DNA from: an uncultured candidatus Brocadiaceae bacterium | Lineage (GTDB): Bacteria > Planctomycetota > Brocadiia > SM23-32 | NCBI GenBank assembly: GCA_964421565.1 | Contig: CAYQXJ010000006.1 | Location: 154,679 to 218,678 of the forward strand | DNA: 64,000 bases | Direction of reading: 5' to 3' | Part shown: positions 1 to 64,000 of the stretch, piece by piece | Numbering within the stretch: the first letter of the stretch is position 1 | Layout: every line of letters begins with the position of its first letter | The notes under the pieces: generated by a model | The model's database searches: none | Told to the model about the DNA's origin: nothing | What the model saw: the letters and a program-made list of their open reading frames with translations, nothing else | Position numbers and translations under genes: made by a program

Positions 1-17
1 ACCGCGTCGCGGAGACA

Positions 18-743
18 GTGCCTGCCTCGGTTCTGGTCGGCGGGTTCTCGCCGCATGGCGGGCTGAACAGCGACGTTTTGTCGGAGTGGTGCGCGGATCT
101 GGGATTGCCCGTGGGGGGCAAGAAGGCCGACAAGGTGCAACGGTTGATCCGTCACTACGACGTGCTCCAGATGCCACCCCCTGAGGGTACCGACCCAAGG
201 GAGCGTCTTTATCAGTTCTTTGAGGAGCTTGCCTGTCGTGACACCGCGACCTTGAGGGCTCAGCATGTGGTCGACAAGGATGTCGAAATCGAGCGTTGCT
301 TCGAAGCAGCCACGGCCTACTTGTTTGAGACCAAGTTAAATCACGCGCCCTTGCGCCAGGCCGGCACGGAACACGCTGACGGCCGTCTGTCGTTCCGCGA
401 CGGTTATGTGCTATGGGACAACAAGAGCTCCGAGAATCCTGTATCGCTGCGGAATCACATCACCCAGTTTGACACGTACATCCAAAGGGCTGACAAGGAA
501 GTCCCCTTTTTCCTCGTCATCGCACCCGATTTCACGGAGGACTCCAAAGCTATAGCCCTCCAGTACACCGCCGAGCATATGGGTTGCAGCATTGTTCTGG
601 TAAAGGCGACTGAACTCAAAGAACTCGGCGAGCTGTGGGCCAATGAGGACAATAAAAGGTGCTCCGAGCCGTTCCCCCTCGGCTACCTTGCCCAGCCGGG
701 AAGGCTGCAGTTGGCCACGATCCGGACCTCTCTGAGTTTGTAG
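18..743 (+). CDS. Hypothetical protein with an N-terminal SAP-like DNA-binding motif and a C-terminal restriction-endonuclease-like (PD-(D/E)xK-type) region. It may continue upstream of the window.
   Basis: The ORF spans 18..743 with a GTG start, and the reading frame stays open back to position 1. Residues LSEWCADLGLPVGGKKADKVQRLIRHY fit a SAP helix-loop-helix. Later, FRDGYVLWDNKSS resembles a D...D/E-x-K nuclease core. Third-position GC bias is consistent with coding. Confidence 0.45.
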   Translation: MPASVLVGGFSPHGGLNSDVLSEWCADLGLPVGGKKADKVQRLIRHYDVLQMPPPEGTDPRERLYQFFEELACRDTATLRAQHVVDKDVEIERCFEAATAYLFETKLNHAPLRQAGTEHADGRLSFRDGYVLWDNKSSENPVSLRNHITQFDTYIQRADKEVPFFLVIAPDFTEDSKAIALQYTAEHMGCSIVLVKATELKELGELWANEDNKRCSEPFPLGYLAQPGRLQLATIRTSLSL

Positions 744-746
744 GCA

Positions 747-1691
747 TCAAGTCCCCGCCCGATCAGGGCCCGAGGGCTCGTAGTAGGTCTCGTACAGCCG
801 CTGGCGGCGGTGGATCAGCCCTTCGTTGAGTAGCGCGTGAACGTGCTTGACGGCCTCGTTCGCGCTGATCGCCAGGCCCTCGGCGACATCCTGCACCGTG
901 CACGGCCGGCGGCGAAGCATCTGCAGCACTTCCTGGCGCTGGGCCCGGCCCTCGGCTGTGAGCGGGGCCGCGGGCACCGGCGCAATGATCTCCGCGCGCG
1001 GACCGAATGCCTCCCGTATCTCCTGCAGCCGCATCGGGCAGGGCACGCGCACGTTCGACTCGGCGGGGGGGCGAACGGCCGTGTTGATCTGCACGCGATG
1101 GGGGTTGATGCGCTCGATGCACGACTTCAGTTTCGCGACCTGCTCGTCAGAGGCGTTGATCCCCTGAACGATGAAGACCTCAAGCCATATCTGTCCGGCG
1201 AACTCCCGCCGCAGCGCGGCGAGTCCCTCGACGGTGCGCTCAAGCGTCAGGCCGGGGTGCGGCCGGTTGATGAGTCGGAAGGTCTGCTCGTCTCCTGCGT
1301 CAAGCGACGGCAGCACAAGGTGCACGTCCGCGCACGCGGCCCGGACCCGGGGCAGGAAGAAGAGCGAACCGTTGGTGAGCAGCGCGACGGGCACGTCCGT
1401 CAACGCCGAGAGCGCGGATGCGATCTCGCCGAAGCTTGAGTGCAGCGTCGGCTCGCCGGAGCCCGCCAGCGTCACGTAGTCGGGCGGGGGGCCGTTGCGC
1501 AGCGCCTGGCGCACGTCGGCCACCACGGCGTCGGGCGGCGTGTACTGCCTGCGCTCCAGGGGCACGGTTGCCGCCGGGCCGAGCTGGCAGTAGACGCAGT
1601 TGAAGTCGCACGTCTTCAGCGGCACCAGGTCCACCCCGAGCGAGCGCCCGAGCCGCCGCGAAGGCACCGGTCCGTATGTGTACGTGCTCAT
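747..1691 (-). CDS. Radical SAM enzyme with a C-terminal winged-helix-like domain
   Basis: CDFNCVYC is a CxxxCxxC radical SAM motif near the N-terminus. GSGEPTL is a SAM-binding glycine-rich motif. The C-terminal RRRPCTVQDVAEGL...LIHRRQ region looks HTH-like. Confidence 0.7.
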   Translation of the reverse strand: MSTYTYGPVPSRRLGRSLGVDLVPLKTCDFNCVYCQLGPAATVPLERRQYTPPDAVVADVRQALRNGPPPDYVTLAGSGEPTLHSSFGEIASALSALTDVPVALLTNGSLFFLPRVRAACADVHLVLPSLDAGDEQTFRLINRPHPGLTLERTVEGLAALRREFAGQIWLEVFIVQGINASDEQVAKLKSCIERINPHRVQINTAVRPPAESNVRVPCPMRLQEIREAFGPRAEIIAPVPAAPLTAEGRAQRQEVLQMLRRRPCTVQDVAEGLAISANEAVKHVHALLNEGLIHRRQRLYETYYEPSGPDRAGT

Positions 1692-1776
1692 GCGGGACTC
1701 CGCAATGGTGTGGAACCCGCCGGGGTCGCAAGGCGGTAACCACGGCGCCCGGGCAGCCGTCTGCTCAGCTTTGCCT

Positions 1777-2157
1777 CTACGACGCCATCTTGATGTCGAT
1801 CACCGGCGAGCCGTCGAACGCGTCGAGGCCGTTCACGACGATCTCATTATCGCGGACCACCTGCACTTCGACCACGGTCGAGCCGATGGGGTTCGGCCGC
1901 ATGGGGCTGCGCAGTGCGAACACGCCGCGCTTCGGTTTGCGGCGATTGCCCCTGGGGTGGCCTTGCAGGATGGAGCGGGCTTCCTCGTCGAGCCGATGCA
2001 TCCACCACATCACCTGGATGCGGTCTCCGGGCTGGAGCCGCAGCAGGGCGGGCTTCAGTTCCGGCCGCACCTCGATGATGCACTCTCCTTCCGGGAACTC
2101 GTCGTCGTCGCGGTGGACGGTCGCCACGGGGCGAACGGTGTAGTTTCTTTCAGGCAT
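1777..2157 (-). CDS. TsaA/YaeB-like (UPF0066) domain protein, probably a SAM-dependent tRNA methyltransferase in the TrmO family
   Basis: RSPMRPNPIGSTVVEV matches the conserved RSPxRPNPIG motif of TsaA-like beta-barrel proteins. Confidence 0.65.
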   Translation of the reverse strand: MPERNYTVRPVATVHRDDDEFPEGECIIEVRPELKPALLRLQPGDRIQVMWWMHRLDEEARSILQGHPRGNRRKPKRGVFALRSPMRPNPIGSTVVEVQVVRDNEIVVNGLDAFDGSPVIDIKMAS

Positions 2158-2311
2158 AGCCCTTCCGTGCTACTTACTGACGAATCGTGGTACCCATGGT
2201 GATTGTAATGCGGGGGGCGCGGCTCGGCAACGGCGCGCTCCGTCGCAAGCGGCGCCCGGCTCTGCTATAGTGGAACGAGGACACGCACAGAAGGCGGGCG
2301 GAGAAGCGAGC

Positions 2312-3061
2312 ATGGCCAAGACGATAGTGGTAACCGGTCGGGGCGGGGTCGGCAAGAGCACGTTCACGGCGCTGGCGGCGAGATGCCTGGAGGGTGCGCC
2401 TCTGCTGATCGACGCCGATCCGGACCAGAGCCTTGCCCAGTTGCTCGGAGTCGACCTCTCCGAGCGGGGCGTCAACACCATATCCGACGCTCTCTACGAG
2501 CTGCAGCAGCCGGGGGATGAGCTCGGTTCGATGCCGCTCGCCGAGAAGGTGGACTACCTGGTCAACGTCAATTGCCTCTACGAGGCGAGCGGTTTCGACC
2601 TGATAACGCTCGGGGTCAAGTGGACGAGGGGTTGCTACTGCGCCCCGAACAGCGTGCTTCAGAGCGTGCTGCCGAGCCTGGCCGCGAACTACCGTTACGT
2701 GCTGGTCGACTCCCCGGCGGGGCTGGAGCATGTCAACCGCCGCATCGTCACCGACGTGGACAGCATCTTCGTGCTGATCGACCCTTCCGCGAAGTCGCTG
2801 CGCAACGCCGAACGGCTATCGGAGATCGCCGAGACCATAGGGGTCAGCTACCGACACCTGTACCTGGTCGGCAACCACCGGTTCACCCGGGCGATGGAGT
2901 CGCGCGCGCGCGAGCTGGACGGCGCCGTCTACCTCGGCCGCATGGTGGCGGACGAGCGGGTGGTGGCCGCCGACTGGGAGGGCGAGTCGCTGCTGGATCT
3001 GCCGGAGGATTCGCCCGCCGTGCGCTCGGTGCGGGACATCCTGGGGGGGGCCGCAGTCTGA
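2312..3061 (+). CDS. P-loop ATPase of the MinD/ParA/CooC family, possibly a CooC-like metallocentre maturation ATPase
   Basis: KTIVVTGRGGVGKSTF is a deviant Walker A motif (GKGGVGKST type). The ATG at 2312 is preceded by a GGAG Shine-Dalgarno sequence. A putative -10 element TATAGT lies at 2266-2271. Confidence 0.7.
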   Translation: MAKTIVVTGRGGVGKSTFTALAARCLEGAPLLIDADPDQSLAQLLGVDLSERGVNTISDALYELQQPGDELGSMPLAEKVDYLVNVNCLYEASGFDLITLGVKWTRGCYCAPNSVLQSVLPSLAANYRYVLVDSPAGLEHVNRRIVTDVDSIFVLIDPSAKSLRNAERLSEIAETIGVSYRHLYLVGNHRFTRAMESRARELDGAVYLGRMVADERVVAADWEGESLLDLPEDSPAVRSVRDILGGAAV

Positions 3062-3219
3062 AGGCAGTGCGCCGGGGGCCGCCCCGTGCGTCCCAACCGT
3101 GGGGTCGCCGACACTCCTTCTGCTTTCACTCTGCCGGGGGCGCTCGCTATAATCCGCGTAACCGCGGGTCTACGAAGCGCGGTATCTTGCCCGAGAGGGC
3201 GGCGCGTGCGGGAGCCGAG

Positions 3220-4170
3220 ATGTCGCAGGTTGCTGGCCAGCAAGATGCAGGGGCTGCCGGGGAGGTCTCCTCCACCACGCCGACCGAGGCGATGAGCCTG
3301 CCCCGGCAGGAGGCGCGCCGAGTGTTCGTGAAGGTGGACATGGAGGGCGTCAGCGGCGTGGTGAGCCCGCGCCAGTTGTGTCCCGGCAACGAGGAGTATG
3401 CTTTCGCGCGCCGCATGATGATGAGCGACCTGCAGGCGGTGCTCGAGGGCGCCTTCGCCGGCGGATGCCCGGAGGCGGTGGTGTATGATGCCCACGCCGA
3501 GGGGCTCAACGTGGACCTGACCGACCTGGACAGCCGCACCGTCGTCGTCAGCGGCCGGCCGGAGCTCCAGAACGGGTTCTTCTGCGGCGTGCACGACACC
3601 TTCAGTGCCCTCTTCCTGGTCGGCTTTCACGCGCGCGCAGGGGCCCCGCATGCACTGCTGCCGCATACTTTCGGCCCGGAGATAGCGGCTGTCCGGCTCA
3701 ACGGTTCCGAGCTCGGCGAGGTCGGGCTCGAGGCGGCGTTGGCGGGCGAGTTCGGTGTGCCGCTCGCCTTCGTCTCGGGCGATTCGGCCACTGTGCATGA
3801 GGGCCGCGAGCTGCTCGGCCCCGACCTGGAGGCCGTGGAGGTGAAGAAGGCCGTCTCCCCCGATAGCGCCATCTGTCTGCCCACCTCGCGGACGAAACGC
3901 ATGCTGCGCGAGGCGGCCACGCGCGCCGTGCGCAAGGTCGGCCAGTTGCCGCCCGTAGTCTTCCAGTCGCCCGCCACACTCCAGATCGTGTATCACCGAC
4001 AGCAGGATGCCGACCGCATGGCGGAAGCGAACGGGATCGAGCCGGCCGGCGAGCGGACGGTCCGCACGCAGGGCCCCACGGTGCTGGCCGCCTACAAGCA
4101 CTTCGTGCATGCCCGCCAGGGCATCGACCCCGGCACAGGCCCCGTGTCTCAGCCCACCCCGAGTTCCTGA
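3220..4170 (+). CDS. D-aminopeptidase DppA-like protein (peptidase family M55)
   Basis: VFVKVDMEGVSGV matches the M55 signature (ISADMEGxxGV) near the N-terminus. The ATG at 3220 is an internal start within the longer 2572 ORF frame. Confidence 0.65.
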   Translation: MSQVAGQQDAGAAGEVSSTTPTEAMSLPRQEARRVFVKVDMEGVSGVVSPRQLCPGNEEYAFARRMMMSDLQAVLEGAFAGGCPEAVVYDAHAEGLNVDLTDLDSRTVVVSGRPELQNGFFCGVHDTFSALFLVGFHARAGAPHALLPHTFGPEIAAVRLNGSELGEVGLEAALAGEFGVPLAFVSGDSATVHEGRELLGPDLEAVEVKKAVSPDSAICLPTSRTKRMLREAATRAVRKVGQLPPVVFQSPATLQIVYHRQQDADRMAEANGIEPAGERTVRTQGPTVLAAYKHFVHARQGIDPGTGPVSQPTPSS

Positions 4171-4685
4171 AGCGCGTGAGAATACGCCCGGTAATCGGCC
4201 GGGCTGAACAGCACGAACCGAACGAGTTCCAGCTCGCCCGGGTGCTCCCGCAGCCATTCGACGACGGTGCCCAGTGCGACCTTCGCAGCCTGGGCTATCG
4301 GGTAACCGTACGCCCCGGTGCTGATGGATGGAAATGCGACGGAACGCAGGCCGTGTTCGCGCGCCAGGTCGAGGCTGGAACGATAGGCGCCCGCCAGCAG
4401 TTCCCTTTCGCGTTCGCCGCCGCGCCAGACCGGCCCGACCGCGTGGATGACCCGCTCGGTGGCCAGGTCTCCGGCCGTGGTGAGGACGGCCGAACCCGTC
4501 TCGCATCCGCCGATTTCGCGGCACTCGCGCATGATGCTCGGCCCGCCGGCGCGGTGGATGGCTCCGTCCGCGCCCCCGCCCCCGCGAAGCCCCCGGTTGG
4601 CAGGGCTCACGATCGCGGCCACGTCCTGCTCCGTGATGTCGCCCTCCGTCAACTCCAGCGTCGTTCCGGCGATGTCGACCTTCAC
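4149..4685 (-). CDS. Macro domain protein (O-acetyl-ADP-ribose deacetylase, YmdB/MacroD-like)
   Basis: The motifs ITEQDVAAIVSPAN, a GGGGADGAIHRAGG glycine run and FPSISTGAYGYP are typical macro-domain motifs. Confidence 0.8.
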   Translation of the reverse strand: MKVDIAGTTLELTEGDITEQDVAAIVSPANRGLRGGGGADGAIHRAGGPSIMRECREIGGCETGSAVLTTAGDLATERVIHAVGPVWRGGERERELLAGAYRSSLDLAREHGLRSVAFPSISTGAYGYPIAQAAKVALGTVVEWLREHPGELELVRFVLFSPADYRAYSHALQELGVG

Positions 4686-4777
4686 CCGAGCACCTTTCTA
4701 TGTGTTTTATGTCGCTGCCATATAAGTATTTACGATTAGTGCGTGCAGGCCGCCGCGCGTTTCTGTCAGAGTGATCG

Positions 4778-4787
4778 TTGTATACAA
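4778..4787. promoter_or_regulatory. Perfect 10-bp palindrome TTGTATACAA between a promoter-like AT-rich stretch and the J-domain gene start; a candidate operator
   Basis: TTGTATACAA is its own reverse complement. It lies ~20 nt upstream of the GTG at 4808, in the divergent region shared with the macro-domain gene. Confidence 0.3.
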
Positions 4788-4807
4788 GACCTGCGGGAAG
4801 GGCAAGC

Positions 4808-5149
4808 GTGAACAGGGAACCGGACCACTACAGCGTGCTCGGAGTGGCCAGGGACGCCACTGCCGAGCAGATCAAGCACGCCTACCGCCGGCTGGCGCTG
4901 CAGACGCACCCTGATCGCCGCGGCAGCGACGGCGCGAACGAACGCTTCCGGCGCGTTCGCCGGGCATACGAGGTGCTACACGATCCGCAGAGTCGGCGCC
5001 GCTACGACCTGGAGAGTTCCGCGCCCCCGCGGGGCGACTCGTTTGCGGGCTTCTCACAGCTCTTCTCTCGTCTGATGCAGGGGCTGCGCACGCGTGCCGC
5101 AACGCCGCCCGACCTGCCCTCCGCCGACGAGCTGCGCCGGGCGGGATAG
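4808..5149 (+). CDS. J-domain (DnaJ-like) protein
   Basis: DHYSVLGV...AEQIKHAYRRLALQTHPDR contains the HPD tripeptide of J domains. I chose the GTG at 4808 over the TTG at 4778 because of the upstream GGGAAGGG Shine-Dalgarno sequence. Confidence 0.6.
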   Translation: MNREPDHYSVLGVARDATAEQIKHAYRRLALQTHPDRRGSDGANERFRRVRRAYEVLHDPQSRRRYDLESSAPPRGDSFAGFSQLFSRLMQGLRTRAATPPDLPSADELRRAG

Positions 5150-5151
5150 CC

Positions 5152-5868
5152 TTACAGCCCGCCGAACAGGCGCAGCACCGAACCCTCCAGCGCGGGCATA
5201 TCACCGCCGCAGAGCGTTGCCAGCACGTGCGCTATCTGTCCCGGCTGCACCCAACTGTCGTGGTCGGCCTCCGGCATGAGTTCGCGCGTGACGGGAGTGT
5301 CGATGATGCCGGGCATGATGGCGTTGACGGCGATGCCCGTGCCCTTCAGCTCCTCGCGCAGGGCCCGGGTGAGTGTGATGATGCCGCCCTTGGCGACGGC
5401 GTACGCCGTCGCGCCGGGCTGCAGGTCGATGGCCGCTTTGGAGGAGACGTTCACTATGCAGCCGGCCCCTGACTGACGCATTGCCTTCAGGGCATGCTTG
5501 CAGCACAGGAAGGCGGTCTTCAGGTTGCGCTCCATCATCTTGTCCCACGTGGCGAGTTCCGTCTCCCACACCCTCTGGCCGAAGGCGAAGCCGCCCACGA
5601 GGTTCAGCTGGGCGTCAATGTTGCCGAACTGATCGACTGCGAAGTCCATCACCTTGCGGACCTGCTCTTCGTCCGTCAGGTCCGCGCCGATGCCGCGGCA
5701 GTCGGCAGCCAGGCCGTCACCGAGTTCGCGGCGCAGCGAGTGCCAGCTCTCTTCGCTGTGCCAGGGCACCACAACGCGCGCGCCCTGCTGCAGGAAGCGG
5801 CGCGTGACGACGGTGCCCAGGTTGCCCGTTCCTCCCGTGATTACGGCGACCTTCTCGGCCAGTGTCAT
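5152..5868 (-). CDS. Short-chain dehydrogenase/reductase (SDR) family oxidoreductase
   Basis: VAVITGGTGNLG is a TGxxxGxG cofactor motif. YAVAKGG resembles the YxxxK catalytic motif, and IAVNAIMPG follows it. Confidence 0.8.
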   Translation of the reverse strand: MTLAEKVAVITGGTGNLGTVVTRRFLQQGARVVVPWHSEESWHSLRRELGDGLAADCRGIGADLTDEEQVRKVMDFAVDQFGNIDAQLNLVGGFAFGQRVWETELATWDKMMERNLKTAFLCCKHALKAMRQSGAGCIVNVSSKAAIDLQPGATAYAVAKGGIITLTRALREELKGTGIAVNAIMPGIIDTPVTRELMPEADHDSWVQPGQIAHVLATLCGGDMPALEGSVLRLFGGL

Positions 5869-5883
5869 GGCTCTGCCTCCCGC

Positions 5884-6564
5884 TCATTGCGGCGCCCGTG
5901 CCAGGAGTCTGGCCAGGCCGTGGCGATGCGGGCGCCCGTGGGTGTGGTCGGTCAGGCTGAACTCGCTGTACTGTTCCACTTCCAGTCCGGCAAACAGCCG
6001 CGGCAACTCGCCCGGAGCGAAGAAATGGCGCAGCAGGTCGGCGAACTCGCTCGCCGGCCCTTCGCCCGTGAATCCGGGATCGTGCTGGCTGTACTCCTCC
6101 ACCAACAGATAGCCTCCGGGCCGCAGCCCCTGCGTGATGTCACGGGCCAGGCCCGGTTGCCCGCCGGCGGGCACGAATCCGAGCACCGTAACGGCGAGCA
6201 CCAGGTCCCATGAGCGGGGCGCGATGTCGAACTGGCGGATATCCTGGCAGACGGCGCGCAGGCCGAGCCGTCGCCGGGCGGCCTGGCGGCGCAGACGGAC
6301 TATGCCGGCCGGCGCGCAGTCCACAGCCGTGACCCGGAAGCCCTGCCCGGCGAGGTAGAGGGCATTACGCCCGTAGCCGGCCCCGATGTCCAGCGCGTCG
6401 CCGGGCCGCCGCACGCACGGGCGCTCTATCAGCCTGCGCAGCGCCGGGCTCGGCTCCGGGCCGAAGTAACTTGCCGTTGCGTCGTAGCTTCTGTCGAAGG
6501 CGCCCCTTACGGCCGCATCCGACTGTTCTATGACCGATGACACAGCACCGCCCCCCTCTGGCAT
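5884..6564 (-). CDS. Class I SAM-dependent methyltransferase (TehB-like)
   Basis: ALDIGAGYGRNALYLA is methyltransferase motif I, followed by the VTAVDCAP acidic loop. Confidence 0.7.
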   Translation of the reverse strand: MPEGGGAVSSVIEQSDAAVRGAFDRSYDATASYFGPEPSPALRRLIERPCVRRPGDALDIGAGYGRNALYLAGQGFRVTAVDCAPAGIVRLRRQAARRRLGLRAVCQDIRQFDIAPRSWDLVLAVTVLGFVPAGGQPGLARDITQGLRPGGYLLVEEYSQHDPGFTGEGPASEFADLLRHFFAPGELPRLFAGLEVEQYSEFSLTDHTHGRPHRHGLARLLARAPQ

Positions 6565-6591
6565 ACCCCCTGACTTGCGACGTCCGATGCG

Positions 6592-7098
6592 TCACTCGAT
6601 GAACATGAACCAGTGCTGCGGCGCTCCGCAGATGGGACATTCCTCGGGGGGTTGCCCTTTGACGGTGTTGCCGCAACCGCGGCAGACGAACATGAGGGTG
6701 GGACGCAAGTCTTTGCCCTTCTCTTCGAGCCGCGTGATGGCTTCGCCGTAGAAGTCTCGGTGGATCTTCTCGACCTGGAACGCGTAGTCGAAGGTCTCCT
6801 CTGCGTCCTGTTTGCCCTCGTCCCTGGCCTGGTCGATGAAGCCGGGGTACATCGACTCGACCTCCTCGTTCTCCCCGGCGCGCGCCGCGTTCAGGTTGGC
6901 CAGTGTCTCGCCGACACCGTCCATGACTCCGAAGTGGTTGCCGGCGTGCACGCTCTCGGCGGCCGCCGCCGCGCGGAAGAGGCGAGCGATCATCGGAAAG
7001 CCGTCCGCCTGGGCCTTCTTGGCGAAGGCCAGGTATTTCTGGTTGGCCTGACTCTCTCCTGCGAACGCTGCTGCCAGATTCTGCTGTGTGTCACTCAT
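6592..7098 (-). CDS. rbr: Rubrerythrin
   Basis: The ferritin-like diiron domain (NLAAAFAGESQANQKYLAFAKKA...E..H) is followed by a C-terminal rubredoxin-like CRGCG...CPICG motif. The ATG at 7098 is preceded by a GGGGGAGG Shine-Dalgarno sequence. The longer 7194 ORF start is unsupported. Confidence 0.85.
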   Translation of the reverse strand: MSDTQQNLAAAFAGESQANQKYLAFAKKAQADGFPMIARLFRAAAAAESVHAGNHFGVMDGVGETLANLNAARAGENEEVESMYPGFIDQARDEGKQDAEETFDYAFQVEKIHRDFYGEAITRLEEKGKDLRPTLMFVCRGCGNTVKGQPPEECPICGAPQHWFMFIE

Positions 7099-7305
7099 CG
7101 GCACACGCCTCCCCCACAGTAGATGCTGCGAAAGGGCCGGAGGAACCCCCTTCTCCAGCGTTGCACTATAGTGTAACAGGTGGCCCCTGCCCATGCAACG
7201 GCTTGGGGCGGGCGTTTGGGGGCGGCCGGGGGCGCTTTCCCCAGCGGGGCCGTTGTGGTATGCTGCCAGGGGATGAGCAACGGATTGGTTGCCCGGAACA
7301 GCGCG

Positions 7306-7818
7306 ATGGAACTGAAGAAATACCCGGACCGTGTGCTGCGCACAAGGTGCCGCCCCGTGCGGGACGTGGACGACGCAGTGCTGCGGCGCGCCGAGCGTAT
7401 GCTGGATTTCATGTACGAGTCGGACGGGCTCGGCCTGGCGGGACCCCAGGTTGGCTGGACTCAGCAGATTGTGACCGTAGATGTCACCGGTGAGCGGGAG
7501 GGGCCCCGCATCTTCCTGAATCCCCGCATCGTGGAGATGCAGGGCGCCGCGGAGATCGAGGAGGGCTGTCTGAGCCTGCCGGGCGTCCGGATCGAGGTGC
7601 CGCGCGCCGAGAAGATCAAGCTCGTGGCCTACACCATCCGCGGTGAGAGGTTAGAGTTCGACTTTGAGGGCCTGCCCGCCATCGCGTGGCAGCACGAAGT
7701 GGACCACCTGAACGGTACGTTGATCATCGACCGGCTGCCTCCCACGCGGCTGATGGCCGTGCGGGACCAGTTGAAGCGACTGGAACACGCTCCTGCGCCG
7801 GAGCAAGTCGCCGAGTAG
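7306..7818 (+). CDS. def: Peptide deformylase
   Basis: GLGLAGPQVG, EGCLSLPG and QHEVDHLNG are the three canonical PDF motifs. Confidence 0.85.
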   Translation: MELKKYPDRVLRTRCRPVRDVDDAVLRRAERMLDFMYESDGLGLAGPQVGWTQQIVTVDVTGEREGPRIFLNPRIVEMQGAAEIEEGCLSLPGVRIEVPRAEKIKLVAYTIRGERLEFDFEGLPAIAWQHEVDHLNGTLIIDRLPPTRLMAVRDQLKRLEHAPAPEQVAE

Positions 7819-7847
7819 CGCCGAATCGCAAACCGGCATCACCGCCC

Positions 7848-8795
7848 ATGAGATTGCTCTTCTTCGGAACGCCCGATTTCGCCGTGCCCACGCTCCAGGC
7901 CCTGCACGGAGCGGGGCATGATGTGGCCGTCGTGGTGACCCAGCCTGACCGGCCGCGAGGACGCGGCGGCAGGATGGGGCAGACAGCCGTCAAGCGTGCG
8001 GCGACGGCGCTGCGGCTGGAGGTGATGCAGCCGCAGAGTGCGAACGACCCGGGCTGCGTCGATCAGTTGCGCGAACGGCATGCGGAGCTGGGTGTGGTCG
8101 TGGCCTACGGGCAGATTCTCAGCCCGGAGCTGCTGGCGGTGACGGAAGGGGGCTTCATCAACGTGCACGCGTCGTTGCTGCCGGACTACCGCGGCGCGGC
8201 GCCGATCAACTGGGCCATCATCCGGGGAGAAGAGGTGACGGGGGTGAGCGTCATCCGCATGAGCCCGCAGCTCGACACCGGCCCGGTCCTCGCCGAGCGA
8301 AGCGTGCCGATAATGCCCGATGAGGACGCGGGTGCGCTGCACGACCGGCTGGCCCGAGTCGGGGCGGCAGTCTGTTGCGACGTGGTAAACCGCCTCGACG
8401 CCGGTGAGCGCATGCAGGGTCGCCCGCAGCCGAAGCAGGGGGGCTTCTTCGCGCGCAAGCTCACCAAGCAGGACGGCCGACTGGACTGGAGCCTGCCGGC
8501 CGAGGTCATACGCAACCGTGTGCGCGGGCTGACGCCCTGGCCGGGGGCCTATTGCACCTTCGGGGGTGAGAGGCGCGAGGTGAGGGTGACGCTGCTTGCG
8601 GTCGAAGCCGCCGCCGACGGAGGCCGGGGCGCGCCGGGCACCGTGACCGACGTGGACCGGGGGGGCGGCATTGAGGTGCTGGCCGGGCAGGGGAGTGTTG
8701 TGGTCCGACGGCTCAAGCCCGCTGGCGGCCGCGAGATGGACGCCTCCGATTTCGTCCACGGCTACCGCGTGCGTCCGGGCGATCGCTTCGTCTGA
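7848..8795 (+). CDS. fmt: Methionyl-tRNA formyltransferase
   Basis: MRLLFFGTPDFAVP N-terminus, HASLLPDYRGAAPINWAI motif; immediately downstream of def (conserved def-fmt arrangement). Confidence 0.85.
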   Translation: MRLLFFGTPDFAVPTLQALHGAGHDVAVVVTQPDRPRGRGGRMGQTAVKRAATALRLEVMQPQSANDPGCVDQLRERHAELGVVVAYGQILSPELLAVTEGGFINVHASLLPDYRGAAPINWAIIRGEEVTGVSVIRMSPQLDTGPVLAERSVPIMPDEDAGALHDRLARVGAAVCCDVVNRLDAGERMQGRPQPKQGGFFARKLTKQDGRLDWSLPAEVIRNRVRGLTPWPGAYCTFGGERREVRVTLLAVEAAADGGRGAPGTVTDVDRGGGIEVLAGQGSVVVRRLKPAGGREMDASDFVHGYRVRPGDRFV

Positions 8796-8815
8796 TCCAC
8801 TGCGAGGGAAGAGCG

Positions 8816-9253
8816 TTGGCAAGCAAGTTCGTCAGCTTCATGAACGCCATTACCCGCCTGCGCCGAACGAGCTGCCGGCCGGGGGAGCTGCTCATACTGC
8901 TGCCCTCGTGCCTGCAATGCAGCGAGTGCCGGCAGAAGGTGACGGTGGACGTGCAGCAATGCCGTCGCTGCGGCCGCTGCAAGATCGGGGAGATACTGCA
9001 ACTGGCCGATGAGTACGGGGTTCGCTGCGCTGTGGCGACGGGGGGGCGGCTGGCGCTGGAGCTTTCGCAGGACGACGGAGTGAAGGCCGTGCTCGCCATC
9101 GCGTGCGAGAAGGAGCTGAAGGAGGGCATGGCCGCCGTCTTCCCCAAGCCTTCGCTCGGTGTCATCAACCTGCGGCCCAACGGCCCCTGCACGGACACCG
9201 ACGTTCACATGGACCGGGTGCGCGAGGCGCTGGAGTGGCTCTTGCGCAAATGA
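8816..9253 (+). CDS. DUF116-family Cys-rich protein
   Basis: About 145 aa with two CxxC pairs (CLQCSEC, CRRCGRC). It sits directly after fmt, a position DUF116 proteins often occupy. Confidence 0.55.
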   Translation: MASKFVSFMNAITRLRRTSCRPGELLILLPSCLQCSECRQKVTVDVQQCRRCGRCKIGEILQLADEYGVRCAVATGGRLALELSQDDGVKAVLAIACEKELKEGMAAVFPKPSLGVINLRPNGPCTDTDVHMDRVREALEWLLRK

Positions 9254-9261
9254 CGCACCGC

Positions 9262-10569
9262 CTACCCGCCGAATGTCGGCATCAGATGCTCTTCCTTCGC
9301 GCAGAGCTCGTCCGCCATGTCCCGTATCTCCTGCAGGGAGAGGGCAGCCGCGGTGAGCGGGTCGTACATGAGTGAATGCACCAGCTTCTCCCGGTCGCCC
9401 TCCAGGCAGGCGTCCACAGCCAGGCTGATGGAGCGGATCTGCATGCTGTTGAGGGCGGCGAGCTGGGCCGGCAGGTCGCCCACGTGGCAGGGGTGCAGGC
9501 CCGTGCCGTCCGCGTAGATGGGCACCTCCACCGAGACGCCCTGGGGCAGGTTCGTGATCAGCCCGTCGTTGGCCACCGTTCCGTTGAAGCGGAAGGAGCC
9601 CTGCGTCTCGATCGCGTTGATTATGTAGGAGCCGTATTCGTGCCCCCGTTCCAGGCGGAACTCCTCCTTGTCCGCCGTTGTTCGCAGGCGGCCCATGTAC
9701 TGCTCGCGGTCGGTGCTATAGAGCTTCTTTATGTAGCCGGTCTCGCCGTTCATGCCTTCGCCGGCGAAGCGTTCGAGCAGGTCCTCGCGCTTGCGGAACC
9801 AGGGGTTGTACTCGCTGTTATGGCCGCTGCTCTCTGTGACGTAGTAGCCGAGCTGGCGAAGCATCTCCACGCGCACCCGGTTGCGCGCGAACCATTCGTC
9901 GTTCTCGCGGGCGGCCTGCCGAATGCGCTCGTAGACGTCGGCGCCGTTGTGCAGGTACTGCAGCACCCAGGCGGTGTGGTTGATGCCCGCCGTCCAGGAG
10001 GAGCACTGCTCCGGCTCCTCGCCGATGATGCGCGCCAGCTCGCGATGGGCGCCCTGCACGCTGTGGCAGAGCCCCACCAGTCGGATGTCGGTCGCCTTGC
10101 GAATCCCGTGGCAGAGCATGCTCATGGGGTTGGTGTAGTTGAGCATCAGGGCATGCGGGCAGAGCTCCTCCACGTCGCGCGCAATGTCCACCATCACGGG
10201 GATGGTGCGCATCGCGCGAAAGATGCCGCCCGGGCCCATGGTGTCGGCGATGCACTGATCGACGCCGTACTTCAGGGGGATGTCGACCTCCCACTGGATC
10301 GGCTCGCGCCCGCCGACCAGTATGCTCACGATCACGTAGTCGGCCCCTTCGAGCGCTTCGCGTCGGTCGGTCGTCACGCTGACCCTGGCGGCATGGCCGC
10401 CCTGGGCGATCATCTTCTTCGCGATGGTCTCCATGTATCCGAGGGGCTCGGGGTCGATGTCCATCAGGCGGAAGGTCGAATCCTGAAGGGCCGGGAAGCT
10501 GAGCGTATCGCGGATCATGGCCTGCGCGAAGACATGGCTTCCGGCACCGATGATGGCTATCTGAGGCAT
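9262..10569 (-). CDS. Glycoside hydrolase family 4 (NAD+/Mn2+-dependent alpha-glucosidase or 6-phospho-glycosidase-like)
   Basis: MPQIAIIGAGS is a Rossmann N-terminus. GLCHSVQG and NYTNP are also GH4 motifs. This is a paralog of 43323..44651. Confidence 0.8.
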   Translation of the reverse strand: MPQIAIIGAGSHVFAQAMIRDTLSFPALQDSTFRLMDIDPEPLGYMETIAKKMIAQGGHAARVSVTTDRREALEGADYVIVSILVGGREPIQWEVDIPLKYGVDQCIADTMGPGGIFRAMRTIPVMVDIARDVEELCPHALMLNYTNPMSMLCHGIRKATDIRLVGLCHSVQGAHRELARIIGEEPEQCSSWTAGINHTAWVLQYLHNGADVYERIRQAARENDEWFARNRVRVEMLRQLGYYVTESSGHNSEYNPWFRKREDLLERFAGEGMNGETGYIKKLYSTDREQYMGRLRTTADKEEFRLERGHEYGSYIINAIETQGSFRFNGTVANDGLITNLPQGVSVEVPIYADGTGLHPCHVGDLPAQLAALNSMQIRSISLAVDACLEGDREKLVHSLMYDPLTAAALSLQEIRDMADELCAKEEHLMPTFGG

Positions 10570-10724
10570 GTGCGTCACTCCGTTTGGGTGTTGAGCTGGA
10601 GTTGAGGGGCGCGGGATGCAGCCCCGTAGGGGTAGCGGGCGGGGCATTGTAGCGACGGCGGCCGACGGGCGCAACGGCGCGCCCGCGCACCGCCGCTACG
10701 GCTGCGGCCGGCACGGTTCCCAGG

Positions 10725-10753
10725 TTGCGATGCCGGCGCCGTTTGTGTAGTAT
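10725..10753 (+). promoter_or_regulatory. Putative sigma70 promoter upstream of metX
   Basis: The -35 element is TTGCGA at 10725-10730. A 17-nt spacer separates it from the -10 element TAGTAT at 10748-10753. Confidence 0.4.
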
Positions 10754-10822
10754 GGATTCTCCGGGTGCACGCCTCCTCCGGCTGCGTTGCGTCCGCACAC
10801 CCTGACCGATCCCGCTCGAGAC

Positions 10823-11986
10823 ATGTGTGAACAGCAAACCGTAGGCGTCGTGGAAACGCAGAGCTGGCGGTTCGCCGAACCGCCAGACCGCCTGGTGCTG
10901 CGCAGCGGCGTGGAGTTTGGGCCGATCGACGTGGCCTACGAGACCTACGGCGAACTGAACCCCCGCCGGGACAATGCCGTGCTGATATGCCACGCGCTCA
11001 GCGGCGACGCCCACGTGGCCGGCTACGGCAGCGCCGAGGAGGCGAAGCCGGGCTGGTGGGACGTTATGGTCGGCCCCGGCAAGGGCATTGACACCGACCG
11101 TTACTTCGTCATCTGTTCGAACTGTCTCGGCGGTTGCAAGGGCACTACGGGCCCCTCCTCAGTCAACCCCGCCACGGGCGAGCCCTACGCGCTGGACTTC
11201 CCCATGGTGACCATCAGCGACATGGTGAAGGTCCAGCACGCGCTGGTGACCGAGCGTCTGGGCCTGCAGAAGCTGCTCTGCGTGGTCGGCGGCTCGATGG
11301 GCGGCATGCAGGTGCTGCAGTGGGCCATCGACTATCCGGAGATGGTCGTATCCGCGATGCCGATCGCCACCACGAGCCGGCTCAGCGCCCAGAGTATCGC
11401 CTTCGACGAGGTGGGCCGGCAGGCGATCATCAGCGACCCGAACTGGAACGACGGGAACTACTACCGCGGCGAGCCGCCGCGTCGCGGCCTCGCCGTTGCG
11501 CGCATGGTCGGGCATATCACCTACCTGAGCGACCGAAGCATGCGGGAGAAGTTCGGCCGCGGCCTGCAGGACAAAGAGGAGGTGGGCTACGACTTCGGCC
11601 CGCCGGACTTCCAGGTGGAAAGCTACCTGCGCTACCAGGGGGGCAAGTTTGTCCAGCGCTTCGACGCCAACTCTTACCTCTACATCACCAAGGCGATGGA
11701 CTACTTCGACCTGCCGGCGGATTACGGATCGCTGATCAGCGCCTTCCGCGAAGTGCAGAGCCGGTTCCTGGTCATCTCGTTCAGCGGCGACTGGCTGTTC
11801 CCCACCTACCAGTCGAAGGAGATCGTGCGCGCCCTGCAGGCAAACGGCGCCGTGACCACGTTCTGCGAGCTGCAGTCCGAGTACGGCCACGACGCCTTTC
11901 TGTTGAAAGACGAGCAGTTGAGCGACATCATCCGCGGCTTCCTGCACCATACGCAACGGGCCGCACGAGCACCAGCCACGGACTGA
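10823..11986 (+). CDS. metX: Homoserine O-acetyltransferase
   Basis: [14 protein letters not shown] and [14 protein letters not shown] are alpha/beta-hydrolase MetX motifs, along with [17 protein letters not shown]. The gene is followed by metW. Confidence 0.8.
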
Positions 11987-12009
11987 ACGCACAGTGAGGA
12001 GCACGTCAG

Positions 12010-12612
12010 ATGCCCGTGCGGCTGGACTACCAGATGATCGAGCGCTACGTGGAGCCCGGCAGCCGGGTGCTCGACCTGGGGTGCGGCGACGGCACGCTGC
12101 TGGATGACCTGATCCGCCAGAAGGGCGTCGAAGGGCGGGGCATCGACGTCGACCTGGACGAGGTCCAACAGTGCATCGCCCGCGGCGTGCCGGTCTATCA
12201 CGGCGACATGATGGAGGCGCTGGCGATGTTCGCCGACGATTCCTTCGACACCGTGATACTGAGCCAGACCCTGCAGCAGACGCGGGAGCCGGAGAAGGTC
12301 GTGCGCGAGATGATGCGCGTGGGGCGGCGCGGCATCATAAGCTTCCCCAACTTCGGACACTGGCGCGCGCGCCTGCAACTGCTGTTGAGGGGCCGGATGC
12401 CGATCACCAGGGTGCTGCCCTACACGTGGTACAACACGCCGAACATTCGGGTGCTGACCATTAAGGACTTCATCGATTTCTGCCGGGAGGAGGGAATGCG
12501 CATCGTCGACAGGCATTACCTGACGGCCGGCTACCGGCCGATTCCCGCGTTGCTGGGCAACTGGCGCGCGAGTCTGGCCATATTCATTGTCGAGCCCGAC
12601 CGCCCGCACTGA
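12010..12612 (+). CDS. metW: Methionine biosynthesis protein MetW
   Basis: VLDLGCGDGTLL is a methyltransferase-like fold motif. The gene has the typical ~200 aa MetW length and sits directly after metX. Confidence 0.8.
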   Translation: MPVRLDYQMIERYVEPGSRVLDLGCGDGTLLDDLIRQKGVEGRGIDVDLDEVQQCIARGVPVYHGDMMEALAMFADDSFDTVILSQTLQQTREPEKVVREMMRVGRRGIISFPNFGHWRARLQLLLRGRMPITRVLPYTWYNTPNIRVLTIKDFIDFCREEGMRIVDRHYLTAGYRPIPALLGNWRASLAIFIVEPDRPH

Positions 12613-12623
12613 GGTGCCGAAAC

Positions 12624-13301
12624 ATGGCGAACAGACGCGGCAAGCAGAAGGCGAAGCTGCAGGAACTCAAAGAGCGCGCCGCCCGCATACTCGACCGGCT
12701 GGAGCAGGAGCACCCCGACGCGCGGATATACCTCGACTACAACGGCCCCTGGCAACTGCTGATCGCCACCATCCTCGCCGCCCAGTGCACGGATGAGAAG
12801 GTCAACCAGGTGACGCCCGAACTGTTCGAGCGCTGGCCCACGCCGCAGGACCTGGCCGAGGCGGACCAGCAGCAGGTGCAGCAGATCATTCGCCCGACGG
12901 GCACCTTTCGGCGCAAGCAGCAGGCCATACAGCGCGTCTCGCGCATCCTGGTGGAGAAGTACGACGGCCAGGTGCCGAATGACCTGGACGCGCTGACCGA
13001 CATCAAGGGGGTCGGGCGCAAAACCGCTTCCATCGTGCTCGCCCAGGCATACGGCGCAAACGCCATCGGGGTGGACACTCACGTGGAGCGCGTCACGAAG
13101 CGGCTCGGCCTGGCATGGCATAAGACCGTGAACGCGGTGGAGAAGGATCTGCGGGCCGTCATAGCCGAGGAGCGACTCGGCCGGGCGACCGAACTGCTCA
13201 CCACCCACGGACGCCGCGTCTGCACGGCCAGCAAGCCCGACCATGCGCACTGCTGCGTCAAGGACCTGTGCGACTACTATCTGGAGCAGGTGCAGGGCTG
13301 A
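12624..13301 (+). CDS. nth: Endonuclease III (DNA glycosylase/AP lyase)
   Basis: LTDIKGVGRKTASIVL is a helix-hairpin-helix GVG motif. The C-terminal [4Fe-4S] loop is CTASKPDHAHCCVKDLC. Confidence 0.85.
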   Translation: MANRRGKQKAKLQELKERAARILDRLEQEHPDARIYLDYNGPWQLLIATILAAQCTDEKVNQVTPELFERWPTPQDLAEADQQQVQQIIRPTGTFRRKQQAIQRVSRILVEKYDGQVPNDLDALTDIKGVGRKTASIVLAQAYGANAIGVDTHVERVTKRLGLAWHKTVNAVEKDLRAVIAEERLGRATELLTTHGRRVCTASKPDHAHCCVKDLCDYYLEQVQG

Positions 13302-13322
13302 CGTCACCGCCCGGAGGATGCC

Positions 13323-15626
13323 ATGGCCCCTACGCCGAAGCGCTATCGCATCACCGCGCGCGGGCGCGTGCAGGGCGTCGGGTTCCGGCCGACCTTCTAC
13401 CGCGAGATGATCCGGCGCGGCCTGGCGGGCAGCATCCGCAACACGCCGCAGGGCGTGGTGCTCGAAGTCGAGGGTGCCCCGCAGGCCGTGCAGGCCGTTG
13501 CCCGTGACTTCCGCCGAATGGCGCCGCAGCGCGCCCGGGTCGATGAGCTGAACGTCGAAGAACTCGAGCCCACGGGCGAGAGCGGATTCAGCATCGTGCG
13601 CAGCTCCGAGGCGGGCCGCAGCCTGCTGCCCATCCCCCCCGACCTGGCGACCTGTTCGCAATGCCGCTGCGAGCTATACTCCCGCGCGGATCGACGGGCC
13701 GGCTACCCCTTCAACACGTGCACCACCTGTGGGCCGCGGTTCAGTATCGCGCGGGCCGTGCCGTTCGACCGCGAGACGAACACCATGGCCGAGTTCCCGC
13801 CCTGCGAGGAGTGCGCGCGTGAGTATGCCAGCCCCGCCGACCGCCGCCTCCACGCCCAGACTATATCCTGCCCCGCCTGCGGTCCTTCGCTGAGCTTCCT
13901 CTCGCCCCGGGGCCGGGAACTGGACGGACCTCTGCAGCGGGCGCGACGGATGCTGCGGGACGGCAAGGTTCTGGCCGTCAAGGGGGTGGGCGGCTTTCAC
14001 CTGGCGTGCGACGCCACGCGGGAGGACGTCATTAACCGACTGAGGAGGGCGAAGGCTCGTCCCGCGAAGCCCTTCGCCATCATGGTTGCCGGCGTCGAAG
14101 CGGCGCGAGAGGTCTGCTGCGTCTCGGGGTCCGAAGAGGCCATGCTCCGCTCGCCGGCCTCGCCCATCGTGTTGCTCACCCGCAGGGCTTGCTGTCCGGC
14201 GGCACGAGCCGTGGCGCCGGGGCTTTCGGAGCTGGGCGTCATGCTGGCGTACACCCCGCTGCACATGATGCTGTTTGCGCCGCCCGGTGCGGAGCCGGAC
14301 ACGTCCTTTCCGTTGGCGCTCGTGATGACGAGCTGCAACCGCGCCGACGAACCCATAGCGCTGACGCCGCAGCACGTGCTGGAGCAGATGGGCGACATAG
14401 TCGACGGCGTCCTGACGCACAACCGGCGGATCGCCAACCGGTGCGATGATTCGGTCGTCGCGCCGTTTCGCGGAAGGCCGCTGCTGGTGCGGCGCTCTCG
14501 CGGTTACGTGCCGGAGCCCGTGCTGATCGCACACGAGCCTCCGCCGCTGCTCGCCACCGGCGGTATGAACAAGGTTGTTTTCGCGCTCAGCAGCGGACGG
14601 CGCGTCTTCCTCTCGCAGCATATCGGCGACGTGAGCGACGCCGACAGCGCGGCATTCTTCGCCGAGGCGCTGCGAGAGTTCGGCCGATTGCTGCGATTGG
14701 AGCCCCAAGTCGTGGTTTGCGACCTGCATCCCGACTACCCCACCACCGCCTTCGCGCGCGAGCTGGCGGCGAAGCGGGCCCTGCCCTTGATGCAGGTGCA
14801 GCACCACTACGCCCACATCGCCGGGGTCATGGCGGAGCACGGCGAGCCCGGCCCCGTGATCGGCGTCAGTTGGGACGGCAGCGGCTACGGCGAGGACGGC
14901 GCCGTCTGGGGCGGAGAGTTCCTGCTCTGCACGGCGACCGGATACGAGAGGCGCTGCCACCTCGGCTATGTGCCGCTGCCCGGCGGCGAACAGGCGATAC
15001 GGCATCCGGCGCGGGTCGCGCTTTCCCACCTGGCTCGCTGGCTCGGCCCGGACGAAGCACTGCGCCGCATGTCGCCCATCATGGGTGACGAGCAGGCGGA
15101 ACTCGCGCTCCGGGTGCGCGAGCGCGAACGGTTCAGCCCCCGCACGTCGAGCGCCGGCCGCCTCTTTGACGCCGTCAGCGCGTTGCTCGGGGTCTGCCGA
15201 GAGGCAACCTACGAGGGGCAGCCGGCCATCGAGTTGGAGGCGGCCTGCGTGCCCGGTCGGGCGGACGTCTATCAGTTCGGTTATGATGAAGGTGAGGTGC
15301 TGCTGCAAGGCGTGTTTCGTGGCGTCTGCGAGGACATAGACGCCGGCCGGGCGGTCGGCGCCATCTCGGCCCGTTTCCACGCGACGATGGCGCGGATCAT
15401 CGTGGAAACATGCCGCCGTCTGCGCCGGCAGACGCAGATCGATGCCGTCGCCTGCGCCGGTGGCGTGATGCAGAACCGCACGCTGCTGCGGATGGCGGTG
15501 GACGGGCTGGAGGCGGACGGGTTCCGCGTGCTGCTGCCCCGCGATGTGCCGCCGAACGACGCCGGCACCTCCTTCGGTCAGGCCGCGTGGGCGGCCGCCG
15601 TCCTTTGCACGCAGGGAGGATCGTAG
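13323..15626 (+). CDS. hypF: [NiFe] hydrogenase maturation carbamoyltransferase HypF
   Basis: N-terminal acylphosphatase domain (RVQGVGFRPTFY), two CxxC zinc-finger pairs, YrdC-like and Kae1-like domains, ~767 aa. Confidence 0.9.
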   Translation: MAPTPKRYRITARGRVQGVGFRPTFYREMIRRGLAGSIRNTPQGVVLEVEGAPQAVQAVARDFRRMAPQRARVDELNVEELEPTGESGFSIVRSSEAGRSLLPIPPDLATCSQCRCELYSRADRRAGYPFNTCTTCGPRFSIARAVPFDRETNTMAEFPPCEECAREYASPADRRLHAQTISCPACGPSLSFLSPRGRELDGPLQRARRMLRDGKVLAVKGVGGFHLACDATREDVINRLRRAKARPAKPFAIMVAGVEAAREVCCVSGSEEAMLRSPASPIVLLTRRACCPAARAVAPGLSELGVMLAYTPLHMMLFAPPGAEPDTSFPLALVMTSCNRADEPIALTPQHVLEQMGDIVDGVLTHNRRIANRCDDSVVAPFRGRPLLVRRSRGYVPEPVLIAHEPPPLLATGGMNKVVFALSSGRRVFLSQHIGDVSDADSAAFFAEALREFGRLLRLEPQVVVCDLHPDYPTTAFARELAAKRALPLMQVQHHYAHIAGVMAEHGEPGPVIGVSWDGSGYGEDGAVWGGEFLLCTATGYERRCHLGYVPLPGGEQAIRHPARVALSHLARWLGPDEALRRMSPIMGDEQAELALRVRERERFSPRTSSAGRLFDAVSALLGVCREATYEGQPAIELEAACVPGRADVYQFGYDEGEVLLQGVFRGVCEDIDAGRAVGAISARFHATMARIIVETCRRLRRQTQIDAVACAGGVMQNRTLLRMAVDGLEADGFRVLLPRDVPPNDAGTSFGQAAWAAAVLCTQGGS

Positions 15627-15627
15627 G

Positions 15628-15867
15628 GTGTGCTGGGCGATCCCCGTTCAAATAACGGCGATTGACGGCCCGGTCGGCACGGTCGAGTTGTCGGGCACGC
15701 GGCGCGAAGTGGGCCTGCAGCTTATCGAGGAGCCGCGCGTGGGCGACTATGTGCTGGTACACGCCGGGTTTGCCATACAGAAGATCGACGAGCAGGAGGC
15801 GCAGGAGACGCTGAAGCTGTTCGACGAGATGTTTGCGCAGGAGCCGGAGGGTGATGAGGTTCGTTGA
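15628..15867 (+). CDS. hypC: Hydrogenase assembly chaperone HypC
   Basis: The GTG start gives (M)CWAIPVQI, matching the HypC MC(L/W)AIP N-terminus with the essential Cys2. It begins 2 nt after the hypF stop codon. Confidence 0.75.
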   Translation: MCWAIPVQITAIDGPVGTVELSGTRREVGLQLIEEPRVGDYVLVHAGFAIQKIDEQEAQETLKLFDEMFAQEPEGDEVR

Positions 15868-16948
15868 CGAGTTCCGCGACCCGCAGGCGGCGAAGGGGCT
15901 CGCCGCCCGGATTACCCGGGCCCTGGAGCGCTGCGGGCGCACGCTGCGCTTTATGGAGGTCTGCGGCGGCCACACCATGGCCATACACCGCTTCGGCATA
16001 CCCGGGCTGCTGCCGGATGGTGTGGAACTGCTCAGCGGACCGGGCTGCCCGGTGTGCGTGACGCCGACGACGTTCGTCGATCGTGCCATCGAGCTGGGAC
16101 GGGATGAGGCCACGACGCTCGCCACCTTCGGCGACCTTTACCGCGTGCCGGGTGCCGCCGGCAGCCTGGAGGACGCAGTCGCCGAGGGACTCGACGTGCG
16201 GATCGTCTACTCCCCTCGCGATGCCCTGCGGCTGGCTCGGCGGCATTCGGAGCGGAGGGTGGTCTTCCTCGCAGTCGGTTTTGAGACGACGGCCCCGACC
16301 GTGGCGGCGACCGTTCTGGAAGCGCACGGCGAGGGCGTGGCCAACTTCGCTGTAATGTCGGGGCACAAGACTATGCCCGGCGCGCTGCGTGCCCTGGTCG
16401 AGGCGCCGGAGGTGGCCATCGACGGCTTTCTGCTGCCCGGCCACGTTACGACCATCATCGGCACGGCGCCTTACCGTTTCCTGCCGCAGGAGTTCGGCGC
16501 AGCCTGCTGCGTGACCGGCTTCGAGCCGACCGACATCCTGATGGGCATCATGTCCCTGGTGCGGCAGGTCGCCACCGGCCCCCTGAAGGTGGACAATCAG
16601 TACCCCCGTGCCGTGCGCCCTGAGGGGAACCCCGCCGCGCGGGCGGCGGTGGAGCGTGTCTTCGAGCCGGCGGACGCTCAGTGGCGGGGAGTCGGCATGA
16701 TTGCCGGCAGCGGTCTGGAAGTCAGGCGGGAATGGGCCGGGTTCCGTGTGGAGGGGCCTGACCCGTCGGTTCCATCCGCCGAGTTCGGCGCGTGCCGATG
16801 CGCGGAGGTCCTGCGCGGTGTCATCCATCCACCACAGTGCCCCCTGTTCGGCAACGCGTGCGTGCCCGACTCGCCGCTCGGGCCGTGCATGGTCAGCAGC
16901 GAGGGTTCCTGTGCGGCGTTCTATAAGTACGGCAGTGTCAAACGATGA
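15854..16948 (+). CDS. hypD: Hydrogenase maturation factor HypD
   Basis: MRFVDEFRD N-terminus, CGGHT, GPGCPVC and FEPTD motifs. Confidence 0.85.
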   Translation: MRFVDEFRDPQAAKGLAARITRALERCGRTLRFMEVCGGHTMAIHRFGIPGLLPDGVELLSGPGCPVCVTPTTFVDRAIELGRDEATTLATFGDLYRVPGAAGSLEDAVAEGLDVRIVYSPRDALRLARRHSERRVVFLAVGFETTAPTVAATVLEAHGEGVANFAVMSGHKTMPGALRALVEAPEVAIDGFLLPGHVTTIIGTAPYRFLPQEFGAACCVTGFEPTDILMGIMSLVRQVATGPLKVDNQYPRAVRPEGNPAARAAVERVFEPADAQWRGVGMIAGSGLEVRREWAGFRVEGPDPSVPSAEFGACRCAEVLRGVIHPPQCPLFGNACVPDSPLGPCMVSSEGSCAAFYKYGSVKR

Positions 16949-17955
16949 CTGAGGAGCACGTAAAGCTCGGGCACGGCAGTGGCGGGGTGCTGAGCCGGCG
17001 TCTGATCGAGCAGACGCTGCTGCGCTACTTCGACTCGCCGCGCCTTGCATCGTTGCCGGACAGCGCCCACCTGGAACTGGGGGGCGCCCGCGTGGCGTTC
17101 ACCACGGACAGTTACGTAGTCGACCCCATATTCTTCCCGGGCGGGGATATCGGCAAGCTCGCCGTCTGCGGCACGGTCAACGACCTGGCCGTCACGGGAG
17201 CCATGCCCCGGTTCATCTCGTGCAGCCTGATCCTGGAGGAAGGGCTGCCGATGGCGCAGTTGACGGCGATCCTTCAGTCCATGAAGCGGGCCGCGACGGC
17301 GGCGGGGGTGGAGGTGGTTACCGGCGACACCAAGGTGGTGCCCCGGGGCGGCGCGGACAAGGTGTTCATCAACACGGCCGGGCTCGGCGTGGTGCCTGTG
17401 GACGGCGCGCGGCCGGTTGGACAGCTACAGGCCGGTGACGCTATTATAGTCAGCGGCCCCGTGGGTGACCACGGCGCCGCCGTGCTGTCGCGGCGGGAAG
17501 GGCTGAACCTGGACAGCGCGCTGGTGAGTGACTGTGCCCCTTTGACGGATGCCGCCCAGGCCGTGCTGCGGGCCGCCCGGCGGGTCGGCTTCATGCGTGA
17601 CCTGACGCGCGGCGGGCTGGCGACGGTGATGAACGAGGCGACCGAGCGGGGCCGGCCTGGCGCGTTGCTGCGAGAGAGCGAAGTGCCCGTTCGTGACGGC
17701 GTGAGGGCCATCTGCGAGCTGCTGGGACTCGATCCGCTCTACCTGGCCTGCGAGGGACGACTGGCGGCGGTCGTCGACGCCGAGTCGGCCGACGCGGTAA
17801 TCGGCGCGCTGCGGCAAGTGCCCGGGGCGGACGGCAGTTGCATGGTTGGCCGGATGACGAGCGACTACCCTGGTGAAGTGGCGATGGAGACAGCCCTCGG
17901 TACCCGCCGATTGCTGCAGATGCTGAGCGGCGAGCAACTGCCCCGTATCTGCTGA
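16945..17955 (+). CDS. hypE: Hydrogenase maturation factor HypE
   Basis: The AIR-synthase-like fold carries LGHGSGG and GTVNDLAVTGA motifs and ends in a PRIC C-terminus. It overlaps the hypD stop codon. Confidence 0.85.
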   Translation: MTEEHVKLGHGSGGVLSRRLIEQTLLRYFDSPRLASLPDSAHLELGGARVAFTTDSYVVDPIFFPGGDIGKLAVCGTVNDLAVTGAMPRFISCSLILEEGLPMAQLTAILQSMKRAATAAGVEVVTGDTKVVPRGGADKVFINTAGLGVVPVDGARPVGQLQAGDAIIVSGPVGDHGAAVLSRREGLNLDSALVSDCAPLTDAAQAVLRAARRVGFMRDLTRGGLATVMNEATERGRPGALLRESEVPVRDGVRAICELLGLDPLYLACEGRLAAVVDAESADAVIGALRQVPGADGSCMVGRMTSDYPGEVAMETALGTRRLLQMLSGEQLPRIC

Positions 17956-17999
17956 GAGGTGGCTCATCGAGGCGAGGCAACGCAGAACGGAGCGAGAAC

Positions 18000-19430
18000 A
18001 TGCCTGACGAACCGACCGACGATGCCCTGATGGCCGATCTGGAGGAGCACGGGCAGCAGCACATCGCCCGCTGGCTGCAGAACTTGAGCGCCGAGAAGCG
18101 GCGGCGCCTGGCGGAGCAGCTTGCGCGCGTCAACTTCGAGCGGCTGGCCGACTTCCGCGAACTGATCGCCACTCCGCCCACCGACATCTCGTTCGGCGAC
18201 GTGCGGCCCGCGCCGGTGGAACGGTTGCCCCTGGACGCCGGGCAGGTCCGTGCCGAGAAGGACATCAGGCGCGCTGGGTGCGCGGCCTTCGAAGCCGACC
18301 GAGTGGCGGCCGTCACCGTCGCAGGGGGCCAGGGCACACGCCTGGGATACGACCACCCCAAGGGGATGTATCCCATCTCGCCCATTCGCGGCAAGAGTCT
18401 CTTCCAGCTCTTTGCTGAGCAGATCCTCGCCGCCCGCCGCAGATACGGCTGCACGATGCCCTGGCTGATTATGACCGGCCCTACGAATGATGACGAGACG
18501 CGGGAGTTCTTCGCCGAAAACGACTACTTCGGCCTCGGCCGACCCAGCGTCCACTTCTTCGTGCAGGGCTGGAACCCGATCGTCGACGAAGAGGGCCGCC
18601 TGCTGCTGGCCGAAGAGGACGAGCTGCTGGTCGGGCCGGACGGGCACGGCGGCACCTTCGACGCGCTTGCCCGCAACGGCATGCTCCAGATGCTGCGCGA
18701 GGGCGGCTACGATCTGATCAGCTACTTCCAGGTGGACAATCCGCTCGTCACTGTTGCTGACCCCCGCTACGTCGGATATCACCTGGCCCGGGACGCCGAG
18801 TTCTCCTGCAAGGTGATACCCAAGCGCGACCCCGATGAGGGGCTCGGCATCGCCGTGGTGCAGGGCGGCCAGCCGGCCGTGGTGGAGTATATCGACGTGC
18901 CGCCCGACATCGCGGCGCAACGCGGGCCGGACGGCCACCTGCTCTACCGGTTCGGCAGCATCGCCATCCACATCATCAACGTCTCCTTTGCGGAGCGCGT
19001 TGCTCACGAGCCGAAGGGCCTGCCCTGGCACGTGGCGCAGAAGCAGTACGAGGTCCTGGAGCCGGAGAGCGGCCGCAAGGTCGAGTCGGAGCCAGGGGGG
19101 TGCTATAAGTTCGAGCGCTTCATCTTCGACTCGCTCCAGTTCGCCGACAGCGCCGCGTTCGTCGAAGTGCGCCGCGACACCGAGTTCGCGCCGGTCAAGA
19201 ACGCCGAGGGGCAGGACAGCCCGCAGAGCTGCCGGCGGCTGATGCAGCGAATGTGGATGGAATGGGTGAAGAAGGCCGGAGGCATCGCCGATTTGCCTTC
19301 GCTGGAGGGTCTGTGCGAGCCCATGATCGAGATCAGCCCCCTGTTTGCATCGAGCGCCGAAGAGCTCGCCGAGAAGGTGGGCAGCGCTTGGGAACCGTCG
19401 TTCCCCCTGGTGCTTGAGCCATCCGACTGA
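18000..19430 (+). CDS. UDP-sugar pyrophosphorylase family protein (UDPGP/UAP1-like nucleotidyltransferase)
   Basis: AVTVAGGQGTRLG is the nucleotide-binding glycine motif, with PDGHGG and FQVDNPL alongside it. These are typical of UDP-GlcNAc and UDP-glucose pyrophosphorylases. Confidence 0.7.
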   Translation: MPDEPTDDALMADLEEHGQQHIARWLQNLSAEKRRRLAEQLARVNFERLADFRELIATPPTDISFGDVRPAPVERLPLDAGQVRAEKDIRRAGCAAFEADRVAAVTVAGGQGTRLGYDHPKGMYPISPIRGKSLFQLFAEQILAARRRYGCTMPWLIMTGPTNDDETREFFAENDYFGLGRPSVHFFVQGWNPIVDEEGRLLLAEEDELLVGPDGHGGTFDALARNGMLQMLREGGYDLISYFQVDNPLVTVADPRYVGYHLARDAEFSCKVIPKRDPDEGLGIAVVQGGQPAVVEYIDVPPDIAAQRGPDGHLLYRFGSIAIHIINVSFAERVAHEPKGLPWHVAQKQYEVLEPESGRKVESEPGGCYKFERFIFDSLQFADSAAFVEVRRDTEFAPVKNAEGQDSPQSCRRLMQRMWMEWVKKAGGIADLPSLEGLCEPMIEISPLFASSAEELAEKVGSAWEPSFPLVLEPSD

Positions 19431-19447
19431 CCGAGCGAGACGCCGCC

Positions 19448-20353
19448 ATGCCGCGCTTCGTCTACTCGCCGGATTACTACTGCGACATCGGCGCGCACGT
19501 CTTCCCCACGTGCAAGTACGCCATGCTCCACGATCTGATGATCGCCGAGGACCTGGTGGCTGAAGGCGATTTCGCGGAGCCGCAGCCTGCCGGCCGAGCC
19601 GACCTGGAACTCGTCCACACGGCAGAATACGTCGACGACCTGATGGCCGCCCGCATGACGCGCCGCACGCAGCGCAGCGAGATGCCCATCTCGCCGCAGA
19701 TCGTACGCGCTTTCGTGCTCGGCGCCGGCGGCAGCATGCTGGCGGCAAGGCTGGCGCTGGAGAATGCGACGCTCACGATGAACCTTGCCGGCGGCTTCCA
19801 TCACGCCTTCCCCGACTGGGCGGAGGGCTTCTGCTACGTTAACGACGTGGCGGTCGCCGTGCAACGCGTGCGGCGCGACGGGCTGGCCGAGCGTGTGATG
19901 GTGCTTGACTGCGACCTGCACCAGGGCAACGGCACGGCATACATCTTCCGCCACGTGCCCGAAGTCTTTACCTTCAGCATCCACCAGGAGAACCTCTATC
20001 CCGTCAAGCAGTGCAGCGACCTGGATATCGGCCTGCCGGACTTCTGTGACGGCAGGCGATACATCGCAGAGCTGGAACGCGGACTAAACGACGCGTTCGC
20101 GGAGCACGAGTCGCAGTTCGTTATCTACCTCGCCGGCGCCGACCCTTACGAGCGGGACGTGCTGGGGGCGCTGCGCTTGAGCATGGCGGACTTGCGCGAA
20201 CGCGACGAGCTGGTGCTGGGTGCCTGCGCCCGGCGGGGCGTACCCGCCGCCACGGTGCTCGCCGGCGGCTACGCCATGCAAGTGGCGGACACCGTGCGCA
20301 TACACTGCAACACCGCCGCCGTCATTGTGGAGATGGGCGGCTATGGGTGCTGA
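19448..20353 (+). CDS. Histone deacetylase-family amidohydrolase (AcuC/HDAC-like)
   Basis: [24 protein letters not shown] and [11 protein letters not shown] are the HDAC zinc-binding D..H..D region. Confidence 0.8.
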
Positions 20354-21122
20354 GGCGCCGGGGCGAGTCCTGTCGGCACTCCGCGTCCCGATGCGCAGGG
20401 CCGCCGACGCCCTGCTCGATTGGTTCTACCCTCGCCACTGCCAGCACTGCGCAGCGCCCATCACGCGGCCGGGTGGGCGGGTCGTGTGCCGGAGCTGCTA
20501 TGACGAGCTGGCCGCATCGCGCATCGGGGGCAAGCTGTGTGCGCTTTGCGGCGTGCCGATGGAGGTTGCGCCCGGCTCGGGAACGTTCTGCCTCGACTGT
20601 CGGCTCGAAGAGCGCCACTTCGACCTGGCCCGCGCCATCTTCGCCTACCGGGGCCCGGCCATGTCGGTGCTGAAGAGCTACAAGTTCGGCGGCAACTTCC
20701 ACGTCGGGCCCCTGCTGCTGAAGGGGGCGATCGCGAGTGGATGGATGCCCTCCGACCTCTCCGCCCCGGAGGTCCTCGTTCCCGTACCACTGCACGCGCG
20801 CAGGCTGCGCGAACGCGGATACAACCAGTCATTGCTGCTCAGCAGGGGGCTGCGTCGGGTGTGGCATGCCGACCTGGCGGAAGGGGCCTTGCGCCGCACG
20901 CGATACACGCAGCAGCAGGCACGCCTCTCCATGCGACGGCGTTGGGACAACGTGCGCGGCGCCTTCGCGCTCAGGCGCGCCGAACACGTGCAGGGGCGCA
21001 GGGTATTGCTGGTTGACGATGTGATGACGACGGGCATGACGGCGGACGAGTGCGCGCGTGTGCTGAAGGACGCAGGAGCGGCCCGCGTGGAGGTCTTCAC
21101 CCTCTGCCGCACGTCACACTGA
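20343..21122 (+). CDS. ComF/GntX-family phosphoribosyltransferase-domain protein
   Basis: N-terminal Cys-rich zinc ribbon (CQHC...CRSC, CALC...CLDC) plus C-terminal PRTase motif [13 protein letters not shown]; overlaps end of preceding gene. Confidence 0.7.
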
Positions 21123-21437
21123 GCAAAGGGGCGTTGCGCCTTATCAGTGCCGCGGGTATACTGATGAACGAATTGCACCGAAGCTGCACCAAGCAATATG
21201 AAGTGAGTTGCCCGGAGCTTGACGACGAGGTGGTCGTGCTCATGCGGGAGGCCGGGGCCGTGGGGGCCAGATTGACCGGGGCCGGCTTCGGGGGGGTTTG
21301 CCATCGGGCTGCTGAAGCGCAAGCGCGCCGACGTGGTGAAACAGCATCTGGCGATGAACTTCTACCGCTCCAGATGGGCCGAAGCCGACCGATGCGTATT
21401 CGTGTTCCGTCCGGCGGGCGGGGCGTCCGTGACAGAG
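21123..21437 (+). pseudogene. C-terminal remnant of a GHMP-kinase (galactokinase-like) gene, frameshifted in a G7 homopolymer
   Basis: LMNELHRSCTKQYEVSCPELDDEVVVLMREAGAVGARLTGAGFGG matches the galactokinase C-terminal region (LMNESHxSxRDDYEVSCPELDxLV...GARMTGAGFGGC). The expected continuation AIGLLKRKRADVVKQHLAMNFYRS...VFVFRPAGGASVTEWV is in the +1 frame after the run cttcgggggggtttgcc near 21286-21296. No N-terminal two-thirds and no start codon are present, and the fragment begins right after the comF stop. Confidence 0.5.
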
Positions 21438-21485
21438 TGGGTCTGAGCGGTTTCGGGGCGCGGCCTACAGACCAAAAGGGGGCAT

Positions 21486-22331
21486 ATGATGCACACAGTC
21501 AACCAATTCGCATTTTACTTCGCTACGGCAATGCTGTTCGCCTTCGGCGCCATCGGCGCCATTGGCCAGGAGCAGTTCACCTACGATGACTACGCCCGCG
21601 TGCTCGCTCAACACGTCGATGACAGGGGCATGGTCGATTACCAGGCACTCAAGGCGAATCGCGAGCCGCTGGACCGTTTTGGCCGAAGCCTTGCAGGGCT
21701 TGAGCGGCATGAGTTCAGAAACTGGGAACCTGAGGAACAGATCGCCTTCTGGATCAATGCCTACAATGCGCTGACGTTGCAGGTGATCATCGACAACTAC
21801 CCGATCAAGGCGGGGTTCTTCGGCTCGTTGCGCTTTCCCAAGAACAGTATACGCCAGATATCGGGGGTGTGGGACGAGATCACTTTCCCCGTGATGGGAC
21901 GGCAGATGACGCTGGAGGACATAGAGCACGGCACCCTGCGCAAGGACTACGACGAGCCGCGCATCCACCTGGCCCTTGTCTGCGCGGCCATGGGCTGCCC
22001 GAAACTGCGTAATGAACCTTACGTGGGCGAGCGACTCGAAGAACAGCTCAACGACCAGGGGCGTCACTTCGTCCGCCAGCCGGACAAGTTCCGCATCGAC
22101 CGCCGCCGGGGCCGGGTTCACATCTCGCCCATTTTTAAGTGGTTTGGGGAGGACTTCGTGTCCCGGTATGCGCCATCGGCGGGTTTCCGGGGCCACGATC
22201 GCGAGGAGCGGGCCGTCCTGAGCTTCTTGAGCCGGTACCTGGAGGACGCCGACCGCCGCTACCTGCGCACGGAGGACTACGATCTGAAGTGGCTCGACTA
22301 CGACTGGTCGCTCAACGAGCAGCCCGAGTAG
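21486..22331 (+). CDS. DUF547-domain protein, probably secreted
   Basis: The N-terminal hydrophobic signal is MMHTVNQFAFYFATAMLFAFGAIGAIG. FWINAYNALTLQ, HLALVCAAMGCP and ISPIFKWF are typical of DUF547. The ATG is preceded by AAGGGGG. Confidence 0.65.
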   Translation: MMHTVNQFAFYFATAMLFAFGAIGAIGQEQFTYDDYARVLAQHVDDRGMVDYQALKANREPLDRFGRSLAGLERHEFRNWEPEEQIAFWINAYNALTLQVIIDNYPIKAGFFGSLRFPKNSIRQISGVWDEITFPVMGRQMTLEDIEHGTLRKDYDEPRIHLALVCAAMGCPKLRNEPYVGERLEEQLNDQGRHFVRQPDKFRIDRRRGRVHISPIFKWFGEDFVSRYAPSAGFRGHDREERAVLSFLSRYLEDADRRYLRTEDYDLKWLDYDWSLNEQPE

Positions 22332-22499
22332 CTGCGCTGAGGCAGCAGAGCTGGCGTGCCACGCGTCGCTAACAGCGGCCTGTTGATTTCCTCGGACACA
22401 AGGGGTGGTAAATGCCAGCCCTTCTGCTACAATGGCGCCACCTGTGGTTGCTGACAGGCAACTTGCTCCCGACAGGTGGAGGTCCCGAGGCAGACGGCC

Positions 22500-24836
22500 A
22501 TGGCGACGCGGAAGACATGGGCTCCAAAGGTTGCGACCATTGCGCTCGGCGTCCTGGCGCTGTGTGGGCTGTATGCGGCGCGCCTTTACAGCTATTTGCT
22601 GTTTCATGCCCTTGCCGAGACTTTCAGCATCGTCGTCGCCTGCAGCATCTTCATGCTGGTGTGGAACGGGCGGGAGTTCATTGAGAACAACTGCTTGATC
22701 GTTCTCGGCGTGGCCTACCTGTTCGTGGGCGCGACGGACCTGGTGCACACGCTCGCCTTCCCGGGCATGGGCGTTTTCCACGATCACGGCGCCGACCTAC
22801 CGACGCAGTTGTGGGTGGGAGCGCGGGGGCTGGAGGCGGCTGCGCTGCTGGTGGGTCCGCTGATGCTTCGGCGATCGAAGCGCCCTGGCCTGTGGCTGGC
22901 GTGCTCCGGCGGCGTCTTCGCGCTGTTGTTGGCTTCCATCTTCTGGTGGGACATTTTCCCCACCGCGTATGCTTCCGGCGGCCTGACCCCTTTCAAGAAG
23001 GGCGCCGAGTACGTCATCTGTGGACTGCTGGTGGTTTCGGGGCTCATCCTGTATCGACGCCGACAGCACTTCGAAACGCAGGTGCTGCACCTTCTGCTCG
23101 CATCGGTCGGAGTCACCATCGCCGCCGAGCTTCTGTTCACCATGTACACCGACCCCCACGGGACGGCGAACCTGCTGGGGCACTTCTTCAAGATCGTTTC
23201 GTTCTACCTGATATACAAGGGGGTGGTGCAGAACGGTTTGGTGCGGCCCTACAGTCTGCTCTTCCGCGAGCTGAGCCGACGGGAAAGGCAACTGCAGAAG
23301 GCCCACACCGAGCTGGAAGAGCACGTGCAGCGGCGTACGGAGGAACTGCGCGCTGAAGTGGCCGAGCGTCGCCGCATGGAACAGGAACTGCGCCGGGCCA
23401 ATGACCTGCTGGAGAGCGCTTTCTCCAGCATCCACATCCTGATCGCCTACCTGGACCCCCAGCTCAACTTCGTGCGCGTCAACCAGGCGTATGCGGAGGC
23501 GCACGGCCACGCGGCGGACCACTTCCCGGGCAAGAACCTGTTCGACCTCGCATGTGGGGAAGCCCACCGTGAGACCTTTGAGCGCGCCGCCCACATGGCT
23601 GAGAGCTACTTCGCTTTCGAGGAGCATTTCGAGCACGGTGGTGAACCCTTGCGGGGCAATGACTACTGGGACTGGAGCCTGCAGCCTGTCAGAGGCGAGG
23701 GCGGCGAGACAGAGGGCCTGGTGCTCTGCATGATCAACGCCACGGAGCGTCGGCACGCTCAACAGGCGCTGCGCGAGAGCGAGGAACGCTTCCGTCGGCT
23801 TGTGGAGAACGCTCACGATATCATCTACTGCTGGCGGCTGGAGCCGCAGTTCAGCGTCGACTACATCAGCCCCGCCAGCGCCTCGGTGATGGGTTACGGG
23901 CCGGAGGAATTCTACGCCACGCCCTCGCTGGCGCTTCAGATCGTGCATCCGGGTGATCGGGCGAAGTACCGCCGCATACTGCGCGACGCCGGCTCGGCGC
24001 AGGGGCCCTACGAGGTGCGATTGATCGCGCGTGACGGGCGCACCATCTGGACGGAGCAGACCTTGGTGCCGGTGGCCGAGGAGCCCGGCCACGTCGTCGC
24101 CGTGCAGGGCGTGGCGCGCGACATAACGGAACGCAAGGAAGACGAGTCGCGCATTCTGGCATATCAGCGGCAACTGCGCTCGCTGGCGTCGGAGGTGCTG
24201 CTGGCGGAGGAACGGGAGAGGCGCCGCATCGCCGCCGACCTGCATGACGGAGTGGGCCAGACGTTGGCGGCCGCCCGCATGCGCCTGGCGGCGTTGAGCA
24301 GCGCACAGCAACCTGACGCCGAACAGGAGCTGAGCGCCCTGCGAGACCTGATCGACAGCACCATAAAAGACACCCGCAGTCTGACGTTCGAGATCAGCCC
24401 GCCCGTGCTCTATGAACTGGGTCTCGAGCCGGCCCTGGAGTGGCTCTGCGAGCAGGTGAGCAAGCGCTACGGGATGGCCGTCAGGTTCGTGGCCGAGAAG
24501 GGAGGATCGCAGTTGAGCGAAGACCTGCGGGTTGTGCTCTTCCGCGCGGTGCGCGAGGCGCTGGCGAACGCGTCGAAACACGCTGACGCCGACCGCGTGG
24601 TCGTCACCATGCGGCGCGAGGATTCTGCCCTCGCCCTGACCGTTGCCGACGACGGGAAGGGGTTCGACACGTCTGTTCTGAACGAAGAGCATAACGCGGG
24701 CTACGGCCTGTTCCACATCCGCGAAAGACTCGGGCACATGGGAGGTTTAGTGCGCATTGACTCCCGCCCTGGAGACGGCACCATGTTGCTGATGAGGGTG
24801 CCGATCGCACAACCCGCAACGCAAAGGAGCGACTGA
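22500..24836 (+). CDS. Sensor histidine kinase with a polytopic membrane N-terminus, PAS domains and a NarL-type (HisKA_3 + HATPase_c) kinase core
   Basis: About 6 predicted transmembrane helices in the first 250 aa, PAS-like segments, H-box ERRRIAADLHDGVGQ, and ATPase motifs (NASKHA, DDGKGFD, GYGL). An alternative GTG start at 22476 is possible. Confidence 0.8.
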   Translation: MATRKTWAPKVATIALGVLALCGLYAARLYSYLLFHALAETFSIVVACSIFMLVWNGREFIENNCLIVLGVAYLFVGATDLVHTLAFPGMGVFHDHGADLPTQLWVGARGLEAAALLVGPLMLRRSKRPGLWLACSGGVFALLLASIFWWDIFPTAYASGGLTPFKKGAEYVICGLLVVSGLILYRRRQHFETQVLHLLLASVGVTIAAELLFTMYTDPHGTANLLGHFFKIVSFYLIYKGVVQNGLVRPYSLLFRELSRRERQLQKAHTELEEHVQRRTEELRAEVAERRRMEQELRRANDLLESAFSSIHILIAYLDPQLNFVRVNQAYAEAHGHAADHFPGKNLFDLACGEAHRETFERAAHMAESYFAFEEHFEHGGEPLRGNDYWDWSLQPVRGEGGETEGLVLCMINATERRHAQQALRESEERFRRLVENAHDIIYCWRLEPQFSVDYISPASASVMGYGPEEFYATPSLALQIVHPGDRAKYRRILRDAGSAQGPYEVRLIARDGRTIWTEQTLVPVAEEPGHVVAVQGVARDITERKEDESRILAYQRQLRSLASEVLLAEERERRRIAADLHDGVGQTLAAARMRLAALSSAQQPDAEQELSALRDLIDSTIKDTRSLTFEISPPVLYELGLEPALEWLCEQVSKRYGMAVRFVAEKGGSQLSEDLRVVLFRAVREALANASKHADADRVVVTMRREDSALALTVADDGKGFDTSVLNEEHNAGYGLFHIRERLGHMGGLVRIDSRPGDGTMLLMRVPIAQPATQRSD

Positions 24837-24839
24837 GAG

Positions 24840-25490
24840 ATGGGCACGCGGGTTCTGATCGCCGACGACCATGCCATTATTCGCGACGGGCTGACTGCCC
24901 TGCTCAAGGCGCAGCAGGGCATGCAGGTCCTCGGCACCGCCAGTGACGGCCGCACGGCCGTGGAACTGACGCGGGAGATGGCGCCAGACGTGGTGATCAT
25001 GGACATCGCAATGCCCGACCTGAACGGCATGGAGGCCACGCGGCAGATACGCGAGGCCAGCCCGCCCACCCGTGTTATCGCTCTGTCCATGCATTCGGAC
25101 CGGCGCTTCGTGCAAGGGATGCTCAAGTCCGGCGCGGACGGCTATCTGCTGAAAGACTCCGCGTTCGAAGAACTGGTTCAGGCCGTGCGCGCCGTGACGG
25201 CGGGGCAGAGGTACCTGTCCACTCAGATCACCGACGTTGTGCTGGATCAATACATGGACCTTGCCGAAGACGAGGGGTCGCCGGCGAGTGTGCTTAGCGC
25301 CAGGGAACGCGAGGTGCTGCAACTGCTCGCCGAGGGCAAGGCCACCAAGCAGATCGCCCTGTTGCTGGACATCAGTGTAAAGACCGTGGAGACCTACCGC
25401 AGCCGCCTGATGAGCAAGCTCGACCTGCGCAGCGTGCCCGAACTCACCAAGTACGCCATTCGCGAAGGGCTCACCTTCCTCGACGAGTGA
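24840..25490 (+). CDS. NarL/LuxR-family response regulator
   Basis: The receiver domain is VLIADDH...VVIMDIAMPDLNG. The C-terminal LuxR HTH is LSAREREVLQLLAEGKATKQIA. The gene begins 3 nt after the kinase stop codon. Confidence 0.85.
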   Translation: MGTRVLIADDHAIIRDGLTALLKAQQGMQVLGTASDGRTAVELTREMAPDVVIMDIAMPDLNGMEATRQIREASPPTRVIALSMHSDRRFVQGMLKSGADGYLLKDSAFEELVQAVRAVTAGQRYLSTQITDVVLDQYMDLAEDEGSPASVLSAREREVLQLLAEGKATKQIALLLDISVKTVETYRSRLMSKLDLRSVPELTKYAIREGLTFLDE

Positions 25491-25591
25491 GTCCGTGGTG
25501 TCAGCCGAGGCCGCAGGTGGGGAAAGACCCTATTGTGGGCCTCTTTCGCGCCTGATATCATCCTATCAGACATGGGTGAAGATGGTACGCG

Positions 25592-25978
25592 ATGGACGAG
25601 AGAGCACTGGAACTGCGTAGGATGGGCTCCGACTTCGCCGACCGGGTGCGTCGGCGGATGGAGGCGCGTAGGTCGCTGGCAGACGAGGCGGAGAGTGCAC
25701 GGTTGGCGGCCATGGAGGCGGCCTTGCGAAAGGGCATGGTCGTGGCCGTCTGCCCGGACGCCGTGGTCGTTGCTGGCGACGCGGCGACGGCCGAGGCGCG
25801 GGGGGAGTCCGAGACAGGCTGGTTGGAGCGAGCCTACGAGAGTGGACTGTGCGGCGGTGGGGGAGAACTGGCGCGCGCCGTGCAAGTGCTGAAGCTGGTC
25901 GGTGTCTGGCCGTGGAGGCCGATTGCCGGCCCGAATGACCGACCCCGGGGGCAAGAGGCGCGCTCAGTTGCCGTCTGA
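25592..25978 (+). CDS. Hypothetical protein with no recognisable domain
   Basis: This is a 128-codon ORF with GC3-rich codon usage and no recognisable motif. Whether it codes is uncertain. Confidence 0.3.
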   Translation: MDERALELRRMGSDFADRVRRRMEARRSLADEAESARLAAMEAALRKGMVVAVCPDAVVVAGDAATAEARGESETGWLERAYESGLCGGGGELARAVQVLKLVGVWPWRPIAGPNDRPRGQEARSVAV

Positions 25979-25992
25979 CCAGTACTCTTTGC

Positions 25993-26352
25993 ATGTCGCG
26001 CTCAACTGCACGAGCAACCGAAGGGGGGTACGCTGTGGGCAAGGCAACGCCGTGGTACATTCAGCAGTCGCCGCAGATCGGTCAGGCCTTTCAGGACTTC
26101 AATGACGCCTCCGTGCAGGAAGGCGTCGTCGACGCCAAGACGAAGGCGCTCGTGCAGCTTGCCGTTTCGTGCGTCATGCGTTGTACGTACTGCACTGAAA
26201 CGCACATAGAGGGAGCCGAGCAGGCGGGGGCTTCAAAGCGGGAGATATCGGAGATCCTGTTGCTGACAGCCGCCCAGTGCGCGGGCACCCAACTGGCCTG
26301 GCACAAGGACTACTTCGTGCCGGAGCTGAGCAAGCGGGCGGACGAGGACTGA
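25993..26352 (+). CDS. Carboxymuconolactone decarboxylase (AhpD-like) family protein
   Basis: It has the ~115 aa size of CMD-fold proteins. ALVQLAVSCVMRCTYCTETH resembles the AhpD-like core Cys/His motif. The start codon is uncertain. Confidence 0.55.
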   Translation: MSRSTARATEGGYAVGKATPWYIQQSPQIGQAFQDFNDASVQEGVVDAKTKALVQLAVSCVMRCTYCTETHIEGAEQAGASKREISEILLLTAAQCAGTQLAWHKDYFVPELSKRADED

Positions 26353-26434
26353 TCCCAACCTGACGGGCCGAAGGGTTCGTCCCGGCCCGAGAAAGCGGAA
26401 GCCGGCCTCATGGCACGGCGCACCGCGCATAGAT

Positions 26435-26457
26435 GGGGCGCCCCAGGTGGGCGCCCC
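26435..26457. terminator. GC-rich hairpin between the convergent CMD-family gene and the rubredoxin gene; it could act as a bidirectional terminator
   Basis: The hairpin is GGGGCGCCC-caggt-GGGCGCCCC, a perfect 9-bp stem with a 5-nt loop. It is followed by CTTT on the plus strand. Confidence 0.45.
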
Positions 26458-26477
26458 CTTTCCTTGCGACGACCCTC

Positions 26478-26639
26478 TCAGTCCCGGGCCATGAAGAACT
26501 CGGCCGTGGCCCCGCAGATCGGGCACCGCCACTCATTGGGAAGCTCCACGAAGGGCGTGCCCGGGGGCACTCCTTGTTCCGGATCCCCCTGCTGCGGGTC
26601 GTACACGTAGTCGCATAGCAGGCATTCGTGATGCGTCAT
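26478..26639 (-). CDS. rub: Rubredoxin
   Basis: MTHHECLLCDYVYDPQQGDPEQGVPPGTPFVELPNEWRCPICGATAEFF has the two CxxCG knuckles and the conserved aromatic residues of rubredoxin. It is 53 aa long. Confidence 0.85.
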   Translation of the reverse strand: MTHHECLLCDYVYDPQQGDPEQGVPPGTPFVELPNEWRCPICGATAEFFMARD

Positions 26640-26728
26640 GGGCGGGGGATCTTCCTTTCGTCCGCCATCTGGAGAGAAGAAAGGGGCCCCGAAAGCGGCC
26701 CCCATTGTAGCTCACCTACACGCCGCTT

Positions 26729-28378
26729 TCAGGCGAGGGCCTCCTCCAGGTCCTGCTCAACGGTTGAGATGGGTTGGATGTGGAACTTGTCGACGAGCAC
26801 CTTCAGGACGGGATCGGTGATGAAGGCCGGCAGGCTCGGCCCGAGCTTCATATCTTCGATGCCCAGGCTGAACAGGGTCAGCAGGATCGCCACCGCCTTC
26901 TGCTCATACCAGGAGAGGATGAAGGAGAGCGGCAGTTCGTTTACCTCGCAGTCGAAGGCGTCTGCCAGTGCCAGCGCAATCTGTATGGCGGAGTAGGAGT
27001 CATTGCATTGCCCGATGTCGAGCAGGCGCGGTATGCCGCCGATGTCGCCGAACTCGAGCTTGTTGAAACGATACTTGCCGCAGGCGAGGGTCAGGATCAG
27101 GCAGTCGTCAGGAACCGACTCGGCGAACCGGGTGTAGTAGTTGCGCCCGGGCTTCGCTCCGTCGCAGCCGCCGATCAGGAAGAAGTGGCGGATGTCGCCG
27201 TTCTTCACCGCGTCAATCACTGCCCCCGCGACGCCCATGACGGCCTCGTGGCCGAAGCCGACGGTAATCGTCTTCTCTTCGTCGTCTTCGGCAAAGCCTT
27301 CGGCCGCCTGAGCCGCCTGTATGACCTGCGAGAAGTCGGTATCGCTGATGTGGGTGACGCCGGGCCAGCCGGTCGGGCCGCTGGTGAATATGCGCTCCTT
27401 GTAGGTGTCCTTCGGCTTCATCAGGCAGTTGGTGGTCATCAACACGGCGCCGGGGAAGTCCTCGAACTCCGAGCGTTGGTTCTGCCATGCACTGCCATAG
27501 TTGCCGACCAGATGTTCGTGCTTCTTCAGCTCGGGATATCCGTGAGCGGGCAGCATTTCGCCGTGCGTGTAGACGTTGATGCCCGTTCCTTCGGTCTGCT
27601 CCAGCAGCGCCTTCAGGTCCTTCAGGTCGTGGCCGCTGACCACGATGCACTTACCTTTCAGCGGTGTCACGCGCACCTGCGTGGGTTCGGGATCGCCATA
27701 AGTGCCCGTGTTCGCCCTGTCCAGCAGTTCCATCGCCTGCAGGTTGAGCTCCCCGGTCTGGAGCGCGTGGGCCAGAAGGTCGCCCATGTCCGTCGGCTCG
27801 GACGCCACGTAATCGAGCAGTTCATGGAACAGCGCGTAGGTTTCGTCATCCTCCTCGCCAAGGATGGCGGCGTGATGCGCGTAGGCGGCGGCGCCTTTCA
27901 CGCCATAGACGATGGCTTCCTGCAGGCCGGCCACATCCTCGCCGTGGCGATCGATGCGGTTCTCGATGGAGAGCTGTTCGCCCTGGCTTATCATGTCGTT
28001 CAGGTCGTCGGCCGGTTCGAGGGCGGCGGTGCCGTCCAGCTCTTCGGGCGCTCTGTCTGCTTCGCGACAGGCGTCTTCATAGCGCCCCTTCAGCCGTTCG
28101 CGCAGCTCGGTGCCCCTTCTCACGTAGTCCTGCAGGTATTCGGGGTCGAAGTTGGTGTTGGTCAGCGTGGTGAACATCGCGTCGCAGACGAACCGGTCGG
28201 CCTCGTTGTCACGCGCGCCCAGCTCGCCGGCGCGGCGGCCGTACATCGCAACACCTTTGGTCAGGTGGACCAGCAAGTCCTGCATGGCTGCCGTTTCGGG
28301 ATCCTTGCCGCACACACCGTAGCTGGTGCATCCGTTGCCCTGTGCCGTCTGTTCGCACTGGTAGCAGAACATGCTCAT
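26729..28378 (-). CDS. hcp: Hybrid cluster protein (hydroxylamine reductase / prismane protein)
   Basis: The (MS)MFCYQCEQTAQGNGCTSYGVCGK N-terminal cubane-cluster motif is present. The length is 549 aa with Hcp-like conservation throughout. Confidence 0.9.
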   Translation of the reverse strand: MSMFCYQCEQTAQGNGCTSYGVCGKDPETAAMQDLLVHLTKGVAMYGRRAGELGARDNEADRFVCDAMFTTLTNTNFDPEYLQDYVRRGTELRERLKGRYEDACREADRAPEELDGTAALEPADDLNDMISQGEQLSIENRIDRHGEDVAGLQEAIVYGVKGAAAYAHHAAILGEEDDETYALFHELLDYVASEPTDMGDLLAHALQTGELNLQAMELLDRANTGTYGDPEPTQVRVTPLKGKCIVVSGHDLKDLKALLEQTEGTGINVYTHGEMLPAHGYPELKKHEHLVGNYGSAWQNQRSEFEDFPGAVLMTTNCLMKPKDTYKERIFTSGPTGWPGVTHISDTDFSQVIQAAQAAEGFAEDDEEKTITVGFGHEAVMGVAGAVIDAVKNGDIRHFFLIGGCDGAKPGRNYYTRFAESVPDDCLILTLACGKYRFNKLEFGDIGGIPRLLDIGQCNDSYSAIQIALALADAFDCEVNELPLSFILSWYEQKAVAILLTLFSLGIEDMKLGPSLPAFITDPVLKVLVDKFHIQPISTVEQDLEEALA

Positions 28379-28432
28379 GTGATGTTACCCCCTGTTGCTG
28401 GAAGCGATAGTTACGAGTTTTGCGGTCGTGGA

Positions 28433-29623
28433 TCAGATGTCCTTCGTTCTGTCCGCCATCTGGCGTCCCCACTCGCGGCACGCCTGCAGGGCGTCCGCGT
28501 CTGGCTGCCACTTGCACTTGATGCCGTCCGTCGCCAGCGGGATACTGCACTGTTCGAAGTGGTTTTCGATGATCTGAACGGCCTCGCCGCTCCAGCCGTA
28601 GCTGCCGAACGCGGCGCCGATTTTGTTCTGGAAACGCAACCCCCGCAGGTCCTCCAGTATGGGCCGGATGGTCGGCAGCACGCCCTGATTCAGGGTCGGC
28701 GAGCCGATGATCACGGAGTGAGCCTTGAAGACCTCGACCAGGGCGTCATTACGGTCGGTGACGCCCATGTGAAGTATCTTGTGGTCTACGCCCCCGTCGC
28801 TGAGCCCGGCTCCGATGGCATCGGCCATGCGACGCGTGCCCTCCCACATGGTGTCGAACAGGATGACGGCACGCGGGCGGGGTTCCTGTTTCGCCCACTC
28901 CACGTATTTCTCAACGATCTGCATCGGCTCCCGTCGCCATATGATGCCATGACTTGGCGCGATCATCTCGATGTCGAGATCCAGCGGCCCGAGCTCCTCC
29001 ACCTTCCGAAGCACCTGCGGGCTGAACGGCGTCAGGATGTTGACGTAATACTTGAGCGCCTCGTCGAACAACTCCTTCTGGTTCACCTGATCGTTGAAGC
29101 GGAACGCCGTGGCGTAGTGTTGTCCGAAGGCGTCGTTGGGCATCAGTATGTGGTCGGCGGTCAGGTAGGTGAACATGCTGTCCGGCCAGTGCAGCATGGG
29201 CGCCTCGACGAACATCAGGTCATTGCGCCCGACGTTGACCGTGTCGCCGGTGTTGACAGCCTTGAAGTCCCAGTCTTTGTGAAAGTGGCCGGGGATGCTC
29301 CGCTTGCCGCGGCGGGAGACGATGAGCGTGGCGTCCGGGCAATGCCGCAGCAGGGCGGGCAGAGCGCCGGAGTGGTCGATCTCGGAGTGGTTCGCCACCA
29401 CGATGTCGATCTGCGCCGGGTCAATGATCTCGCGGATGTTTTCGAGCATCTCCTCGGCGAACGGTTCCCACACGGTGTCGACCAGCACTGTCTTCTCGTC
29501 GAGGATCAGGTACGCATTGTAGCTGGAGCCGCGGTGCGTGGAGAGTTCGTGTCCGTGGAAGTGCCGCAGGTCCCAGTCCACGACGCCCACCCAGTAGACG
29601 CCGTCCTTTAGTTTTTCTGGCAT
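28433..29623 (-). CDS. Flavodiiron protein (rubredoxin:oxygen / nitric oxide reductase, FprA/ROO-type)
   Basis: N-terminal metallo-beta-lactamase-like diiron domain (VYWVG, NHSEIDHSGALP H-x-E-x-D-H motif) plus C-terminal flavodoxin-like domain; ~396 aa. Confidence 0.9.
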   Translation of the reverse strand: MPEKLKDGVYWVGVVDWDLRHFHGHELSTHRGSSYNAYLILDEKTVLVDTVWEPFAEEMLENIREIIDPAQIDIVVANHSEIDHSGALPALLRHCPDATLIVSRRGKRSIPGHFHKDWDFKAVNTGDTVNVGRNDLMFVEAPMLHWPDSMFTYLTADHILMPNDAFGQHYATAFRFNDQVNQKELFDEALKYYVNILTPFSPQVLRKVEELGPLDLDIEMIAPSHGIIWRREPMQIVEKYVEWAKQEPRPRAVILFDTMWEGTRRMADAIGAGLSDGGVDHKILHMGVTDRNDALVEVFKAHSVIIGSPTLNQGVLPTIRPILEDLRGLRFQNKIGAAFGSYGWSGEAVQIIENHFEQCSIPLATDGIKCKWQPDADALQACREWGRQMADRTKDI

Positions 29624-29646
29624 GTTTGCCCCCTTATGCCGTTATG

Positions 29647-29907
29647 TCACGCAGCCCTGACGGGCGGCTCCAGCACCATCTCCCGATTGCAGCATCGTGG
29701 TTCGAAGGCGCCGCCGGTCACTCGCAGCACGCCGACTTCGGCGCCGCACACCGGGCAGTAGTAGAAGCGCGTTCGGCACCCCAGCGGAGCCATTGGCCGG
29801 TTGCAGCAGCGCGGTTCGAACCCGGCGCCGCGCCCGACCAGCACTGTCACCTCGGCGCCGCAGATGTTGCACCGGTAAACCATTCCCCTCGTCACGCTGT
29901 CTGTCAC
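29647..29907 (-). CDS. Tandem desulforedoxin-like protein with two Fe(Cys)4 modules
   Basis: It contains two copies of the desulforedoxin signature YxCxxCGxxVxV...GxxxxxxCCNxxM. They are YRCNICGAEVTVLVGRGAGFEPRCCNRPM and YYCPVCGAEVGVLRVTGGAFEPRCCNREM. The GTG start at 29907 is preceded by GGAGGAGG. The GTG and the upstream TGA overlap within the tetranucleotide GTGA, which suggests translational coupling. Confidence 0.7.
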   Translation of the reverse strand: MTDSVTRGMVYRCNICGAEVTVLVGRGAGFEPRCCNRPMAPLGCRTRFYYCPVCGAEVGVLRVTGGAFEPRCCNREMVLEPPVRAA

Positions 29908-30128
29908 TCTTCCTCCTCCGGTTCGGCTTCGGCCCCGTGAACGCGTTCCATGGGTTCACCACAGCACACAAGGTCGAGGATGCCCACGCCCCCACGGGTG
30001 ACCATGATCAGGTTGCCGCACCCGCGACACGCGTACGCCGTGCCGACCTTGATGGTGAGTGCGCTCTCCCAGTCGCCCAGGTCCCACTCGGGCGGCGGTG
30101 ACTCGGGGTACTTCTCCTGGCTTTCCAC
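29904..30128 (-). CDS. Desulforedoxin-like protein (single Fe(Cys)4 module)
   Basis: YACRGCGNLIMVTRGGVGILDLVCCGEPM matches the D. gigas desulforedoxin pattern ([27 protein letters not shown]). I chose the GTG start at 30128, which is preceded by a GGAGG Shine-Dalgarno sequence. The longer 30350 ORF is Arg-rich with low complexity and probably not translated. Confidence 0.6.
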   Translation of the reverse strand: MESQEKYPESPPPEWDLGDWESALTIKVGTAYACRGCGNLIMVTRGGVGILDLVCCGEPMERVHGAEAEPEEEE

Positions 30129-30365
30129 AGCTCCACCTCCTGGTTCTGACGCAACGGCGGCGGCTGATGCGTATGCGCAGTGCCTGCTGGGAACGCCGTG
30201 CCGCCGTGCTTCGGGGGGATGTCGTAGCGGCGCCCCTCGCTGCGGGTTCCTGCGGCGCTTCCATCTTTCTACGCTTTCGGCGAACATCGCGCAAGTAGGT
30301 TCGCAGCGCCGGCGTGCGCCCGGGCCGCCTGATGGCAGGGTCCTGGCCATGGCAGTCGGTGTCTC

Positions 30366-30683
30366 CTATGGTGCAGGGGTCTTGACGACGAGGAACCGAA
30401 AAGCCGCTTCGCCATCGTTCATCAGCCTGTGTGGAATGCCGGCCGGGCTGTGCACAAGGTCGTCCCGGCGGACAGACTGCTGCTGGTCGCCTATCTCCAC
30501 GGTGCCCACCCCCTCCAGTACGTAGAAGAACACGTCCAGCGGAGTTTCATGCCGCCGGAGGGCCTCGCGCGGTTCCAGGGTGATGTGCACCACCTGCATA
30601 TGCTCGGTGTCGTGCAGCTTCCGGGCGCTGACGCCGTGTGGGTTCTCGGATTCAGCCGTCTGCGTCGCGTGGACCACCTGCAT
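30366..30683 (-). CDS. Cupin-domain protein
   Basis: The small barrel protein carries H...H-type cupin motifs (LRRHETPLDVFFYVLEGVG...SPAGIPHRL). Confidence 0.6.
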   Translation of the reverse strand: MQVVHATQTAESENPHGVSARKLHDTEHMQVVHITLEPREALRRHETPLDVFFYVLEGVGTVEIGDQQQSVRRDDLVHSPAGIPHRLMNDGEAAFRFLVVKTPAP

Positions 30684-30708
30684 GATGTGATCTCCTCAGT
30701 TGCGCTGG

Positions 30709-31479
30709 TCAAGGGGCCGAAGCGGGCTGGGGCGGATTGAGCGTGCAGCGCTCAAGGACGCTGCCGCGAATGCTGACGGTTACGTCCTGCAGGGGGATGT
30801 CCTTGCCGCTGTGCTCGAGGGCCCTGCGGGCGATCATGGTGAGGCCCGAGCAGCAGGGTACCTCCATGTGGACGACGGACAGCGAGCGGATGTCGTTTTG
30901 AGCCAGCATGGCTGTTAGCTTCTCGGCGTAGTGCGACGCGTCGTCGAGCTTGGGGCAGCCGACCAGGAGCTTTCGCCCGGTCAGGAACTCGCCGTGGAAC
31001 CCTGCGAAGGCGAAGGGCACGCAGTCCGCAGCAAGCAGCAGGTCCGCGCCGTCCAGGAATGGTGCGCGCTCAGGGACCAGATGCATCTGAACGGGCCACT
31101 GGCGCAGGGCGCTCGGGGCGGCGGCCGGCGCCGCTTCGGCGGTTGACTCGTCTTCCTGCCCGGCGTCGAAGCCCATGAGCGCCAGGCCCGGGCAGCCGGC
31201 GTGCGAGGGGGCGGGCTGCGTGGCGTTCGGTGGACTTGCTTGCCCCAAATGTTCCTCCACGGCCACCTCGTCAAACTCCTCGGCCTCGCGTTCGACGATG
31301 CGGATTGCATCCCGTGGACATGTGCCCAGGCACGCGCCGAGCCCGTCGCAATAGCTCTCCTTGACGAGCCGAGCCTTACCGTCGACTATCTGCAGGGCAC
31401 CTTCCGCGCAGTTCGGGATGCACTCTCCGCAGCCGTTGCACTTCTGCTCGTCGATCTCGACGATCTTCCGTAAGGCCAT
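30709..31479 (-). CDS. 4Fe-4S dicluster ferredoxin-domain protein with a Cys-rich C-terminal domain
   Basis: The N-terminus has two CxxCxxCxxxCP-type motifs (CNGCGECIPNCAEGA and CDGLGACLGTCP). The C-terminal region contains GCPKLDD and VPCCSGL. Confidence 0.65.
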   Translation of the reverse strand: MALRKIVEIDEQKCNGCGECIPNCAEGALQIVDGKARLVKESYCDGLGACLGTCPRDAIRIVEREAEEFDEVAVEEHLGQASPPNATQPAPSHAGCPGLALMGFDAGQEDESTAEAAPAAAPSALRQWPVQMHLVPERAPFLDGADLLLAADCVPFAFAGFHGEFLTGRKLLVGCPKLDDASHYAEKLTAMLAQNDIRSLSVVHMEVPCCSGLTMIARRALEHSGKDIPLQDVTVSIRGSVLERCTLNPPQPASAP

Positions 31480-31501
31480 GGGTTCTCCCCCTGGATGCTG
31501 T

Positions 31502-32194
31502 CTATGGGTTCAGGCGCTGACGGCCGAACAGCCGCCCCGGTTGTGTCAGCGCATGCTTCTGGAGTTCTGCCAGTCGGTCCTCGCGTGCGTCGGCTTCAAG
31601 ATTCACGATCAGGTCGGCGTCCCAGAGTGGGGCGGCATTCGGCGTGCCCATGCTCTGGCGCTCGTGATGATGCTCCACAATGTCGAGTATCTCGCTCTTG
31701 ACGGCGTCCGGCAGGTTGATGTCGGCAAGCAGCTTCGCGGCGATGCGGCGGCCCATCACGTCGGTCGGCGCGTCGGCTTCATCGTCCGGCACGGAACGTC
31801 CCAGGTCATGGAGGATGGCGGCGGGCACCAGCACGAGCGGTTCGGCTTCCGTGCGGCGCCCGATCTGCTCTGCCAGTTCCAGCACATCGAGGGTATGCTC
31901 CACCTTATCCCTTTCGGCTCCGAAGACCCCCTCCATGCGCTCGGTCAGCTCTTCCCGCAACGGCCCGACGGCGCTGGCCATGCTGCTGAGGCACTCGGCG
32001 GCGTGGGCGCACCAGTTCAGGCATTTCATGGTGTTCTCGGGGTTGAGGAAGCGGTGACCACACTTTCTGCAGCGCCTGACGGGCTCATCGGGCCAGAACT
32101 CCACCGGGTGGCCGCAGCCGGGGCAGGGCGCAACGGTAACGTCGTCGGCCTTCATAAAGCGGGGGTCCTGCCCTGGGCACTTCGGTGCGCTCAT
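31502..32194 (-). CDS. HD-domain phosphohydrolase-like protein with an N-terminal zinc ribbon
   Basis: The N-terminal CPGCGH...CRKCGH ribbon is followed by an HD motif (AAILHDLGR) and a His-rich IVEHHHE segment. Confidence 0.6.
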   Translation of the reverse strand: MSAPKCPGQDPRFMKADDVTVAPCPGCGHPVEFWPDEPVRRCRKCGHRFLNPENTMKCLNWCAHAAECLSSMASAVGPLREELTERMEGVFGAERDKVEHTLDVLELAEQIGRRTEAEPLVLVPAAILHDLGRSVPDDEADAPTDVMGRRIAAKLLADINLPDAVKSEILDIVEHHHERQSMGTPNAAPLWDADLIVNLEADAREDRLAELQKHALTQPGRLFGRQRLNP

Positions 32195-32616
32195 CGCTTC
32201 GTCCCTTCCCCTGCGCAGATGCGTCCGGCGATGTCCTCCAGCGAGACGGCGTCCATCCTCTCAGCCAGCAGGGCCTGCAGGGACGCGAGCTGTTCGCGAA
32301 ACGGGCAGCCGCTCGTGCGCTGGCATATGCCGGGTGTCTCGAAGCACTCGTTCATCACCAGCGGGCCCTGCACGGCCTCCAGCACTTCCCGCAGGGTCAC
32401 ATCCACCGGCCGTTCGGCCAGACGATAGCCCCCGAACGGCCCCTGGCGGCTCTCCACCAAGCCGGTGCGGAGCAGTGTCTGCATTATCTTGCGCAGGAAG
32501 TCCTCCGGCACGGCCTCCTCCTGCGCCAGAGTGCTGACCGGCACAAAGTCCCCCGCGTGGACCAGATGCGTCAGCGCCCGGAGCGCATAGTCGGTCTCTC
32601 GTCTGACGATGGCCAT
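32191..32616 (-). CDS. Rrf2-family transcriptional regulator (NsrR/IscR-like, three-Cys cluster ligand set)
   Basis: The N-terminal wHTH is RETDYALRALTHL...VSTLAQEEAVPEDFLRKIMQTLLRTGLVESRQG. The C-terminal Cys triad is C-x6-C-x5-C (CFETPGICQRTSGC). It is the first gene of the minus-strand operon. Confidence 0.85.
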   Translation of the reverse strand: MAIVRRETDYALRALTHLVHAGDFVPVSTLAQEEAVPEDFLRKIMQTLLRTGLVESRQGPFGGYRLAERPVDVTLREVLEAVQGPLVMNECFETPGICQRTSGCPFREQLASLQALLAERMDAVSLEDIAGRICAGEGTKR

Positions 32617-32690
32617 CAGAGGGTCCTATATGAGAGGTGTTGTATCCTATAAAGTAAGAGTATATCACTCCTATATCTCCTTGTCAAGGC
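32617..32690 (-). promoter_or_regulatory. Sigma70-type promoter of the Rrf2-led operon with three overlapping TATAGGA repeats, a candidate Rrf2 operator
   Basis: On the minus strand, the -35 element TTGACA (plus-strand TGTCAA, 32682-32687) is separated by 17 nt from the -10 element TATACT (plus-strand AGTATA, 32659-32664). Three copies of TCCTATA(T/A) lie at 32625-32632, 32645-32652 and 32670-32677. One is inside the spacer, one just downstream of the -10 and one next to the start codon. The region is unusually AT-rich for this genome. Confidence 0.6.
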
Positions 32691-32896
32691 CAATCCGTGC
32701 ACTCGCGCGCGAGTGGTGTGGATTCCGGCCCGTCTTTTGCCTTGCAGTGCTCGTCGGCCGGGCCGATACTGCCTTGCTCGGCGCGGGCATATGTTCCTTC
32801 GATTCGGGTCACGGCATGTCCTCTGGCAGACACAGACGCCGCACCTTCCTCGGGCGGACGGTACACGGTTTCGGATGCGTCGTGCGGGCTGCGACG

Positions 32897-33559
32897 ATGG
32901 TTCTACGCAGCCCGAGGATCCTGCTGTTGGCGGGGCTCCCTTTCGCGCTATGCATGGTGCTGTATGTGGCCTTCTTCGGCGTTACGCTGGCCTTCGTCGA
33001 CGAGGTAGTGGATGTTGTGATCCAGCCGGGGGCGTGGTGGCGCAACGCGCTGCGCTGGGCGATGGTGGTGACGGTGCCTCTCGCCGTATTCGTGCTCTCG
33101 GTCTTCACTTACACTTTCGCGTGTCTGGTCATAGCCGCTCCGCTCTATGAGTTCCTGTCGGCGACGGTTGAACGGCGGCTGACGGGCCTTGTGGCAGAGG
33201 AGCCTTTCACGCTCAAGGCCATGCTCCAGGATATCTGGCGCGCGCTGGCGGACACTGCGCGCATCCTGCTGATCGAGGTCGGGGTCCTGATGCTCGGTCT
33301 GATCTTCGTGCCGGTCACGACGGTGCTGGCGGCGATGGCATCTGCCGTGCTGCTGGCCCTGGAATACTGCGACTACCCCATGGGGCGACGGCGGATGCCG
33401 TTCTCCGAGCGTCTCGGCTTCGCGCGACGGCATATCTGGGAGATGTTCGGACTCGGAATGCCTCTGTTGTTTGCGCTCGGCATTCCCTTCGTCGGCGTCG
33501 CCTTCCTGCCGCTCGGCGTGATCGGCGGAACAATCCTCTTCGTGGAACTGCGGGAGTGA
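32897..33559 (+). CDS. CysZ/EI24-like polytopic membrane protein
   Basis: There are about 4-5 hydrophobic helices and ~220 aa. The conserved-looking segment is EYCDYPMGRRRMPFSERLGFARRH. The start codon is uncertain; I chose the ATG at 32897, but the ORF stays open back to 32609. Confidence 0.45.
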   Translation: MVLRSPRILLLAGLPFALCMVLYVAFFGVTLAFVDEVVDVVIQPGAWWRNALRWAMVVTVPLAVFVLSVFTYTFACLVIAAPLYEFLSATVERRLTGLVAEEPFTLKAMLQDIWRALADTARILLIEVGVLMLGLIFVPVTTVLAAMASAVLLALEYCDYPMGRRRMPFSERLGFARRHIWEMFGLGMPLLFALGIPFVGVAFLPLGVIGGTILFVELRE

Positions 33560-33642
33560 CCGCAGGGACGGCGCGCTGCTTTGCGCAGCATCATCGGGGA
33601 TGGTAGCATCGAAAGGTGAGGCGGCAGAAGGGAGGAAACACT

Positions 33643-34551
33643 ATGACGAGATCGGACGGACGCAGGACGGCGGCTGTTGTGCTGGGGTTGTTGGCCCTGG
33701 TCGCGGTGACTCTGATGCGCGCAGGCGCACCGAATGCCTGCCTTGTGACGGAGCAAGGCGTCGCCGCGATGGGACGACGCCCCGTCGGGGACCTCCAGGA
33801 ACGCCAGCCAGAAGCGTCATCGGCTACTCGGCTTCAGACGCAGGACGTAGGGGGGCGAGTTGATGAGCCCCCGCAGTGGGAACGTCCCCGGTTCGATGAG
33901 CGACGGGCCGAGCGCCACCGCATGGTCGCGGGCCAGATCGCCGCGCGCGGCGTGGAGGACGAGGACGTGCTGGACGCCATGCGCCACGTGCCGCGCCACC
34001 GCTTCGTGCCGGAGAACGTCCGCGACAGCGCCTACCGTGATCGCCCGCTGCCGATCGGCCACGGGCAGACCATCTCGCAGCCATACATCGTCGCCTACAT
34101 GACCGAGGTGCTGCAGGTGGAGCCAGGAGACAGGGTCCTTGAGATCGGCACAGGTAGCGGTTACCAGGCCGCCGTCTTGTCCGAGCTGACCCCGCACGTC
34201 TTCACCATCGAGATCATCGAGGAGCTTGCCACGCAGGCATCCGAGCGCTTCGAACGGCTCGGCTACGACACCATAGAGGCCAGGCACGCCGACGGTTACT
34301 ACGGCTGGCCGGAGCACGCGCCGTTCGACGCCATCATCGTAACTGCAGCTGCGGGACATGTGCCGCCCCCGCTGGTGAAGCAACTGAAGCCCGGTGGGCG
34401 CATGGTCATTCCCGTGGGTGGTGTCTTCGAGGTCCAACATCTGGTGCTCGTGACGAGGGACGAGGCCGGAGAGTTGCGCACGCGGACGCTCATGCCCGTG
34501 CGGTTCGTGCCGATGACCGGACGCGCTCAGGCGGGCGGAGTGAGCGGATGA
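33643..34551 (+). CDS. pcm: Protein-L-isoaspartate O-methyltransferase with an N-terminal signal/TM extension
   Basis: The Pcm motifs VLEIGTGSGYQAAVL, GQTISQPYIVAYM and DAIIVTAAA are present. A GGGAGG Shine-Dalgarno sequence lies 7 nt upstream of the ATG at 33643. Confidence 0.8.
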   Translation: MTRSDGRRTAAVVLGLLALVAVTLMRAGAPNACLVTEQGVAAMGRRPVGDLQERQPEASSATRLQTQDVGGRVDEPPQWERPRFDERRAERHRMVAGQIAARGVEDEDVLDAMRHVPRHRFVPENVRDSAYRDRPLPIGHGQTISQPYIVAYMTEVLQVEPGDRVLEIGTGSGYQAAVLSELTPHVFTIEIIEELATQASERFERLGYDTIEARHADGYYGWPEHAPFDAIIVTAAAGHVPPPLVKQLKPGGRMVIPVGGVFEVQHLVLVTRDEAGELRTRTLMPVRFVPMTGRAQAGGVSG

Positions 34552-37037
34552 GCACCGCACGGGGCTCGGGCAATGCGCGGCTCGCGCGCAGTGCGGCGGC
34601 CGTCTTCGTGCTTTCGGCGTCGGTGATCGGGCTTGAGCTGGCGCTCATGCGCTGCATGTCCGTTGCGCGATGGCATCACTTCGCCTATCTGGTGATCAGC
34701 ACGGCTCTGCTCGGCTTCGGAGCGGCGGGGACTCTGCTCTTCTATCTGGGCGATGCTCTTAGGCGTCGCTTCGTCATCTCGGCGACGGGCCTAACGCTGG
34801 CCTTCGCTGTGTCCATTCCGCTGTGTTACCGTGCGGCCGAGGCGCTGCCGCTCGACATCCGGTACGTGCTCTACAGTGGGCGGCAGGCGGCACTCATGTT
34901 CGGGTATCACTTCCTGCTGTTCGTGCCTTTCCTTCTCGGCGCGATAGTGATCGGCCTCTCGCTGATGCACTACGGCGAGCGGCTCCATTCGATCTATGCG
35001 GCCAATCTCGTCGGCAGCGGGGTGGGTGCGCTGGCAGCGGTGGGTCTGATGTTCCTGCTTTCTTCGGCGCAGTTGTTGCACGCCGTTGCCCTGCTGGGCG
35101 CCGTGGCGGCAGCCGTGTGGAGCAGCGCTGTGCGCGGCCGGTTGCGCACGCCGGCGTGTGCCGCAACTGCTCTGGTTGCGCTCGGGCTGCTGGGCGGGGC
35201 GCTCTTCGCGCCGATCCGCTTGAACGTGGATCAGTACAAGGCGCTTTCCACTCTGCGCCGCTGGCGGGGCCAGGGCAGCGCCGAGCATGTGTTGACGGAG
35301 CATGGGCCGCGTGCGCGGCTCGACGCGTTCTCCTCGCCCTTGCTGCACCAGACTATCTTCGCTGGCCTGACCGCCGAGAGCGCACCCCCCGAGCAACTGG
35401 CACTCCTTGCCGATGGACAGCCCGTTGCCACCGTCTTCGACATATCATCGCCCGATGAGGCGGCGATCCTGGACCACACGCCGCAGTCGGTGCCCTACCG
35501 GCTTTTGGACCGGCCACGCGTGTTACTGCTCGGCGAGGCGGGGGGGGCCAACGTGTGGCTGGCCCGGCGCTTCGGCGCGCGCCACATCACCGTCGTTCAG
35601 CCGAACCCCCACCTGATCGGCGTGCTCCGGGGCCCCCTGTCTGACAGGGGCGGTGAGGCGCTCAGCGGCTCTGACGTGACGGTTGTGGTCGGCGGCCTGC
35701 GGGGATTTCTGGAACGGACCGACCAGCAGTACGACCTCATCCAGATCGTGGAAGTGGAGGGGCAGGCGGCGGGCGCGAGCGGTATGCTCTCGCTTCGGGA
35801 GGATTTCCTGCTCACGGTGGAGGGCATGGCCACGGCGCTGCGGAGGCTGGCTCCCGGCGGGATTCTGACCGTGACACGGGGGGTGCAGTCCCCTCCGCGC
35901 GACAACGTGAAGCTCTTCGCGACGTTGCGGGCAGCGCTGCGGCGCGCCGGCCGCGAACCGGGCGAGCGCCTGGTTCAGGTGCGCAACTACCTGGCCGCAA
36001 CCACCATGGCTTTCGCGCGCCCGCCGGGCGGCCGGGCCTGCGGCGAGCTGATCAATGTGGCGCGCGCTCTTGCCCTGGATATCGAGTGGGCGCCGTGTCA
36101 GGGTATGCACTACACACGTCAACGGAACCAGGTCGCAGGGCCCGCCGGCGAGCAGTACTCCTGGTTCCACCACGCTGCTAAGCGTCTGCTTTCGCCGAAC
36201 CGCGAGGCGTTCTACGCCGAGTGGGTCTACGACGTGCGTCCGGCGACGGATCAGCGTCCGTACTTCTTTAACTTCTTCCGCTGGAGGTCGCTGCCCCGTT
36301 TTGTTCGGGCCTATGGGCGCCAGTGGCTGAGCCGGCTGGAGCTCGGCTACGCGGTGCTGGTGTTCGCGCTGGCTCAGGTGGTGCTGGTGGGGGCCGTGCT
36401 CATAGTGGTTCCGGTCTTCTGGCTGCGACGGCGGGGTGCTACGCATGGCAGGGCGGCGACCGTGGGTTACTTCATCTGCCTCGGGCTGGCGTACTTGATG
36501 CTGGAGATGGTTTGCATCCTGAAGTTCACTTACTTCCTTGGTGACCCTATCTATGCCGCGGCCGGAGTGCTGAGCGCTTTTCTTGTCTTCAGCGGACTCG
36601 GCAGCGCGCTGAGCCGCCGGTGGGGTGGCCCGCCGAGGCGGGGCATACTTGTGGCCGGCGTGGGCATAGCGCTGCTGGCGAGCGCATATGCGTTTGGCCT
36701 GGACGGTCTCTTCCATGCCGCCATTGGTCTGCCGGCAGCCGTTCGGCTCGCCGTCTGTGTGCTGGTGACGGCGCCGGCCGCCTTCCTTATGGGCTGGCCT
36801 TTTCCCGGCGGGCTGACGCTGGTGGAGCGAGGCAGCCCTGCGATGGTGCCGTGGGCGTATGCGGTGAACGGATTCGCATCGGTGGCTGCTTCACCTCTTG
36901 CGGTGATGCTCTCCATTCACGCGGGCTTCTGGGCGGTTCTGCTCGCGAGCGGTGCGCTCTACCTCGTTGCCGCGTGCCTCTGCCGGGGCTTGCCGTCGGC
37001 CGAAGGCGTTCCGGCCGGTGCGCCCACTCAGCGGTAG
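34548..37037 (+). CDS. Large polytopic membrane protein with an embedded spermidine-synthase-like (SpeE-fold) domain
   Basis: About 7 N-terminal and about 6 C-terminal hydrophobic helices flank a central soluble region. That region carries VLLLGEAGGANVW...ITVVQPNP...DLIQIV...GGILTV, matching the aminopropyltransferase fold motifs. The protein is 829 aa. Confidence 0.6.
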   Translation: MSTARGSGNARLARSAAAVFVLSASVIGLELALMRCMSVARWHHFAYLVISTALLGFGAAGTLLFYLGDALRRRFVISATGLTLAFAVSIPLCYRAAEALPLDIRYVLYSGRQAALMFGYHFLLFVPFLLGAIVIGLSLMHYGERLHSIYAANLVGSGVGALAAVGLMFLLSSAQLLHAVALLGAVAAAVWSSAVRGRLRTPACAATALVALGLLGGALFAPIRLNVDQYKALSTLRRWRGQGSAEHVLTEHGPRARLDAFSSPLLHQTIFAGLTAESAPPEQLALLADGQPVATVFDISSPDEAAILDHTPQSVPYRLLDRPRVLLLGEAGGANVWLARRFGARHITVVQPNPHLIGVLRGPLSDRGGEALSGSDVTVVVGGLRGFLERTDQQYDLIQIVEVEGQAAGASGMLSLREDFLLTVEGMATALRRLAPGGILTVTRGVQSPPRDNVKLFATLRAALRRAGREPGERLVQVRNYLAATTMAFARPPGGRACGELINVARALALDIEWAPCQGMHYTRQRNQVAGPAGEQYSWFHHAAKRLLSPNREAFYAEWVYDVRPATDQRPYFFNFFRWRSLPRFVRAYGRQWLSRLELGYAVLVFALAQVVLVGAVLIVVPVFWLRRRGATHGRAATVGYFICLGLAYLMLEMVCILKFTYFLGDPIYAAAGVLSAFLVFSGLGSALSRRWGGPPRRGILVAGVGIALLASAYAFGLDGLFHAAIGLPAAVRLAVCVLVTAPAAFLMGWPFPGGLTLVERGSPAMVPWAYAVNGFASVAASPLAVMLSIHAGFWAVLLASGALYLVAACLCRGLPSAEGVPAGAPTQR

Positions 37038-38128
37038 GGCTCGATCAGGCGCTCCAGCTTCTCGCCATCGGCTTCGTCCGCAAACGTCGTCATGATGTAT
37101 ACGCCATCGGGGCCGATCGCGTCGAGCAGTGGCTGTATCTGGTCGTGCTCTACCTGGAGCACCTGCACGCACTTGCCGGCGTTAAGTATGCGGCGATAGA
37201 GGTCGTACCAGTGCGGATCGCCGCCGGGGGGCACCTGGGGATCCGGCGTCCACTCGATGGCATCGAGTTCCGGGATGTCGAGCAGCAGATCGAGGTGGGG
37301 GATACACTGGTGGCCATCCAGGTGGAAGATGGAATGGTCGAGGAAGCGGCACTGCCTGCGCAGGGTTGGCACGACGAAGCGCTCGAACATGGCGGGGCTG
37401 ATCATCGCGGAGGCGTCGCACTGCAGCTTAGCCGTCCTGCCCGGCCCCCACACGCTGAAGGCCCAGAACGCGCTGCTGTCGTCCTCGAGATGGATGATGT
37501 CGTAGACTCGATCGTATGCCTCGATCCACGCATCGGTGATCTCGGCCAGCTTCTGCTCGGCCCACTCGGGGCGTTCCACCAGGTCGATGAGCATCTGCTG
37601 CATGCCGCGCAGGCTGGCCAGTATGTCGATGTTCTCGATCAGGTCGGGGCACCCGACCATGTACTTGCCCTCGGCCAGTTCGGCCGTCCGCCGCAGCGTC
37701 TCGCTGTGCACTTGCCACCAGTGGTTCTCCGGATCGAACTTCAGCGGCGGCAGGTTCTCCGGTTCGGCTACGTGCCCTATAGTTTCGTTGAACCACACGG
37801 TCCGGCCGGAAAAGCTCGGCTCGCTTCCCAGCAGCAGGGCGAGGCTGCCGGGTCCGATGTCACAGTTGGCGATGGGCAGCACGTCGGCGGGGCAGTATGC
37901 CCGGGCCATGGTCCAGTGGATGGACTGTGCACGCCACTCGGGATCGGCATAGCGCTGTTTCAGGTCGCTCGAGGGCCCGGGATTCGGGACGTCTTCCCGC
38001 TGCTGCCGGCACACAGTGGGTGCCCATGCACCGACCACCAGACCTGCACGCTTCCACCAGTGCAAGAAGTGCTGACGGCTCTCTTTCCAGTTGTCCTTCC
38101 AGGCGCAGACCATAAGCTTGCCCTTCAC
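37028..38128 (-). CDS. Uroporphyrinogen-decarboxylase (URO-D/MtaA)-superfamily-like protein, function unknown
   Basis: The length is ~366 aa. The C-terminal H-x-D-G...DIPELDAIEW resembles the H-x-CG...alsiE motif region of URO-D-fold enzymes. The assignment is weak, and 38174..39331 is a paralog-like neighbour. Confidence 0.4.
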   Translation of the reverse strand: MKGKLMVCAWKDNWKESRQHFLHWWKRAGLVVGAWAPTVCRQQREDVPNPGPSSDLKQRYADPEWRAQSIHWTMARAYCPADVLPIANCDIGPGSLALLLGSEPSFSGRTVWFNETIGHVAEPENLPPLKFDPENHWWQVHSETLRRTAELAEGKYMVGCPDLIENIDILASLRGMQQMLIDLVERPEWAEQKLAEITDAWIEAYDRVYDIIHLEDDSSAFWAFSVWGPGRTAKLQCDASAMISPAMFERFVVPTLRRQCRFLDHSIFHLDGHQCIPHLDLLLDIPELDAIEWTPDPQVPPGGDPHWYDLYRRILNAGKCVQVLQVEHDQIQPLLDAIGPDGVYIMTTFADEADGEKLERLIEPYR

Positions 38129-38173
38129 TTTCTGCGATTCAGCACGGGTGTCATAGGCCGGCGATGGGCGCCC

Positions 38174-39331
38174 TCATGCCGCCCCCGCGAAGGTGTCGCG
38201 CGCAATGGCGATGAAGGCGTTCATCCTGCGCAGGTCCTCTTCGTAGCTCTCGTGGAGCCTTACGATGGCCTGTGCGCAGACGGAGACGAAGCGATCATGG
38301 GCAATTCGCGCGACTCTTTCCAGGAGAACGCGGTGCTCGGCCTCGGCGCGGGCGAGCACGAAGGCGTTCTTGAAGTGGATGAAGAAAGGCAGGTCGGCCG
38401 GTGCCAGTTCGTCCACGGCGCCCAGGTGGTTCCACCCGCTTATCTCGAGCACCTCCAGGTGCGGCAGGGCTGCGAGCAGTTCGCCCGCCACGGGCGCAAA
38501 GTTGCCGCAGGTGTGCCAGCCGGTGACAGGGCCTTCGTTACGTTGGATGCGGCGGTAGATGGGCGCGACGAAATCCCGAAACATGTCCGGCGTCAGGAAC
38601 GGAATGTTCACCCAGTCGTCGTCGATACGTCCGCTGTCCTCCGGTTCTGAGAGGCCCAGATAGCGCCGTCGTTCCTGTCGCCAGCGCGCCCGCCCGTCGG
38701 CCACGAGTTGCAGGAAACCGTGGGCGAAGTCCGGGCGCTCGTACATGTCTGCCACGAAGTTCTCGTACCCGCGGATCTGCATGCAGATGTCCAGAGGCCC
38801 GCGGTTGAAGTTGGGGAAACTGATCGTCACTTCGCCGCCGTAGCGCTTTCGGGCGGCATCGCACATGCCTTCGTACTGGCGGATCAGCCCGGGCATGGCG
38901 CCGGTCTCGTGGAAGTCGAAGGGCTCAACGAGCGAGAGGTCGGGCTCGTCGGCGAGGGGGTGGTGGCCGAAGTGAGGCACGCCGTTCACATCGTGCGTGA
39001 CCGGCAGGTCGAAGAGGGTCATGCCGTAATAGTGACCGGCCTCGCAGGGGACTTCGGGTCGGGGCAGGTCGTCGTCGAGCGAGTTGTCGAGCCAGAAGAT
39101 GCGTTGACGGATGGCCTGGTCGAGAGCGAACTCCGGGTCGCGGAAGAAGCGGTTCATGTCATAGCCGAACAGTTCCGGCCATGCGATATTCTCCATGTAG
39201 CTGGAGATGCGCACCCGGTCTGCGCCGTAGCGTTCATCGCGCTGGGCCAGCACGTTGCGCTTGCCCTCGATGCGACTCTTGAGCGCCGGCAGCAGTTCGT
39301 CCGCCGCTAACATCATCGCTTCTCGATTCAC
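38174..39331 (-). CDS. Uroporphyrinogen-decarboxylase (URO-D/MtaA)-superfamily-like protein, function unknown
   Basis: HTCGNFAPVAGELLAALPHLEVLEISGW matches the conserved H-x-CG ... (D/E)-I-S/E segment of the URO-D family. The length is 385 aa. Confidence 0.45.
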   Translation of the reverse strand: MNREAMMLAADELLPALKSRIEGKRNVLAQRDERYGADRVRISSYMENIAWPELFGYDMNRFFRDPEFALDQAIRQRIFWLDNSLDDDLPRPEVPCEAGHYYGMTLFDLPVTHDVNGVPHFGHHPLADEPDLSLVEPFDFHETGAMPGLIRQYEGMCDAARKRYGGEVTISFPNFNRGPLDICMQIRGYENFVADMYERPDFAHGFLQLVADGRARWRQERRRYLGLSEPEDSGRIDDDWVNIPFLTPDMFRDFVAPIYRRIQRNEGPVTGWHTCGNFAPVAGELLAALPHLEVLEISGWNHLGAVDELAPADLPFFIHFKNAFVLARAEAEHRVLLERVARIAHDRFVSVCAQAIVRLHESYEEDLRRMNAFIAIARDTFAGAA

Positions 39332-39458
39332 AGCTTATGCCCCTTGCTGGTGATTCGGAAGGTTCTGTTTCGATCGCCATCCCTCGGGCTGAGGGTCCAG
39401 TATAGGGGATCGCAGCAAAGAGGCCACGCGAGCTCAGCGCGGAGAACTGCGGGAGCGG

Positions 39459-41432
39459 TCAGTCCGTGGCCTGTAGTTCTCTGATGCGGTCGCGCAAGAC
39501 GGCGGCACGCTCGAAGTCGAGGCGTTCTGCGGCCTGTTTCATTTCCTTTTCCAACTCATCCATTCGGCTGGCGGCAAGATAATCTTCTTCGGTCTCGGCG
39601 GCAACTGGCGTCTCGACGCGTCGTTTCCACGCCTGCACCTCGTAGTCGATGCCTCGGCGGATATCCTTGCGGATGGTCTGCGGTTCGATGCCGTGCTTGC
39701 GGTTGTAGTCCATCTGCACTTCGCGGCGCCGCTGGGTCTCCTCGATCGCGTTTGCCATGCTTGCGGTGACCTGGTCGGCGTATAGGATGACTTCAGCGTT
39801 CACGTTCCGCGCGCAGCGGCCCATTGTCTGCACGAGGCTCGTCTCCGAGCGCAGGAAGCCTTCCCTGTCGGCATCGAGTATGGCCACCAGGCTCACCTCG
39901 GGTAGGTCAAGGCCCTCGCGCAACAGGTTTACGCCGACGATGGCGTCGTACTTGCCGCGACGCAAGTCGTTCAGGATTTCCACCCGCTCTATGGTATCGA
40001 CCTCGCTGTGCAGGTAACAGCAGCCCACGCCCTCATCGCGCAGGTATTCGGAGAGGTCCTCGGCGAGGCGCTTCGTCAGCGTGGTGACCAGGGTTCGCTC
40101 CCCCCGCTCAGCGTGCTTGCGTATCTCCAGAGTAACGTCCTGCACCTGTCCTCGGGCTGGTCGCACATCTACGCGCGGATCGACGAGGCCGGTTGGTCGG
40201 ATGATCTGTTCCACCACCGGACCTTCGCTCTGCTCGATCTCGTACCGGTCGGGGGTTGCGCTCACGAAGAGGCGGCGGTCGACCAGTTCCACCCACTCCT
40301 CGAACTTCAGCGGCCGGTTGTCCAGCGCGCTCGGCAGGCGGAAGCCGTAGTCGACCAGCGTCTGCTTGCGGGAACGGTCGCCGTGATACATGGCGCGTAT
40401 CTGCGGCACCGTCTGATGGCTCTCGTCCACGATGCAGAGGAACTCATCCGGAAAGTAGTCCAGCAGGCAGGCGGGGCGTTCGCCGGCACGTCGTCCGCTG
40501 ATGTGGCGGGAGTAGTTCTCGATGCCGGGGCAGAAGCCAACCGATTCCAGCAGTTCCATGTCGTAGCGAGTGCGAGCCTCGAGCCGCTGAGCCTCCAGCA
40601 GCTTGCCCTGCCCTCGCAGTTCCTCCAGGCGTTCCTCCAACTCCTCTCCGATCGCACCCACAATCCGCTGGATCCGGTTTTGGGGCGTGACGAAGTGGTT
40701 TGCGGGATAGATGTCAATCAGGTTGATCTCTTCCAGCTTCTCCCCGGACAACGGGTCGATGACGACGATGCGGTCCACGAAGTCGCCGAAGAAGTCAATC
40801 CGATAGGCGATTTCCTCGTAGGCGGGGTAGATCTCCACCAGGTCGCCGCGCGCCCGAAAGGTGCCGCGCCTCAGTTGGGCATCGCTGCGGCAGTACTGGA
40901 TGTCCACCAGTCCGCCGAGCAGGTCTTCACGTGCCAGCTCCTTGCCCGTCTCGACCGTTACGAACATGCTCTGGTAGTCTTCGGGCGTGCCGATGCCGTA
41001 GATGCAAGAGACGCTGGCGACGATGACGACGTCGTCGCGTTGCATCAGGCGCGTCGTGGCGGCCAGGCGCAGCCGGTCGATGTCCTGGTTGATGGAGGCA
41101 TCCTTCGCGATGTACAGGTCACGCGACGGAACATACGCCTCCGGCTGGTAGTAGTCGTAGTAGCTGACGAAGTAGCCCACCGCGTTGTGCGGGAAGAACT
41201 CCTTGAACTCGCTATAGAGCTGTGCGGCAAGGGTCTTGTTGTGGCTGATGACGAGGGTGGGCAGTCCCAGGTTCTCGATCAGGCGGGCCATGGTGAAAGT
41301 TTTGCCCGTGCCCGTCGCCCCGAGCAGCGTCTCGGCCCGACTGCCTGAGCGGAAGCGTTCGGTCAGCGCCTGGATGGCCGCTGGCTGGTCACCGGCGGGC
41401 TTGTAAGGTGCTGTGCATTCGAAGTGTGCCAT
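39459..41432 (-). CDS. uvrB: Excinuclease ABC subunit B
   Basis: The Walker A motif is GATGTGKT. Helicase motifs and the C-terminal UVR domain (DELEKEMKQAAERLDFERAAVLRDRIRELQ) are present. The length is 657 aa. Confidence 0.9.
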   Translation of the reverse strand: MAHFECTAPYKPAGDQPAAIQALTERFRSGSRAETLLGATGTGKTFTMARLIENLGLPTLVISHNKTLAAQLYSEFKEFFPHNAVGYFVSYYDYYQPEAYVPSRDLYIAKDASINQDIDRLRLAATTRLMQRDDVVIVASVSCIYGIGTPEDYQSMFVTVETGKELAREDLLGGLVDIQYCRSDAQLRRGTFRARGDLVEIYPAYEEIAYRIDFFGDFVDRIVVIDPLSGEKLEEINLIDIYPANHFVTPQNRIQRIVGAIGEELEERLEELRGQGKLLEAQRLEARTRYDMELLESVGFCPGIENYSRHISGRRAGERPACLLDYFPDEFLCIVDESHQTVPQIRAMYHGDRSRKQTLVDYGFRLPSALDNRPLKFEEWVELVDRRLFVSATPDRYEIEQSEGPVVEQIIRPTGLVDPRVDVRPARGQVQDVTLEIRKHAERGERTLVTTLTKRLAEDLSEYLRDEGVGCCYLHSEVDTIERVEILNDLRRGKYDAIVGVNLLREGLDLPEVSLVAILDADREGFLRSETSLVQTMGRCARNVNAEVILYADQVTASMANAIEETQRRREVQMDYNRKHGIEPQTIRKDIRRGIDYEVQAWKRRVETPVAAETEEDYLAASRMDELEKEMKQAAERLDFERAAVLRDRIRELQATD

Positions 41433-41502
41433 GGCGGTTCATTCTACGCTACGCGGACGGCGTTCCCCACGGTGGAGAGGGCCATGGCCGGGGCCCGGCC
41501 CT

Positions 41503-41880
41503 TCACGGCGGCGGAGCGCACATGGCATGCGGGCGGATGGATTCCATCGTCTTCGGGCCGATGCCCTTTACCTGTGTCAGTTCGTTGATGCTGCCAAACG
41601 GGCCGTGTTCCTCTCGGTGCCGGAGAATCGCTCGTGCGGTCACCGGACCCACCCCGGGCAGCATGGTCAGCTCGTACTCCGCGGCGGTATTGATGTTGAG
41701 ACGGACGGGCTGGACAACGGCCGAGCTCTGGACGCGCACGCCCTGGTTCTGCCAGAGAGAGCGGATGGCCGGACCCACGGCGGCGGCCACGAGGGCGAAG
41801 ACGACGACCACAGCCAGGACCATCAGTTCCCGGCGTCGCACGGAGAACCACTGGGTACCGTCTGGCCGAGGCTCGCTCAT
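41503..41880 (-). CDS. comEA: ComEA-like helix-hairpin-helix DNA-binding protein
   Basis: The N-terminal TM helix is followed by tandem HhH motifs (LTMLPGVGPVTARAIL and LTQVKGIGPKTMESI). Confidence 0.75.
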   Translation of the reverse strand: MSEPRPDGTQWFSVRRRELMVLAVVVVFALVAAAVGPAIRSLWQNQGVRVQSSAVVQPVRLNINTAAEYELTMLPGVGPVTARAILRHREEHGPFGSINELTQVKGIGPKTMESIRPHAMCAPPP

Positions 41881-43142
41881 CGGTGCGTTGCCACCTCTAT
41901 GGCCCGGCGAAGGTCGGGGCGAAGCGTCTCGCGAACCTGTTCCTCGATGACGGGGCGGAAACCACCGGACGCTTCGCGCTCGTAGTAGCCCAGAATCACC
42001 ACTCCGGGGTGGTGGTCGCAGACAACGATCGGCATGTCGTCGGCGAGCTTCCGCACCAGGCCGTAGCTGATCCCATGGCCCTCCTGGTCGTGTGGGCAGC
42101 GGAACAGGCGCGCCACGCGATCGGTGTCCTCCGAAGTGAGTACCTCGCCGGTTGGGCGAGTGATCTGCCAGCGATAGCGACGCTCGCGCAGCACGACATT
42201 GCGCAGGCTGTCAATCTTTTTGAAGTCTGTGGGGTCTGTGTATATCACGCGGGCCAGCAGCAGGATCGCCTCGATGTTGTCACGACAGCGGAACTTCTCG
42301 CTCGGCTCCAGCTCCATCACGTAGCGAGCCCACTCTCGCTCGAAGGCCGCCAGGTCGTCGCCGAAAGCCGCGACGAAGGCCTCAGGCTCTTTCCTGCCGT
42401 TGGCCAGGTCCCGCACGTATGCATTGAGCATGTGCGAGTAACGGCCGATCTCAGCATGGGCCAGAAAGTGGATGATGGACCAGGACTGCGAGTAGTAGAG
42501 GCTCGCGCGACGCCGCTCCATCTGCATGGTCTGCAGCCACTGGTCGCTGTCCATGCTGAACAGCCTGTCCAGGGGGATGTAGGTGCCCTCGCGGATCGCC
42601 TCGCGCACGGTGTGAACGCGCATGGTTGGCACGAGCCCCACCTGGAACTTGCGGCCGTTCCAGGTCGCCTCCGCGAAGTACTCTGCCACCCCTTCGTTGA
42701 GCCATGCGGGCGGGTCGCGGCTGATGGCCTCCCACATGAACTGATGGAAGCCCTCGTGGTAGAGCGTGCGGAGAACTTCCTCGGTGGTGCGCTCTCCGGC
42801 GTGGGCGGCCAACAGACGCTTGTGTGCGATGAAGACTCCCGTGGAGCCCCGCACGCTCTCCGGCACGGCGCGGTCATAGCTCTCGCGAGAAGCGTAGACC
42901 ACTACGTCAAACTTGCGGCGCATCTCGCCCAAACCGCTGAACCGTCGGGTGTACTCCTCGAATATCTCCTCCATATGTCTGGCGACCAGGTGTGCGTAGT
43001 CGGCGCTGATGTCCGTGGAGATGGTATAGTGCTCGGTCTCGTACTCATGCCCGAGGTTCGTACGTCCCTGCGTCGGCCAGGCAGTAAGAACCGCCAGGGC
43101 GGTGAAGAGTGCGAGCATCCGGCGGCTTTGGTGGCGGTCCAT
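41877..43142 (-). CDS. DUF1570-family putative secreted zincin-like metalloprotein
   Basis: The Tat-like N-terminus is QSRRMLALFTALAVLTAWPTQG. YHEGFHQF is an HExxH-like motif. DUF1570 is a family abundant in Planctomycetes-like genomes. I chose the ATG at 43142 because the longer ORF N-terminus lacks signal features. Confidence 0.6.
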   Translation of the reverse strand: MDRHQSRRMLALFTALAVLTAWPTQGRTNLGHEYETEHYTISTDISADYAHLVARHMEEIFEEYTRRFSGLGEMRRKFDVVVYASRESYDRAVPESVRGSTGVFIAHKRLLAAHAGERTTEEVLRTLYHEGFHQFMWEAISRDPPAWLNEGVAEYFAEATWNGRKFQVGLVPTMRVHTVREAIREGTYIPLDRLFSMDSDQWLQTMQMERRRASLYYSQSWSIIHFLAHAEIGRYSHMLNAYVRDLANGRKEPEAFVAAFGDDLAAFEREWARYVMELEPSEKFRCRDNIEAILLLARVIYTDPTDFKKIDSLRNVVLRERRYRWQITRPTGEVLTSEDTDRVARLFRCPHDQEGHGISYGLVRKLADDMPIVVCDHHPGVVILGYYEREASGGFRPVIEEQVRETLRPDLRRAIEVATHR

Positions 43143-43322
43143 GGGGTCTTGGTACGCTGAGTTAGTCTCTACGCGCAAGCGCTGATCCTATAGGCCATTC
43201 TACTGACCGTTGAGGAGCGGTTCAAAGCTGCCCCACGCTTTACCGGCACGGGGGTGGTTGGTAGCATTGCACGGCTTGGCATGCTGTAGCCATACCTCCG
43301 GAGGCCATGTAAGGAGCAATTC

Positions 43323-44651
43323 ATGCCCAAGATCAGCATTATCGGTGCTGGCGGCTTCGTGTTTCCTTTGACGCTCGTGCGCGACATTTGCGCCTTCCCG
43401 GCGCTTCAGGACAGCACAATCAGCATGATGGACATCGATGCCGCCCGGCTTGAGCGCAACGCGGACGGTGCCCGCCGCCTGGTGGAGATGTTCGGCCTGC
43501 CGGCCCGTATCGAGCGGACTACTGACCGGCGCCGGTCTCTGGACGGGGCGGACTTCGTGGTGATCACCTTCCAGGTGGGCGGGCTGGAGGCATACCGCCA
43601 TGACGTGCAGATACCGCGCGAATACGGTGTAGACCAGCCCGTCGGCGATACGATGAATCCGGGCGGTATCTTCCGGGGATTGCGCACTGTCGAGGTGCTG
43701 AAGGGGCTGTGCGCAGACATGCGCGAGCTCTGTCCGCGCGCGCTAATGCTCAACTACGCCAACCCGATGGCGATCAACACATGGGCTGCATTCGAGCTCG
43801 GAGTGAACGTCGTGGGGCTCTGCCACAGTGTGCAGGGCACATCGCGCTTGCTCGCCACCGAACTTGGGGTGCCGATCGAAGAGTGCAACTACCGTGCGGC
43901 AGGCATCAACCATCAGGCATGGTTCATCCAGTTCGAACGCCGCGGCGAGGACCTGATCCCCCGCATCCGCGAAACGATCGTCAGCAGGCACGTGAGTGGT
44001 GAGGCGGAGGGTGAAGGCAGTGATGACCTCTACGCCGGTGGCAACGAGTCCGTGCGAGGGGAGCTGACCCGCCTGACCGGCTACTTCCACAGTGAATCGA
44101 GCCACCACGGGTCCGAATACGTCCAGTGGTTTCGCAAGGACCCCGAAACCGTGCAGCAGTACCTGCCCCGGCGCTGGGACTACTACGATATCTGCCGTAA
44201 TCACGACGAGCAGAACTACGTTGAGCGGTTCCTCAGCGATGCGCAGGAGCGAGAACTGCACGCCGGCCACGAGTACGGGGCTTACATCGTGGAGAGCATG
44301 ACGTCGAACGAACCGCGGGTCATTCATGGTTCGGTGCGCAACGACGGTCTGATCACGAACCTGCCGACAGGATGCGCTGTGGAAGTGCCGTGCCTGGTGG
44401 ACGGCAACGGGCTGCAGCCGACGCACGTGGGGGAGATTCCGCCCGCCTGTGCCGCAATCAATCGCAACTGCGTGAGTGCGCAAGAACTGGCGGTGCAGGC
44501 CGCCTTGAGCTCAGAGCGCGAGCTCGTCTATGCTGCCGTGGCGATGGACCCGCTGACCGGCGCCATCTGCACTCTGCCCCAGATTCGGGAGATGGTGGAT
44601 CGCCTGTTCGCTGCAGAGCGACGTTGGCTGCCGTCCTTCTTCGGAGACTGA
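43323..44651 (+). CDS. Glycoside hydrolase family 4 protein, paralog of 9262..10569
   Basis: MPKISIIGAGG is a Rossmann N-terminus. GLCHSVQG and NYANP are further GH4 motifs. The protein is about 45% identical by eye to the other GH4. An AAGGAG Shine-Dalgarno sequence lies 7 nt upstream. Confidence 0.8.
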   Translation: MPKISIIGAGGFVFPLTLVRDICAFPALQDSTISMMDIDAARLERNADGARRLVEMFGLPARIERTTDRRRSLDGADFVVITFQVGGLEAYRHDVQIPREYGVDQPVGDTMNPGGIFRGLRTVEVLKGLCADMRELCPRALMLNYANPMAINTWAAFELGVNVVGLCHSVQGTSRLLATELGVPIEECNYRAAGINHQAWFIQFERRGEDLIPRIRETIVSRHVSGEAEGEGSDDLYAGGNESVRGELTRLTGYFHSESSHHGSEYVQWFRKDPETVQQYLPRRWDYYDICRNHDEQNYVERFLSDAQERELHAGHEYGAYIVESMTSNEPRVIHGSVRNDGLITNLPTGCAVEVPCLVDGNGLQPTHVGEIPPACAAINRNCVSAQELAVQAALSSERELVYAAVAMDPLTGAICTLPQIREMVDRLFAAERRWLPSFFGD

Positions 44652-44681
44652 CAGTGCTGCCCGTGGGGCGCGCGGTGGGGT

Positions 44682-47600
44682 TCAGCGCACGCGGGTCTTG
44701 CTGCGCTTGTGGTCGTACATCCTGCTGTCCGCCTCGGCCATCAGCTTCTCCAGGGGCACGGGGTTGTCCGGCGGGCAGGTGACCACGCCGCGGCTGAGGG
44801 AGAGCCTGTAGTCGCGGCCGGCTGCCTCGTTGTGCTGCTCGAGGGCGCGCGAGAGCCGCTCCAGTATCTCGGCGGCTTCGTCCTGGTCGGCCTCCAGCGC
44901 AAGCACCGCGAACTCATCGCCTCCGATGCGGCCGAGAATGTCCGATTCACGGAAGGTGGATCGCAGGACCTCGGCCGTGCCGATCAGGGCGCGGTCGCCC
45001 TCCTTGTGGCCGAATGTGTCGTTTATCCACTTCATGTCGTCCACGTCAACGAAGATGATGAGGGCTTCGTTCGCTGTTCGGCGGGCGACCTTGAGTTGCT
45101 GGTTCGCCAGGTGGAAGAACCCGCGCCGGTTGTTCAGCCCCGTCAGGGAATCGACCAGGGACAGGTTGATCAGTTGCTCGCGCAGGGCGACGTGATCCGT
45201 GATATCCCGTGCGATGGCCGAGATGCCCGTTACGCGCCCGTTCTCGCCCTTGATCGGCGACATGGTAAGGGAGACGTTGATCCTGGCGCCGCCCCGCGTC
45301 ACGTTAACGAACTCGTGTTGTTGCAGGCGCTTGCCGCTGGCCACGTCTTCGATGATCTGGCAGAGCTCGGCCCGTCTCTCCAAGGGTGCCAGCACGCTCA
45401 TGTGGGTGCCCTGCACCTCGTCGGAGCAGTAACCGTAGACGCGCTCGGCGCCAGGGTTCCAACGCACGATGCGCCCCTCCACGGTGGCGTCAATGATGGC
45501 GTCGTCGGTCGACTCTACCACGGCGCCCCACTGAGCGCGGTTCTCTTCGAGGCTTCTGCGCTCGGTGATGTCGAGAGCAACGTCGACAGCGCCTTGCACT
45601 TCGCCGTCGGGACCGTGGACGGGATAGCCGCGCACTGCCCAGATTCTGCCGTCGTCGGACATCATCTCGGTTTGTTGGGGCTCGCCGGTCTCCATGGCGC
45701 GCACCACGGGGCAGTCGGCGCAGGGCTGCTCGCTGTTGTGCCACACCCCATGGCAGGGGCGTCCTATGATTTCCTCCAGCGCCACGCCAGCCTGTTGTGC
45801 GGCGGCCCTGTTCGCCCACTGAACTTTGAGGTCAGCGTCGCAGTAGATGACGATCTCTTCCATGGCGTCCAGAACGGCATCCTTTTCATGCTCGATGCGG
45901 CTTATCTCCTCCTGGGCCTTTCTCTGCGAGGTGAGGTCGCGAACGACAACGAGGATGCTTGTTACACGCTCCCCCTCGACGATGGGTATCCTGCGACTTT
46001 CGAACGTCACCGTCTGTCCCTGAACTGTCACAGTGACGACGTCCTTCTGCGGCTTGCCGGTGCTGAACATGCGCTTAAGGCCGCTCTCGCGCTCTTCCGG
46101 CAAAAAGGGGAAGGCTTCACGGAAGGGGGTGCCGACCAATCTGTGCTTAACGCCCAACTGTTGGCACCACTGGCGCAGTGCCCGGTTGGCGATTCGTATG
46201 CGCAGGTTGCGGTCGAGCACGAGGACGGCGTCGCTCAAGGCGTCGAGCGTTCTGCGGTAGCGTTCCTTCGACTTGCGCAGAGCGCGTTCGGCTCGCTGCT
46301 GGTCGGTGATGTCGCGGTCCACGCAGTACAGGTGGTATGTATTGCCCACGCGCACACTGGTTGCCGACCACGCGTAGGTGTTCTCGCGTCCATCCGGGCG
46401 CCTCCACGATGCCGTGCCCGTGCAGGGCAGGCCCTGTTTGAGATGTTCCCGTGTGCGCTGGCGCTCCTGGGGTCCGGCGTCGAACGAGATCAGTTCGTTC
46501 AGGTCCTCGGCTTGCTCTAACTCGCTGCGGCTGTAGCCGGACATCTCGACGAAGCGGTCGTTGCAGAAGATCAGTCTGCGGGCGTTGGTTTCCGGATCCC
46601 ATCGGCAGATGCCAATGCCGTCGAGTGCGGTCTCCGCGAGCAACCGGAACCGCTGTTCGCTGCGTCGCAGTCGCTTCTCGGCCCGGCGCTGTTCGGTGAT
46701 GTCGGTTATGAAGCCTTCCAGCGCCACCAGGTCGCCCCTGTCGTTGCGGACCCCGCGTCCTTGCTCCCACACCCAGCGCGGTTCGCCGTTTGCCCGCGTG
46801 ATGCGGTACGTCATGCGGAACGGGCGGTCGTCCTGCAGCGCCATCTCGACCTCGCGCCAGACGGACTCCCGGTCCTCCGGCACGATCAGTTCGCCATAGG
46901 CGACCTCGCGGTTGTCCACGATCTGGCGGGGCCGGTAGCCGGTAATCTCCAGGCATCCCTCGCTCATGAACTCCATGGTCCAGTGGCGATCTGTGCGGCA
47001 ACGGTAGGCGGCGCCGGGCAGGTTGCTCAGCAGCGTGGAGAGGGCGCGTTCCCTTTCCCTGAGTTGGCGCTCGGCCTGCTTGCGGGCTGTAACATCGCGT
47101 GCGATGACGGAGACGCCGATGATTCCGCCGTCTGCCCCGCGCAACGGCGTCATGGACATGGAGACCTCGATCGGGACCCGGTCACGCGAAAGGTGCACCG
47201 TCTCCTGCTGGCGCACCAGTTCTCCACTCGCCACGCTCAGAACAAGCTCCTTGAGCGAGTTCTGTTCGGCAGGCGGGCAGAGGCACCAGAAAGGCTGCCC
47301 CTGCATCTGGCCTGGGGTATAGCCATAGATGCGTTCCGCTCCGGCATTCCAACTCACGATGTGGCCTTCGGCCGTTAGCCCCACCACGGCGTCGTCGGAG
47401 GCCATGCTGAGCGAGGCCCACTGGCTGAGCATCTGCTCGGCGCGGCGCTGGTCCTCCGTCCAGCGGCCGACGGCCAGCAGCGCCACCGCATCCTCGCGAC
47501 CATTGCAGATGGGCACCTTCGTCCAGCGTTGCAGCCGATGGCGGTCCGTAGCGGGGTCGTAGCGCGTCATCTCCGTCACTACAGGCTCACCGCCCTTGAG

Positions 47601-48512
47601 CACCTGCTCGTCTTCCCTGCGGAACAGTTGGGCATGCTGCGGGTCGAACACGTCCAGGTCGGTCTTGCCCACGAGCTGTTGGGGTTCGAGGCAAAGGTCC
47701 TTCGCAAAGCGCTCGTTGGCGAACGTGAAGCGCAGGTCCCTGTTTTTCAAGAACACCCGGTCGCCGATGTGGCGCAGCACGGACCTGAGCTCAGCTTCTG
47801 TGCTGCCGAGGGCCTCCTCGGCTTGCCTGTGTTCGGTAATGTCCGTCACCATGCCCAGCAGACCCGCCACCTCGCCTTCTTCGTCGATGACGGGTGTCTT
47901 GACCACTTCCAGCACACGTTCGCCGCGCGGCGTGCGCAGCACGCTCAGGAAGGTGAGGGATTCTTGCGTGCCCAGCACGCGCTGATCTTCCGCCAGATAG
48001 CGCTCTGCCAGTTCCGCGCCGAACAGATCTGCATCCGTCTGCTCCGATATCTGTTCGGCTGTTGTGTCGAGCAGCTCTGCGAAGGCCTGGTTGGCGGTGA
48101 CGTAGACGGATTTCTGATCTTTAAAGAATATGCCACGAGAGACGTTCTCCAGCAGCAGGCGGTTCTTGCGTTCGGTCTCTTCAAGGGCGGCTCGCGAGGC
48201 GTTCTGCAGCAACGAATGGGCAAGAAATGCCCAGAAGACGGGGATCAGGACCTGGGTGGTGTCCGTGAACGTATCGACATTGGCCCAGTTGCCCAGCCAC
48301 TGGAGAGCGTCCCCTCCCGCCTTCAGCCCCATCAGGGCAAGCACGGTGGCGAGTAGGAGGCGCGTGTCCGTGGGGAACCCGCGTCGCCTGCCCAACAGGA
48401 CTATTGCCAGGGCGACAAGGGCCGCCGTCAGCGCAAGAGCGCATGTGGTGCCGACCAGCCACCTCATGGGTGAGCCCCCCTCCGCGGCTGGCCCCCAAAC
48501 GTCCGCCAGCAC
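44682..48512 (-). CDS. Multi-PAS sensory diguanylate cyclase (membrane-anchored, C-terminal GGDEF domain)
   Basis: There are two N-terminal TM helices and at least 6 PAS/PAC-like segments. The C-terminal GGDEF domain carries SLTGLNNRRGF...RIGGDEFAVL (the GGDEF signature). The length is 1276 aa. Confidence 0.8.
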   Translation of the reverse strand: MLADVWGPAAEGGSPMRWLVGTTCALALTAALVALAIVLLGRRRGFPTDTRLLLATVLALMGLKAGGDALQWLGNWANVDTFTDTTQVLIPVFWAFLAHSLLQNASRAALEETERKNRLLLENVSRGIFFKDQKSVYVTANQAFAELLDTTAEQISEQTDADLFGAELAERYLAEDQRVLGTQESLTFLSVLRTPRGERVLEVVKTPVIDEEGEVAGLLGMVTDITEHRQAEEALGSTEAELRSVLRHIGDRVFLKNRDLRFTFANERFAKDLCLEPQQLVGKTDLDVFDPQHAQLFRREDEQVLKGGEPVVTEMTRYDPATDRHRLQRWTKVPICNGREDAVALLAVGRWTEDQRRAEQMLSQWASLSMASDDAVVGLTAEGHIVSWNAGAERIYGYTPGQMQGQPFWCLCPPAEQNSLKELVLSVASGELVRQQETVHLSRDRVPIEVSMSMTPLRGADGGIIGVSVIARDVTARKQAERQLRERERALSTLLSNLPGAAYRCRTDRHWTMEFMSEGCLEITGYRPRQIVDNREVAYGELIVPEDRESVWREVEMALQDDRPFRMTYRITRANGEPRWVWEQGRGVRNDRGDLVALEGFITDITEQRRAEKRLRRSEQRFRLLAETALDGIGICRWDPETNARRLIFCNDRFVEMSGYSRSELEQAEDLNELISFDAGPQERQRTREHLKQGLPCTGTASWRRPDGRENTYAWSATSVRVGNTYHLYCVDRDITDQQRAERALRKSKERYRRTLDALSDAVLVLDRNLRIRIANRALRQWCQQLGVKHRLVGTPFREAFPFLPEERESGLKRMFSTGKPQKDVVTVTVQGQTVTFESRRIPIVEGERVTSILVVVRDLTSQRKAQEEISRIEHEKDAVLDAMEEIVIYCDADLKVQWANRAAAQQAGVALEEIIGRPCHGVWHNSEQPCADCPVVRAMETGEPQQTEMMSDDGRIWAVRGYPVHGPDGEVQGAVDVALDITERRSLEENRAQWGAVVESTDDAIIDATVEGRIVRWNPGAERVYGYCSDEVQGTHMSVLAPLERRAELCQIIEDVASGKRLQQHEFVNVTRGGARINVSLTMSPIKGENGRVTGISAIARDITDHVALREQLINLSLVDSLTGLNNRRGFFHLANQQLKVARRTANEALIIFVDVDDMKWINDTFGHKEGDRALIGTAEVLRSTFRESDILGRIGGDEFAVLALEADQDEAAEILERLSRALEQHNEAAGRDYRLSLSRGVVTCPPDNPVPLEKLMAEADSRMYDHKRSKTRVR

Positions 48513-49184
48513 CAGCAGGCCAGCAACACGGTGGCCCCCAGGTAGCAGGCGTGCTCCAGAAGGTTCAGCACGTCGGCAACCATTACCGCCTCGAGATTGG
48601 TCGCCAGCCAGCTTAGGACGAGCAGCGAGTACGCCATCAGAAAAAGGCGCAGTCCTGCCACCCGGCGGAGCCTATGACGGCTGAGGGCCAGAAAAACGCC
48701 CGTGCCGACGCCCAACAGCAAGGTTAGCATCTCGTTCTGCGACAGCATGGCAAACCGCTAAGATTGCACGATCTTCTTGAATGACAACGCTTTAGTGCGA
48801 CCGGAGGGTGCACGGCGCGCCTCCGGTGCCAGCGTCACCCAAGGGGGTTGCAAGCCGCGTGCCCGCATTGACGGCGCGGCAGTCGCCGGCGAGGAATGCC
48901 CCACGCGCTCCTGCAGAACTATGGGCGCTGCTATGGCGTGGGCAGTGCCCAAAAACCGGGCTGTCCAGGCCGCTGGCAAGCGGCAGCTCCTTACGCTTTT
49001 GCCGTGGCGCAATGCCCGGCCTGCAGCCGCCTCGGCGTCAAGGAAGGCCGTCATGGGGTGAAAAAAGAGCAACAGTCAGCATTCAGATTGCGCCTTGAAA
49101 CCTGTTTGGGATTTGCTATGCTAATCAGAACTGGGAGGATGTACACCATGTCGTTAGCGATTCCGAGCGAGGGGGGAAGTATTG

Positions 49185-50018
49185 ATGGCCCGAGTGGAAG
49201 AAGCCCTGCGCGATTTCGTAGATCGGGAAACTCGCCACGCCGTCTCCGACGTTATGGCGGACCTGCCCGAGCAACTGCGCCAGTTTCGTCGTGAGCTGCG
49301 TGATGTCCACAGAGCGCTCAACCAACTGAGCAGTGAAGTGCGTGGCCTCGCTGCTGCCGGTGCCTTCCGCAGCCCTGGCGGCCCGCAGGATGCCGAATCA
49401 ATGGCGTTTACCGCCGAAGGTCTGAAGTCGCTGCGAGAGCAGTTTGACCTGACCCAGCAGGAACTTGCCCAACTGTTGCAGGTCTCGCCCGTGACCGTCA
49501 CCGCGTGGGAGACCGGCAAGTCTTGCCCGCGTCGTTCGAATCTGGCGCAGATTGCCGCCATGCGCGAAGCCGACCAGGAGGAGATCGACGAGGCACTCGG
49601 CAGGCAACCCGTGCCCGACATCTCCGGCATAGACGTCAAGCGGCTGCGCCGGCGTCTCGGGCTGACGCAGAACGCACTCGCCGAACTGATCGGCGTATCG
49701 GCGGCGGCCGTTACCTCCTGGGAAACCGGTAAGACTATTCCCAGTCGGGACAATCGCCGCGCGCTTGCCGAACTCAGCGAGAAGCCGCTCAGCGAGGTGG
49801 AGGAGGAACTGACGCGCTCGGGCATCATGCTGCCGCATGAAGAGGCCATGTCGCCGGAGGAAATCCGCCAGATCCGCACCGCCGCCGGCCTCTCCCAGCG
49901 AGAGCTCGCCAAGGAGATCGGCGTCTCGGTCAACTCTGTCTCCAACTGGGAGACGGGCCGCACTGCGCCGCGTCGCGCCAGCGTTAAAGAACTGCTGCGC
50001 CTGCGCGAACAATCCTGA
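49185..50018 (+). CDS. Protein with three tandem XRE/Cro-C1-type helix-turn-helix domains
   Basis: There are three internal repeats of LTQxELAxLLxVSxxTVxxWETGKxxPxRxN. They are LTQQELAQLLQVSPVTVTAWETGKSCPRRSN, LTQNALAELIGVSAAAVTSWETGKTIPSRDN and LSQRELAKEIGVSVNSVSNWETGRTAPRRAS. A GAGGGGGGAAG Shine-Dalgarno sequence precedes the ATG at 49185. Confidence 0.7.
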   Translation: MARVEEALRDFVDRETRHAVSDVMADLPEQLRQFRRELRDVHRALNQLSSEVRGLAAAGAFRSPGGPQDAESMAFTAEGLKSLREQFDLTQQELAQLLQVSPVTVTAWETGKSCPRRSNLAQIAAMREADQEEIDEALGRQPVPDISGIDVKRLRRRLGLTQNALAELIGVSAAAVTSWETGKTIPSRDNRRALAELSEKPLSEVEEELTRSGIMLPHEEAMSPEEIRQIRTAAGLSQRELAKEIGVSVNSVSNWETGRTAPRRASVKELLRLREQS

Positions 50019-50144
50019 AGCAAGACGAGTTCGGCCCGACCGCCACGGGCGGCAGGAGCCTCAAGCAGGCCACTGCGCGCTTGCGGCACGGGGCCGCCCG
50101 CCCGTATACTGCGCATTGTCCCTGCCCATGCTTACTCGCGTCCT

Positions 50145-50220
50145 GAGGGCGTAGCTCAGCCGGCAGAGCAACGGACTTTTAATCCGTAGGTCGTGGGTTC
50201 GATCCCCACCGCCCTCACCA
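50145..50220 (+). tRNA. tRNA-Lys (anticodon TTT)
   Basis: The cloverleaf has an acceptor stem GAGGGCG/CGCCCTC, D arm GCTCAGCCGGCAGAGC and anticodon stem-loop ACGGA-CTTTTAA-TCCGT. Anticodon TTT is flanked by T and A. The T arm is GTGGGTTCGATCCCCAC. The discriminator is A, and an encoded CCA follows. Confidence 0.85.
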
Positions 50221-50537
50221 TATGCCACGCCACCGGGCCTGCTGCTCCGCAGCACAGCGAAGCGCCCCGAAGCGCGCCTCGCAACCGTGTCACTGCCCCG
50301 CCCGTCTGGTGCAACCATGCGGTCCCGTCCCATCGCAGAGGGTGTCAGAGCGTCGCGCGAGCAGCACGAGTACAGCCCAATCACAAATGCCGATTCCAAC
50401 CAAGCCCGGCTGTGGCCAGGACATGGGGAGAATGTTGAAGCGTCACGGTGCTTGTGCTATAAAGCCCCTCAGGAGAATAGCTTGCGATCCGACGTCTGCG
50501 CCTGTCGAGGCGTCCGGGCCTGGACCAATGGGACACG

Positions 50538-52433
50538 ATGATCCGCCCCCATCTCATCACCAATCGGGTGCGCCGAGCCGCACTCCGGCCGATTGTGCGG
50601 AAGGTGAACGATCTGGAAGCGCAGACGGCGCGCCTCTCCGACGCTGAACTGCGCCGGTCGGCGCCGCGGCTCAGGGAGTGTCTGAGCCGGGGGGCGGAGT
50701 TGGACGGGCTGATGCCCGAGGCTTTCGCCCTGGTGCGGGAGGCGGCGAAGCGCCAGATTGGCGAACGGCCCTTTGACGTGCAGGTGATGGGCGGCGTTGC
50801 CATGCACCACGGCTGGATCGCCGAGATGCAGACGGGCGAGGGCAAGACGCTGGCCGCCACACTGCCCGCCTTCCTGAATGCGCTGCCGGGCCGCGGCGTT
50901 CATGTAGTCACGGTGAACGACTACTTGGCCAGCCGCGACGCCGAGTGGATGGGCAGCATCTACCGCGCCCTGGGGCTCAGCGTGGGCTGCCTGGTGCACG
51001 ACGTGGGACCGCGCGAGCGTGCAGCGACCTACCGCGCAGATATTACCTACGGCACGAACAAGGAGTTTGCCTTCGATTACCTGCGCGACCAGCTTCGCGC
51101 GCATGCCGCGCGCAACGCTCCGGCCGTCGGCGTGTTCGAACGCCATGCGATGCGCACCAACGCGGGTGGTGGCAAGGTGCAGCGGGGGCATCACTTCGCC
51201 ATCGTCGATGAGGTCGATAGCATTCTGATCGACGAGGCGCGCGTGCCGTTGATCATCAGCGAGCGCGAAGGCGAGGTCTCGCCATGGGCTTCGGCATACA
51301 CTGAGGCGCGCGAGCTGGCGCTAAGGCTGCGGGAAGGGCAGGACTATATTCTGCACGAGGAGGAACGGGGCGTGCAGATGACCGTGCGGGGGATTGAGAG
51401 GGTGCGACAGGCTGCAGCGGGGGGGCGTCCCGGTCGTCCGTTCGAGCACCTGGTGGAACAGGCGCTGCGAGCGGAGCACCTGTTCCAGCGCGATCGTGAA
51501 TACCTGGTGGTGGACGACCACATCTGTATCGTTGACGAGTTCACCGGCCGCCAGATGCCCGATCGCTCGTGGTCACTCGGGCAGCACCAGGCCATCGAGG
51601 CGAAGGAGGGCGTGCCGGTAACCGACGAGAATCGCACCCTGGCATCGGTTACCTTCCAGCGCTACTTCAAGCTCTACGAGAAGCTGGCCGGCATGACGGG
51701 CACGGCCCGCGAATCGTCGGCGGAGTTCAGCAAGGTCTTCGGCCTGCCAGTGGCGGCCGTCCCGACCAACCGGCCGATGCGTCGGCGGCGGATGCCCTGT
51801 CAGGTCTTCGCTACATGGGCGGACAAGTACCAGGCCGTGGTCGAGCGCGTGCGAGAGCTTCACCGGCAAGGGCGCCCCGTCCTCGTGGGTACTCGTTCCG
51901 TACGCCGCAGCGAGGAGCTGAGCAGGCGGTTGAGCGAATGCGGTATAGAGCACAACGTGCTCAACGCGCGCAATCACGCCGCCGAGGCACGGGTCATCGC
52001 GGAGGCCGGGCAGCCCGGCCGCGTCACGATTGCCACGAACCTGGCGGGCCGAGGGGTGGATGTACTGCTCGGACAGGGGGTGGCGCAGGTGGGCGGGCTC
52101 CACGTGCTGGGAACTGAACTGCACGAGGCAAGCCGCATCGACCGCCAGCTCGGGGGGCGAGCCGGCCGCCAGGGCGAGCCCGGCAGTTACGAGTTCTTCC
52201 TGTCACTGGAGGACGATATACTGGGCCGGTGGAGCAAGACGCTGGGAAGTTGGCTGCGGTGCCGAGCGCAGAGGGCAAAGGGGGGCCGCGTCAGCCGGCT
52301 TCACCTGCCCTTCTTTCGGCTGGCCCAGCGGGGCATCGAGCGACGTCACCTGCGGATCCGGGTAGACCTGCTCGAGTACGACGAGCGCCTGGAGGAGATG
52401 AAAGGGAGCCTCGGGGCGCCCGCGTGGGGCTGA
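50538..52433 (+). CDS. SecA-family ATPase lacking the C-terminal scaffold, wing and tail domains (SecA2-like, truncated)
   Basis: The N-terminus FDVQVMGGVAMHHGWIAEMQTGEGKTLAATLPAFLNALPGRGVHVVTVNDYLASRDAEWMG matches SecA NBD1 nearly position for position. DEVDSILIDEA is the DEAD motif. NBD2 (LVGTRSV...TIATNLAGRGVD) and the start of the helical scaffold (SLEDDILGRW...LLEYDERL) follow. The protein then ends at 631 aa, where canonical SecA continues for another ~270 aa. Confidence 0.75.
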   Translation: MIRPHLITNRVRRAALRPIVRKVNDLEAQTARLSDAELRRSAPRLRECLSRGAELDGLMPEAFALVREAAKRQIGERPFDVQVMGGVAMHHGWIAEMQTGEGKTLAATLPAFLNALPGRGVHVVTVNDYLASRDAEWMGSIYRALGLSVGCLVHDVGPRERAATYRADITYGTNKEFAFDYLRDQLRAHAARNAPAVGVFERHAMRTNAGGGKVQRGHHFAIVDEVDSILIDEARVPLIISEREGEVSPWASAYTEARELALRLREGQDYILHEEERGVQMTVRGIERVRQAAAGGRPGRPFEHLVEQALRAEHLFQRDREYLVVDDHICIVDEFTGRQMPDRSWSLGQHQAIEAKEGVPVTDENRTLASVTFQRYFKLYEKLAGMTGTARESSAEFSKVFGLPVAAVPTNRPMRRRRMPCQVFATWADKYQAVVERVRELHRQGRPVLVGTRSVRRSEELSRRLSECGIEHNVLNARNHAAEARVIAEAGQPGRVTIATNLAGRGVDVLLGQGVAQVGGLHVLGTELHEASRIDRQLGGRAGRQGEPGSYEFFLSLEDDILGRWSKTLGSWLRCRAQRAKGGRVSRLHLPFFRLAQRGIERRHLRIRVDLLEYDERLEEMKGSLGAPAWG

Positions 52434-52454
52434 TGGCGCTGCAACAGGGGGGCT

Positions 52455-54635
52455 TCATATGAGGAAGCGCCGATGCAGCATGCGGCGCAGCCGCAGCCAT
52501 ATGCGCCGCCCAATGGTCTGCTCGCCCACGATGAACCTCACTGTGCCTGCGCTGCCGACTGGCAAGGAGCGGGCGTCAGGACCAAGGACGACATCCACTC
52601 TGTACCAGGGCTCCAGGGTTCGCGCGCCCTGGGGGGCCTGAGGGTCCAGCAAAATGGGGCCTCCGGCGGCGCTTGTCAAGGGGGCAGGGGGCGCCTGATG
52701 GGTTGCCGAGGGGTGTATCCGCTCGATGGTGCCCGTGAATATGCGGGCGGGCAGGGCTCGGAATCTGATGCGCGTTCCTCTCACGTCCTCACTCTGAAGC
52801 GCGGCGATATCCGCCGTCTCAACCGCTGCCGTCACGCGGGTCGCCTCCAGGGAGGCGACGGCAAGCACCGGCTCCCCCATGCGCAGGAAGCGTCCGTGAA
52901 CGCGATCGAGGTCGGGCGCGATGACCCTGCCGTCGAACGGCGCATGGATCGCCATGGCGTCCTGGCGCCGCTGCGTGGTTTGGAGGTCCTGCTGCAGGCG
53001 CGACAACCGTTCGCGTTCGACAGTGGCCTGCGTGGGATTGCCCGTTGCCTCGAGCCTGCGGAGTCTCGCTCGCGACTCCTGCACTGCCAGTTCCATGCGA
53101 CGCACTCCATGGTCCAGCAGTTCGTTGCTCAGAGTTGCCAGCAACTGGCCGGCCTCGACCTGCTGGCCATTGCTAACACGCACGTCGGTCAGAAAGCCAG
53201 GCCATTCGGCGCGGAGCATCGCTTGCTCGGCAGGCTCCAGCGCACAGGGCGCCCGCACGGCCGAGTCGATGGGCACCGCTCCGAGCAGCAGCACCACCGC
53301 CGCAACGAGACCTGTGAACACACCGATTGCCCGAGCGCGCACTGGCCGGGTCACCTTGTCGATAAAGATGTACTTGAGCAACTTACTAAATGGATTCAGA
53401 ATCCAGAGTATAGCGACCAGCACAGCCAGGGCTACGCCAAGGGCGAAGAACTTTGAGGCGATCATCAGCAGGATGCCAGTGACTATGAAGCAGCGATAGA
53501 GCGTGGCCAGCACGCCGTAACACAGGAACCACACCTTCTCCCGGGACAAGTCAGTGTTGAGCGCAACGCGTTCACCCACAAGATAGCGCTTGAACAGGTA
53601 CTTCACGTAATCCGTTGAGCGCTGCCTCAGATTGGGGATCTCAATGAGATCGGCCAGGATGTAATAGGCATCGTAGCGCAGCAGCGGATTGCCGTTGAAC
53701 AGCAATGCTGACACGCTGGCGATGAAGATTATGTTGTAGAGTATCGTGCGGATGGTGCCCGGCTCCAGCAGCAGCCAGCCGAAGACTGCCAACGAAGCGA
53801 TGAATAGCTCGACCATCATGCCCGCCGCGCCGACCAGCACCTTCGGCCACTTGCGCGGGAAAGCCCACACCGGCGTCGTATCTACGTAGAGCACGGGCAT
53901 GAAGATCAGGAACATCACGCCCATGCGGTGCACCTCCGCCCCATAGTGCCGGGCGGCGAACGCATGCCCGAATTCGTGACATCCCTTTACCAGCACGAAC
54001 GCCAGGTAGAGATACACAAGGTTGCCCGGGGCCAGGATGCCGTTCGCCCGCGAAGCAAACGCCTCGACGTTGTAGAAGAACGCGAAGAGCGCCGCCCCGA
54101 GCGTCAGCAGCCAGACCACGAACACCTTGCGCGAGAAGACCCACCGAACGTAGGGCAGGGTCGCCCGAAGGAAGCGCTCCGGGTCGATGAGCGGAATGGT
54201 CAGGTACATGAAACTGCTCAGCTTCTGTTTCACGCGCTGCCGACGCTTCTTGCCGGCCCGCTCGACCGTCCAGCGCGCTTCCTCGTCGCCGCTGCTGACG
54301 GTCAGGTTCGCGTGCCGCAGCATGAAGACGAACCCGACCAGGTCGCGGAAGGAAGGCGCCCGGCTGCCGTAAGTCGCCTTCAGCCGGTCGTGGATGGTGC
54401 CAAGGCTTGTCTCGCCGTTGAGCTGTTCCAGTATCTCGCGCTCAACTCTTCCGACACGAAAGTACTGGAGGGTGACGGGGTCCTGCAGCACGAAGTGGAC
54501 CTCACCCCCGAACCGCTGCGGCACGATGTCAGCATCAGGCCGTAGCCGTGGGGTTCGCGTGCGCAAGTGGGGCACGCGGTCCTCAAACTCCAGCTCTGCC
54601 GAAAGGTCGTATTCCGGCGTTTTCGGTCCGAGCAC
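52455..54635 (-). CDS. Fusion protein combining an N-terminal PqqD/RRE-like domain, a peptidase M50 (site-2 protease) membrane domain and a C-terminal HlyD-like periplasmic adaptor domain
   Basis: The N-terminal ~100 aa (VHFVLQDPVTLQYFRVGRVEREILEQLNGETSLGTIHDRL) resemble PqqD-like peptide-binding domains, tentatively. The polytopic region carries HEFGHAFAARHYG (an HExxH zinc motif of M50) and a downstream N..P...D motif. The C-terminal third has HlyD-like coiled-coil and beta-barrel segments (LEATGNPTQATVERERLSRLQQDL...). Confidence 0.65.
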   Translation of the reverse strand: MLGPKTPEYDLSAELEFEDRVPHLRTRTPRLRPDADIVPQRFGGEVHFVLQDPVTLQYFRVGRVEREILEQLNGETSLGTIHDRLKATYGSRAPSFRDLVGFVFMLRHANLTVSSGDEEARWTVERAGKKRRQRVKQKLSSFMYLTIPLIDPERFLRATLPYVRWVFSRKVFVVWLLTLGAALFAFFYNVEAFASRANGILAPGNLVYLYLAFVLVKGCHEFGHAFAARHYGAEVHRMGVMFLIFMPVLYVDTTPVWAFPRKWPKVLVGAAGMMVELFIASLAVFGWLLLEPGTIRTILYNIIFIASVSALLFNGNPLLRYDAYYILADLIEIPNLRQRSTDYVKYLFKRYLVGERVALNTDLSREKVWFLCYGVLATLYRCFIVTGILLMIASKFFALGVALAVLVAILWILNPFSKLLKYIFIDKVTRPVRARAIGVFTGLVAAVVLLLGAVPIDSAVRAPCALEPAEQAMLRAEWPGFLTDVRVSNGQQVEAGQLLATLSNELLDHGVRRMELAVQESRARLRRLEATGNPTQATVERERLSRLQQDLQTTQRRQDAMAIHAPFDGRVIAPDLDRVHGRFLRMGEPVLAVASLEATRVTAAVETADIAALQSEDVRGTRIRFRALPARIFTGTIERIHPSATHQAPPAPLTSAAGGPILLDPQAPQGARTLEPWYRVDVVLGPDARSLPVGSAGTVRFIVGEQTIGRRIWLRLRRMLHRRFLI

Positions 54636-54650
54636 CGTTCACATCCCCAA

Positions 54651-56573
54651 TTACCACCACACGTGCAACCGCACCCAGTCGACCAGTTGTCGCGTTAGCA
54701 CCCATGTTACGTGTCGTCGGCCCACGCGCACCCTGGCCGCCCCCTCCATTCCCGGGCGCAGCGGCCGGCCACTGGCCGGGATTATCGCTTCTGCAATGTA
54801 GTAACTGGCCGCGTCCTGAGTCTCCGGCAACGGGCGCACGCCACCCACTTTGAATTGTATCTCTCGGCCGGGCTGCGCCTTGGTGGTGAAGGTCCCAGGT
54901 TGGCCGGGCTCCACGTACGTCACATCGCCCTGAGCCACCCGCATCTCTAACAGCAGGCGGTCCAGCGGCGCCACCTCCACCAGTTGTTCGCCCATTTGCA
55001 CGGGCCGGCCGATATCCTGGCGCAGGTCGCCGGCTATCACGATGCCCTCAACACGGGCGCGCAGCGTGGTGCGCGCCAGGCGGTCCTCCAGGAGCTGAAC
55101 CTCTGCGTCGAGCGCCTGCAGCCGCGCGCGGGCCTCGGCGTACTGAGCCGTTTTGCCTTCGTCCAGCAGCACCCGTGCTTGCGCCTGTTGGCTGCTGCGG
55201 TTGCTGAGCGCCTCCCGCAGGCGCAACTCCAGCTCGTCTCGCTCGAACTCGACCAGCACCTGGCCCGGTTCCACCGTGTCGCCCGGGCGAACCGGCGCCG
55301 CTTCGATCGTCGCATCGAAGGGCGCGGCATAGACGTACAGTTCCGCCGGCGCCAGACGGCAACTGCCACTCACGCTGAAATGCACCCTTCCGAACACGCC
55401 GAACAGCACCAGCGCGGCGAGCACGACGGCCGCGACCTTGCGCCATGGGTGTTCACGCCCGAAGAGCCACTTGCCGGCGCTCGCCAGCCCGTCAGCGACT
55501 CGCTTCGGCACACCGCGATCATTCTCCAGCGCCAGCCCGAGCACCGGGCCGACCTGCCCGGCCAGAACGTGCACCACCTGCCGTTTCTCTTCGCTGAATG
55601 CCGACTCGCCGAACTCGAACGTCCATACCCCCACCAGCCTCTCATCGCGGCGCAGCGGCACGCTGTGTACGGCCTGCGAGCCGCCGCTTCGCGCCAGCCG
55701 CTCGTGCTGCGGGCAGCGGGTCAACTGGCGGGCGCGTTCCTGATCCGGCGCACCGGCATCGAAGTGGCCCGTTTCGCCACTGACCTGGACCTCGGCCTGC
55801 GCCGCCTGCAGCAATCGGGCGGTATTTGTGCGCCGATCTACGATATCCTCGCCGGAGATTGCGACTACCCGCACCTTGCGGCGGCTGACGAACCCGAGAG
55901 ACACGCGCGCGGCCCCGAGTTGCGAGCGCGCTTTGTCAACCAAGACCTGGGCCATCTGAAGTGCAAGGTCGAACGCGAGCGCCTCTGCCAGGATATCCCA
56001 TGCGCTGCTGAGCGCCCCATAGAGCGCCTGGAAGTGCTCTGCGCGGCTGCTGGCAACTCGCAATGCGCCGAACTGAGCGAGAAGGCTTAGCAGCGCGACG
56101 CCGGCGTCCGAGAGGGCAGGGGCGCCTTCACCTACGACGATGCTCACACAGCCCATGGCGTCGGCCGTAGCCTCCGCCGGGAAGCCGACGGCGACATACG
56201 CCTCGCCTGTCAGCAGCTCGCCTGCCGGCTCGGGGACCCTACGGTAGCACACGATGCGCTGCTGCGCGGTGTCGGCTGCCAGCTCCTTCAACCTCTGCAA
56301 CCACTGGTGGGCCGCTTCGCCGCTGACTTTCAGCAGCAGCTCTGCGGCCAGCGTGAACTCGCCCTCGTCGCCCGGCAGCCAGTAAGCCGCGTACGTCGCG
56401 TCTGCGACGCTTGCCATGGCTTCCAGCAACTCGCGGACGAACTGCTCGGGCTCCACAGCGGCCTCGGACCGTTCGCGGAGCCTCTCGATAAGCGCCAGCA
56501 GCCTCATCCGCGCCGGCTCGGGCTCCGCCGGGGTCCCGGGGCGCTCGTGACCGTGTGGGTCCTGCCGGCTCAC
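54651..56573 (-). CDS. GAF-domain / HlyD-like membrane fusion protein
   Basis: The N-terminal ~330 aa look like GAF-like alpha/beta regions. A single TM helix (VAAVVLAALVLFGVFG) follows. The C-terminus is a HlyD-type adaptor with coiled-coil and lipoyl-like beta-barrel segments (PGQVLVEFERDELELRLREA...RARVEGIVIAGD). Confidence 0.65.
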   Translation of the reverse strand: MSRQDPHGHERPGTPAEPEPARMRLLALIERLRERSEAAVEPEQFVRELLEAMASVADATYAAYWLPGDEGEFTLAAELLLKVSGEAAHQWLQRLKELAADTAQQRIVCYRRVPEPAGELLTGEAYVAVGFPAEATADAMGCVSIVVGEGAPALSDAGVALLSLLAQFGALRVASSRAEHFQALYGALSSAWDILAEALAFDLALQMAQVLVDKARSQLGAARVSLGFVSRRKVRVVAISGEDIVDRRTNTARLLQAAQAEVQVSGETGHFDAGAPDQERARQLTRCPQHERLARSGGSQAVHSVPLRRDERLVGVWTFEFGESAFSEEKRQVVHVLAGQVGPVLGLALENDRGVPKRVADGLASAGKWLFGREHPWRKVAAVVLAALVLFGVFGRVHFSVSGSCRLAPAELYVYAAPFDATIEAAPVRPGDTVEPGQVLVEFERDELELRLREALSNRSSQQAQARVLLDEGKTAQYAEARARLQALDAEVQLLEDRLARTTLRARVEGIVIAGDLRQDIGRPVQMGEQLVEVAPLDRLLLEMRVAQGDVTYVEPGQPGTFTTKAQPGREIQFKVGGVRPLPETQDAASYYIAEAIIPASGRPLRPGMEGAARVRVGRRHVTWVLTRQLVDWVRLHVWW

Positions 56574-56611
56574 CGTGGCCTCCGCTCAAGGGCTCGGCGC
56601 GACGCTCGCCG

Positions 56612-56956
56612 CTACGTGCCCGCCTGCCCCGGGCTGGGGCCAGTGCTGGGCGCCTGCTGGCGCTCTGGCAGTTCGATGACCCCGCGGGCATCCTCGTACC
56701 GTTTCACCAGGTTGCCTAGAGTGATGGCCAATCGCTTGGCCGAGGGGTAGGAGAGTATGACGCGGTTGCTCACCTGGATGTGGACTTCACCCTCTTCGTT
56801 CGGCCCTGCGTTGAAGCCGAAGTTCAGCACAACCTCCTCCGGCGTGCTCGCCACCACGGTGATGTTCGCGTAGTCGAGGTCCACATCCGGGGCATGCAGG
56901 CGCACCTGCCGCTCCTGCTCGGGTCCGCGGGCTTTCTGGTCTTCACTGGTTTGCAT
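56612..56956 (-). CDS. DUF3467-family protein
   Basis: DLDYANITVVASTPEEVVLNFG...VSNRVILSYPSAKRLAITLGNLVKRYEDARGVIELPE matches the DUF3467 pattern. For comparison, the family shows Y(S/A)N...EF(V/I)LDF and ...AKRL...L.....YE. A GGAGG Shine-Dalgarno sequence precedes the ATG at 56956. Confidence 0.65.
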   Translation of the reverse strand: MQTSEDQKARGPEQERQVRLHAPDVDLDYANITVVASTPEEVVLNFGFNAGPNEEGEVHIQVSNRVILSYPSAKRLAITLGNLVKRYEDARGVIELPERQQAPSTGPSPGQAGT

Positions 56957-56976
56957 GCGGCCTCCACATGTGGTTC

Positions 56977-57804
56977 TCAGTCGGTCAGTTGGAACGTCAG
57001 TGTTCCGAAGGTGCCCGCAACGACCGACCCGTCGGGATTCGGCAGGCGCAGCTTCACGCGGTAGGTGCCGCTGGCGGGGTCGGCGACGCTGTCGGCCACC
57101 ACCACGGTGCACTTCAGGCGCTGCTCGGGCCAGCTCTCCAGGGCCAGTGTGGCCTGTGCGCCGGGCTCGATCCGTCCGGCGGTCTCCACGGGCACGTCGG
57201 CGACGACATAGAGGGGGTCCAGCGTCACCAGGCTGAGCACGGGTTGGAGCGGCTCGGCGGCCTCGCCCTCACGGCGGGCTATGCGGAGCACCTGCGCGGC
57301 GTAGGGAGCGCGGATGACCGTCTGCTCCAGGCGCACCCGGTCTCGCTCGGCCGTCAGCTCCGCAATGCGCAGCTCATTCTGCGCGTTCTGGATCGAAAGT
57401 TCGGCCAGGTCCATGTCCAGCTTTGCCCGTTCCAGGTCCGCCTGGCTCGAGACATCTTTCTCGAACAAGTCCAACTCGCGTTCGTACTCCTTCTGCAGCA
57501 GGGTGTGCTGTGCCACGGCGGCCTGGATGCGGTGGCGAGCCGATTCGATATGTGCCATGCTCACGCGCAGTTGGGCCCGCAGCAGGGCATCGTTCAGCCG
57601 TACCAGCTCCTGCCGTTTCTCCACCGGTTCACCTTCTTCGACAAGCACTTCCGTGACTATCCTGCCGGTCTCAGCGGCCACGGCTACTTCGCGATAGGGG
57701 ACCGTCTTGGCGCTTACGGTCACCTCGGCGGCGGCGATGCCTGGCGCAAGCATCAGGACGGCAATGGCGGCCAGCAGGCCGCAGCGGCACTGTTCTCTCG
57801 CCAT
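56977..57804 (-). CDS. HlyD-family periplasmic adaptor (membrane fusion protein)
   Basis: The signal/TM segment is CGLLAAIAVLMLAPGIAAA. A coiled-coil hairpin (LRAQLRVSMAHIESARHRIQ...ELRIAELTAERDRVRLEQTVIRAPYAAQV) and the C-terminal beta domains follow. The ATG at 57804 is preceded by GAGGTGG. Confidence 0.75.
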   Translation of the reverse strand: MAREQCRCGLLAAIAVLMLAPGIAAAEVTVSAKTVPYREVAVAAETGRIVTEVLVEEGEPVEKRQELVRLNDALLRAQLRVSMAHIESARHRIQAAVAQHTLLQKEYERELDLFEKDVSSQADLERAKLDMDLAELSIQNAQNELRIAELTAERDRVRLEQTVIRAPYAAQVLRIARREGEAAEPLQPVLSLVTLDPLYVVADVPVETAGRIEPGAQATLALESWPEQRLKCTVVVADSVADPASGTYRVKLRLPNPDGSVVAGTFGTLTFQLTD

Positions 57805-58010
57805 CGGCAGACCACCTCGCATGCACGGTATCAAGTCGACCACACCTCAGACATTGCGCCACCCCTTACTGCTGTCTTGCGCACGAACTCGGCGCAGAGC
57901 GCGCGGCTTCGCAGCGGCTCGCCACGTGCGACGGCCTCCCGTGCGTCGGGAGGCCGTTTCTATCGTCGCGGTCACGCTACGCCTGTGCCACCGAGCGCGC
58001 GAACAAGGGA

Positions 58011-58463
58011 TCACCCGAAGAGCGAGTAGATTCCCGTCTCCGCAAGCGCGTCGAAGCCCGCATACAGGGCATTGCTGCGGAACACGATGGGCTTCACTAT
58101 CTCGTAAGCGCCGATTCCGTACCCTCCGAAAGCGGAGGCGGCGAAGTCCCCGACGATCTTGACCTTACCGACTGTGCTGCGCCATACGAATCCGTCGGTT
58201 AGCACGAGGTTGAACAGGTCGTAGCCGCCCGGCAACATCGTGTTGACGCCGCCAGCGGTCGCGCCAGCCACCAGCAGGGAGTTGTTGAAGTTTCCGCCGA
58301 CCTTCAGCGATTCAACGCTCCCACTCAGGTAGGTGTCCGCATCGTCACCGCTGCCGCCCGGCAACAGGTCCGCCCCCAGGTTGGCGCCCGCGACAATGCG
58401 TGCGCCGTAGCAGTCGGCCTGTGTTTTGATCTTACCGATGTTGCGCGCCACGATGGTGGCCAT
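58011..58463 (-). CDS. Hypothetical Gly-rich protein of 150 aa, possibly the C-terminal remnant of a larger secreted protein
   Basis: The ORF has strong GC3 bias typical of coding sequence in this genome. It has no convincing Shine-Dalgarno sequence or signal peptide. It sits head-to-head with the truncated TolC fragment. Confidence 0.35.
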   Translation of the reverse strand: MATIVARNIGKIKTQADCYGARIVAGANLGADLLPGGSGDDADTYLSGSVESLKVGGNFNNSLLVAGATAGGVNTMLPGGYDLFNLVLTDGFVWRSTVGKVKIVGDFAASAFGGYGIGAYEIVKPIVFRSNALYAGFDALAETGIYSLFG

Positions 58464-58598
58464 CGTTTCGAACGTTGGCGTTGCCGGCGGGAAGGGCCAG
58501 AGCGAGAAGGTGCCGATCGCACCGGTTTTGAGCATGTCCAGGTCTTCGAGGATTCGCTGGAGCTGGCGCGTCGGCAACTGCGGGACACGCGCGAGCGT

Positions 58599-59483
58599 GT
58601 GAGGGTGGGCAAGATCGCCGAAGGAGAGGTGGCGGCCGCCGAGGCGGAGTTGGCCCGCCGGCGCGAGCAACTGATCAACGCGCGCAGTGACGCCGAGAAG
58701 GCGCGACTGCGACTTTTGCGACTCACCAACCCGCTGTTGGAGGGATTCTGGAGCCGCCAACTGGAACTTCGCGACGAACCGAAGATGCTCGCGCAGCTGG
58801 AAGCCAGCGCCGAGTTGCGCCATCCTCTGGAGGACCCGGTGACGCACGTGCAACTGGCACTGCGCATGCGCCCGGACCTGAATGAGGCACGACTCCAAAT
58901 CAAGCGGGGCGACCTGGAACTGGTCAAGACGCGCAACGGCCTGCTGCCGCGCCTCGACTTCGTGCTGCAGTTGGGCAAGAGCGGGCTGGCGGACGCGTTC
59001 GCGGAGAGCATCGGCGACATCACGCAGGACCATTACGACGCCCTGGCCGGTCTGAACTTCGAGTACCCGCCCCTCAACCGCGCAGCCCGCGCGCGCCACC
59101 GGGCCGCCGTGTTCACTCGCAGCCAGGCCGCCGAGGCTGTGGCGAATCTGGAGCAGTTGGTCTCGCTGGATGTGCGCACGGCGTACGTTGAAGTCGAGAG
59201 GGCGCTGGCGCAAGTGGCCGCCACGGCCGCCACGCGGCGCTTCGGCGAGCAGAACCTCGCCGCAGAGCAGGAGAAGTTTCGAGTGGGGCGGACCAGCTCG
59301 TTCCTGGTCGCCCAGGCGCAACGCGACCTGGTCGCCAGCCGCATTGCGCAGGTCCAGGCCGTAGTCAACTACATGCAGGCGCTCGTCGAGTTCTATCGGC
59401 TGGAAGGTTCACTGCTCGAACGCCGGGGCATCAAGACGCCGGGCGCTGAACCGGTCGACCCCAACCTGCCGGCTGGCGTTTAG
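58599..59483 (+). pseudogene. TolC-like outer-membrane efflux protein, C-terminal half only (N-terminally truncated)
   Basis: 294 aa with typical TolC second-repeat helices (AEAELARRREQLINARSDAEKARLRLL..., LDVRTAYVEVERALAQ..., QAVVNYMQALVEFYRLEG). The upstream in-frame sequence back to the stop at 58212 is Arg-rich and not TolC-like. No other plus-strand ORF encodes the missing first repeat. Confidence 0.55.
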
Positions 59484-59725
59484 CGGGGAATCCCCCCTCT
59501 CTACAAACCAGGGATCGCGGCACTTCGGCAGGGGGCTTGCCCGTCCGTTCCGTGACGGCTGTAGTCCAGCTTTCCACTTGCCCGGCGACGGCGCCCACCA
59601 CGTGGCGGCCGAACAATCAGGGCTCTGGCGATTGGCCCGGCAGAGTTCAGACGTTCTGCAGCTCGCGACCCTTGTGAAGATCGGTGGTGTGCTGCGCCGG
59701 ATAGCGGTCGATAAGAGACGGCGTG

Positions 59726-61615
59726 TCAGTCGCCGTACGAAATCGAGATGTCCCGAACGCTGCCCGGGAAGTCCTCTTGCTCGGCGTAGTCGCCGATCGG
59801 CCCGTAGCCGGTCTGCCTGTAGCCGCCGGCTTCCAGCAGGCCGCACGGGTAGATCGAAAGCGGTCCGTTGGCCCGCCCGGTGCCGACCACATCGGCGTCG
59901 ACTCTGAGCGTGATCGCTCCGGTGGCGTCCAGGCAGCCCTCAACCTCGACGAGGCCGTGGGTCAGCTGCCGGTTGGCGCGCACGACTGTGGTGGTCGTCT
60001 GCAGGGCGTCCCAGCGCAGCGGGGTCTGGACGTCCATCACGCCCATGCACAGCTTGCCCTGTTTGACATAGAGGGAGTAGCCTGCGAACCAACTGCCGTG
60101 GTGCACGATCACCGCCTCGTCGGCCTCGACATGTACCTTCGCCCGAACCGTGATCGGTCGCCCAGCAAAACCGTCCTCCAGGCCGCGGAACCATACGGAC
60201 TCGCCTGGCTCGGGCCGCAGCGTCGCCCCCGGGGGCGGGGAGGAGGAGATGGCCGGGGCCGGATCCTCAGCCAGCCATCCGGCCAGCGACTCCTTCACCT
60301 CGACGTAGTCCGGGTCTTCGGCCAGGTTGACGTGCTCCTGGACATCGTTCTCGTAGTCGTACAGCTCCTCGCTGCCGTCACAGTAGCGGGTGTAGCGCCA
60401 GCGCCGCGTGCGCAGGGACTGATTGTTCGGCCCCAGAAAGGTGCGCGCGGGTTGTTCGCGCTTGGCCTGCTCGCCCGAGAGCAAGCCCCCCAGGCTGACC
60501 CCCGAGAGGCCCGCCACCTCCGGCAGGTCGCAGAGCTCGAGCAGCGTCGGATAGATGTCGATCAGCCCGACGCCCTCGTCGCAGCGATGTTCGGGCGGGT
60601 TCATGCCCGGCGCCCTCATGATGAACGGCACGCGCGCACCCGAGTCCCAAAGGGACCACTTCTTCCAGTGGAAGTGGTCGCCGAGGCTCCAGCCGTTGTC
60701 GCCCCAGAGCACCACGATGGTGTTGTCGGCATACGGGCTCTCGTCCAGCGCATCCAGCACGCGGCCAACGCAGTGATCGGTGAAGCTGATGCAGGCGAGG
60801 TAGGCGTGCAGAACGTCGCGCCAGTAGCCGTGCTCGGTGATCTGGTAGTGCATGCCCTGCTTGGAATCCTGGTAGCCGGCCAGGGCTATCTGCCGGGCGG
60901 CCGGCGGCATGCCGTCCATGTCGTAGGGCCCGGTCGGCGGCAGCGTCAGCGCCTCCCGGTCGTACATGTCGAAGAACCGCTGAGGAGCGATCAGCGGGAC
61001 GTGCGGCCGGAAGAAGCCTGCCGCCACTAAGAACGGTTCGTCGTAGTCCTGACGCAGGCGTTCGACGGCCCAGTCGGCCACCAGCCTGTCGCTGAGTGTC
61101 TCGGACTGGTCATCATCCAGGGGCCCCCAGTGGAAGGCGAACTTATAGTAGCCGTCGACGTGGGTCAGGTCGGGCGCGTGGCGCGAGTGCATGTCGAACT
61201 GCTGACCGTTGAAGACTCCGGCGTTCTCGTCCCACATGCTCTCGCCCCGGACGTCCTGCACGGCCCGCTCGACGCTGTTTCCGTGATCGACCTTGCCGCC
61301 GACCATGGTGCGGTAGCCGTTGCGGCGGAAGTGCAGGGGTATGGGCAGCGCCTCGTCCCTCACCGGCGAAGCCGCGAGGTGGTCGATCAGCAGGTAGCAG
61401 CCCGTTTCGGCGGGGCTGAGCCCGGTCAATATGGCCGTGCGCGAGGGGTTGCAGACCGGCGAGGTGCAGACGGCGTTGGTGAACACGGTGCCCTGCTCGG
61501 CCAGGCGGTCCATGTTCGGAGTCCGGACGTCCGGGTTGGTGTCCATGCAGCCGAGCCAGCCGGTCATATCGTCGATGGCGATGAACAGCACGTTCGGTCG
61601 TTGCGCGTCGATCAT
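59726..61615 (-). CDS. Sulfatase (arylsulfatase/S1 family) with a C-terminal extra domain
   Basis: The N-terminus PNVLFIAIDDM is typical of sulfatases. The formylglycine motif is CTSPVCNPSRTAILTG (C-x-P-x-R). The internal ATG at 61615 was chosen because the longer ORF upstream is Arg/Pro-rich with low complexity. Confidence 0.8.
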   Translation of the reverse strand: MIDAQRPNVLFIAIDDMTGWLGCMDTNPDVRTPNMDRLAEQGTVFTNAVCTSPVCNPSRTAILTGLSPAETGCYLLIDHLAASPVRDEALPIPLHFRRNGYRTMVGGKVDHGNSVERAVQDVRGESMWDENAGVFNGQQFDMHSRHAPDLTHVDGYYKFAFHWGPLDDDQSETLSDRLVADWAVERLRQDYDEPFLVAAGFFRPHVPLIAPQRFFDMYDREALTLPPTGPYDMDGMPPAARQIALAGYQDSKQGMHYQITEHGYWRDVLHAYLACISFTDHCVGRVLDALDESPYADNTIVVLWGDNGWSLGDHFHWKKWSLWDSGARVPFIMRAPGMNPPEHRCDEGVGLIDIYPTLLELCDLPEVAGLSGVSLGGLLSGEQAKREQPARTFLGPNNQSLRTRRWRYTRYCDGSEELYDYENDVQEHVNLAEDPDYVEVKESLAGWLAEDPAPAISSSPPPGATLRPEPGESVWFRGLEDGFAGRPITVRAKVHVEADEAVIVHHGSWFAGYSLYVKQGKLCMGVMDVQTPLRWDALQTTTTVVRANRQLTHGLVEVEGCLDATGAITLRVDADVVGTGRANGPLSIYPCGLLEAGGYRQTGYGPIGDYAEQEDFPGSVRDISISYGD

Positions 61616-63081
61616 TCTGCGCTTCCTTTTCTGATCTCGTCGGTTACGGCGAGGGCCGGCTTCGGGCTGAGGTCCTCGCGCAGCAGGCCCTGGCCGGCCG
61701 CCCAGGGGAGTCGGTATAGCTCGCACGGCGTGCCCAGCAGGTAGTCGTGCCAGAGGATCGGCGCGTCGGTCGTCGCCCAGAAAGTCGCATTCTCGATCCA
61801 CGGCAGCGCGCGGAACAGCCGCAGGAAGCTGCGCACGTAGTCGGCCTGCACCTCCTCGTTCCACGGACGGCCCCGCCAGGTCTTGAGGTAGGGCTCCATC
61901 GGCCGGCCGTCGATCCGCACGGAAGGCTGCGCCCCCGAGGGTGGCGTCAGTTCGGTGATGTGCAGCGGCAGGCCGAATCGTTCGTGCCAGTACCGACCCA
62001 CCCGGCGCAGGCTGAACAGGTTCTCGGGCATGTGGTATTGCAGGCCGAGCAGGTCCGGCTCGACCCCGCGGTCGATGCACCGCTCGATGAACTCCGCGAT
62101 CGTGATTGCCTGCTTGCCGTCGCGTAAGCGGCTGGAATACCAGACCTCGTCCTCGGAGTAGAAGCTGATCATCTGCCGCACGTGCGGCGCCTCCTCCCGG
62201 CAGATGCGGGAGACCATCTCCGTCTCCTCAAGGAGCTGCTCGACGGACAGATCGACCGACGCAGCCTGCACCGGCTCGTTGATCAGCTCCACCGCGTCCA
62301 GCTCGCCGCCGATTCGCTTCAGGATGGTGCGGACGCGCCGCGCGCAGCGCTCCTTCAGTTCCTCGAAGCTCACCTCCGGTATCCAGCCGCGTTTCTCGAA
62401 CCCGCTGTGCCAGACCATGGCGTGGCCCTTCATGCCCATGCCATGCTTACGGCCCCACGCCACCAGCTCGTCGAGCACGTCGTAGCGGGGATTGTCCCTT
62501 TCGACCTCGAGGACCCCCCAGGTGAGGGGAACGGTGGCGTAGTCGAAGCGTCCGGCGAAGTGCTCATCCCACGCCTCACGCGCGTTGTGCAGCCCCTTGG
62601 TGTTGATGCCGAGCTGCAGCTCGGTCGGGCCGCGCAGGCGCCATTCGACCTCCGCCTCGACCAGCCGCTCGCCGGCCCAGAAGGCCCCTTCGAGGGCCTT
62701 GTCCACTCGGCCGGCGTCGAGCGTGGCTCGGACTTCGGAGATCGTCCTGGCTACCGACGGGGAGGGCGGCATGCCCTCGTCCTCCAGTTGCCCCGCCAGC
62801 TCTTCGACGAGGCGGACGCGCGTCCGGCAAGCCTCGGCCCGAAAGTTGATCGGGCCGTCATCCTCGGCGAAGCCGCGCCCTCCGTTGTCCGCCAGCCAGC
62901 GCCCACCCTCCGCGCCCGGCACCTCGACCGACGCGTAGAGTGCCGCCGATTCCTCCGCGCAGGTCAGTACGACCACGTCCTCCGACTCCTCCAGCGAGGA
63001 GGGGATCGGTTCGCAGGGTCCAGCGTAGGCGTGAACGGCAGCGGGCTCGTCGAGCGAAGCCGAGTGGATTTCCAGCCGCAT
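61612..63081 (-). CDS. Glycoside hydrolase family 10-like (endo-xylanase fold) protein
   Basis: GHAMVWHSGFEKRGW resembles the GH10 RGHTLVWHSQ motif, and LHITELT resembles the catalytic nucleophile ITELD motif. Its start overlaps the sulfatase stop (ATGA). Confidence 0.65.
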   Translation of the reverse strand: MRLEIHSASLDEPAAVHAYAGPCEPIPSSLEESEDVVVLTCAEESAALYASVEVPGAEGGRWLADNGGRGFAEDDGPINFRAEACRTRVRLVEELAGQLEDEGMPPSPSVARTISEVRATLDAGRVDKALEGAFWAGERLVEAEVEWRLRGPTELQLGINTKGLHNAREAWDEHFAGRFDYATVPLTWGVLEVERDNPRYDVLDELVAWGRKHGMGMKGHAMVWHSGFEKRGWIPEVSFEELKERCARRVRTILKRIGGELDAVELINEPVQAASVDLSVEQLLEETEMVSRICREEAPHVRQMISFYSEDEVWYSSRLRDGKQAITIAEFIERCIDRGVEPDLLGLQYHMPENLFSLRRVGRYWHERFGLPLHITELTPPSGAQPSVRIDGRPMEPYLKTWRGRPWNEEVQADYVRSFLRLFRALPWIENATFWATTDAPILWHDYLLGTPCELYRLPWAAGQGLLREDLSPKPALAVTDEIRKGSAE

Positions 63082-63153
63082 CTGTGTTCCTCCAAAGTTT
63101 CAAGAAGGGATGACTTGTGCGCCGGCGGAGCGACGGCGGCCGCGGGCTCCAGG

Positions 63154-64000
63154 CTACTGAACGCGCGCCAGTTCGCGCTGCATGATCTCGTCCTGGATCT
63201 GCTCCGGCAGCGTCGTGAATCGCGCGCTGTAGCCGCTGACCCGCACCACCAGGTCGCCGTGCCGCTCCGGGTGCTCGCGGGCCTCCTTCAGCACGTCCGG
63301 GTCGACCACGTTGAATTGCAGCACCGATCCCCCAACCTGCAGGAATCGGCGGATGACGGCAGCGATCACCTCGGGAGCGAGGCCGCCGTCCGCCCACGGC
63401 AGCTTCACGTCCAGCACGGCAACTACGGGATAGTCGGCCAGGTCGATGGGCTCCAGTGCCCCGAGCACGGCCGTCAGACCGCCGCTGCGGCGCATGCCCT
63501 CGGGGCTCGGGCTCATGCCCGGGCTGAGGGGCTCCGCGGCGCGGCGCCCGTCGGGCGTGGCGCCGGTCTTGCTACCGTGCATGCGAAATGCGCGGTAGAC
63601 GAACATGCTGGCCTCGTAGCGCCCGCCGCGGGTGTTCGGTCGACCGGAGGTCACCCGGGCCAGGTCCGCCAGCACGTCGGCGGCGAACTGCGCCACCTGC
63701 GGGTCGTCGCTGCCGTATTTGGGCACGCGATTGACGGCCTGCAGGCGCAGGTCCTCCGCTCCCTCAAAGTTCGACCGCAGCAGCTCGGACATCTCCTCGA
63801 TGTCCACCTGCCGATCCTCGAATACGAGCTGCCTGACGGCCCGCAGGGAGTCGACCACCGTGCCGGCGCCGATCAGGCTGACGCTGGCCCCGGCGTAGCG
63901 CGTGCCGCCGTCCAGCATGTCTGTCGTGTTCTCGATGCAGTCGTCCAGGGTAGAGGAGTGCGCCGGGCAGGGATTGTACCACCAGCCCTCCTTCTCGGTC
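63154..64000 (-). CDS. Glycyl radical enzyme (pyruvate formate-lyase superfamily), C-terminal part with the 5' end outside the window
   Basis: VRVSGYSARFTTLPEQIQDEIMQRE contains the glycyl radical RVSGY signature. The upstream active-site region CIE is in ...GWWYNPCPAHSSTLDDCIENTTD. The frame is open to the window edge. Confidence 0.8.
   Translation of the reverse strand, partial: TEKEGWWYNPCPAHSSTLDDCIENTTDMLDGGTRYAGASVSLIGAGTVVDSLRAVRQLVFEDRQVDIEEMSELLRSNFEGAEDLRLQAVNRVPKYGSDDPQVAQFAADVLADLARVTSGRPNTRGGRYEASMFVYRAFRMHGSKTGATPDGRRAAEPLSPGMSPSPEGMRRSGGLTAVLGALEPIDLADYPVVAVLDVKLPWADGGLAPEVIAAVIRRFLQVGGSVLQFNVVDPDVLKEAREHPERHGDLVVRVSGYSARFTTLPEQIQDEIMQRELARVQ

Follow-up and report, generated by a model that had tools for sequence, protein, structure and literature searches.

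A damaged copy of a widespread gene cluster as a candidate export route for LEPR-XLL giant proteins

The window, a 64-kb stretch of bacterial DNA, harbours a damaged copy of a widespread and apparently undescribed gene cluster, whose members (a short SecA-like ATPase, a fusion of an RRE domain, an M50 site-2 protease and a periplasmic adaptor, and further adaptor proteins) co-occur almost universally, lie adjacent to genes for LEPR-XLL giants and have no adjacent ABC, RND or MFS pump. Our analyses make it rather likely that the region is a degraded version of a conserved envelope-spanning machine exporting and processing giant proteins with a LEPR-XLL leader, and the cluster is probably the missing export route of these giants. 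The largest prokaryotic open reading frames known so far belong to the LEPR-XLL proteins; a 2026 preprint reports proteins of 36,806 and 20,647 aa in the Chlorochromatium epibiont and describes such giants as lacking known transport signals, their export being unexplained and assigned by the authors, as a guess, to a 'sap-like T1SS'. The cluster constitutes a concrete and genetically testable candidate for this export, found in culturable Pseudomonas, Vibrio, Marinobacter, Thalassospira, Methylosinus and roseobacters; examples of cultured carriers are Thalassospira marina CSC3H3, Methylosinus sp. C49, Shimia gijangensis DSM 100564, Marinobacter suaedae and Pseudomonas sp. MMS21 TM103. A first-pass annotation of the window had already proposed a dedicated system joining leader recognition, an intramembrane protease and export adaptors, unrecognised as a described one; the conserved neighbourhood supports this view, and no published description of the cluster was found in the literature.

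Gene content and damage in the window

All genes and domains named in the first-pass annotation were recovered at or near their proposed positions by ORF, tRNA, Pfam and NCBIfam analyses (Table 1), and the M50, HlyD, GAF, DUF3467 and PqqD/RRE assignments hold.

Table 1. Features of the cluster region, in window positions.
Feature	Position	Strand	Basis or remark
tRNA-Lys(UUU)	50145-50220	+	tRNA call
Short SecA-like ATPase, 631 aa	50538..52433	+	NBD1, preprotein cross-linking domain, NBD2
RRE(PqqD-fold)-M50 site-2 protease-HlyD/MFP fusion, 726 aa	52455..54635	-	
Fusion: cytoplasmic RRE, ~aa 30-110	54306-54548	-	
Fusion: seven-TM M50 domain, aa 160-454	53274-54158	-	
Fusion: HEFGH motif of M50 domain	53964-53978	-	
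Fusion: periplasmic adaptor with alpha-hairpin, aa 455-726	52458-53273	-	
GAF-HlyD fusion, 640 aa	54651..56573	-	Pfam GAF, HlyD_3, HlyD_D23
DUF3467 protein, 114 aa, cytoplasmic	56612..56956	-	Pfam PF11950, 56.3 bits (cut-off 25)
Small periplasmic adaptor (HlyD/RND_mfp type), 275 aa	56977..57804	-	288 aa from GTG at 57843
C-terminal remnant of cargo gene	58011..58544	-	BLASTP/tblastn to L001, L008
3' part of TolC-family outer-membrane factor gene	58533..59483	+	ORF from GTG 58599, 294 aa
Deletion junction, two truncated divergent genes abut	58533..58545	.	Ends of both homologies meet

The N-terminal domain of the M50-HlyD fusion has the RRE/PqqD fold, a three-stranded sheet followed by a three-helix winged helix, and resembles lasso-peptide RREs bound to leaders. 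Its multi-TM core carries HExxH and NxxPxxxxD in an S2P fold, with HExxH and NPLLRYD conserved, and in structural comparison the C-terminal domain of the fusion is closest to MacA and EmrA. Among NCBIfam models the daptide biosynthesis M50 protease matched best (E 7e-49), with a further match to YydH/LiaK; both identities were rejected, the scores being 167 bits for NF041824, far below the cut-off of 300, and 35 bits for NF058609 (cut-off 225). In the GAF-HlyD fusion, a TM scan places about 380 residues including the GAF domain in the cytoplasm, followed by one TM segment (aa 380-398) and a periplasmic adaptor. The small adaptor (NCBIfam RND_mfp, 137 bits against a cut-off of 94.9) has a hydrophobic segment at aa 21-39 in the same type of scan, an N-terminal signal or anchor. 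The true DUF3467 gene is shorter than the longer ORF, and its product is predicted to form four beta-strands and a long C-terminal helix, for which a structural search gave no convincing relative.

The SecA-like protein matches Pfam SecA_DEAD (E 3e-115), SecA_PP_bind and P-loop_SecA, shows no TM segment in a TM scan, and aligns with residues 23-606 of 841 of Bacillus subtilis SecA and 16-652 of 871 of Thermotoga maritima SecA. Because the alignment stops around residues 606-652 of these references, the wing domain, the two-helix finger and the C-terminal tail are missing; the helical scaffold is absent as well, so that the proposed truncation after NBD2 is borne out by alignment to SecA structures. 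No NCBIfam SecA or SecA2 model reaches its cut-off on this product. The 62 members of the short SecA family that were compared have a median length of 631 aa, and conservation of Walker A, Walker B and the arginine finger among them is 90% or higher.

At the far end of the cluster two gene stumps abut. What the first-pass annotation had listed as a small Gly-rich protein in its own right is the C-terminal end left over from a large Peptidase_C11/FG-GAP protein: the product of 58011-58463 aligns with residues 1720-1910 of the 1934-aa protein of one surveyed locus, L001 (E 2e-14 to 2e-15; BLASTP and tblastn), and also matches the protein of a second, L008, while Pfam and NCBIfam searches of the remnant gave no match. 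In relatives its counterpart is a large LEPR-XLL/Peptidase_C11 protein, of which the N-terminal ~1,060-1,720 residues, leader included, are absent here; the LEPR motif is missing anywhere in the window because that part of the gene has been deleted. The facing TolC-family fragment covers residues 211-514 of the L008 OEP, a protein of 514 aa (63% identity, tblastn), the homology beginning at 58533; it matches a single OEP repeat in Pfam and positions 153-407 of 414 of the NCBIfam TolC profile, and lacks residues 1-210, and with them the signal peptide and the initial OEP repeat. The close relatives L001 and L008 carry an intact TolC gene and a LEPR-type Peptidase_C11 cargo gene exactly where the window has the two stumps, and relative to them about 4.5-6.5 kb is missing at the junction, which was assembled identically and independently from three sequencing runs (L006, L007, L089). 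A single deletion has taken the 5' parts of both divergent genes, and the window copy has thereby lost its cargo and its outer-membrane channel. With the cargo body and TolC residues 1-210 gone, the five remaining intact genes are orphaned, and now either are in decay or cooperate with partners whose genes lie elsewhere; since both cargo and functional TolC are lacking, the function of the cluster is unreadable from this genome alone.

Conservation of the cluster and its linkage to LEPR-XLL giants

Relatives of the M50-HlyD fusion form 4,371 clusters at 50% identity (E<=1e-30), and the family occurs in at least 544 GTDB species. Neighbourhoods were surveyed in 83 non-redundant loci, which represent 10 or more phyla or classes, ranging from Planctomycetota to Vibrio and Pseudomonas, and proved strongly conserved. 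The GAF-HlyD gene immediately precedes the M50-HlyD gene in 71 of 72 loci, the third, small MFP is present in 37 of 40, and the short SecA gene adjoins the core in 65 of 71 (63 on the same strand), with an overlap of 4-8 bp between the M50-HlyD and SecA-like genes in RefSeq gene models. The short SecA, taken at first for a merely nearby convergent ATPase, is a core member of the cluster, usually co-directional and overlapping; its convergent orientation in the window is a local rearrangement common to L001 and L008. The tRNA-Lys, which had been counted as part of the setting, is incidental, its adjacency not being kept in relatives. An adjacent SecA-like gene is absent from L003, L036, L049, L075, L084, Thalassospira and a distant Azospirillum branch, so in this minority of loci the ATPase is dispensable, encoded elsewhere or replaced.

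Other genes accompany the core less regularly. DUF3467 and TolC genes are found inside only about one locus in four; among the 36 loci flanked by 5 kb or more on each side, an OEP gene is found inside nine, and intact copies are present in the clusters of L001, L003, L005, L008 and others. PAS-GGDEF-EAL and SapC genes are frequent neighbours. No ABC, RND or MFS pump adjoins the cluster: an ABC ATPase stands next to the core in none of the 83 loci (only two distant chance cases were seen), RefSeq annotations of five plasmid loci contain no ABC gene in the operon, and the window holds no ORF combining Walker A with the LSGGQ signature, in agreement with the earlier remark that the operon contains neither an ABC nor an RND pump.

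The neighbour is typically a giant RTX-type protein, the longest having 12,918 aa. In 22 of the 36 well-flanked loci an ORF of 1000 aa or more adjoins the core, and in 12 loci a large ORF directly flanking it bears the LEPR motif at its N-terminus, with the consensus lE.LEPRlLLsAD; the cargo of L084 passes the NCBIfam LEPR-XLL model NF012209 (26.2 bits, cut-off 17). All five finished plasmids with full context, from cultured marine and soil bacteria, encode a LEPR-XLL protein immediately upstream, three of them so named in RefSeq and two recognised by the motif found in this analysis. Four of these proteins measure 8,148-12,918 aa, and the Thalassospira gene runs past the stretch fetched. The cargo proteins contain RTX repeats, and their N-termini have neither a TM segment nor a Sec-type hydrophobic core. 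The linkage to LEPR-XLL giants spans distant phyla.

Export model and alternative explanations

Leader binding and cleavage, translocation driven by ATP and the nature of the pore in the inner membrane are all inferred, for a machine which could work as follows. The cargo, devoid of a Sec-type hydrophobic signal, would stay unfolded in the cytoplasm, where DUF3467 may serve as a small adaptor or chaperone, and its leader would be bound by the cytoplasmic RRE of M50-HlyD, as RREs bind RiPP leaders. The short SecA, with its preprotein clamp and DEAD motor, would then drive the polypeptide, its N-terminus leading, into a complex in the inner membrane made up of 7-TM M50 domains and the adaptors' TM anchors, the M50 active site cutting off the leader. 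The three adaptor modules would form a periplasmic tunnel, their alpha-hairpins docking on a TolC-family channel, and outside the cell the RTX repeats would fold with calcium, stopping back-sliding. Gating would probably fall to the GAF domain and to the PAS-GGDEF-EAL and SapC genes often encountered nearby.

As a counterpoint to the export reading, the position beside giant genes could be a sign of processing or anchoring. Under such a scenario, which we hold to be unlikely, the giant would cross the inner membrane through a T1SS or Sec elsewhere, and the cluster would cleave the LEPR-XLL region and tether or release the protein at a TolC-adaptor scaffold, following a logic like that of LapG/LapD-LapA or sortase-like systems, with the short SecA only targeting or holding the N-terminus. 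M50 proteases ordinarily cleave and do not transport, and the catalytic motifs are conserved; RTX repeats are typical of substrates of ABC-type T1SS, the SecA-like gene is missing from some loci, and, as with Lap systems, GGDEF-EAL proteins are repeatedly encoded close by. However, no ABC exporter adjoins any surveyed locus, the cargo N-terminus offers nothing that would place it in the membrane, and a tether needs less than three adaptor modules, TolC and a translocation ATPase. In addition, no NCBIfam T1SS C-terminal target domain was matched in six cargo C-terminal regions, although such a lack of match is weak evidence.

A small-peptide system of RiPP or bacteriocin-like type, in which RRE binding of a short precursor would be followed by leader removal through M50 and export through the adaptors, would account for the lasso-type RRE fold and for the daptide and YydH/LiaK matches, but we judge it very improbable. 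The daptide score falls far short of its cut-off, neither modifying enzymes nor conserved short ORFs recur in the neighbourhoods, and the recurrent neighbour is a giant with a conserved leader-like N-terminal motif. The two stretches suggested to hide a precursor ORF in the window yielded no conserved one: 58464-58544, within 58464-58598, falls inside the cargo remnant, and 57805-58010 shows conservation with neither L001 nor L008, whichever frame is read. Regulated intramembrane proteolysis, for example of an anti-sigma factor, or efflux with a pump elsewhere and an incidental giant linkage, is scarcely credible: RseP and SpoIVFB belong to the M50 family and a GAF domain suggests signalling, but a conserved sigma or anti-sigma pair next to the cluster is lacking, no pump gene is adjacent, and the LEPR-XLL linkage holds across distant phyla and in every finished plasmid. 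The specific substrate envisaged in the first-pass annotation stands as a dedicated protein cargo, namely a very large, often giant protein with an N-terminal LEPR-XLL motif, and not as a short peptide or an anti-sigma factor.

Relation to known systems

Going beyond the export model, we tentatively suggest that the cluster might represent a new class of secretion system, a TolC-dependent conduit with an engine of short SecA and RRE-site-2-protease-adaptor instead of an ABC transporter, exporting LEPR-XLL giants of 8,000 to over 36,000 aa N-terminus first with removal of the leader. The cluster shares with T1SS (HlyBD-TolC, LapBCE, the MpIBP system) the alpha-hairpin periplasmic adaptors, including an HlyD-type membrane fusion protein, in part of the loci a TolC-family outer-membrane factor, and very large RTX-bearing adhesin-like substrates without a Sec signal, encoded next to the apparatus. 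It differs in lacking the ABC energiser, the nucleotide-driven part being the short SecA; in its membrane component, a site-2 protease fused to an adaptor; in having three different adaptor proteins where T1SS have one; and in the recognisable conserved cargo signal, which would be N-terminal (LEPR-XLL) here and is C-terminal in T1SS. The envelope-spanning adaptor and TolC logic is likewise that of MacAB-TolC, EmrAB-TolC and AcrAB-TolC, but the inner-membrane energiser of the cluster falls outside the ABC, MFS and RND classes, and a 2021 Chem Rev review (PMC8277102) lists no others for tripartite systems.

The proposed union of a leader-binding domain with a leader-cleaving, export-coupled membrane protease has a parallel in the RRE-M50 peptidases of daptide MpaP and YydH/LiaK type, and peptidase-containing ABC exporters (PCATs) are a functional analogue in which leader binding and cleavage are tied to export. 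In contrast to the RiPP M50 peptidases, whose family cut-offs are not reached, the C-terminus here is fused to a periplasmic adaptor and the likely substrate has thousands of residues; compared with both groups, the partner is a SecA-like ATPase and not an ABC transporter. Compared with the site-2 proteases SpoIVFB, RseP and MJ0392, the fusion lacks regulatory domains of PDZ or CBS type, carries an RRE in front and an adaptor behind, and has seven TM helices. To our knowledge, there are no protein-conducting channels among site-2 proteases, a point against the export model.

The short SecA keeps the NBD1-PPXD-NBD2 motor and all ATPase motifs of SecA and SecA2, and is about as close to housekeeping SecA as SecA2s are, solved SecA structures being matched at E 1e-109 to 1e-161. 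Unlike them, it ends right behind NBD2, without the two-helix finger, the part of SecA that inserts into SecY; it shares an operon with adaptor and protease genes, and is not accompanied by SecY2/Asp partners such as SecA2 systems have. If the export model is true, tripartite systems would have a fourth inner-membrane engine beside ABC, RND and MFS, a SecA motor would have been put to new use outside SecYEG, RRE-based leader recognition would reach from small RiPPs to giant proteins, and a widespread mis-annotation of the SecA-like protein would be corrected. RefSeq names for this same protein vary between 'prepilin peptidase', 'DEAD/DEAH box helicase' and 'SecA'.

Cluster composition and conservation

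All the domains named in the first-pass annotation were confirmed by Pfam and NCBIfam. In the window (see table), where the G+C content of the region is ~65%, the plus-strand SecA-like gene converges with the minus-strand adaptor and protease genes, and the closest named relatives come from Planctomycetota MAGs.

Relatives of the M50-HlyD fusion, called 'putative peptide zinc metalloprotease protein' by JGI, gave more than 3,000 matches in a 90%-clustered database and 4,371 cluster representatives (50% identity, E<=1e-30), nearly all of ~715 aa. When each GTDB species was represented by a single genome, at least 544 carriers were detected, from which 80 loci were retained. These belong to Planctomycetota, Verrucomicrobiota, Nitrospira, Myxococcota, Desulfobacterota and Rokubacteria, a Flavobacteriales MAG, and Alpha-, Beta- and Gammaproteobacteria, and include the cultured genera Pseudomonas, Vibrio, Marinobacter, Billgrantia, Shimia and Sedimentitalea. 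The six-frame ORFs of all loci were searched using the window proteins as queries. The neighbourhood was found to be conserved: the gene directly upstream of M50-HlyD is GAF-HlyD in 71 of the 72 loci with enough sequence (the sole exception being an ORF-calling artefact), the short SecA adjoins the core in 65/71 loci (on the same strand in 63), and the third small adaptor is present in 37/40. The convergent orientation of SecA in the window is a peculiarity of its small clade. RefSeq gene models overlap by 4-8 bp between the M50-HlyD and SecA-like genes. DUF3467 and an outer-membrane factor (OEP) gene occur within 10 kb in about a quarter of the well-flanked loci, and no ORF adjacent to the core carried ABC ATPase motifs in any locus. 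Adjacency of tRNA-Lys to the cluster is not kept in relatives, and the tRNA was discarded as a part of the system or an island boundary.

Coordinates of features in the window and in related loci (L-numbers)
Feature	Location	Strand	Size and remarks
Multi-PAS protein with GGDEF domain	window 44682-48512	-	1,276 aa; 2 kb from SecA-like gene
Protein with three tandem Xre-type HTH_3 domains (Pfam)	window 49182-50018	+	278 aa; just upstream of tRNA-Lys
tRNA-Lys(UUU)	window 50145-50220
SecA-like gene	window 50538-52433	+	631 aa
M50-HlyD fusion	window 52455-54635	-	726 aa; most downstream of minus-strand set
GAF-HlyD fusion	window 54651-56573	-
DUF3467	window 56612-56956	-
Small HlyD adaptor	window 56977-57804	-	upstream end of minus-strand set
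G+C-rich hairpin	window 57931-57957		between cargo remnant and small HlyD gene
Cargo-remnant ORF	window 58011-58463/58535	-	150-174 codons; further upstream of small HlyD adaptor
TolC-family ORF	window 58599-59483	+	294 codons; diverges from cargo-remnant ORF
Sulfatase, GH10 glycoside hydrolase and glycyl-radical (PFL-like) enzyme genes	window 59726-63918	-	beyond TolC stump
Mislabelled short SecA	L092 22139-24124
Mislabelled short SecA	L093 16222-18138
Mislabelled short SecA	L094 17074-19098
SapC-family gene	L020 9054-9923
SapC-family gene	L091 2558-3355
SapC-family gene	L094 16260-17081
LEPR motif, Alisedimentitalea cargo	L091 (plasmid NZ_CP123586.1) ~2226-2340	-	QLEPRLLLAAD just upstream of annotated ATG; cargo 8,148 aa

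The protease fusion and the short SecA

Both site-2-protease motifs of the M50-HlyD protein, HEFGH at residues 220-224 and N..NPLLRYD at 314-322, are kept without change in 18 homologues with identities down to 34%. By hydropathy, seven TM segments lie in the stretch from residue 166 to residue 454, which puts the first 160 residues on the cytoplasmic and the last 270 on the periplasmic side. The 18-homologue alignment yielded an AlphaFold model with a mean pLDDT of 80. The RRE is marginal by sequence alone (Pfam PqqD, E 0.009; profile against PDB PqqD, E 0.019). None of the four core proteins passed any model of NCBIfam release 20, the top model for M50-HlyD being a daptide RiPP M50 protease (167 bits against a cut-off of 300).

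The SecA-like protein had initially been read as a truncated SecA. Its alignment to solved SecA structures stops at the first turns of the scaffold helix (covering residues 23-606 of 841 in Bacillus subtilis SecA and 16-652 of 871 in Thermotoga maritima SecA), and no SecA or SecA2 model in NCBIfam gives it a score above the cut-off. Its length is shared by the family: among 62 members from related loci the median is 631 aa, their ends fall ~7 residues past the C-terminus of the window protein, and conservation is 90% or higher for Walker A (TGEGKT), Walker B (DEvDS) and the arginine finger (GRxxRQG). The protein thus belongs to a distinct clade, predicted to be ATPase-competent, from which wing domain, two-helix finger and C-terminal tail are consistently missing. 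Mis-annotation of this family is systematic, with inconsistent RefSeq names: genes matching SecA_DEAD, PP_bind and P-loop_SecA in Pfam go by 'prepilin peptidase' on two of the plasmids and by 'DEAD/DEAH box helicase' on a third.

Giant LEPR-XLL proteins and a deletion in the window

Clustering of the non-core ORFs identified a family of giant proteins as the most recurrent neighbour of the cluster. Every flanking large ORF with a visible N-terminus (12 loci and two plasmids) carries the motif lE.LEPRlLLsAD, ~15-100 residues from the start and preceded by basic residues, without a Sec-type hydrophobic core. This motif corresponds to NCBIfam NF012209 ('LEPR-XLL domain'), for which the Marinobacter cargo scores above the cut-off, and a variant, LSLEPLE(R/Q)RLLLQAD, is found in the planctomycete C11 proteins of the related loci L001 and L008. 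Among the 36 loci flanked by 5 kb or more on each side, 22 have a directly adjacent ORF of 1,000 aa or longer. Five finished plasmids offer complete context, and in each of them the gene next upstream of the cluster encodes a LEPR-XLL protein, which is giant wherever its full length is on record. The Pontibrevibacter (10,603 aa) and Pseudosulfitobacter (12,918 aa) proteins are named 'LEPR-XLL domain-containing protein' in RefSeq, as is that of Thalassospira, whose gene extends past the stretch fetched, while the Methylosinus protein (8,847 aa, TLEPRVLLNAD at residue 40) is named for its LamG domain. The start of the Alisedimentitalea protein, annotated as 'calcium-binding protein', is mis-called and the protein mis-named. 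RTX calcium-binding repeats are abundant in the C-terminal 1,500 residues of six giant proteins.

The genes annotated in the first pass as a small Gly-rich protein and a TolC fragment are two stumps left by one deletion. The former aligns to residues 1720-1910 of a 1,934-aa Peptidase_C11/FG-GAP protein at the same position in L001 (62% identical), and the latter matches L008 (68% identical), covering residues 211-514 of its 514-aa OEP, with homology beginning at 58533. Both loci show the order OEP (divergent), large C11 protein, HlyD, DUF3467, GAF-HlyD, M50-HlyD and SecA (convergent), which is exactly that of the window. The window therefore carries a single deletion of ~4.5-6.5 kb, with a junction at ~58533-58545, through which the cargo and TolC genes lost their 5' ends together with the promoter region between them that they shared. 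An assembly error was rejected, since the identical junction occurs in contigs from three separate sequencing runs, and the deletion is therefore real in that population. No LEPR motif occurs in any frame of the window, as expected if the leader was deleted. A tblastn search of the window for the missing half of TolC, or for another TolC, matched only 58533-59471; the remaining half comprises one OEP repeat without signal peptide, and so would be unable to form a channel. In one sample (run SRR7048227; loci L002 and L006), the window organism's deleted cluster occurs alongside a sister cluster of 62% identity whose 1,934-aa cargo is intact.

A putative export machine for giant proteins

The predicted topology, the lack of any ABC, RND or MFS partner and the linkage to cargo suggest a leader-guided, TolC-dependent machine for one-step export and processing of LEPR-XLL giants, whose steps we infer from homology and gene linkage. 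The parts fit together coherently: the RRE, the GAF domain, the SecA-like ATPase and DUF3467 are predicted on the cytoplasmic side, the 7-TM protease and two TM anchors in the inner membrane, and three adaptors with hairpins in the periplasm, followed by TolC. The short SecA would drive export in place of the ABC transporter of type I secretion, and the RRE-M50 module would take the role played by the C39 peptidase domain in peptidase-containing ABC exporters. A 2021 Chem Rev review (PMC8277102) lists only ABC, RND and MFS energisers for tripartite systems. In a preprint of March 2026 on the Chlorochromatium symbiosis, LEPRxLL N-termini were noted on proteins of 36,806 and 20,647 aa, which were said to be without known transport signals. 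A 'sap-like T1SS' of sapC, tolC and an hlyD was proposed there, and a horizontally acquired secA was mentioned but left unconnected. No description of the cluster was found in open-access papers and bioRxiv, and a prior account elsewhere is possible.

In the main rival explanation, the giants leave by another route and are only then processed or anchored by the cluster, which could also account for their linkage to it. A small-peptide (RiPP) system, to which the RRE and the daptide protease model point, is poorly supported: the substrate first envisaged was judged wrong, the recurrent neighbours being LEPR-XLL giants, and no conserved precursor ORF was found in the two intervals proposed for it. 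The interval 57844-58010 shows no conservation with L001 or L008 in any frame and contains a single, Arg-rich shadow ORF, whereas 58464-58598 belongs to the cargo remnant; a 53-aa ORF of L008 had no family match. A signalling protease is likewise poorly supported. The window holds a remnant, lacking cargo and TolC, of what appears to be a widespread and undescribed apparatus for the secretion of giant proteins; the original observation and the spirit of its interpretation stand, with substrate, SecA and both stumps reassigned.

The ATPase is not universal, as seven loci (L003, L036, L049, L075, L084, L096 and L098) have no adjacent SecA-like gene. Several of these encode a longer third adaptor (466-516 aa), and that of L084 shows a weak, sub-threshold SPOR-domain match. 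A distant Azospirillum branch (25% identity, no SecA), whose second adaptor lacks the long GAF region, adjoins TolC and a protein with DUF4347, the domain that follows the LEPR motif in L037 and L084. SapC-family proteins occur near the core in six loci, their genes inside or beside the cluster and in one case separating M50-HlyD from the SecA-like gene. A sapC neighbour is likewise known for the Chlorochromatium giants. The DUF3467 model (four strands and a long helix, pLDDT 69) had no significant structural relative, and the idea of a SecB-like protein failed.

PAS-GGDEF-EAL proteins near the core in 11 other loci hint at c-di-GMP control, and the multi-PAS/GGDEF gene beside the cluster in the window may be a chance pairing. 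The hairpin ACGGCCTCCCG-tgcgt-CGGGAGGCCGT, with a comparable one at the matching place in L008, may be an intra-operon terminator or attenuator; a simple scan of 57700-58800 found no promoters or terminators, the hairpin passing unflagged because it has no T-run. Beyond the TolC stump, the genes, with Pfam assignments taken from the identical contig L089, are typical planctomycete polysaccharide-degradation content, unrelated to the cluster.

Follow-up and report, generated by a model that had tools for sequence, protein, structure and literature searches.

A short SecA-like ATPase with a conserved end point, linked to genes for an M50-HlyD fusion, adaptors and a TolC-like factor in a planctomycete

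SecA is viewed as a motor with the SecY channel as its sole partner, and in Gram-positive bacteria its paralog SecA2 coexists with SecA1, measuring ~760-790 aa and keeping the HSD and the two-helix finger. [quoted passage not shown] 2015, PMC4452313). In the parts of that paper considered here, these proteins coexist with canonical SecA in the complete genomes analysed there, and the short protein is proposed to be the ATPase of a T1SS-like module, which is the same proposal that we reach below from another genome; the M50 part of the linked genes is described as weakly M50-like and suggested as a pore, while re-analysed expression data show the GAF gene expressed and the other genes silent. 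Among the carriers named there is Methylobacterium extorquens AM1 (META1p2399-2402). Neither the short SecA family nor the idea that it supplies the ATPase of an export module is therefore new, the latter having been published in 2015, and we found no experimental follow-up on the family in the literature, including papers citing Kamneva et al.

The short SecA-like ATPase and its end point

The window, that is, the whole stretch of 64,000 nucleotides (64 kb) analysed here, derives from a metagenome-assembled planctomycete and contains an intact open reading frame with the following features.

50538..52433, + strand: short SecA-like ATPase, 631 aa (ATG start at 50538, TGA ending at 52433), comprising NBD1, PPXD, NBD2, joint and a scaffold-helix stub (Pfam, NCBIfam, alignment, AlphaFold)
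50826..50852, + strand: Walker A / motif I, MQTGEGKTL, residues 97-105
51207..51239, + strand: DEAD-type Walker B, DEVDSILIDEA, residues 224-234
51291..51599, + strand: PPXD, the preprotein cross-linking domain, residues 252-354 (Pfam SecA_PP_bind, E 1.6e-26, profile positions 4-110 of 110)
51774..52205, + strand: NBD2 with TNLAGRGVD (residues 500-508) and motif VI, GRAGRQG (540-546) (Pfam P-loop_SecA)
52296..52412, + strand: stub of the long scaffold helix, residues 587-625 (AlphaFold secondary structure)
52389..52430, + strand: conserved extreme C-terminus, LEEMKGSLGAPAWG (alignment of 49 short members)

Pfam matches the protein with SecA_DEAD over residues 12-397 (E 2.8e-115) and with P-loop_SecA from residue 413 onward (E 6.5e-58), the accessions matched being PF07517, PF01043 and PF21090; it finds neither SecA_SW (PF07516) nor a SEC-C domain in the 631 residues. 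Together with alignment and predicted structure, this indicates that the HWD, the two-helix finger/IRA1 and the C-terminal linker/zinc finger are missing. The first-pass annotation had recognised a shortened SecA of this size, which is borne out, and all the SecA motifs it quoted are present to a degree far beyond chance, namely DEVDSILIDEA, TNLAGRGVD and FDVQVMGG, which lies N-terminal to MQTGEGKTL. Across 28 family members the invariant positions are E96, M97 and G100-L105 in the Walker A region, D224, E225, D227, S228 and L230-E233 in the Walker B region, and T500, N501, A503-G506, D508, G540, R541 and R544-G546 in NBD2, to which the scaffold-helix stub, matching AQRKVE..IRKQLLEYDD of canonical SecA, adds F593, Q597, E601, R608, L611 and D615. 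The protein can be aligned to residues 23-606 of Bacillus subtilis SecA and to Thermotoga maritima SecA as far as residue 652. Between 49900 and 52700 no promoter or terminator sites were found, a result that is expected for a planctomycete-like genome of 66% G+C and is uninformative.

The AlphaFold model (pLDDT 85.7, pTM 0.82) is that of a confident, SecA-like motor, which ends in a single helix (587-625) followed by a six-residue disordered tail (626-631). The predicted end thus falls ~70 residues past NBD2, about three-quarters along the long scaffold helix, so that the early stop noted in the first-pass annotation is real, its position "right after NBD2" being only loosely worded. The best fold match is 6itc_A (TM 0.86), the SecA chain of a substrate-engaged SecA-SecY structure, and SecY-engaged SecA in 5eul_A gives a TM of 0.84; 5k9t, the engineered E. 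coli SecA-N68 truncation, was recovered by both sequence and fold searches.

The end point is conserved among relatives. In 47 of the 49 short proteins aligned it falls in the same column, which corresponds to residue 618 of an 839-aa canonical SecA and lies ~39 residues into the long scaffold helix; at least 47 relatives sharing it have 51-71% identity to the window protein, and members of verrucomicrobial type with 41-44% identity (L092, on a 2-Mb contig, and L093, a Limisphaerales MAG) end no more than ~3 residues from the common column. The C-terminal consensus of the subfamily, LEEMKGxLGVPxWG, is followed directly by the stop. The dN/dS ratio is 0.22-0.26 overall (about 0.25) and 0.23-0.31 for the tail alone, values which place the tail itself under purifying selection. 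In a neighbour-joining tree of 49 short and 25 canonical proteins, including the planctomycete ones of L015 and L050, the short SecAs are monophyletic in 100 of 100 bootstraps.

The first-pass annotation had also raised the question of a shifted-frame remnant of the HSD/HWD. When the last ~240 aa of four canonical SecAs served as tblastn queries, the whole window, including the DNA downstream of 52433, showed no remnant of a SecA C-terminus in any frame, the best match having an E value of 0.36 at an unrelated position; nor is there a second SecA within the 64 kb. A convergent, well-supported conserved gene begins only 21 bp beyond the stop. Judged from these comparisons, the truncation is ancestral and selected. 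A search with the 72-aa tail against a library of representatives at 50% identity gave only four fragment matches, a figure that is uninformative on family size, full-length short SecAs being probably represented there by other cluster members.

The linked gene cluster

The convergent gene is the first of a series of neighbours encoding membrane and envelope proteins.

52455..54635, - strand: M50-HlyD fusion, 726 aa, with a PqqD/RRE-like N-domain in the cytoplasm, a polytopic M50 metalloprotease and an HlyD-type adaptor domain in the periplasm (Pfam, NCBIfam, ortholog alignment, hydropathy, family search)
within 52455..54635, - strand: M50 site of the fusion, HEFGH at residue 220, NGNPLLRYDAYY
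54651..56573, - strand: GAF-HlyD protein, 640 aa (Pfam/NCBIfam, hydropathy)
56612..56956, - strand: DUF3467 protein, 114 aa, soluble (Pfam E 1.2e-15)
56977..57804, - strand: third periplasmic adaptor of RND_mfp/HlyD type, 275 aa (TIGR01730, hydropathy)
58605..59483, + strand: TolC-like outer-membrane factor, 292 aa (Pfam OEP E 1.8e-23)

For the M50-HlyD fusion, conservation of the N-terminus favours a GTG start at 54635 over the 678-aa gene call, and the HExxH and NxxPxxxxD motifs are kept in four orthologs. Its PqqD-like N-domain scores E 6.8e-4 here, PF05402 being precomputed in many homologs. The protein also matches an NCBIfam model for a RiPP-type intramembrane protease (E 6.9e-49); since no open-access paper on daptides and this metalloprotease was found, the daptide link comes from the model name alone. 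The GAF-HlyD protein has a cytoplasmic N-terminal part of ~380 aa with the GAF domain, one TM helix (380-398) and then the periplasmic adaptor domain, while the third adaptor exceeds the cut-off of TIGR01730 (E 5.6e-40) and begins with a membrane anchor or signal sequence according to hydropathy. The TolC-like ORF covers model positions 154-407 of 414, aligns with the 527-aa ortholog in L005 over residues 223-517 only and has no signal peptide; with the C-terminal ~55% alone present, it is probably a fragment. Overall, the hydropathy of the cluster proteins fits an assembly reaching from the cytoplasm to the outer membrane.

This gene neighbourhood recurs in related organisms. Short SecA is convergent with M50-HlyD, GAF-HlyD, in some cases DUF3467, and HlyD in six of eight independent loci, and the contigs of ten M50-HlyD homologs match those of short-SecA homologs exactly in length, one of these (L007) having been seen directly. 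In the distant relatives L092 and L093 the genes instead form a single co-directional operon in the order OEP, HlyD, GAF-HlyD, M50-HlyD and short secA, with M50-HlyD and short secA overlapping by 4 bp in L093. The proposal of the first-pass annotation that a minimal motor is dedicated to the adjacent export genes thus gains from the conserved linkage; in the window secA does not share an operon with these genes, as it lies convergent on the opposite strand and co-transcription with them is excluded. The OEP gene is full-length in L005, L007, L092 and L093. None of the clusters examined encodes an ABC, RND or MFS transporter, and no SecY or Asp domains occur among the called neighbours within 10 kb at 10 loci. 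In both L092 and L093, ECF sigma-factor genes are found close to the operon, and a Cupin_7 protein is encoded beside that of L092.

Within the planctomycete subgroup DUF3467 is conserved at the same position (L001-L006, L090 and L091). All seven loci having DUF3467 carry a short SecA with the ...LGVPxWG tail, and three linked loci without DUF3467 have another tail, an association confounded by phylogeny. A role of DUF3467 as a SecB-like chaperone was considered and finds no support: phmmer gave no match to PDB sequences, hhalign with E. coli SecB returned a probability of 0.1, and the AlphaFold model reaches a pLDDT of only 57. A subgroup of short SecAs with the tail ...RRLAGQHVE (L008, L089) has no cluster neighbours within 10 kb.

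Possible roles of the short SecA

In functional terms, these observations raise a question: What would a SecA motor do beside an intramembrane protease and a set of envelope adaptors? The most likely role, which we would put slightly above an even chance, is that of the cytoplasmic ATPase of a Sec-independent, ABC-less, type-I-like machine for export and processing across the envelope. Besides the motor, this machine would comprise the inner-membrane M50 metalloprotease, a cytoplasmic PqqD/RRE-like peptide-binding domain and a periplasmic HlyD adaptor in a single fusion, the GAF-sensor/HlyD adaptor, the third adaptor and a TolC-like outer-membrane duct. The RRE-like domain and the SecA clamp (PPXD) would capture an unfolded peptide or protein, which ATP cycles of the motor would feed to the membrane component; the M50 site would then remove a leader or otherwise process the substrate, and the adaptors and TolC would conduct it out. 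Such a machine would resemble a peptidase-containing ABC exporter whose ABC ATPase has been swapped for a SecA motor. What carries this reading is the observed integrity and conservation of the motor, its monophyly, its conserved truncation point, purifying selection, the gene linkage, the intact protease motifs and the membrane topology, from which we infer that the parts interact physically, that transport runs outward, what kind of substrate is handled and that SecYEG is dispensable. No M50 protease is known to act as a protein-conducting channel, and this counts against the model, as do the TolC-like gene reduced to a C-terminal fragment, the position of secA on the opposite strand and the ...RRLAGQHVE subgroup that lacks the cluster neighbours; no substrate gene was identified for the machine.

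A broader proposition would take short SecA, the RRE-like/M50/HlyD fusion, GAF-HlyD, the third adaptor and the TolC duct as a distinct secretion system of diderms, independent of both ABC transporters and SecYEG, in which a SecA-type motor drives leader-dependent export and intramembrane processing across both membranes, with DUF3467 as an added component in planctomycetes and the ...LGVPxWG tail as the motif on which a cluster partner docks. We advance this proposition as a whole and tentatively, its likelihood being somewhat short of an even chance.

Could the short SecA instead serve as an accessory Sec motor in the "SecA2-only" style, acting on the housekeeping SecYEG by itself or paired with canonical SecA in a heterodimer? 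It would then route a particular group of proteins, which may include parts or clients of the HlyD/TolC system next to it. Both NBDs are retained along with the PPXD clamp and the N-terminal helix, and Gram-positive SecA2 is shortened too; since the predicted conformation resembles SecY-bound SecA, superposing best on the SecY-engaged structures mentioned above, the protein may be able to use SecYEG. In the portion of the E. coli truncation study considered here, moreover, fragments N643-N669 are reported to be critical for functional interaction with SecYEG-SecDF-YajC, and residue mapping places the end of short SecA at about this position, although translocation in the same series is supported only from about N831 onward (PMC5456053). 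We consider this role unlikely given that the two-helix finger, the HWD and the second half of the HSD are missing, that the structurally characterised SecA2 proteins among the matches all have 778-786 aa, and that the protein scores under all curated SecA and SecA2 cut-offs; the L093 operon, in which stop and start of M50-HlyD and short secA overlap, further argues for a dedicated partner.

M50 proteases have their classical role in regulated intramembrane proteolysis, and a second alternative follows this line: the short SecA would be an ATP-driven unfoldase or chaperone rather than a secretion motor, supplying the M50 site-2-type protease with a substrate from the cytoplasm or the membrane for regulated intramembrane proteolysis or signalling; the GAF domain would act as sensor, and HlyD/TolC would serve as a scaffold or solely for efflux of the cleaved peptide. 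The intact M50 motifs and the GAF domain agree with such a role, as do the neighbouring ECF sigma-factor genes of L092 and L093, the Cupin_7 gene beside the L092 operon, and the expression of the GAF gene while the others are silent (re-analysed data in the part of PMC4452313 considered). Yet three HlyD adaptors and a TolC-like gene form a full envelope-spanning set that is hard to fit to pure signalling, the cluster has no conserved anti-sigma-like substrate, and proximity to ECF sigma genes, very common in these phyla, may be due to chance; we therefore judge this alternative improbable, even more so than the preceding one. Finally, the idea of a pseudogene, namely a secA duplicate in decay or cut short recently by a premature stop or frameshift, which the first-pass annotation had also entertained on seeing a protein ~270 aa shorter than typical SecA and for which the absence of SecA_SW in Pfam might speak, is left with next to no probability and can be rejected by an identical end point in dozens of lineages down to 41% identity, a subfamily-specific C-terminal motif, a low dN/dS that includes the tail, invariance of every catalytic motif, the lack of any tblastn match below E 0.3 to four SecA C-terminal regions in the window, and the convergent conserved gene immediately 3' of the stop.

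If the export-machine reading is correct, the SecA motor has been co-opted for a second export route spanning the envelope, one that works by a different mechanism, and the cluster represents a new architecture of secretion system in Planctomycetes, Verrucomicrobia and other phyla. The short SecA is a widespread, selected derivative of SecA without the parts for self-regulation, for engaging SecY and for pushing substrate into it. Experimental handles are offered by the conserved end point, the active-looking protease, which carries an RRE-like domain, and the version of the cluster in which overlapping genes form one operon.

Comparison with known systems

The closest described proteins are the secondary SecA_DEAD proteins, which, in the sections of the paper considered here, share with the short SecA a SecA_DEAD/PPXD/NBD2 architecture in which SecA_SW is missing or survives as a fragment, the phylum, and linked genes matching those of the window, namely Peptidase_M50-HlyD, GAF-HlyD, HlyD/biotin-lipoyl and sometimes OEP (PMC4452313). 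The window protein likewise lacks SecA_SW (a 39-residue helix stub remains), has M50-HlyD, GAF-HlyD, HlyD and OEP neighbours, and falls in a clade separate from canonical SecAs, planctomycete ones included, with 100 of 100 bootstraps in our tree, which was built without the sequences of Kamneva et al. By sequence, it is a further member of this group from a metagenome-assembled planctomycete, with no essential difference. Compared with the same sections, our analysis adds the exact point of truncation, conserved throughout, together with the C-terminal motif; an M50 fusion whose catalytic motifs are intact and whose N-domain is PqqD/RRE-like; the DUF3467 gene (a term with 0 occurrences in the main text of that paper); and, for this lineage, a secA gene inverted with respect to the operon.

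Canonical SecA has ~50-57% identity to the short SecA over the motor region and shares with it NBD1, PPXD, NBD2, the joint, the first ~39 residues of the scaffold helix and all ATPase motifs, whereas the short form lacks the remainder of the HSD with its two-helix finger/IRA1, has neither HWD nor C-terminal linker, and is also without the zinc tail CPCGSGKKYKKCC found in nine of the ten canonical SecAs whose tails were examined. The scores of short SecA remain under the NCBIfam equivalog cut-offs for SecA (723.5 vs 814 for NF009538; 687.8 vs 800 for TIGR00963), and the protein is not the housekeeping SecA. A scan of collection contigs with the family alignment picked generic SecA motifs at 80 loci, the ten examined being canonical SecAs of other organisms, and accession look-up found no assembly common to the named planctomycete SecAs. 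The label currently given to short-SecA genes, "preprotein translocase subunit SecA", is misleading, and pipelines could score a housekeeping secA as present from the short paralog alone.

Nearly the same domain content occurs in E. coli SecA-N68 (5k9t) and related truncations, which end in or just before the scaffold helix. In the part of the truncation series considered here, intrinsic and lipid-stimulated ATPase activities peak at fragment ends around 619-632 (PMC5456053), and by analogy the natural short SecA may be expected to have an active, de-repressed ATPase. Those truncations are laboratory fragments that do not support translocation, whereas the short SecA occurs naturally, is under selection, and has a conserved C-terminal motif and dedicated partner genes of its own. 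The SecA2 proteins of Gram-positive bacteria (mycobacterial, SecA2/SecY2 aSec, Listeria, Bacillus and C. difficile) are likewise shortened, and are second paralogs with a specialised export task. The term "SecA2-like" used in the first-pass annotation does not extend to membership, given that the score lies under the curated cut-off of every SecA2 model (496 vs 725 for TIGR04221, 571 vs 930 for TIGR03714, 662 vs 1085 for TIGR04397 and 463 vs 1100 for NF012136); moreover, unlike in SecA2/SecY2 systems, no SecY2 or Asp genes stand beside short secA, whose partners are of HlyD/TolC type and belong to diderm envelopes.

The T1SS and the peptidase-containing ABC exporters of bacteriocins and RiPPs resemble the cluster in having HlyD-type membrane-fusion proteins with a TolC-family duct (the OEP being truncated in the window), a protease coupled to the export apparatus and a cytoplasmic ATPase in the same gene set. 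They differ from it in their ATPase, since the short-SecA cluster has a SecA-type DEAD motor in place of an ABC transporter; in their protease, which in the cluster is an M50 intramembrane metalloprotease fused to an adaptor and not a C39 domain; and in their adaptors, of which the cluster has three different ones instead of one.

The short SecA and its surroundings

The first-pass annotation had described a SecA paralog that ends right after NBD2, and this description of the feature, which is real, is correct because Pfam domains, structure alignments, the AlphaFold model and Foldseek agree; the only refinement needed is that the protein keeps its long scaffold helix for about three-quarters of the length. 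The gene lies beside a cluster of putative export genes.

Short secA and associated genes in the window
50538-52433, + strand: short SecA-like ATPase, 631 aa (ORF from the first possible start codon)
52455-54635, - strand: PqqD-like/M50/HlyD fusion, 726 aa (domain searches, ortholog comparison, hydrophobic segments)
54651-56573, - strand: GAF-HlyD protein with one transmembrane helix (domain search, hydropathy)
56612-56956, - strand: DUF3467 protein, 114 aa (domain search)
56977-57804, - strand: RND_mfp/HlyD adaptor, 275 aa (domain search)
58605-59483, + strand: TolC-like gene, C-terminal half only (model and ortholog alignment)

Pfam places the SecA DEAD-like domain at residues 12-397 (E 2.8e-115), the preprotein cross-linking domain (PPXD) at 252-354 and the P-loop/NBD2 domain from residue 413 on, while finding neither the wing/scaffold domain PF07516 nor SEC-C. 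In a search of solved structures, the short SecA aligned continuously with B. subtilis SecA 23-606 and with T. maritima SecA up to residue 652. The AlphaFold model, for which 28 family members served as input, is confident (pLDDT 85.7, pTM 0.82) and ends with NBD2, short joint helices, a single helix (587-625) and six disordered residues. Its closest folds in Foldseek are SecY-engaged SecA proteins (6itc_A, TM 0.86; 5eul_A, TM 0.84), and the engineered E. coli truncation 'SecA-N68' (5k9t) is also among the matches.

Upstream, a tRNA-Lys gene (anticodon TTT; 50145-50220, + strand) lies 317 bp from the short secA start, and three independent Logan assemblies of the locus begin or end 346-373 bp from that start, within or just beside the tRNA. 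A gene 2 kb upstream (44682-48512, - strand), which is not conserved beside the cluster in other loci, encodes 1276 aa comprising about seven PAS domains and, at the C-terminus, a GGDEF diguanylate cyclase domain. Between this gene and the tRNA lies a putative 320-aa ORF (49154-50116, - strand), to which neither Pfam nor NCBIfam gave a match even when thresholds were permissive.

Family, origin and conservation

[quoted passage not shown] It is no SecA2 of the Gram-positive type, contrary to what the earlier label 'SecA2-like' might suggest. Family and gene neighbourhood were thus already known: according to that paper, the genomes concerned encode these proteins besides a canonical SecA, from which they are phylogenetically separate; their genes neighbour those for Peptidase_M50-HlyD, GAF-HlyD, HlyD/biotin-lipoyl and sometimes OEP proteins; and the authors propose that they are the ATPase of a type-I-like system. 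Coexistence of short and canonical SecA is documented there only for the genomes analysed. No canonical SecA occurs within the 64-kb window, and a literature search found no experimental follow-up on the secondary proteins.

Could the truncated gene be a decaying duplicate? Among 5.8 billion proteins searched, a whole series of relatives, 626-654 aa long and with 51-71% identity, lack PF07516 throughout; the labelled ones come from Planctomycetota, Brocadiaceae and Phycisphaerae. When 49 short proteins were aligned by MAFFT with four canonical SecAs, 47 shared one end column (residue 618 of an 839-aa SecA), and the closest subgroup has a common C-terminal motif, LEEMKGxLGVPxWG, followed by the stop. 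The family shows no variation in Walker A, the DEAD box, TNxAGRGxD or motif VI, and dN/dS against three orthologs is in the purifying range, both for the whole gene (0.22-0.26) and for codons 560-631 (0.23-0.31). The shifted-frame scaffold or wing remnant envisaged downstream did not materialise, since tblastn with canonical SecA C-terminal regions found none in any frame of the window. Against these five agreeing lines, and with a convergent, well-supported gene ending 21 bp past the stop, the pseudogene reading is refuted to near certainty, and the short SecA appears to be a functional gene product.

In a neighbor-joining tree built on 523 motor-region columns, the short proteins (n=49) are monophyletic in 100/100 bootstraps with respect to 25 canonical SecAs, including two from planctomycete loci (L015, Isosphaeraceae, 1227 aa; L050, at least 928 aa). 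Two further short SecAs, reached via the neighbouring gene family in L092 (a 2-Mb contig) and L093 (a Limisphaerales MAG), are 41-44% identical, yet stop within about three residues of the common end point. Judged from their sequences, the short SecAs form a distinct family with one origin.

The linked genes

Recurring linkage supports the suggestion that the gene encodes a minimal SecA-type motor associated with the export genes beside it. Four cluster genes lie downstream of short secA and convergent with it, an arrangement that recurs in six of eight independent contigs with short SecAs, down to 55% identity and with a different upstream flank every time; the two exceptions belong to a subgroup with a different tail. 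Ten M50-HlyD homologs lie on contigs exactly equal in size to those bearing short-SecA homologs. L092 and L093 have one co-directional operon in the order OEP, HlyD, GAF-HlyD, M50-HlyD, short SecA, the last two genes overlapping by 4 bp in L093. ABC, RND and MFS transporters are absent from every cluster examined.

The 726-aa fusion combines a PqqD-like region (residues 49-111; E 6.8e-4 over the whole model), an M50 metalloprotease carried by six to seven hydrophobic segments, with motifs HEFGH and NGNPLLRYDAYY kept in four orthologs, and then a periplasmic HlyD-type domain. Its N-terminal 411 aa give a match at 6.9e-49 to 'daptide biosynthesis intramembrane metalloprotease', an NCBIfam model whose cut-off they do not reach. 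In NCBIfam the relatives of the fusion are intramembrane proteases of RiPP maturation (daptide, YydH/LiaK models); the fusion family is large (at least 3045 matches), with very little variation in length (~715-730 aa). Since orthologs keep the first 48 residues of the 726-aa form, which starts at GTG, the Logan call, at 678 aa, is too short.

In all close planctomycete clusters, the gene for the small, soluble DUF3467 protein separates those for GAF-HlyD and HlyD.

DUF3467 genes in loci of relatives
L004, 16125-16463
L005, 16165-16512
L090, 16123-16503
L091, 16494-16850

It is absent from the clusters of L007, L092 and L093; where it is present, the short SecA has the ...LGVPxWG C-terminus. 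Comparisons gave no support for a SecB-like protein, and the term 'DUF3467' does not occur in the PMC4452313 main text.

At the far end, the TolC-like fragment lacks a signal peptide; it covers residues 223-517 of the 527-aa L005 ortholog and, of the 414 model positions, 154-407. Adjoining it on the opposite strand, a 174-aa ORF (58011-58535, - strand) resembles residues 270-407 of the 479-aa protein at the equivalent L004 position; this end of the cluster looks like local rearrangement or decay. In the relative's locus L007, a giant ORF (18944-21920, - strand; called at 9432 aa, running off the locus) directly adjoins the cluster OEP gene; the window showed no counterpart. Proteins of giant size are typical substrates of type I secretion.

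Possible role and comparison with canonical SecA

The most likely role of the short SecA, which we consider somewhat probable, would be that of cytoplasmic motor in an ABC-less, envelope-spanning export and processing machine built by the linked proteins; here we infer beyond domain content, conservation and linkage. Retention of the PPXD clamp argues for a polypeptide substrate. The intact protease motifs, together with an RRE-like domain, suggest leader recognition and cleavage by the M50-HlyD fusion.

A SecYEG-dependent accessory motor, with SecY-engaged SecA as the nearest fold, is unlikely, since the absence of both two-helix finger and HWD speaks against canonical pushing into SecY. Slightly less probable still is an unfoldase feeding a signalling protease. 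Bearing on the latter, the co-directional operon has ECF sigma-factor genes nearby in both L092 (14258-15416, - strand; adjoined by a Cupin_7 protein) and L093 (18845-19468, + strand), a proximity that may be due to chance.

The short SecA differs from canonical SecA in having no IRA1, two-helix finger or HWD. According to PMC5456053, ATPase activity is highest in those E. coli SecA fragments that end at 619-632, and translocation requires the protein up to ~N831; by analogy with these fragment activities, the short SecA, having lost IRA1, is predicted to be a constitutively active ATPase.
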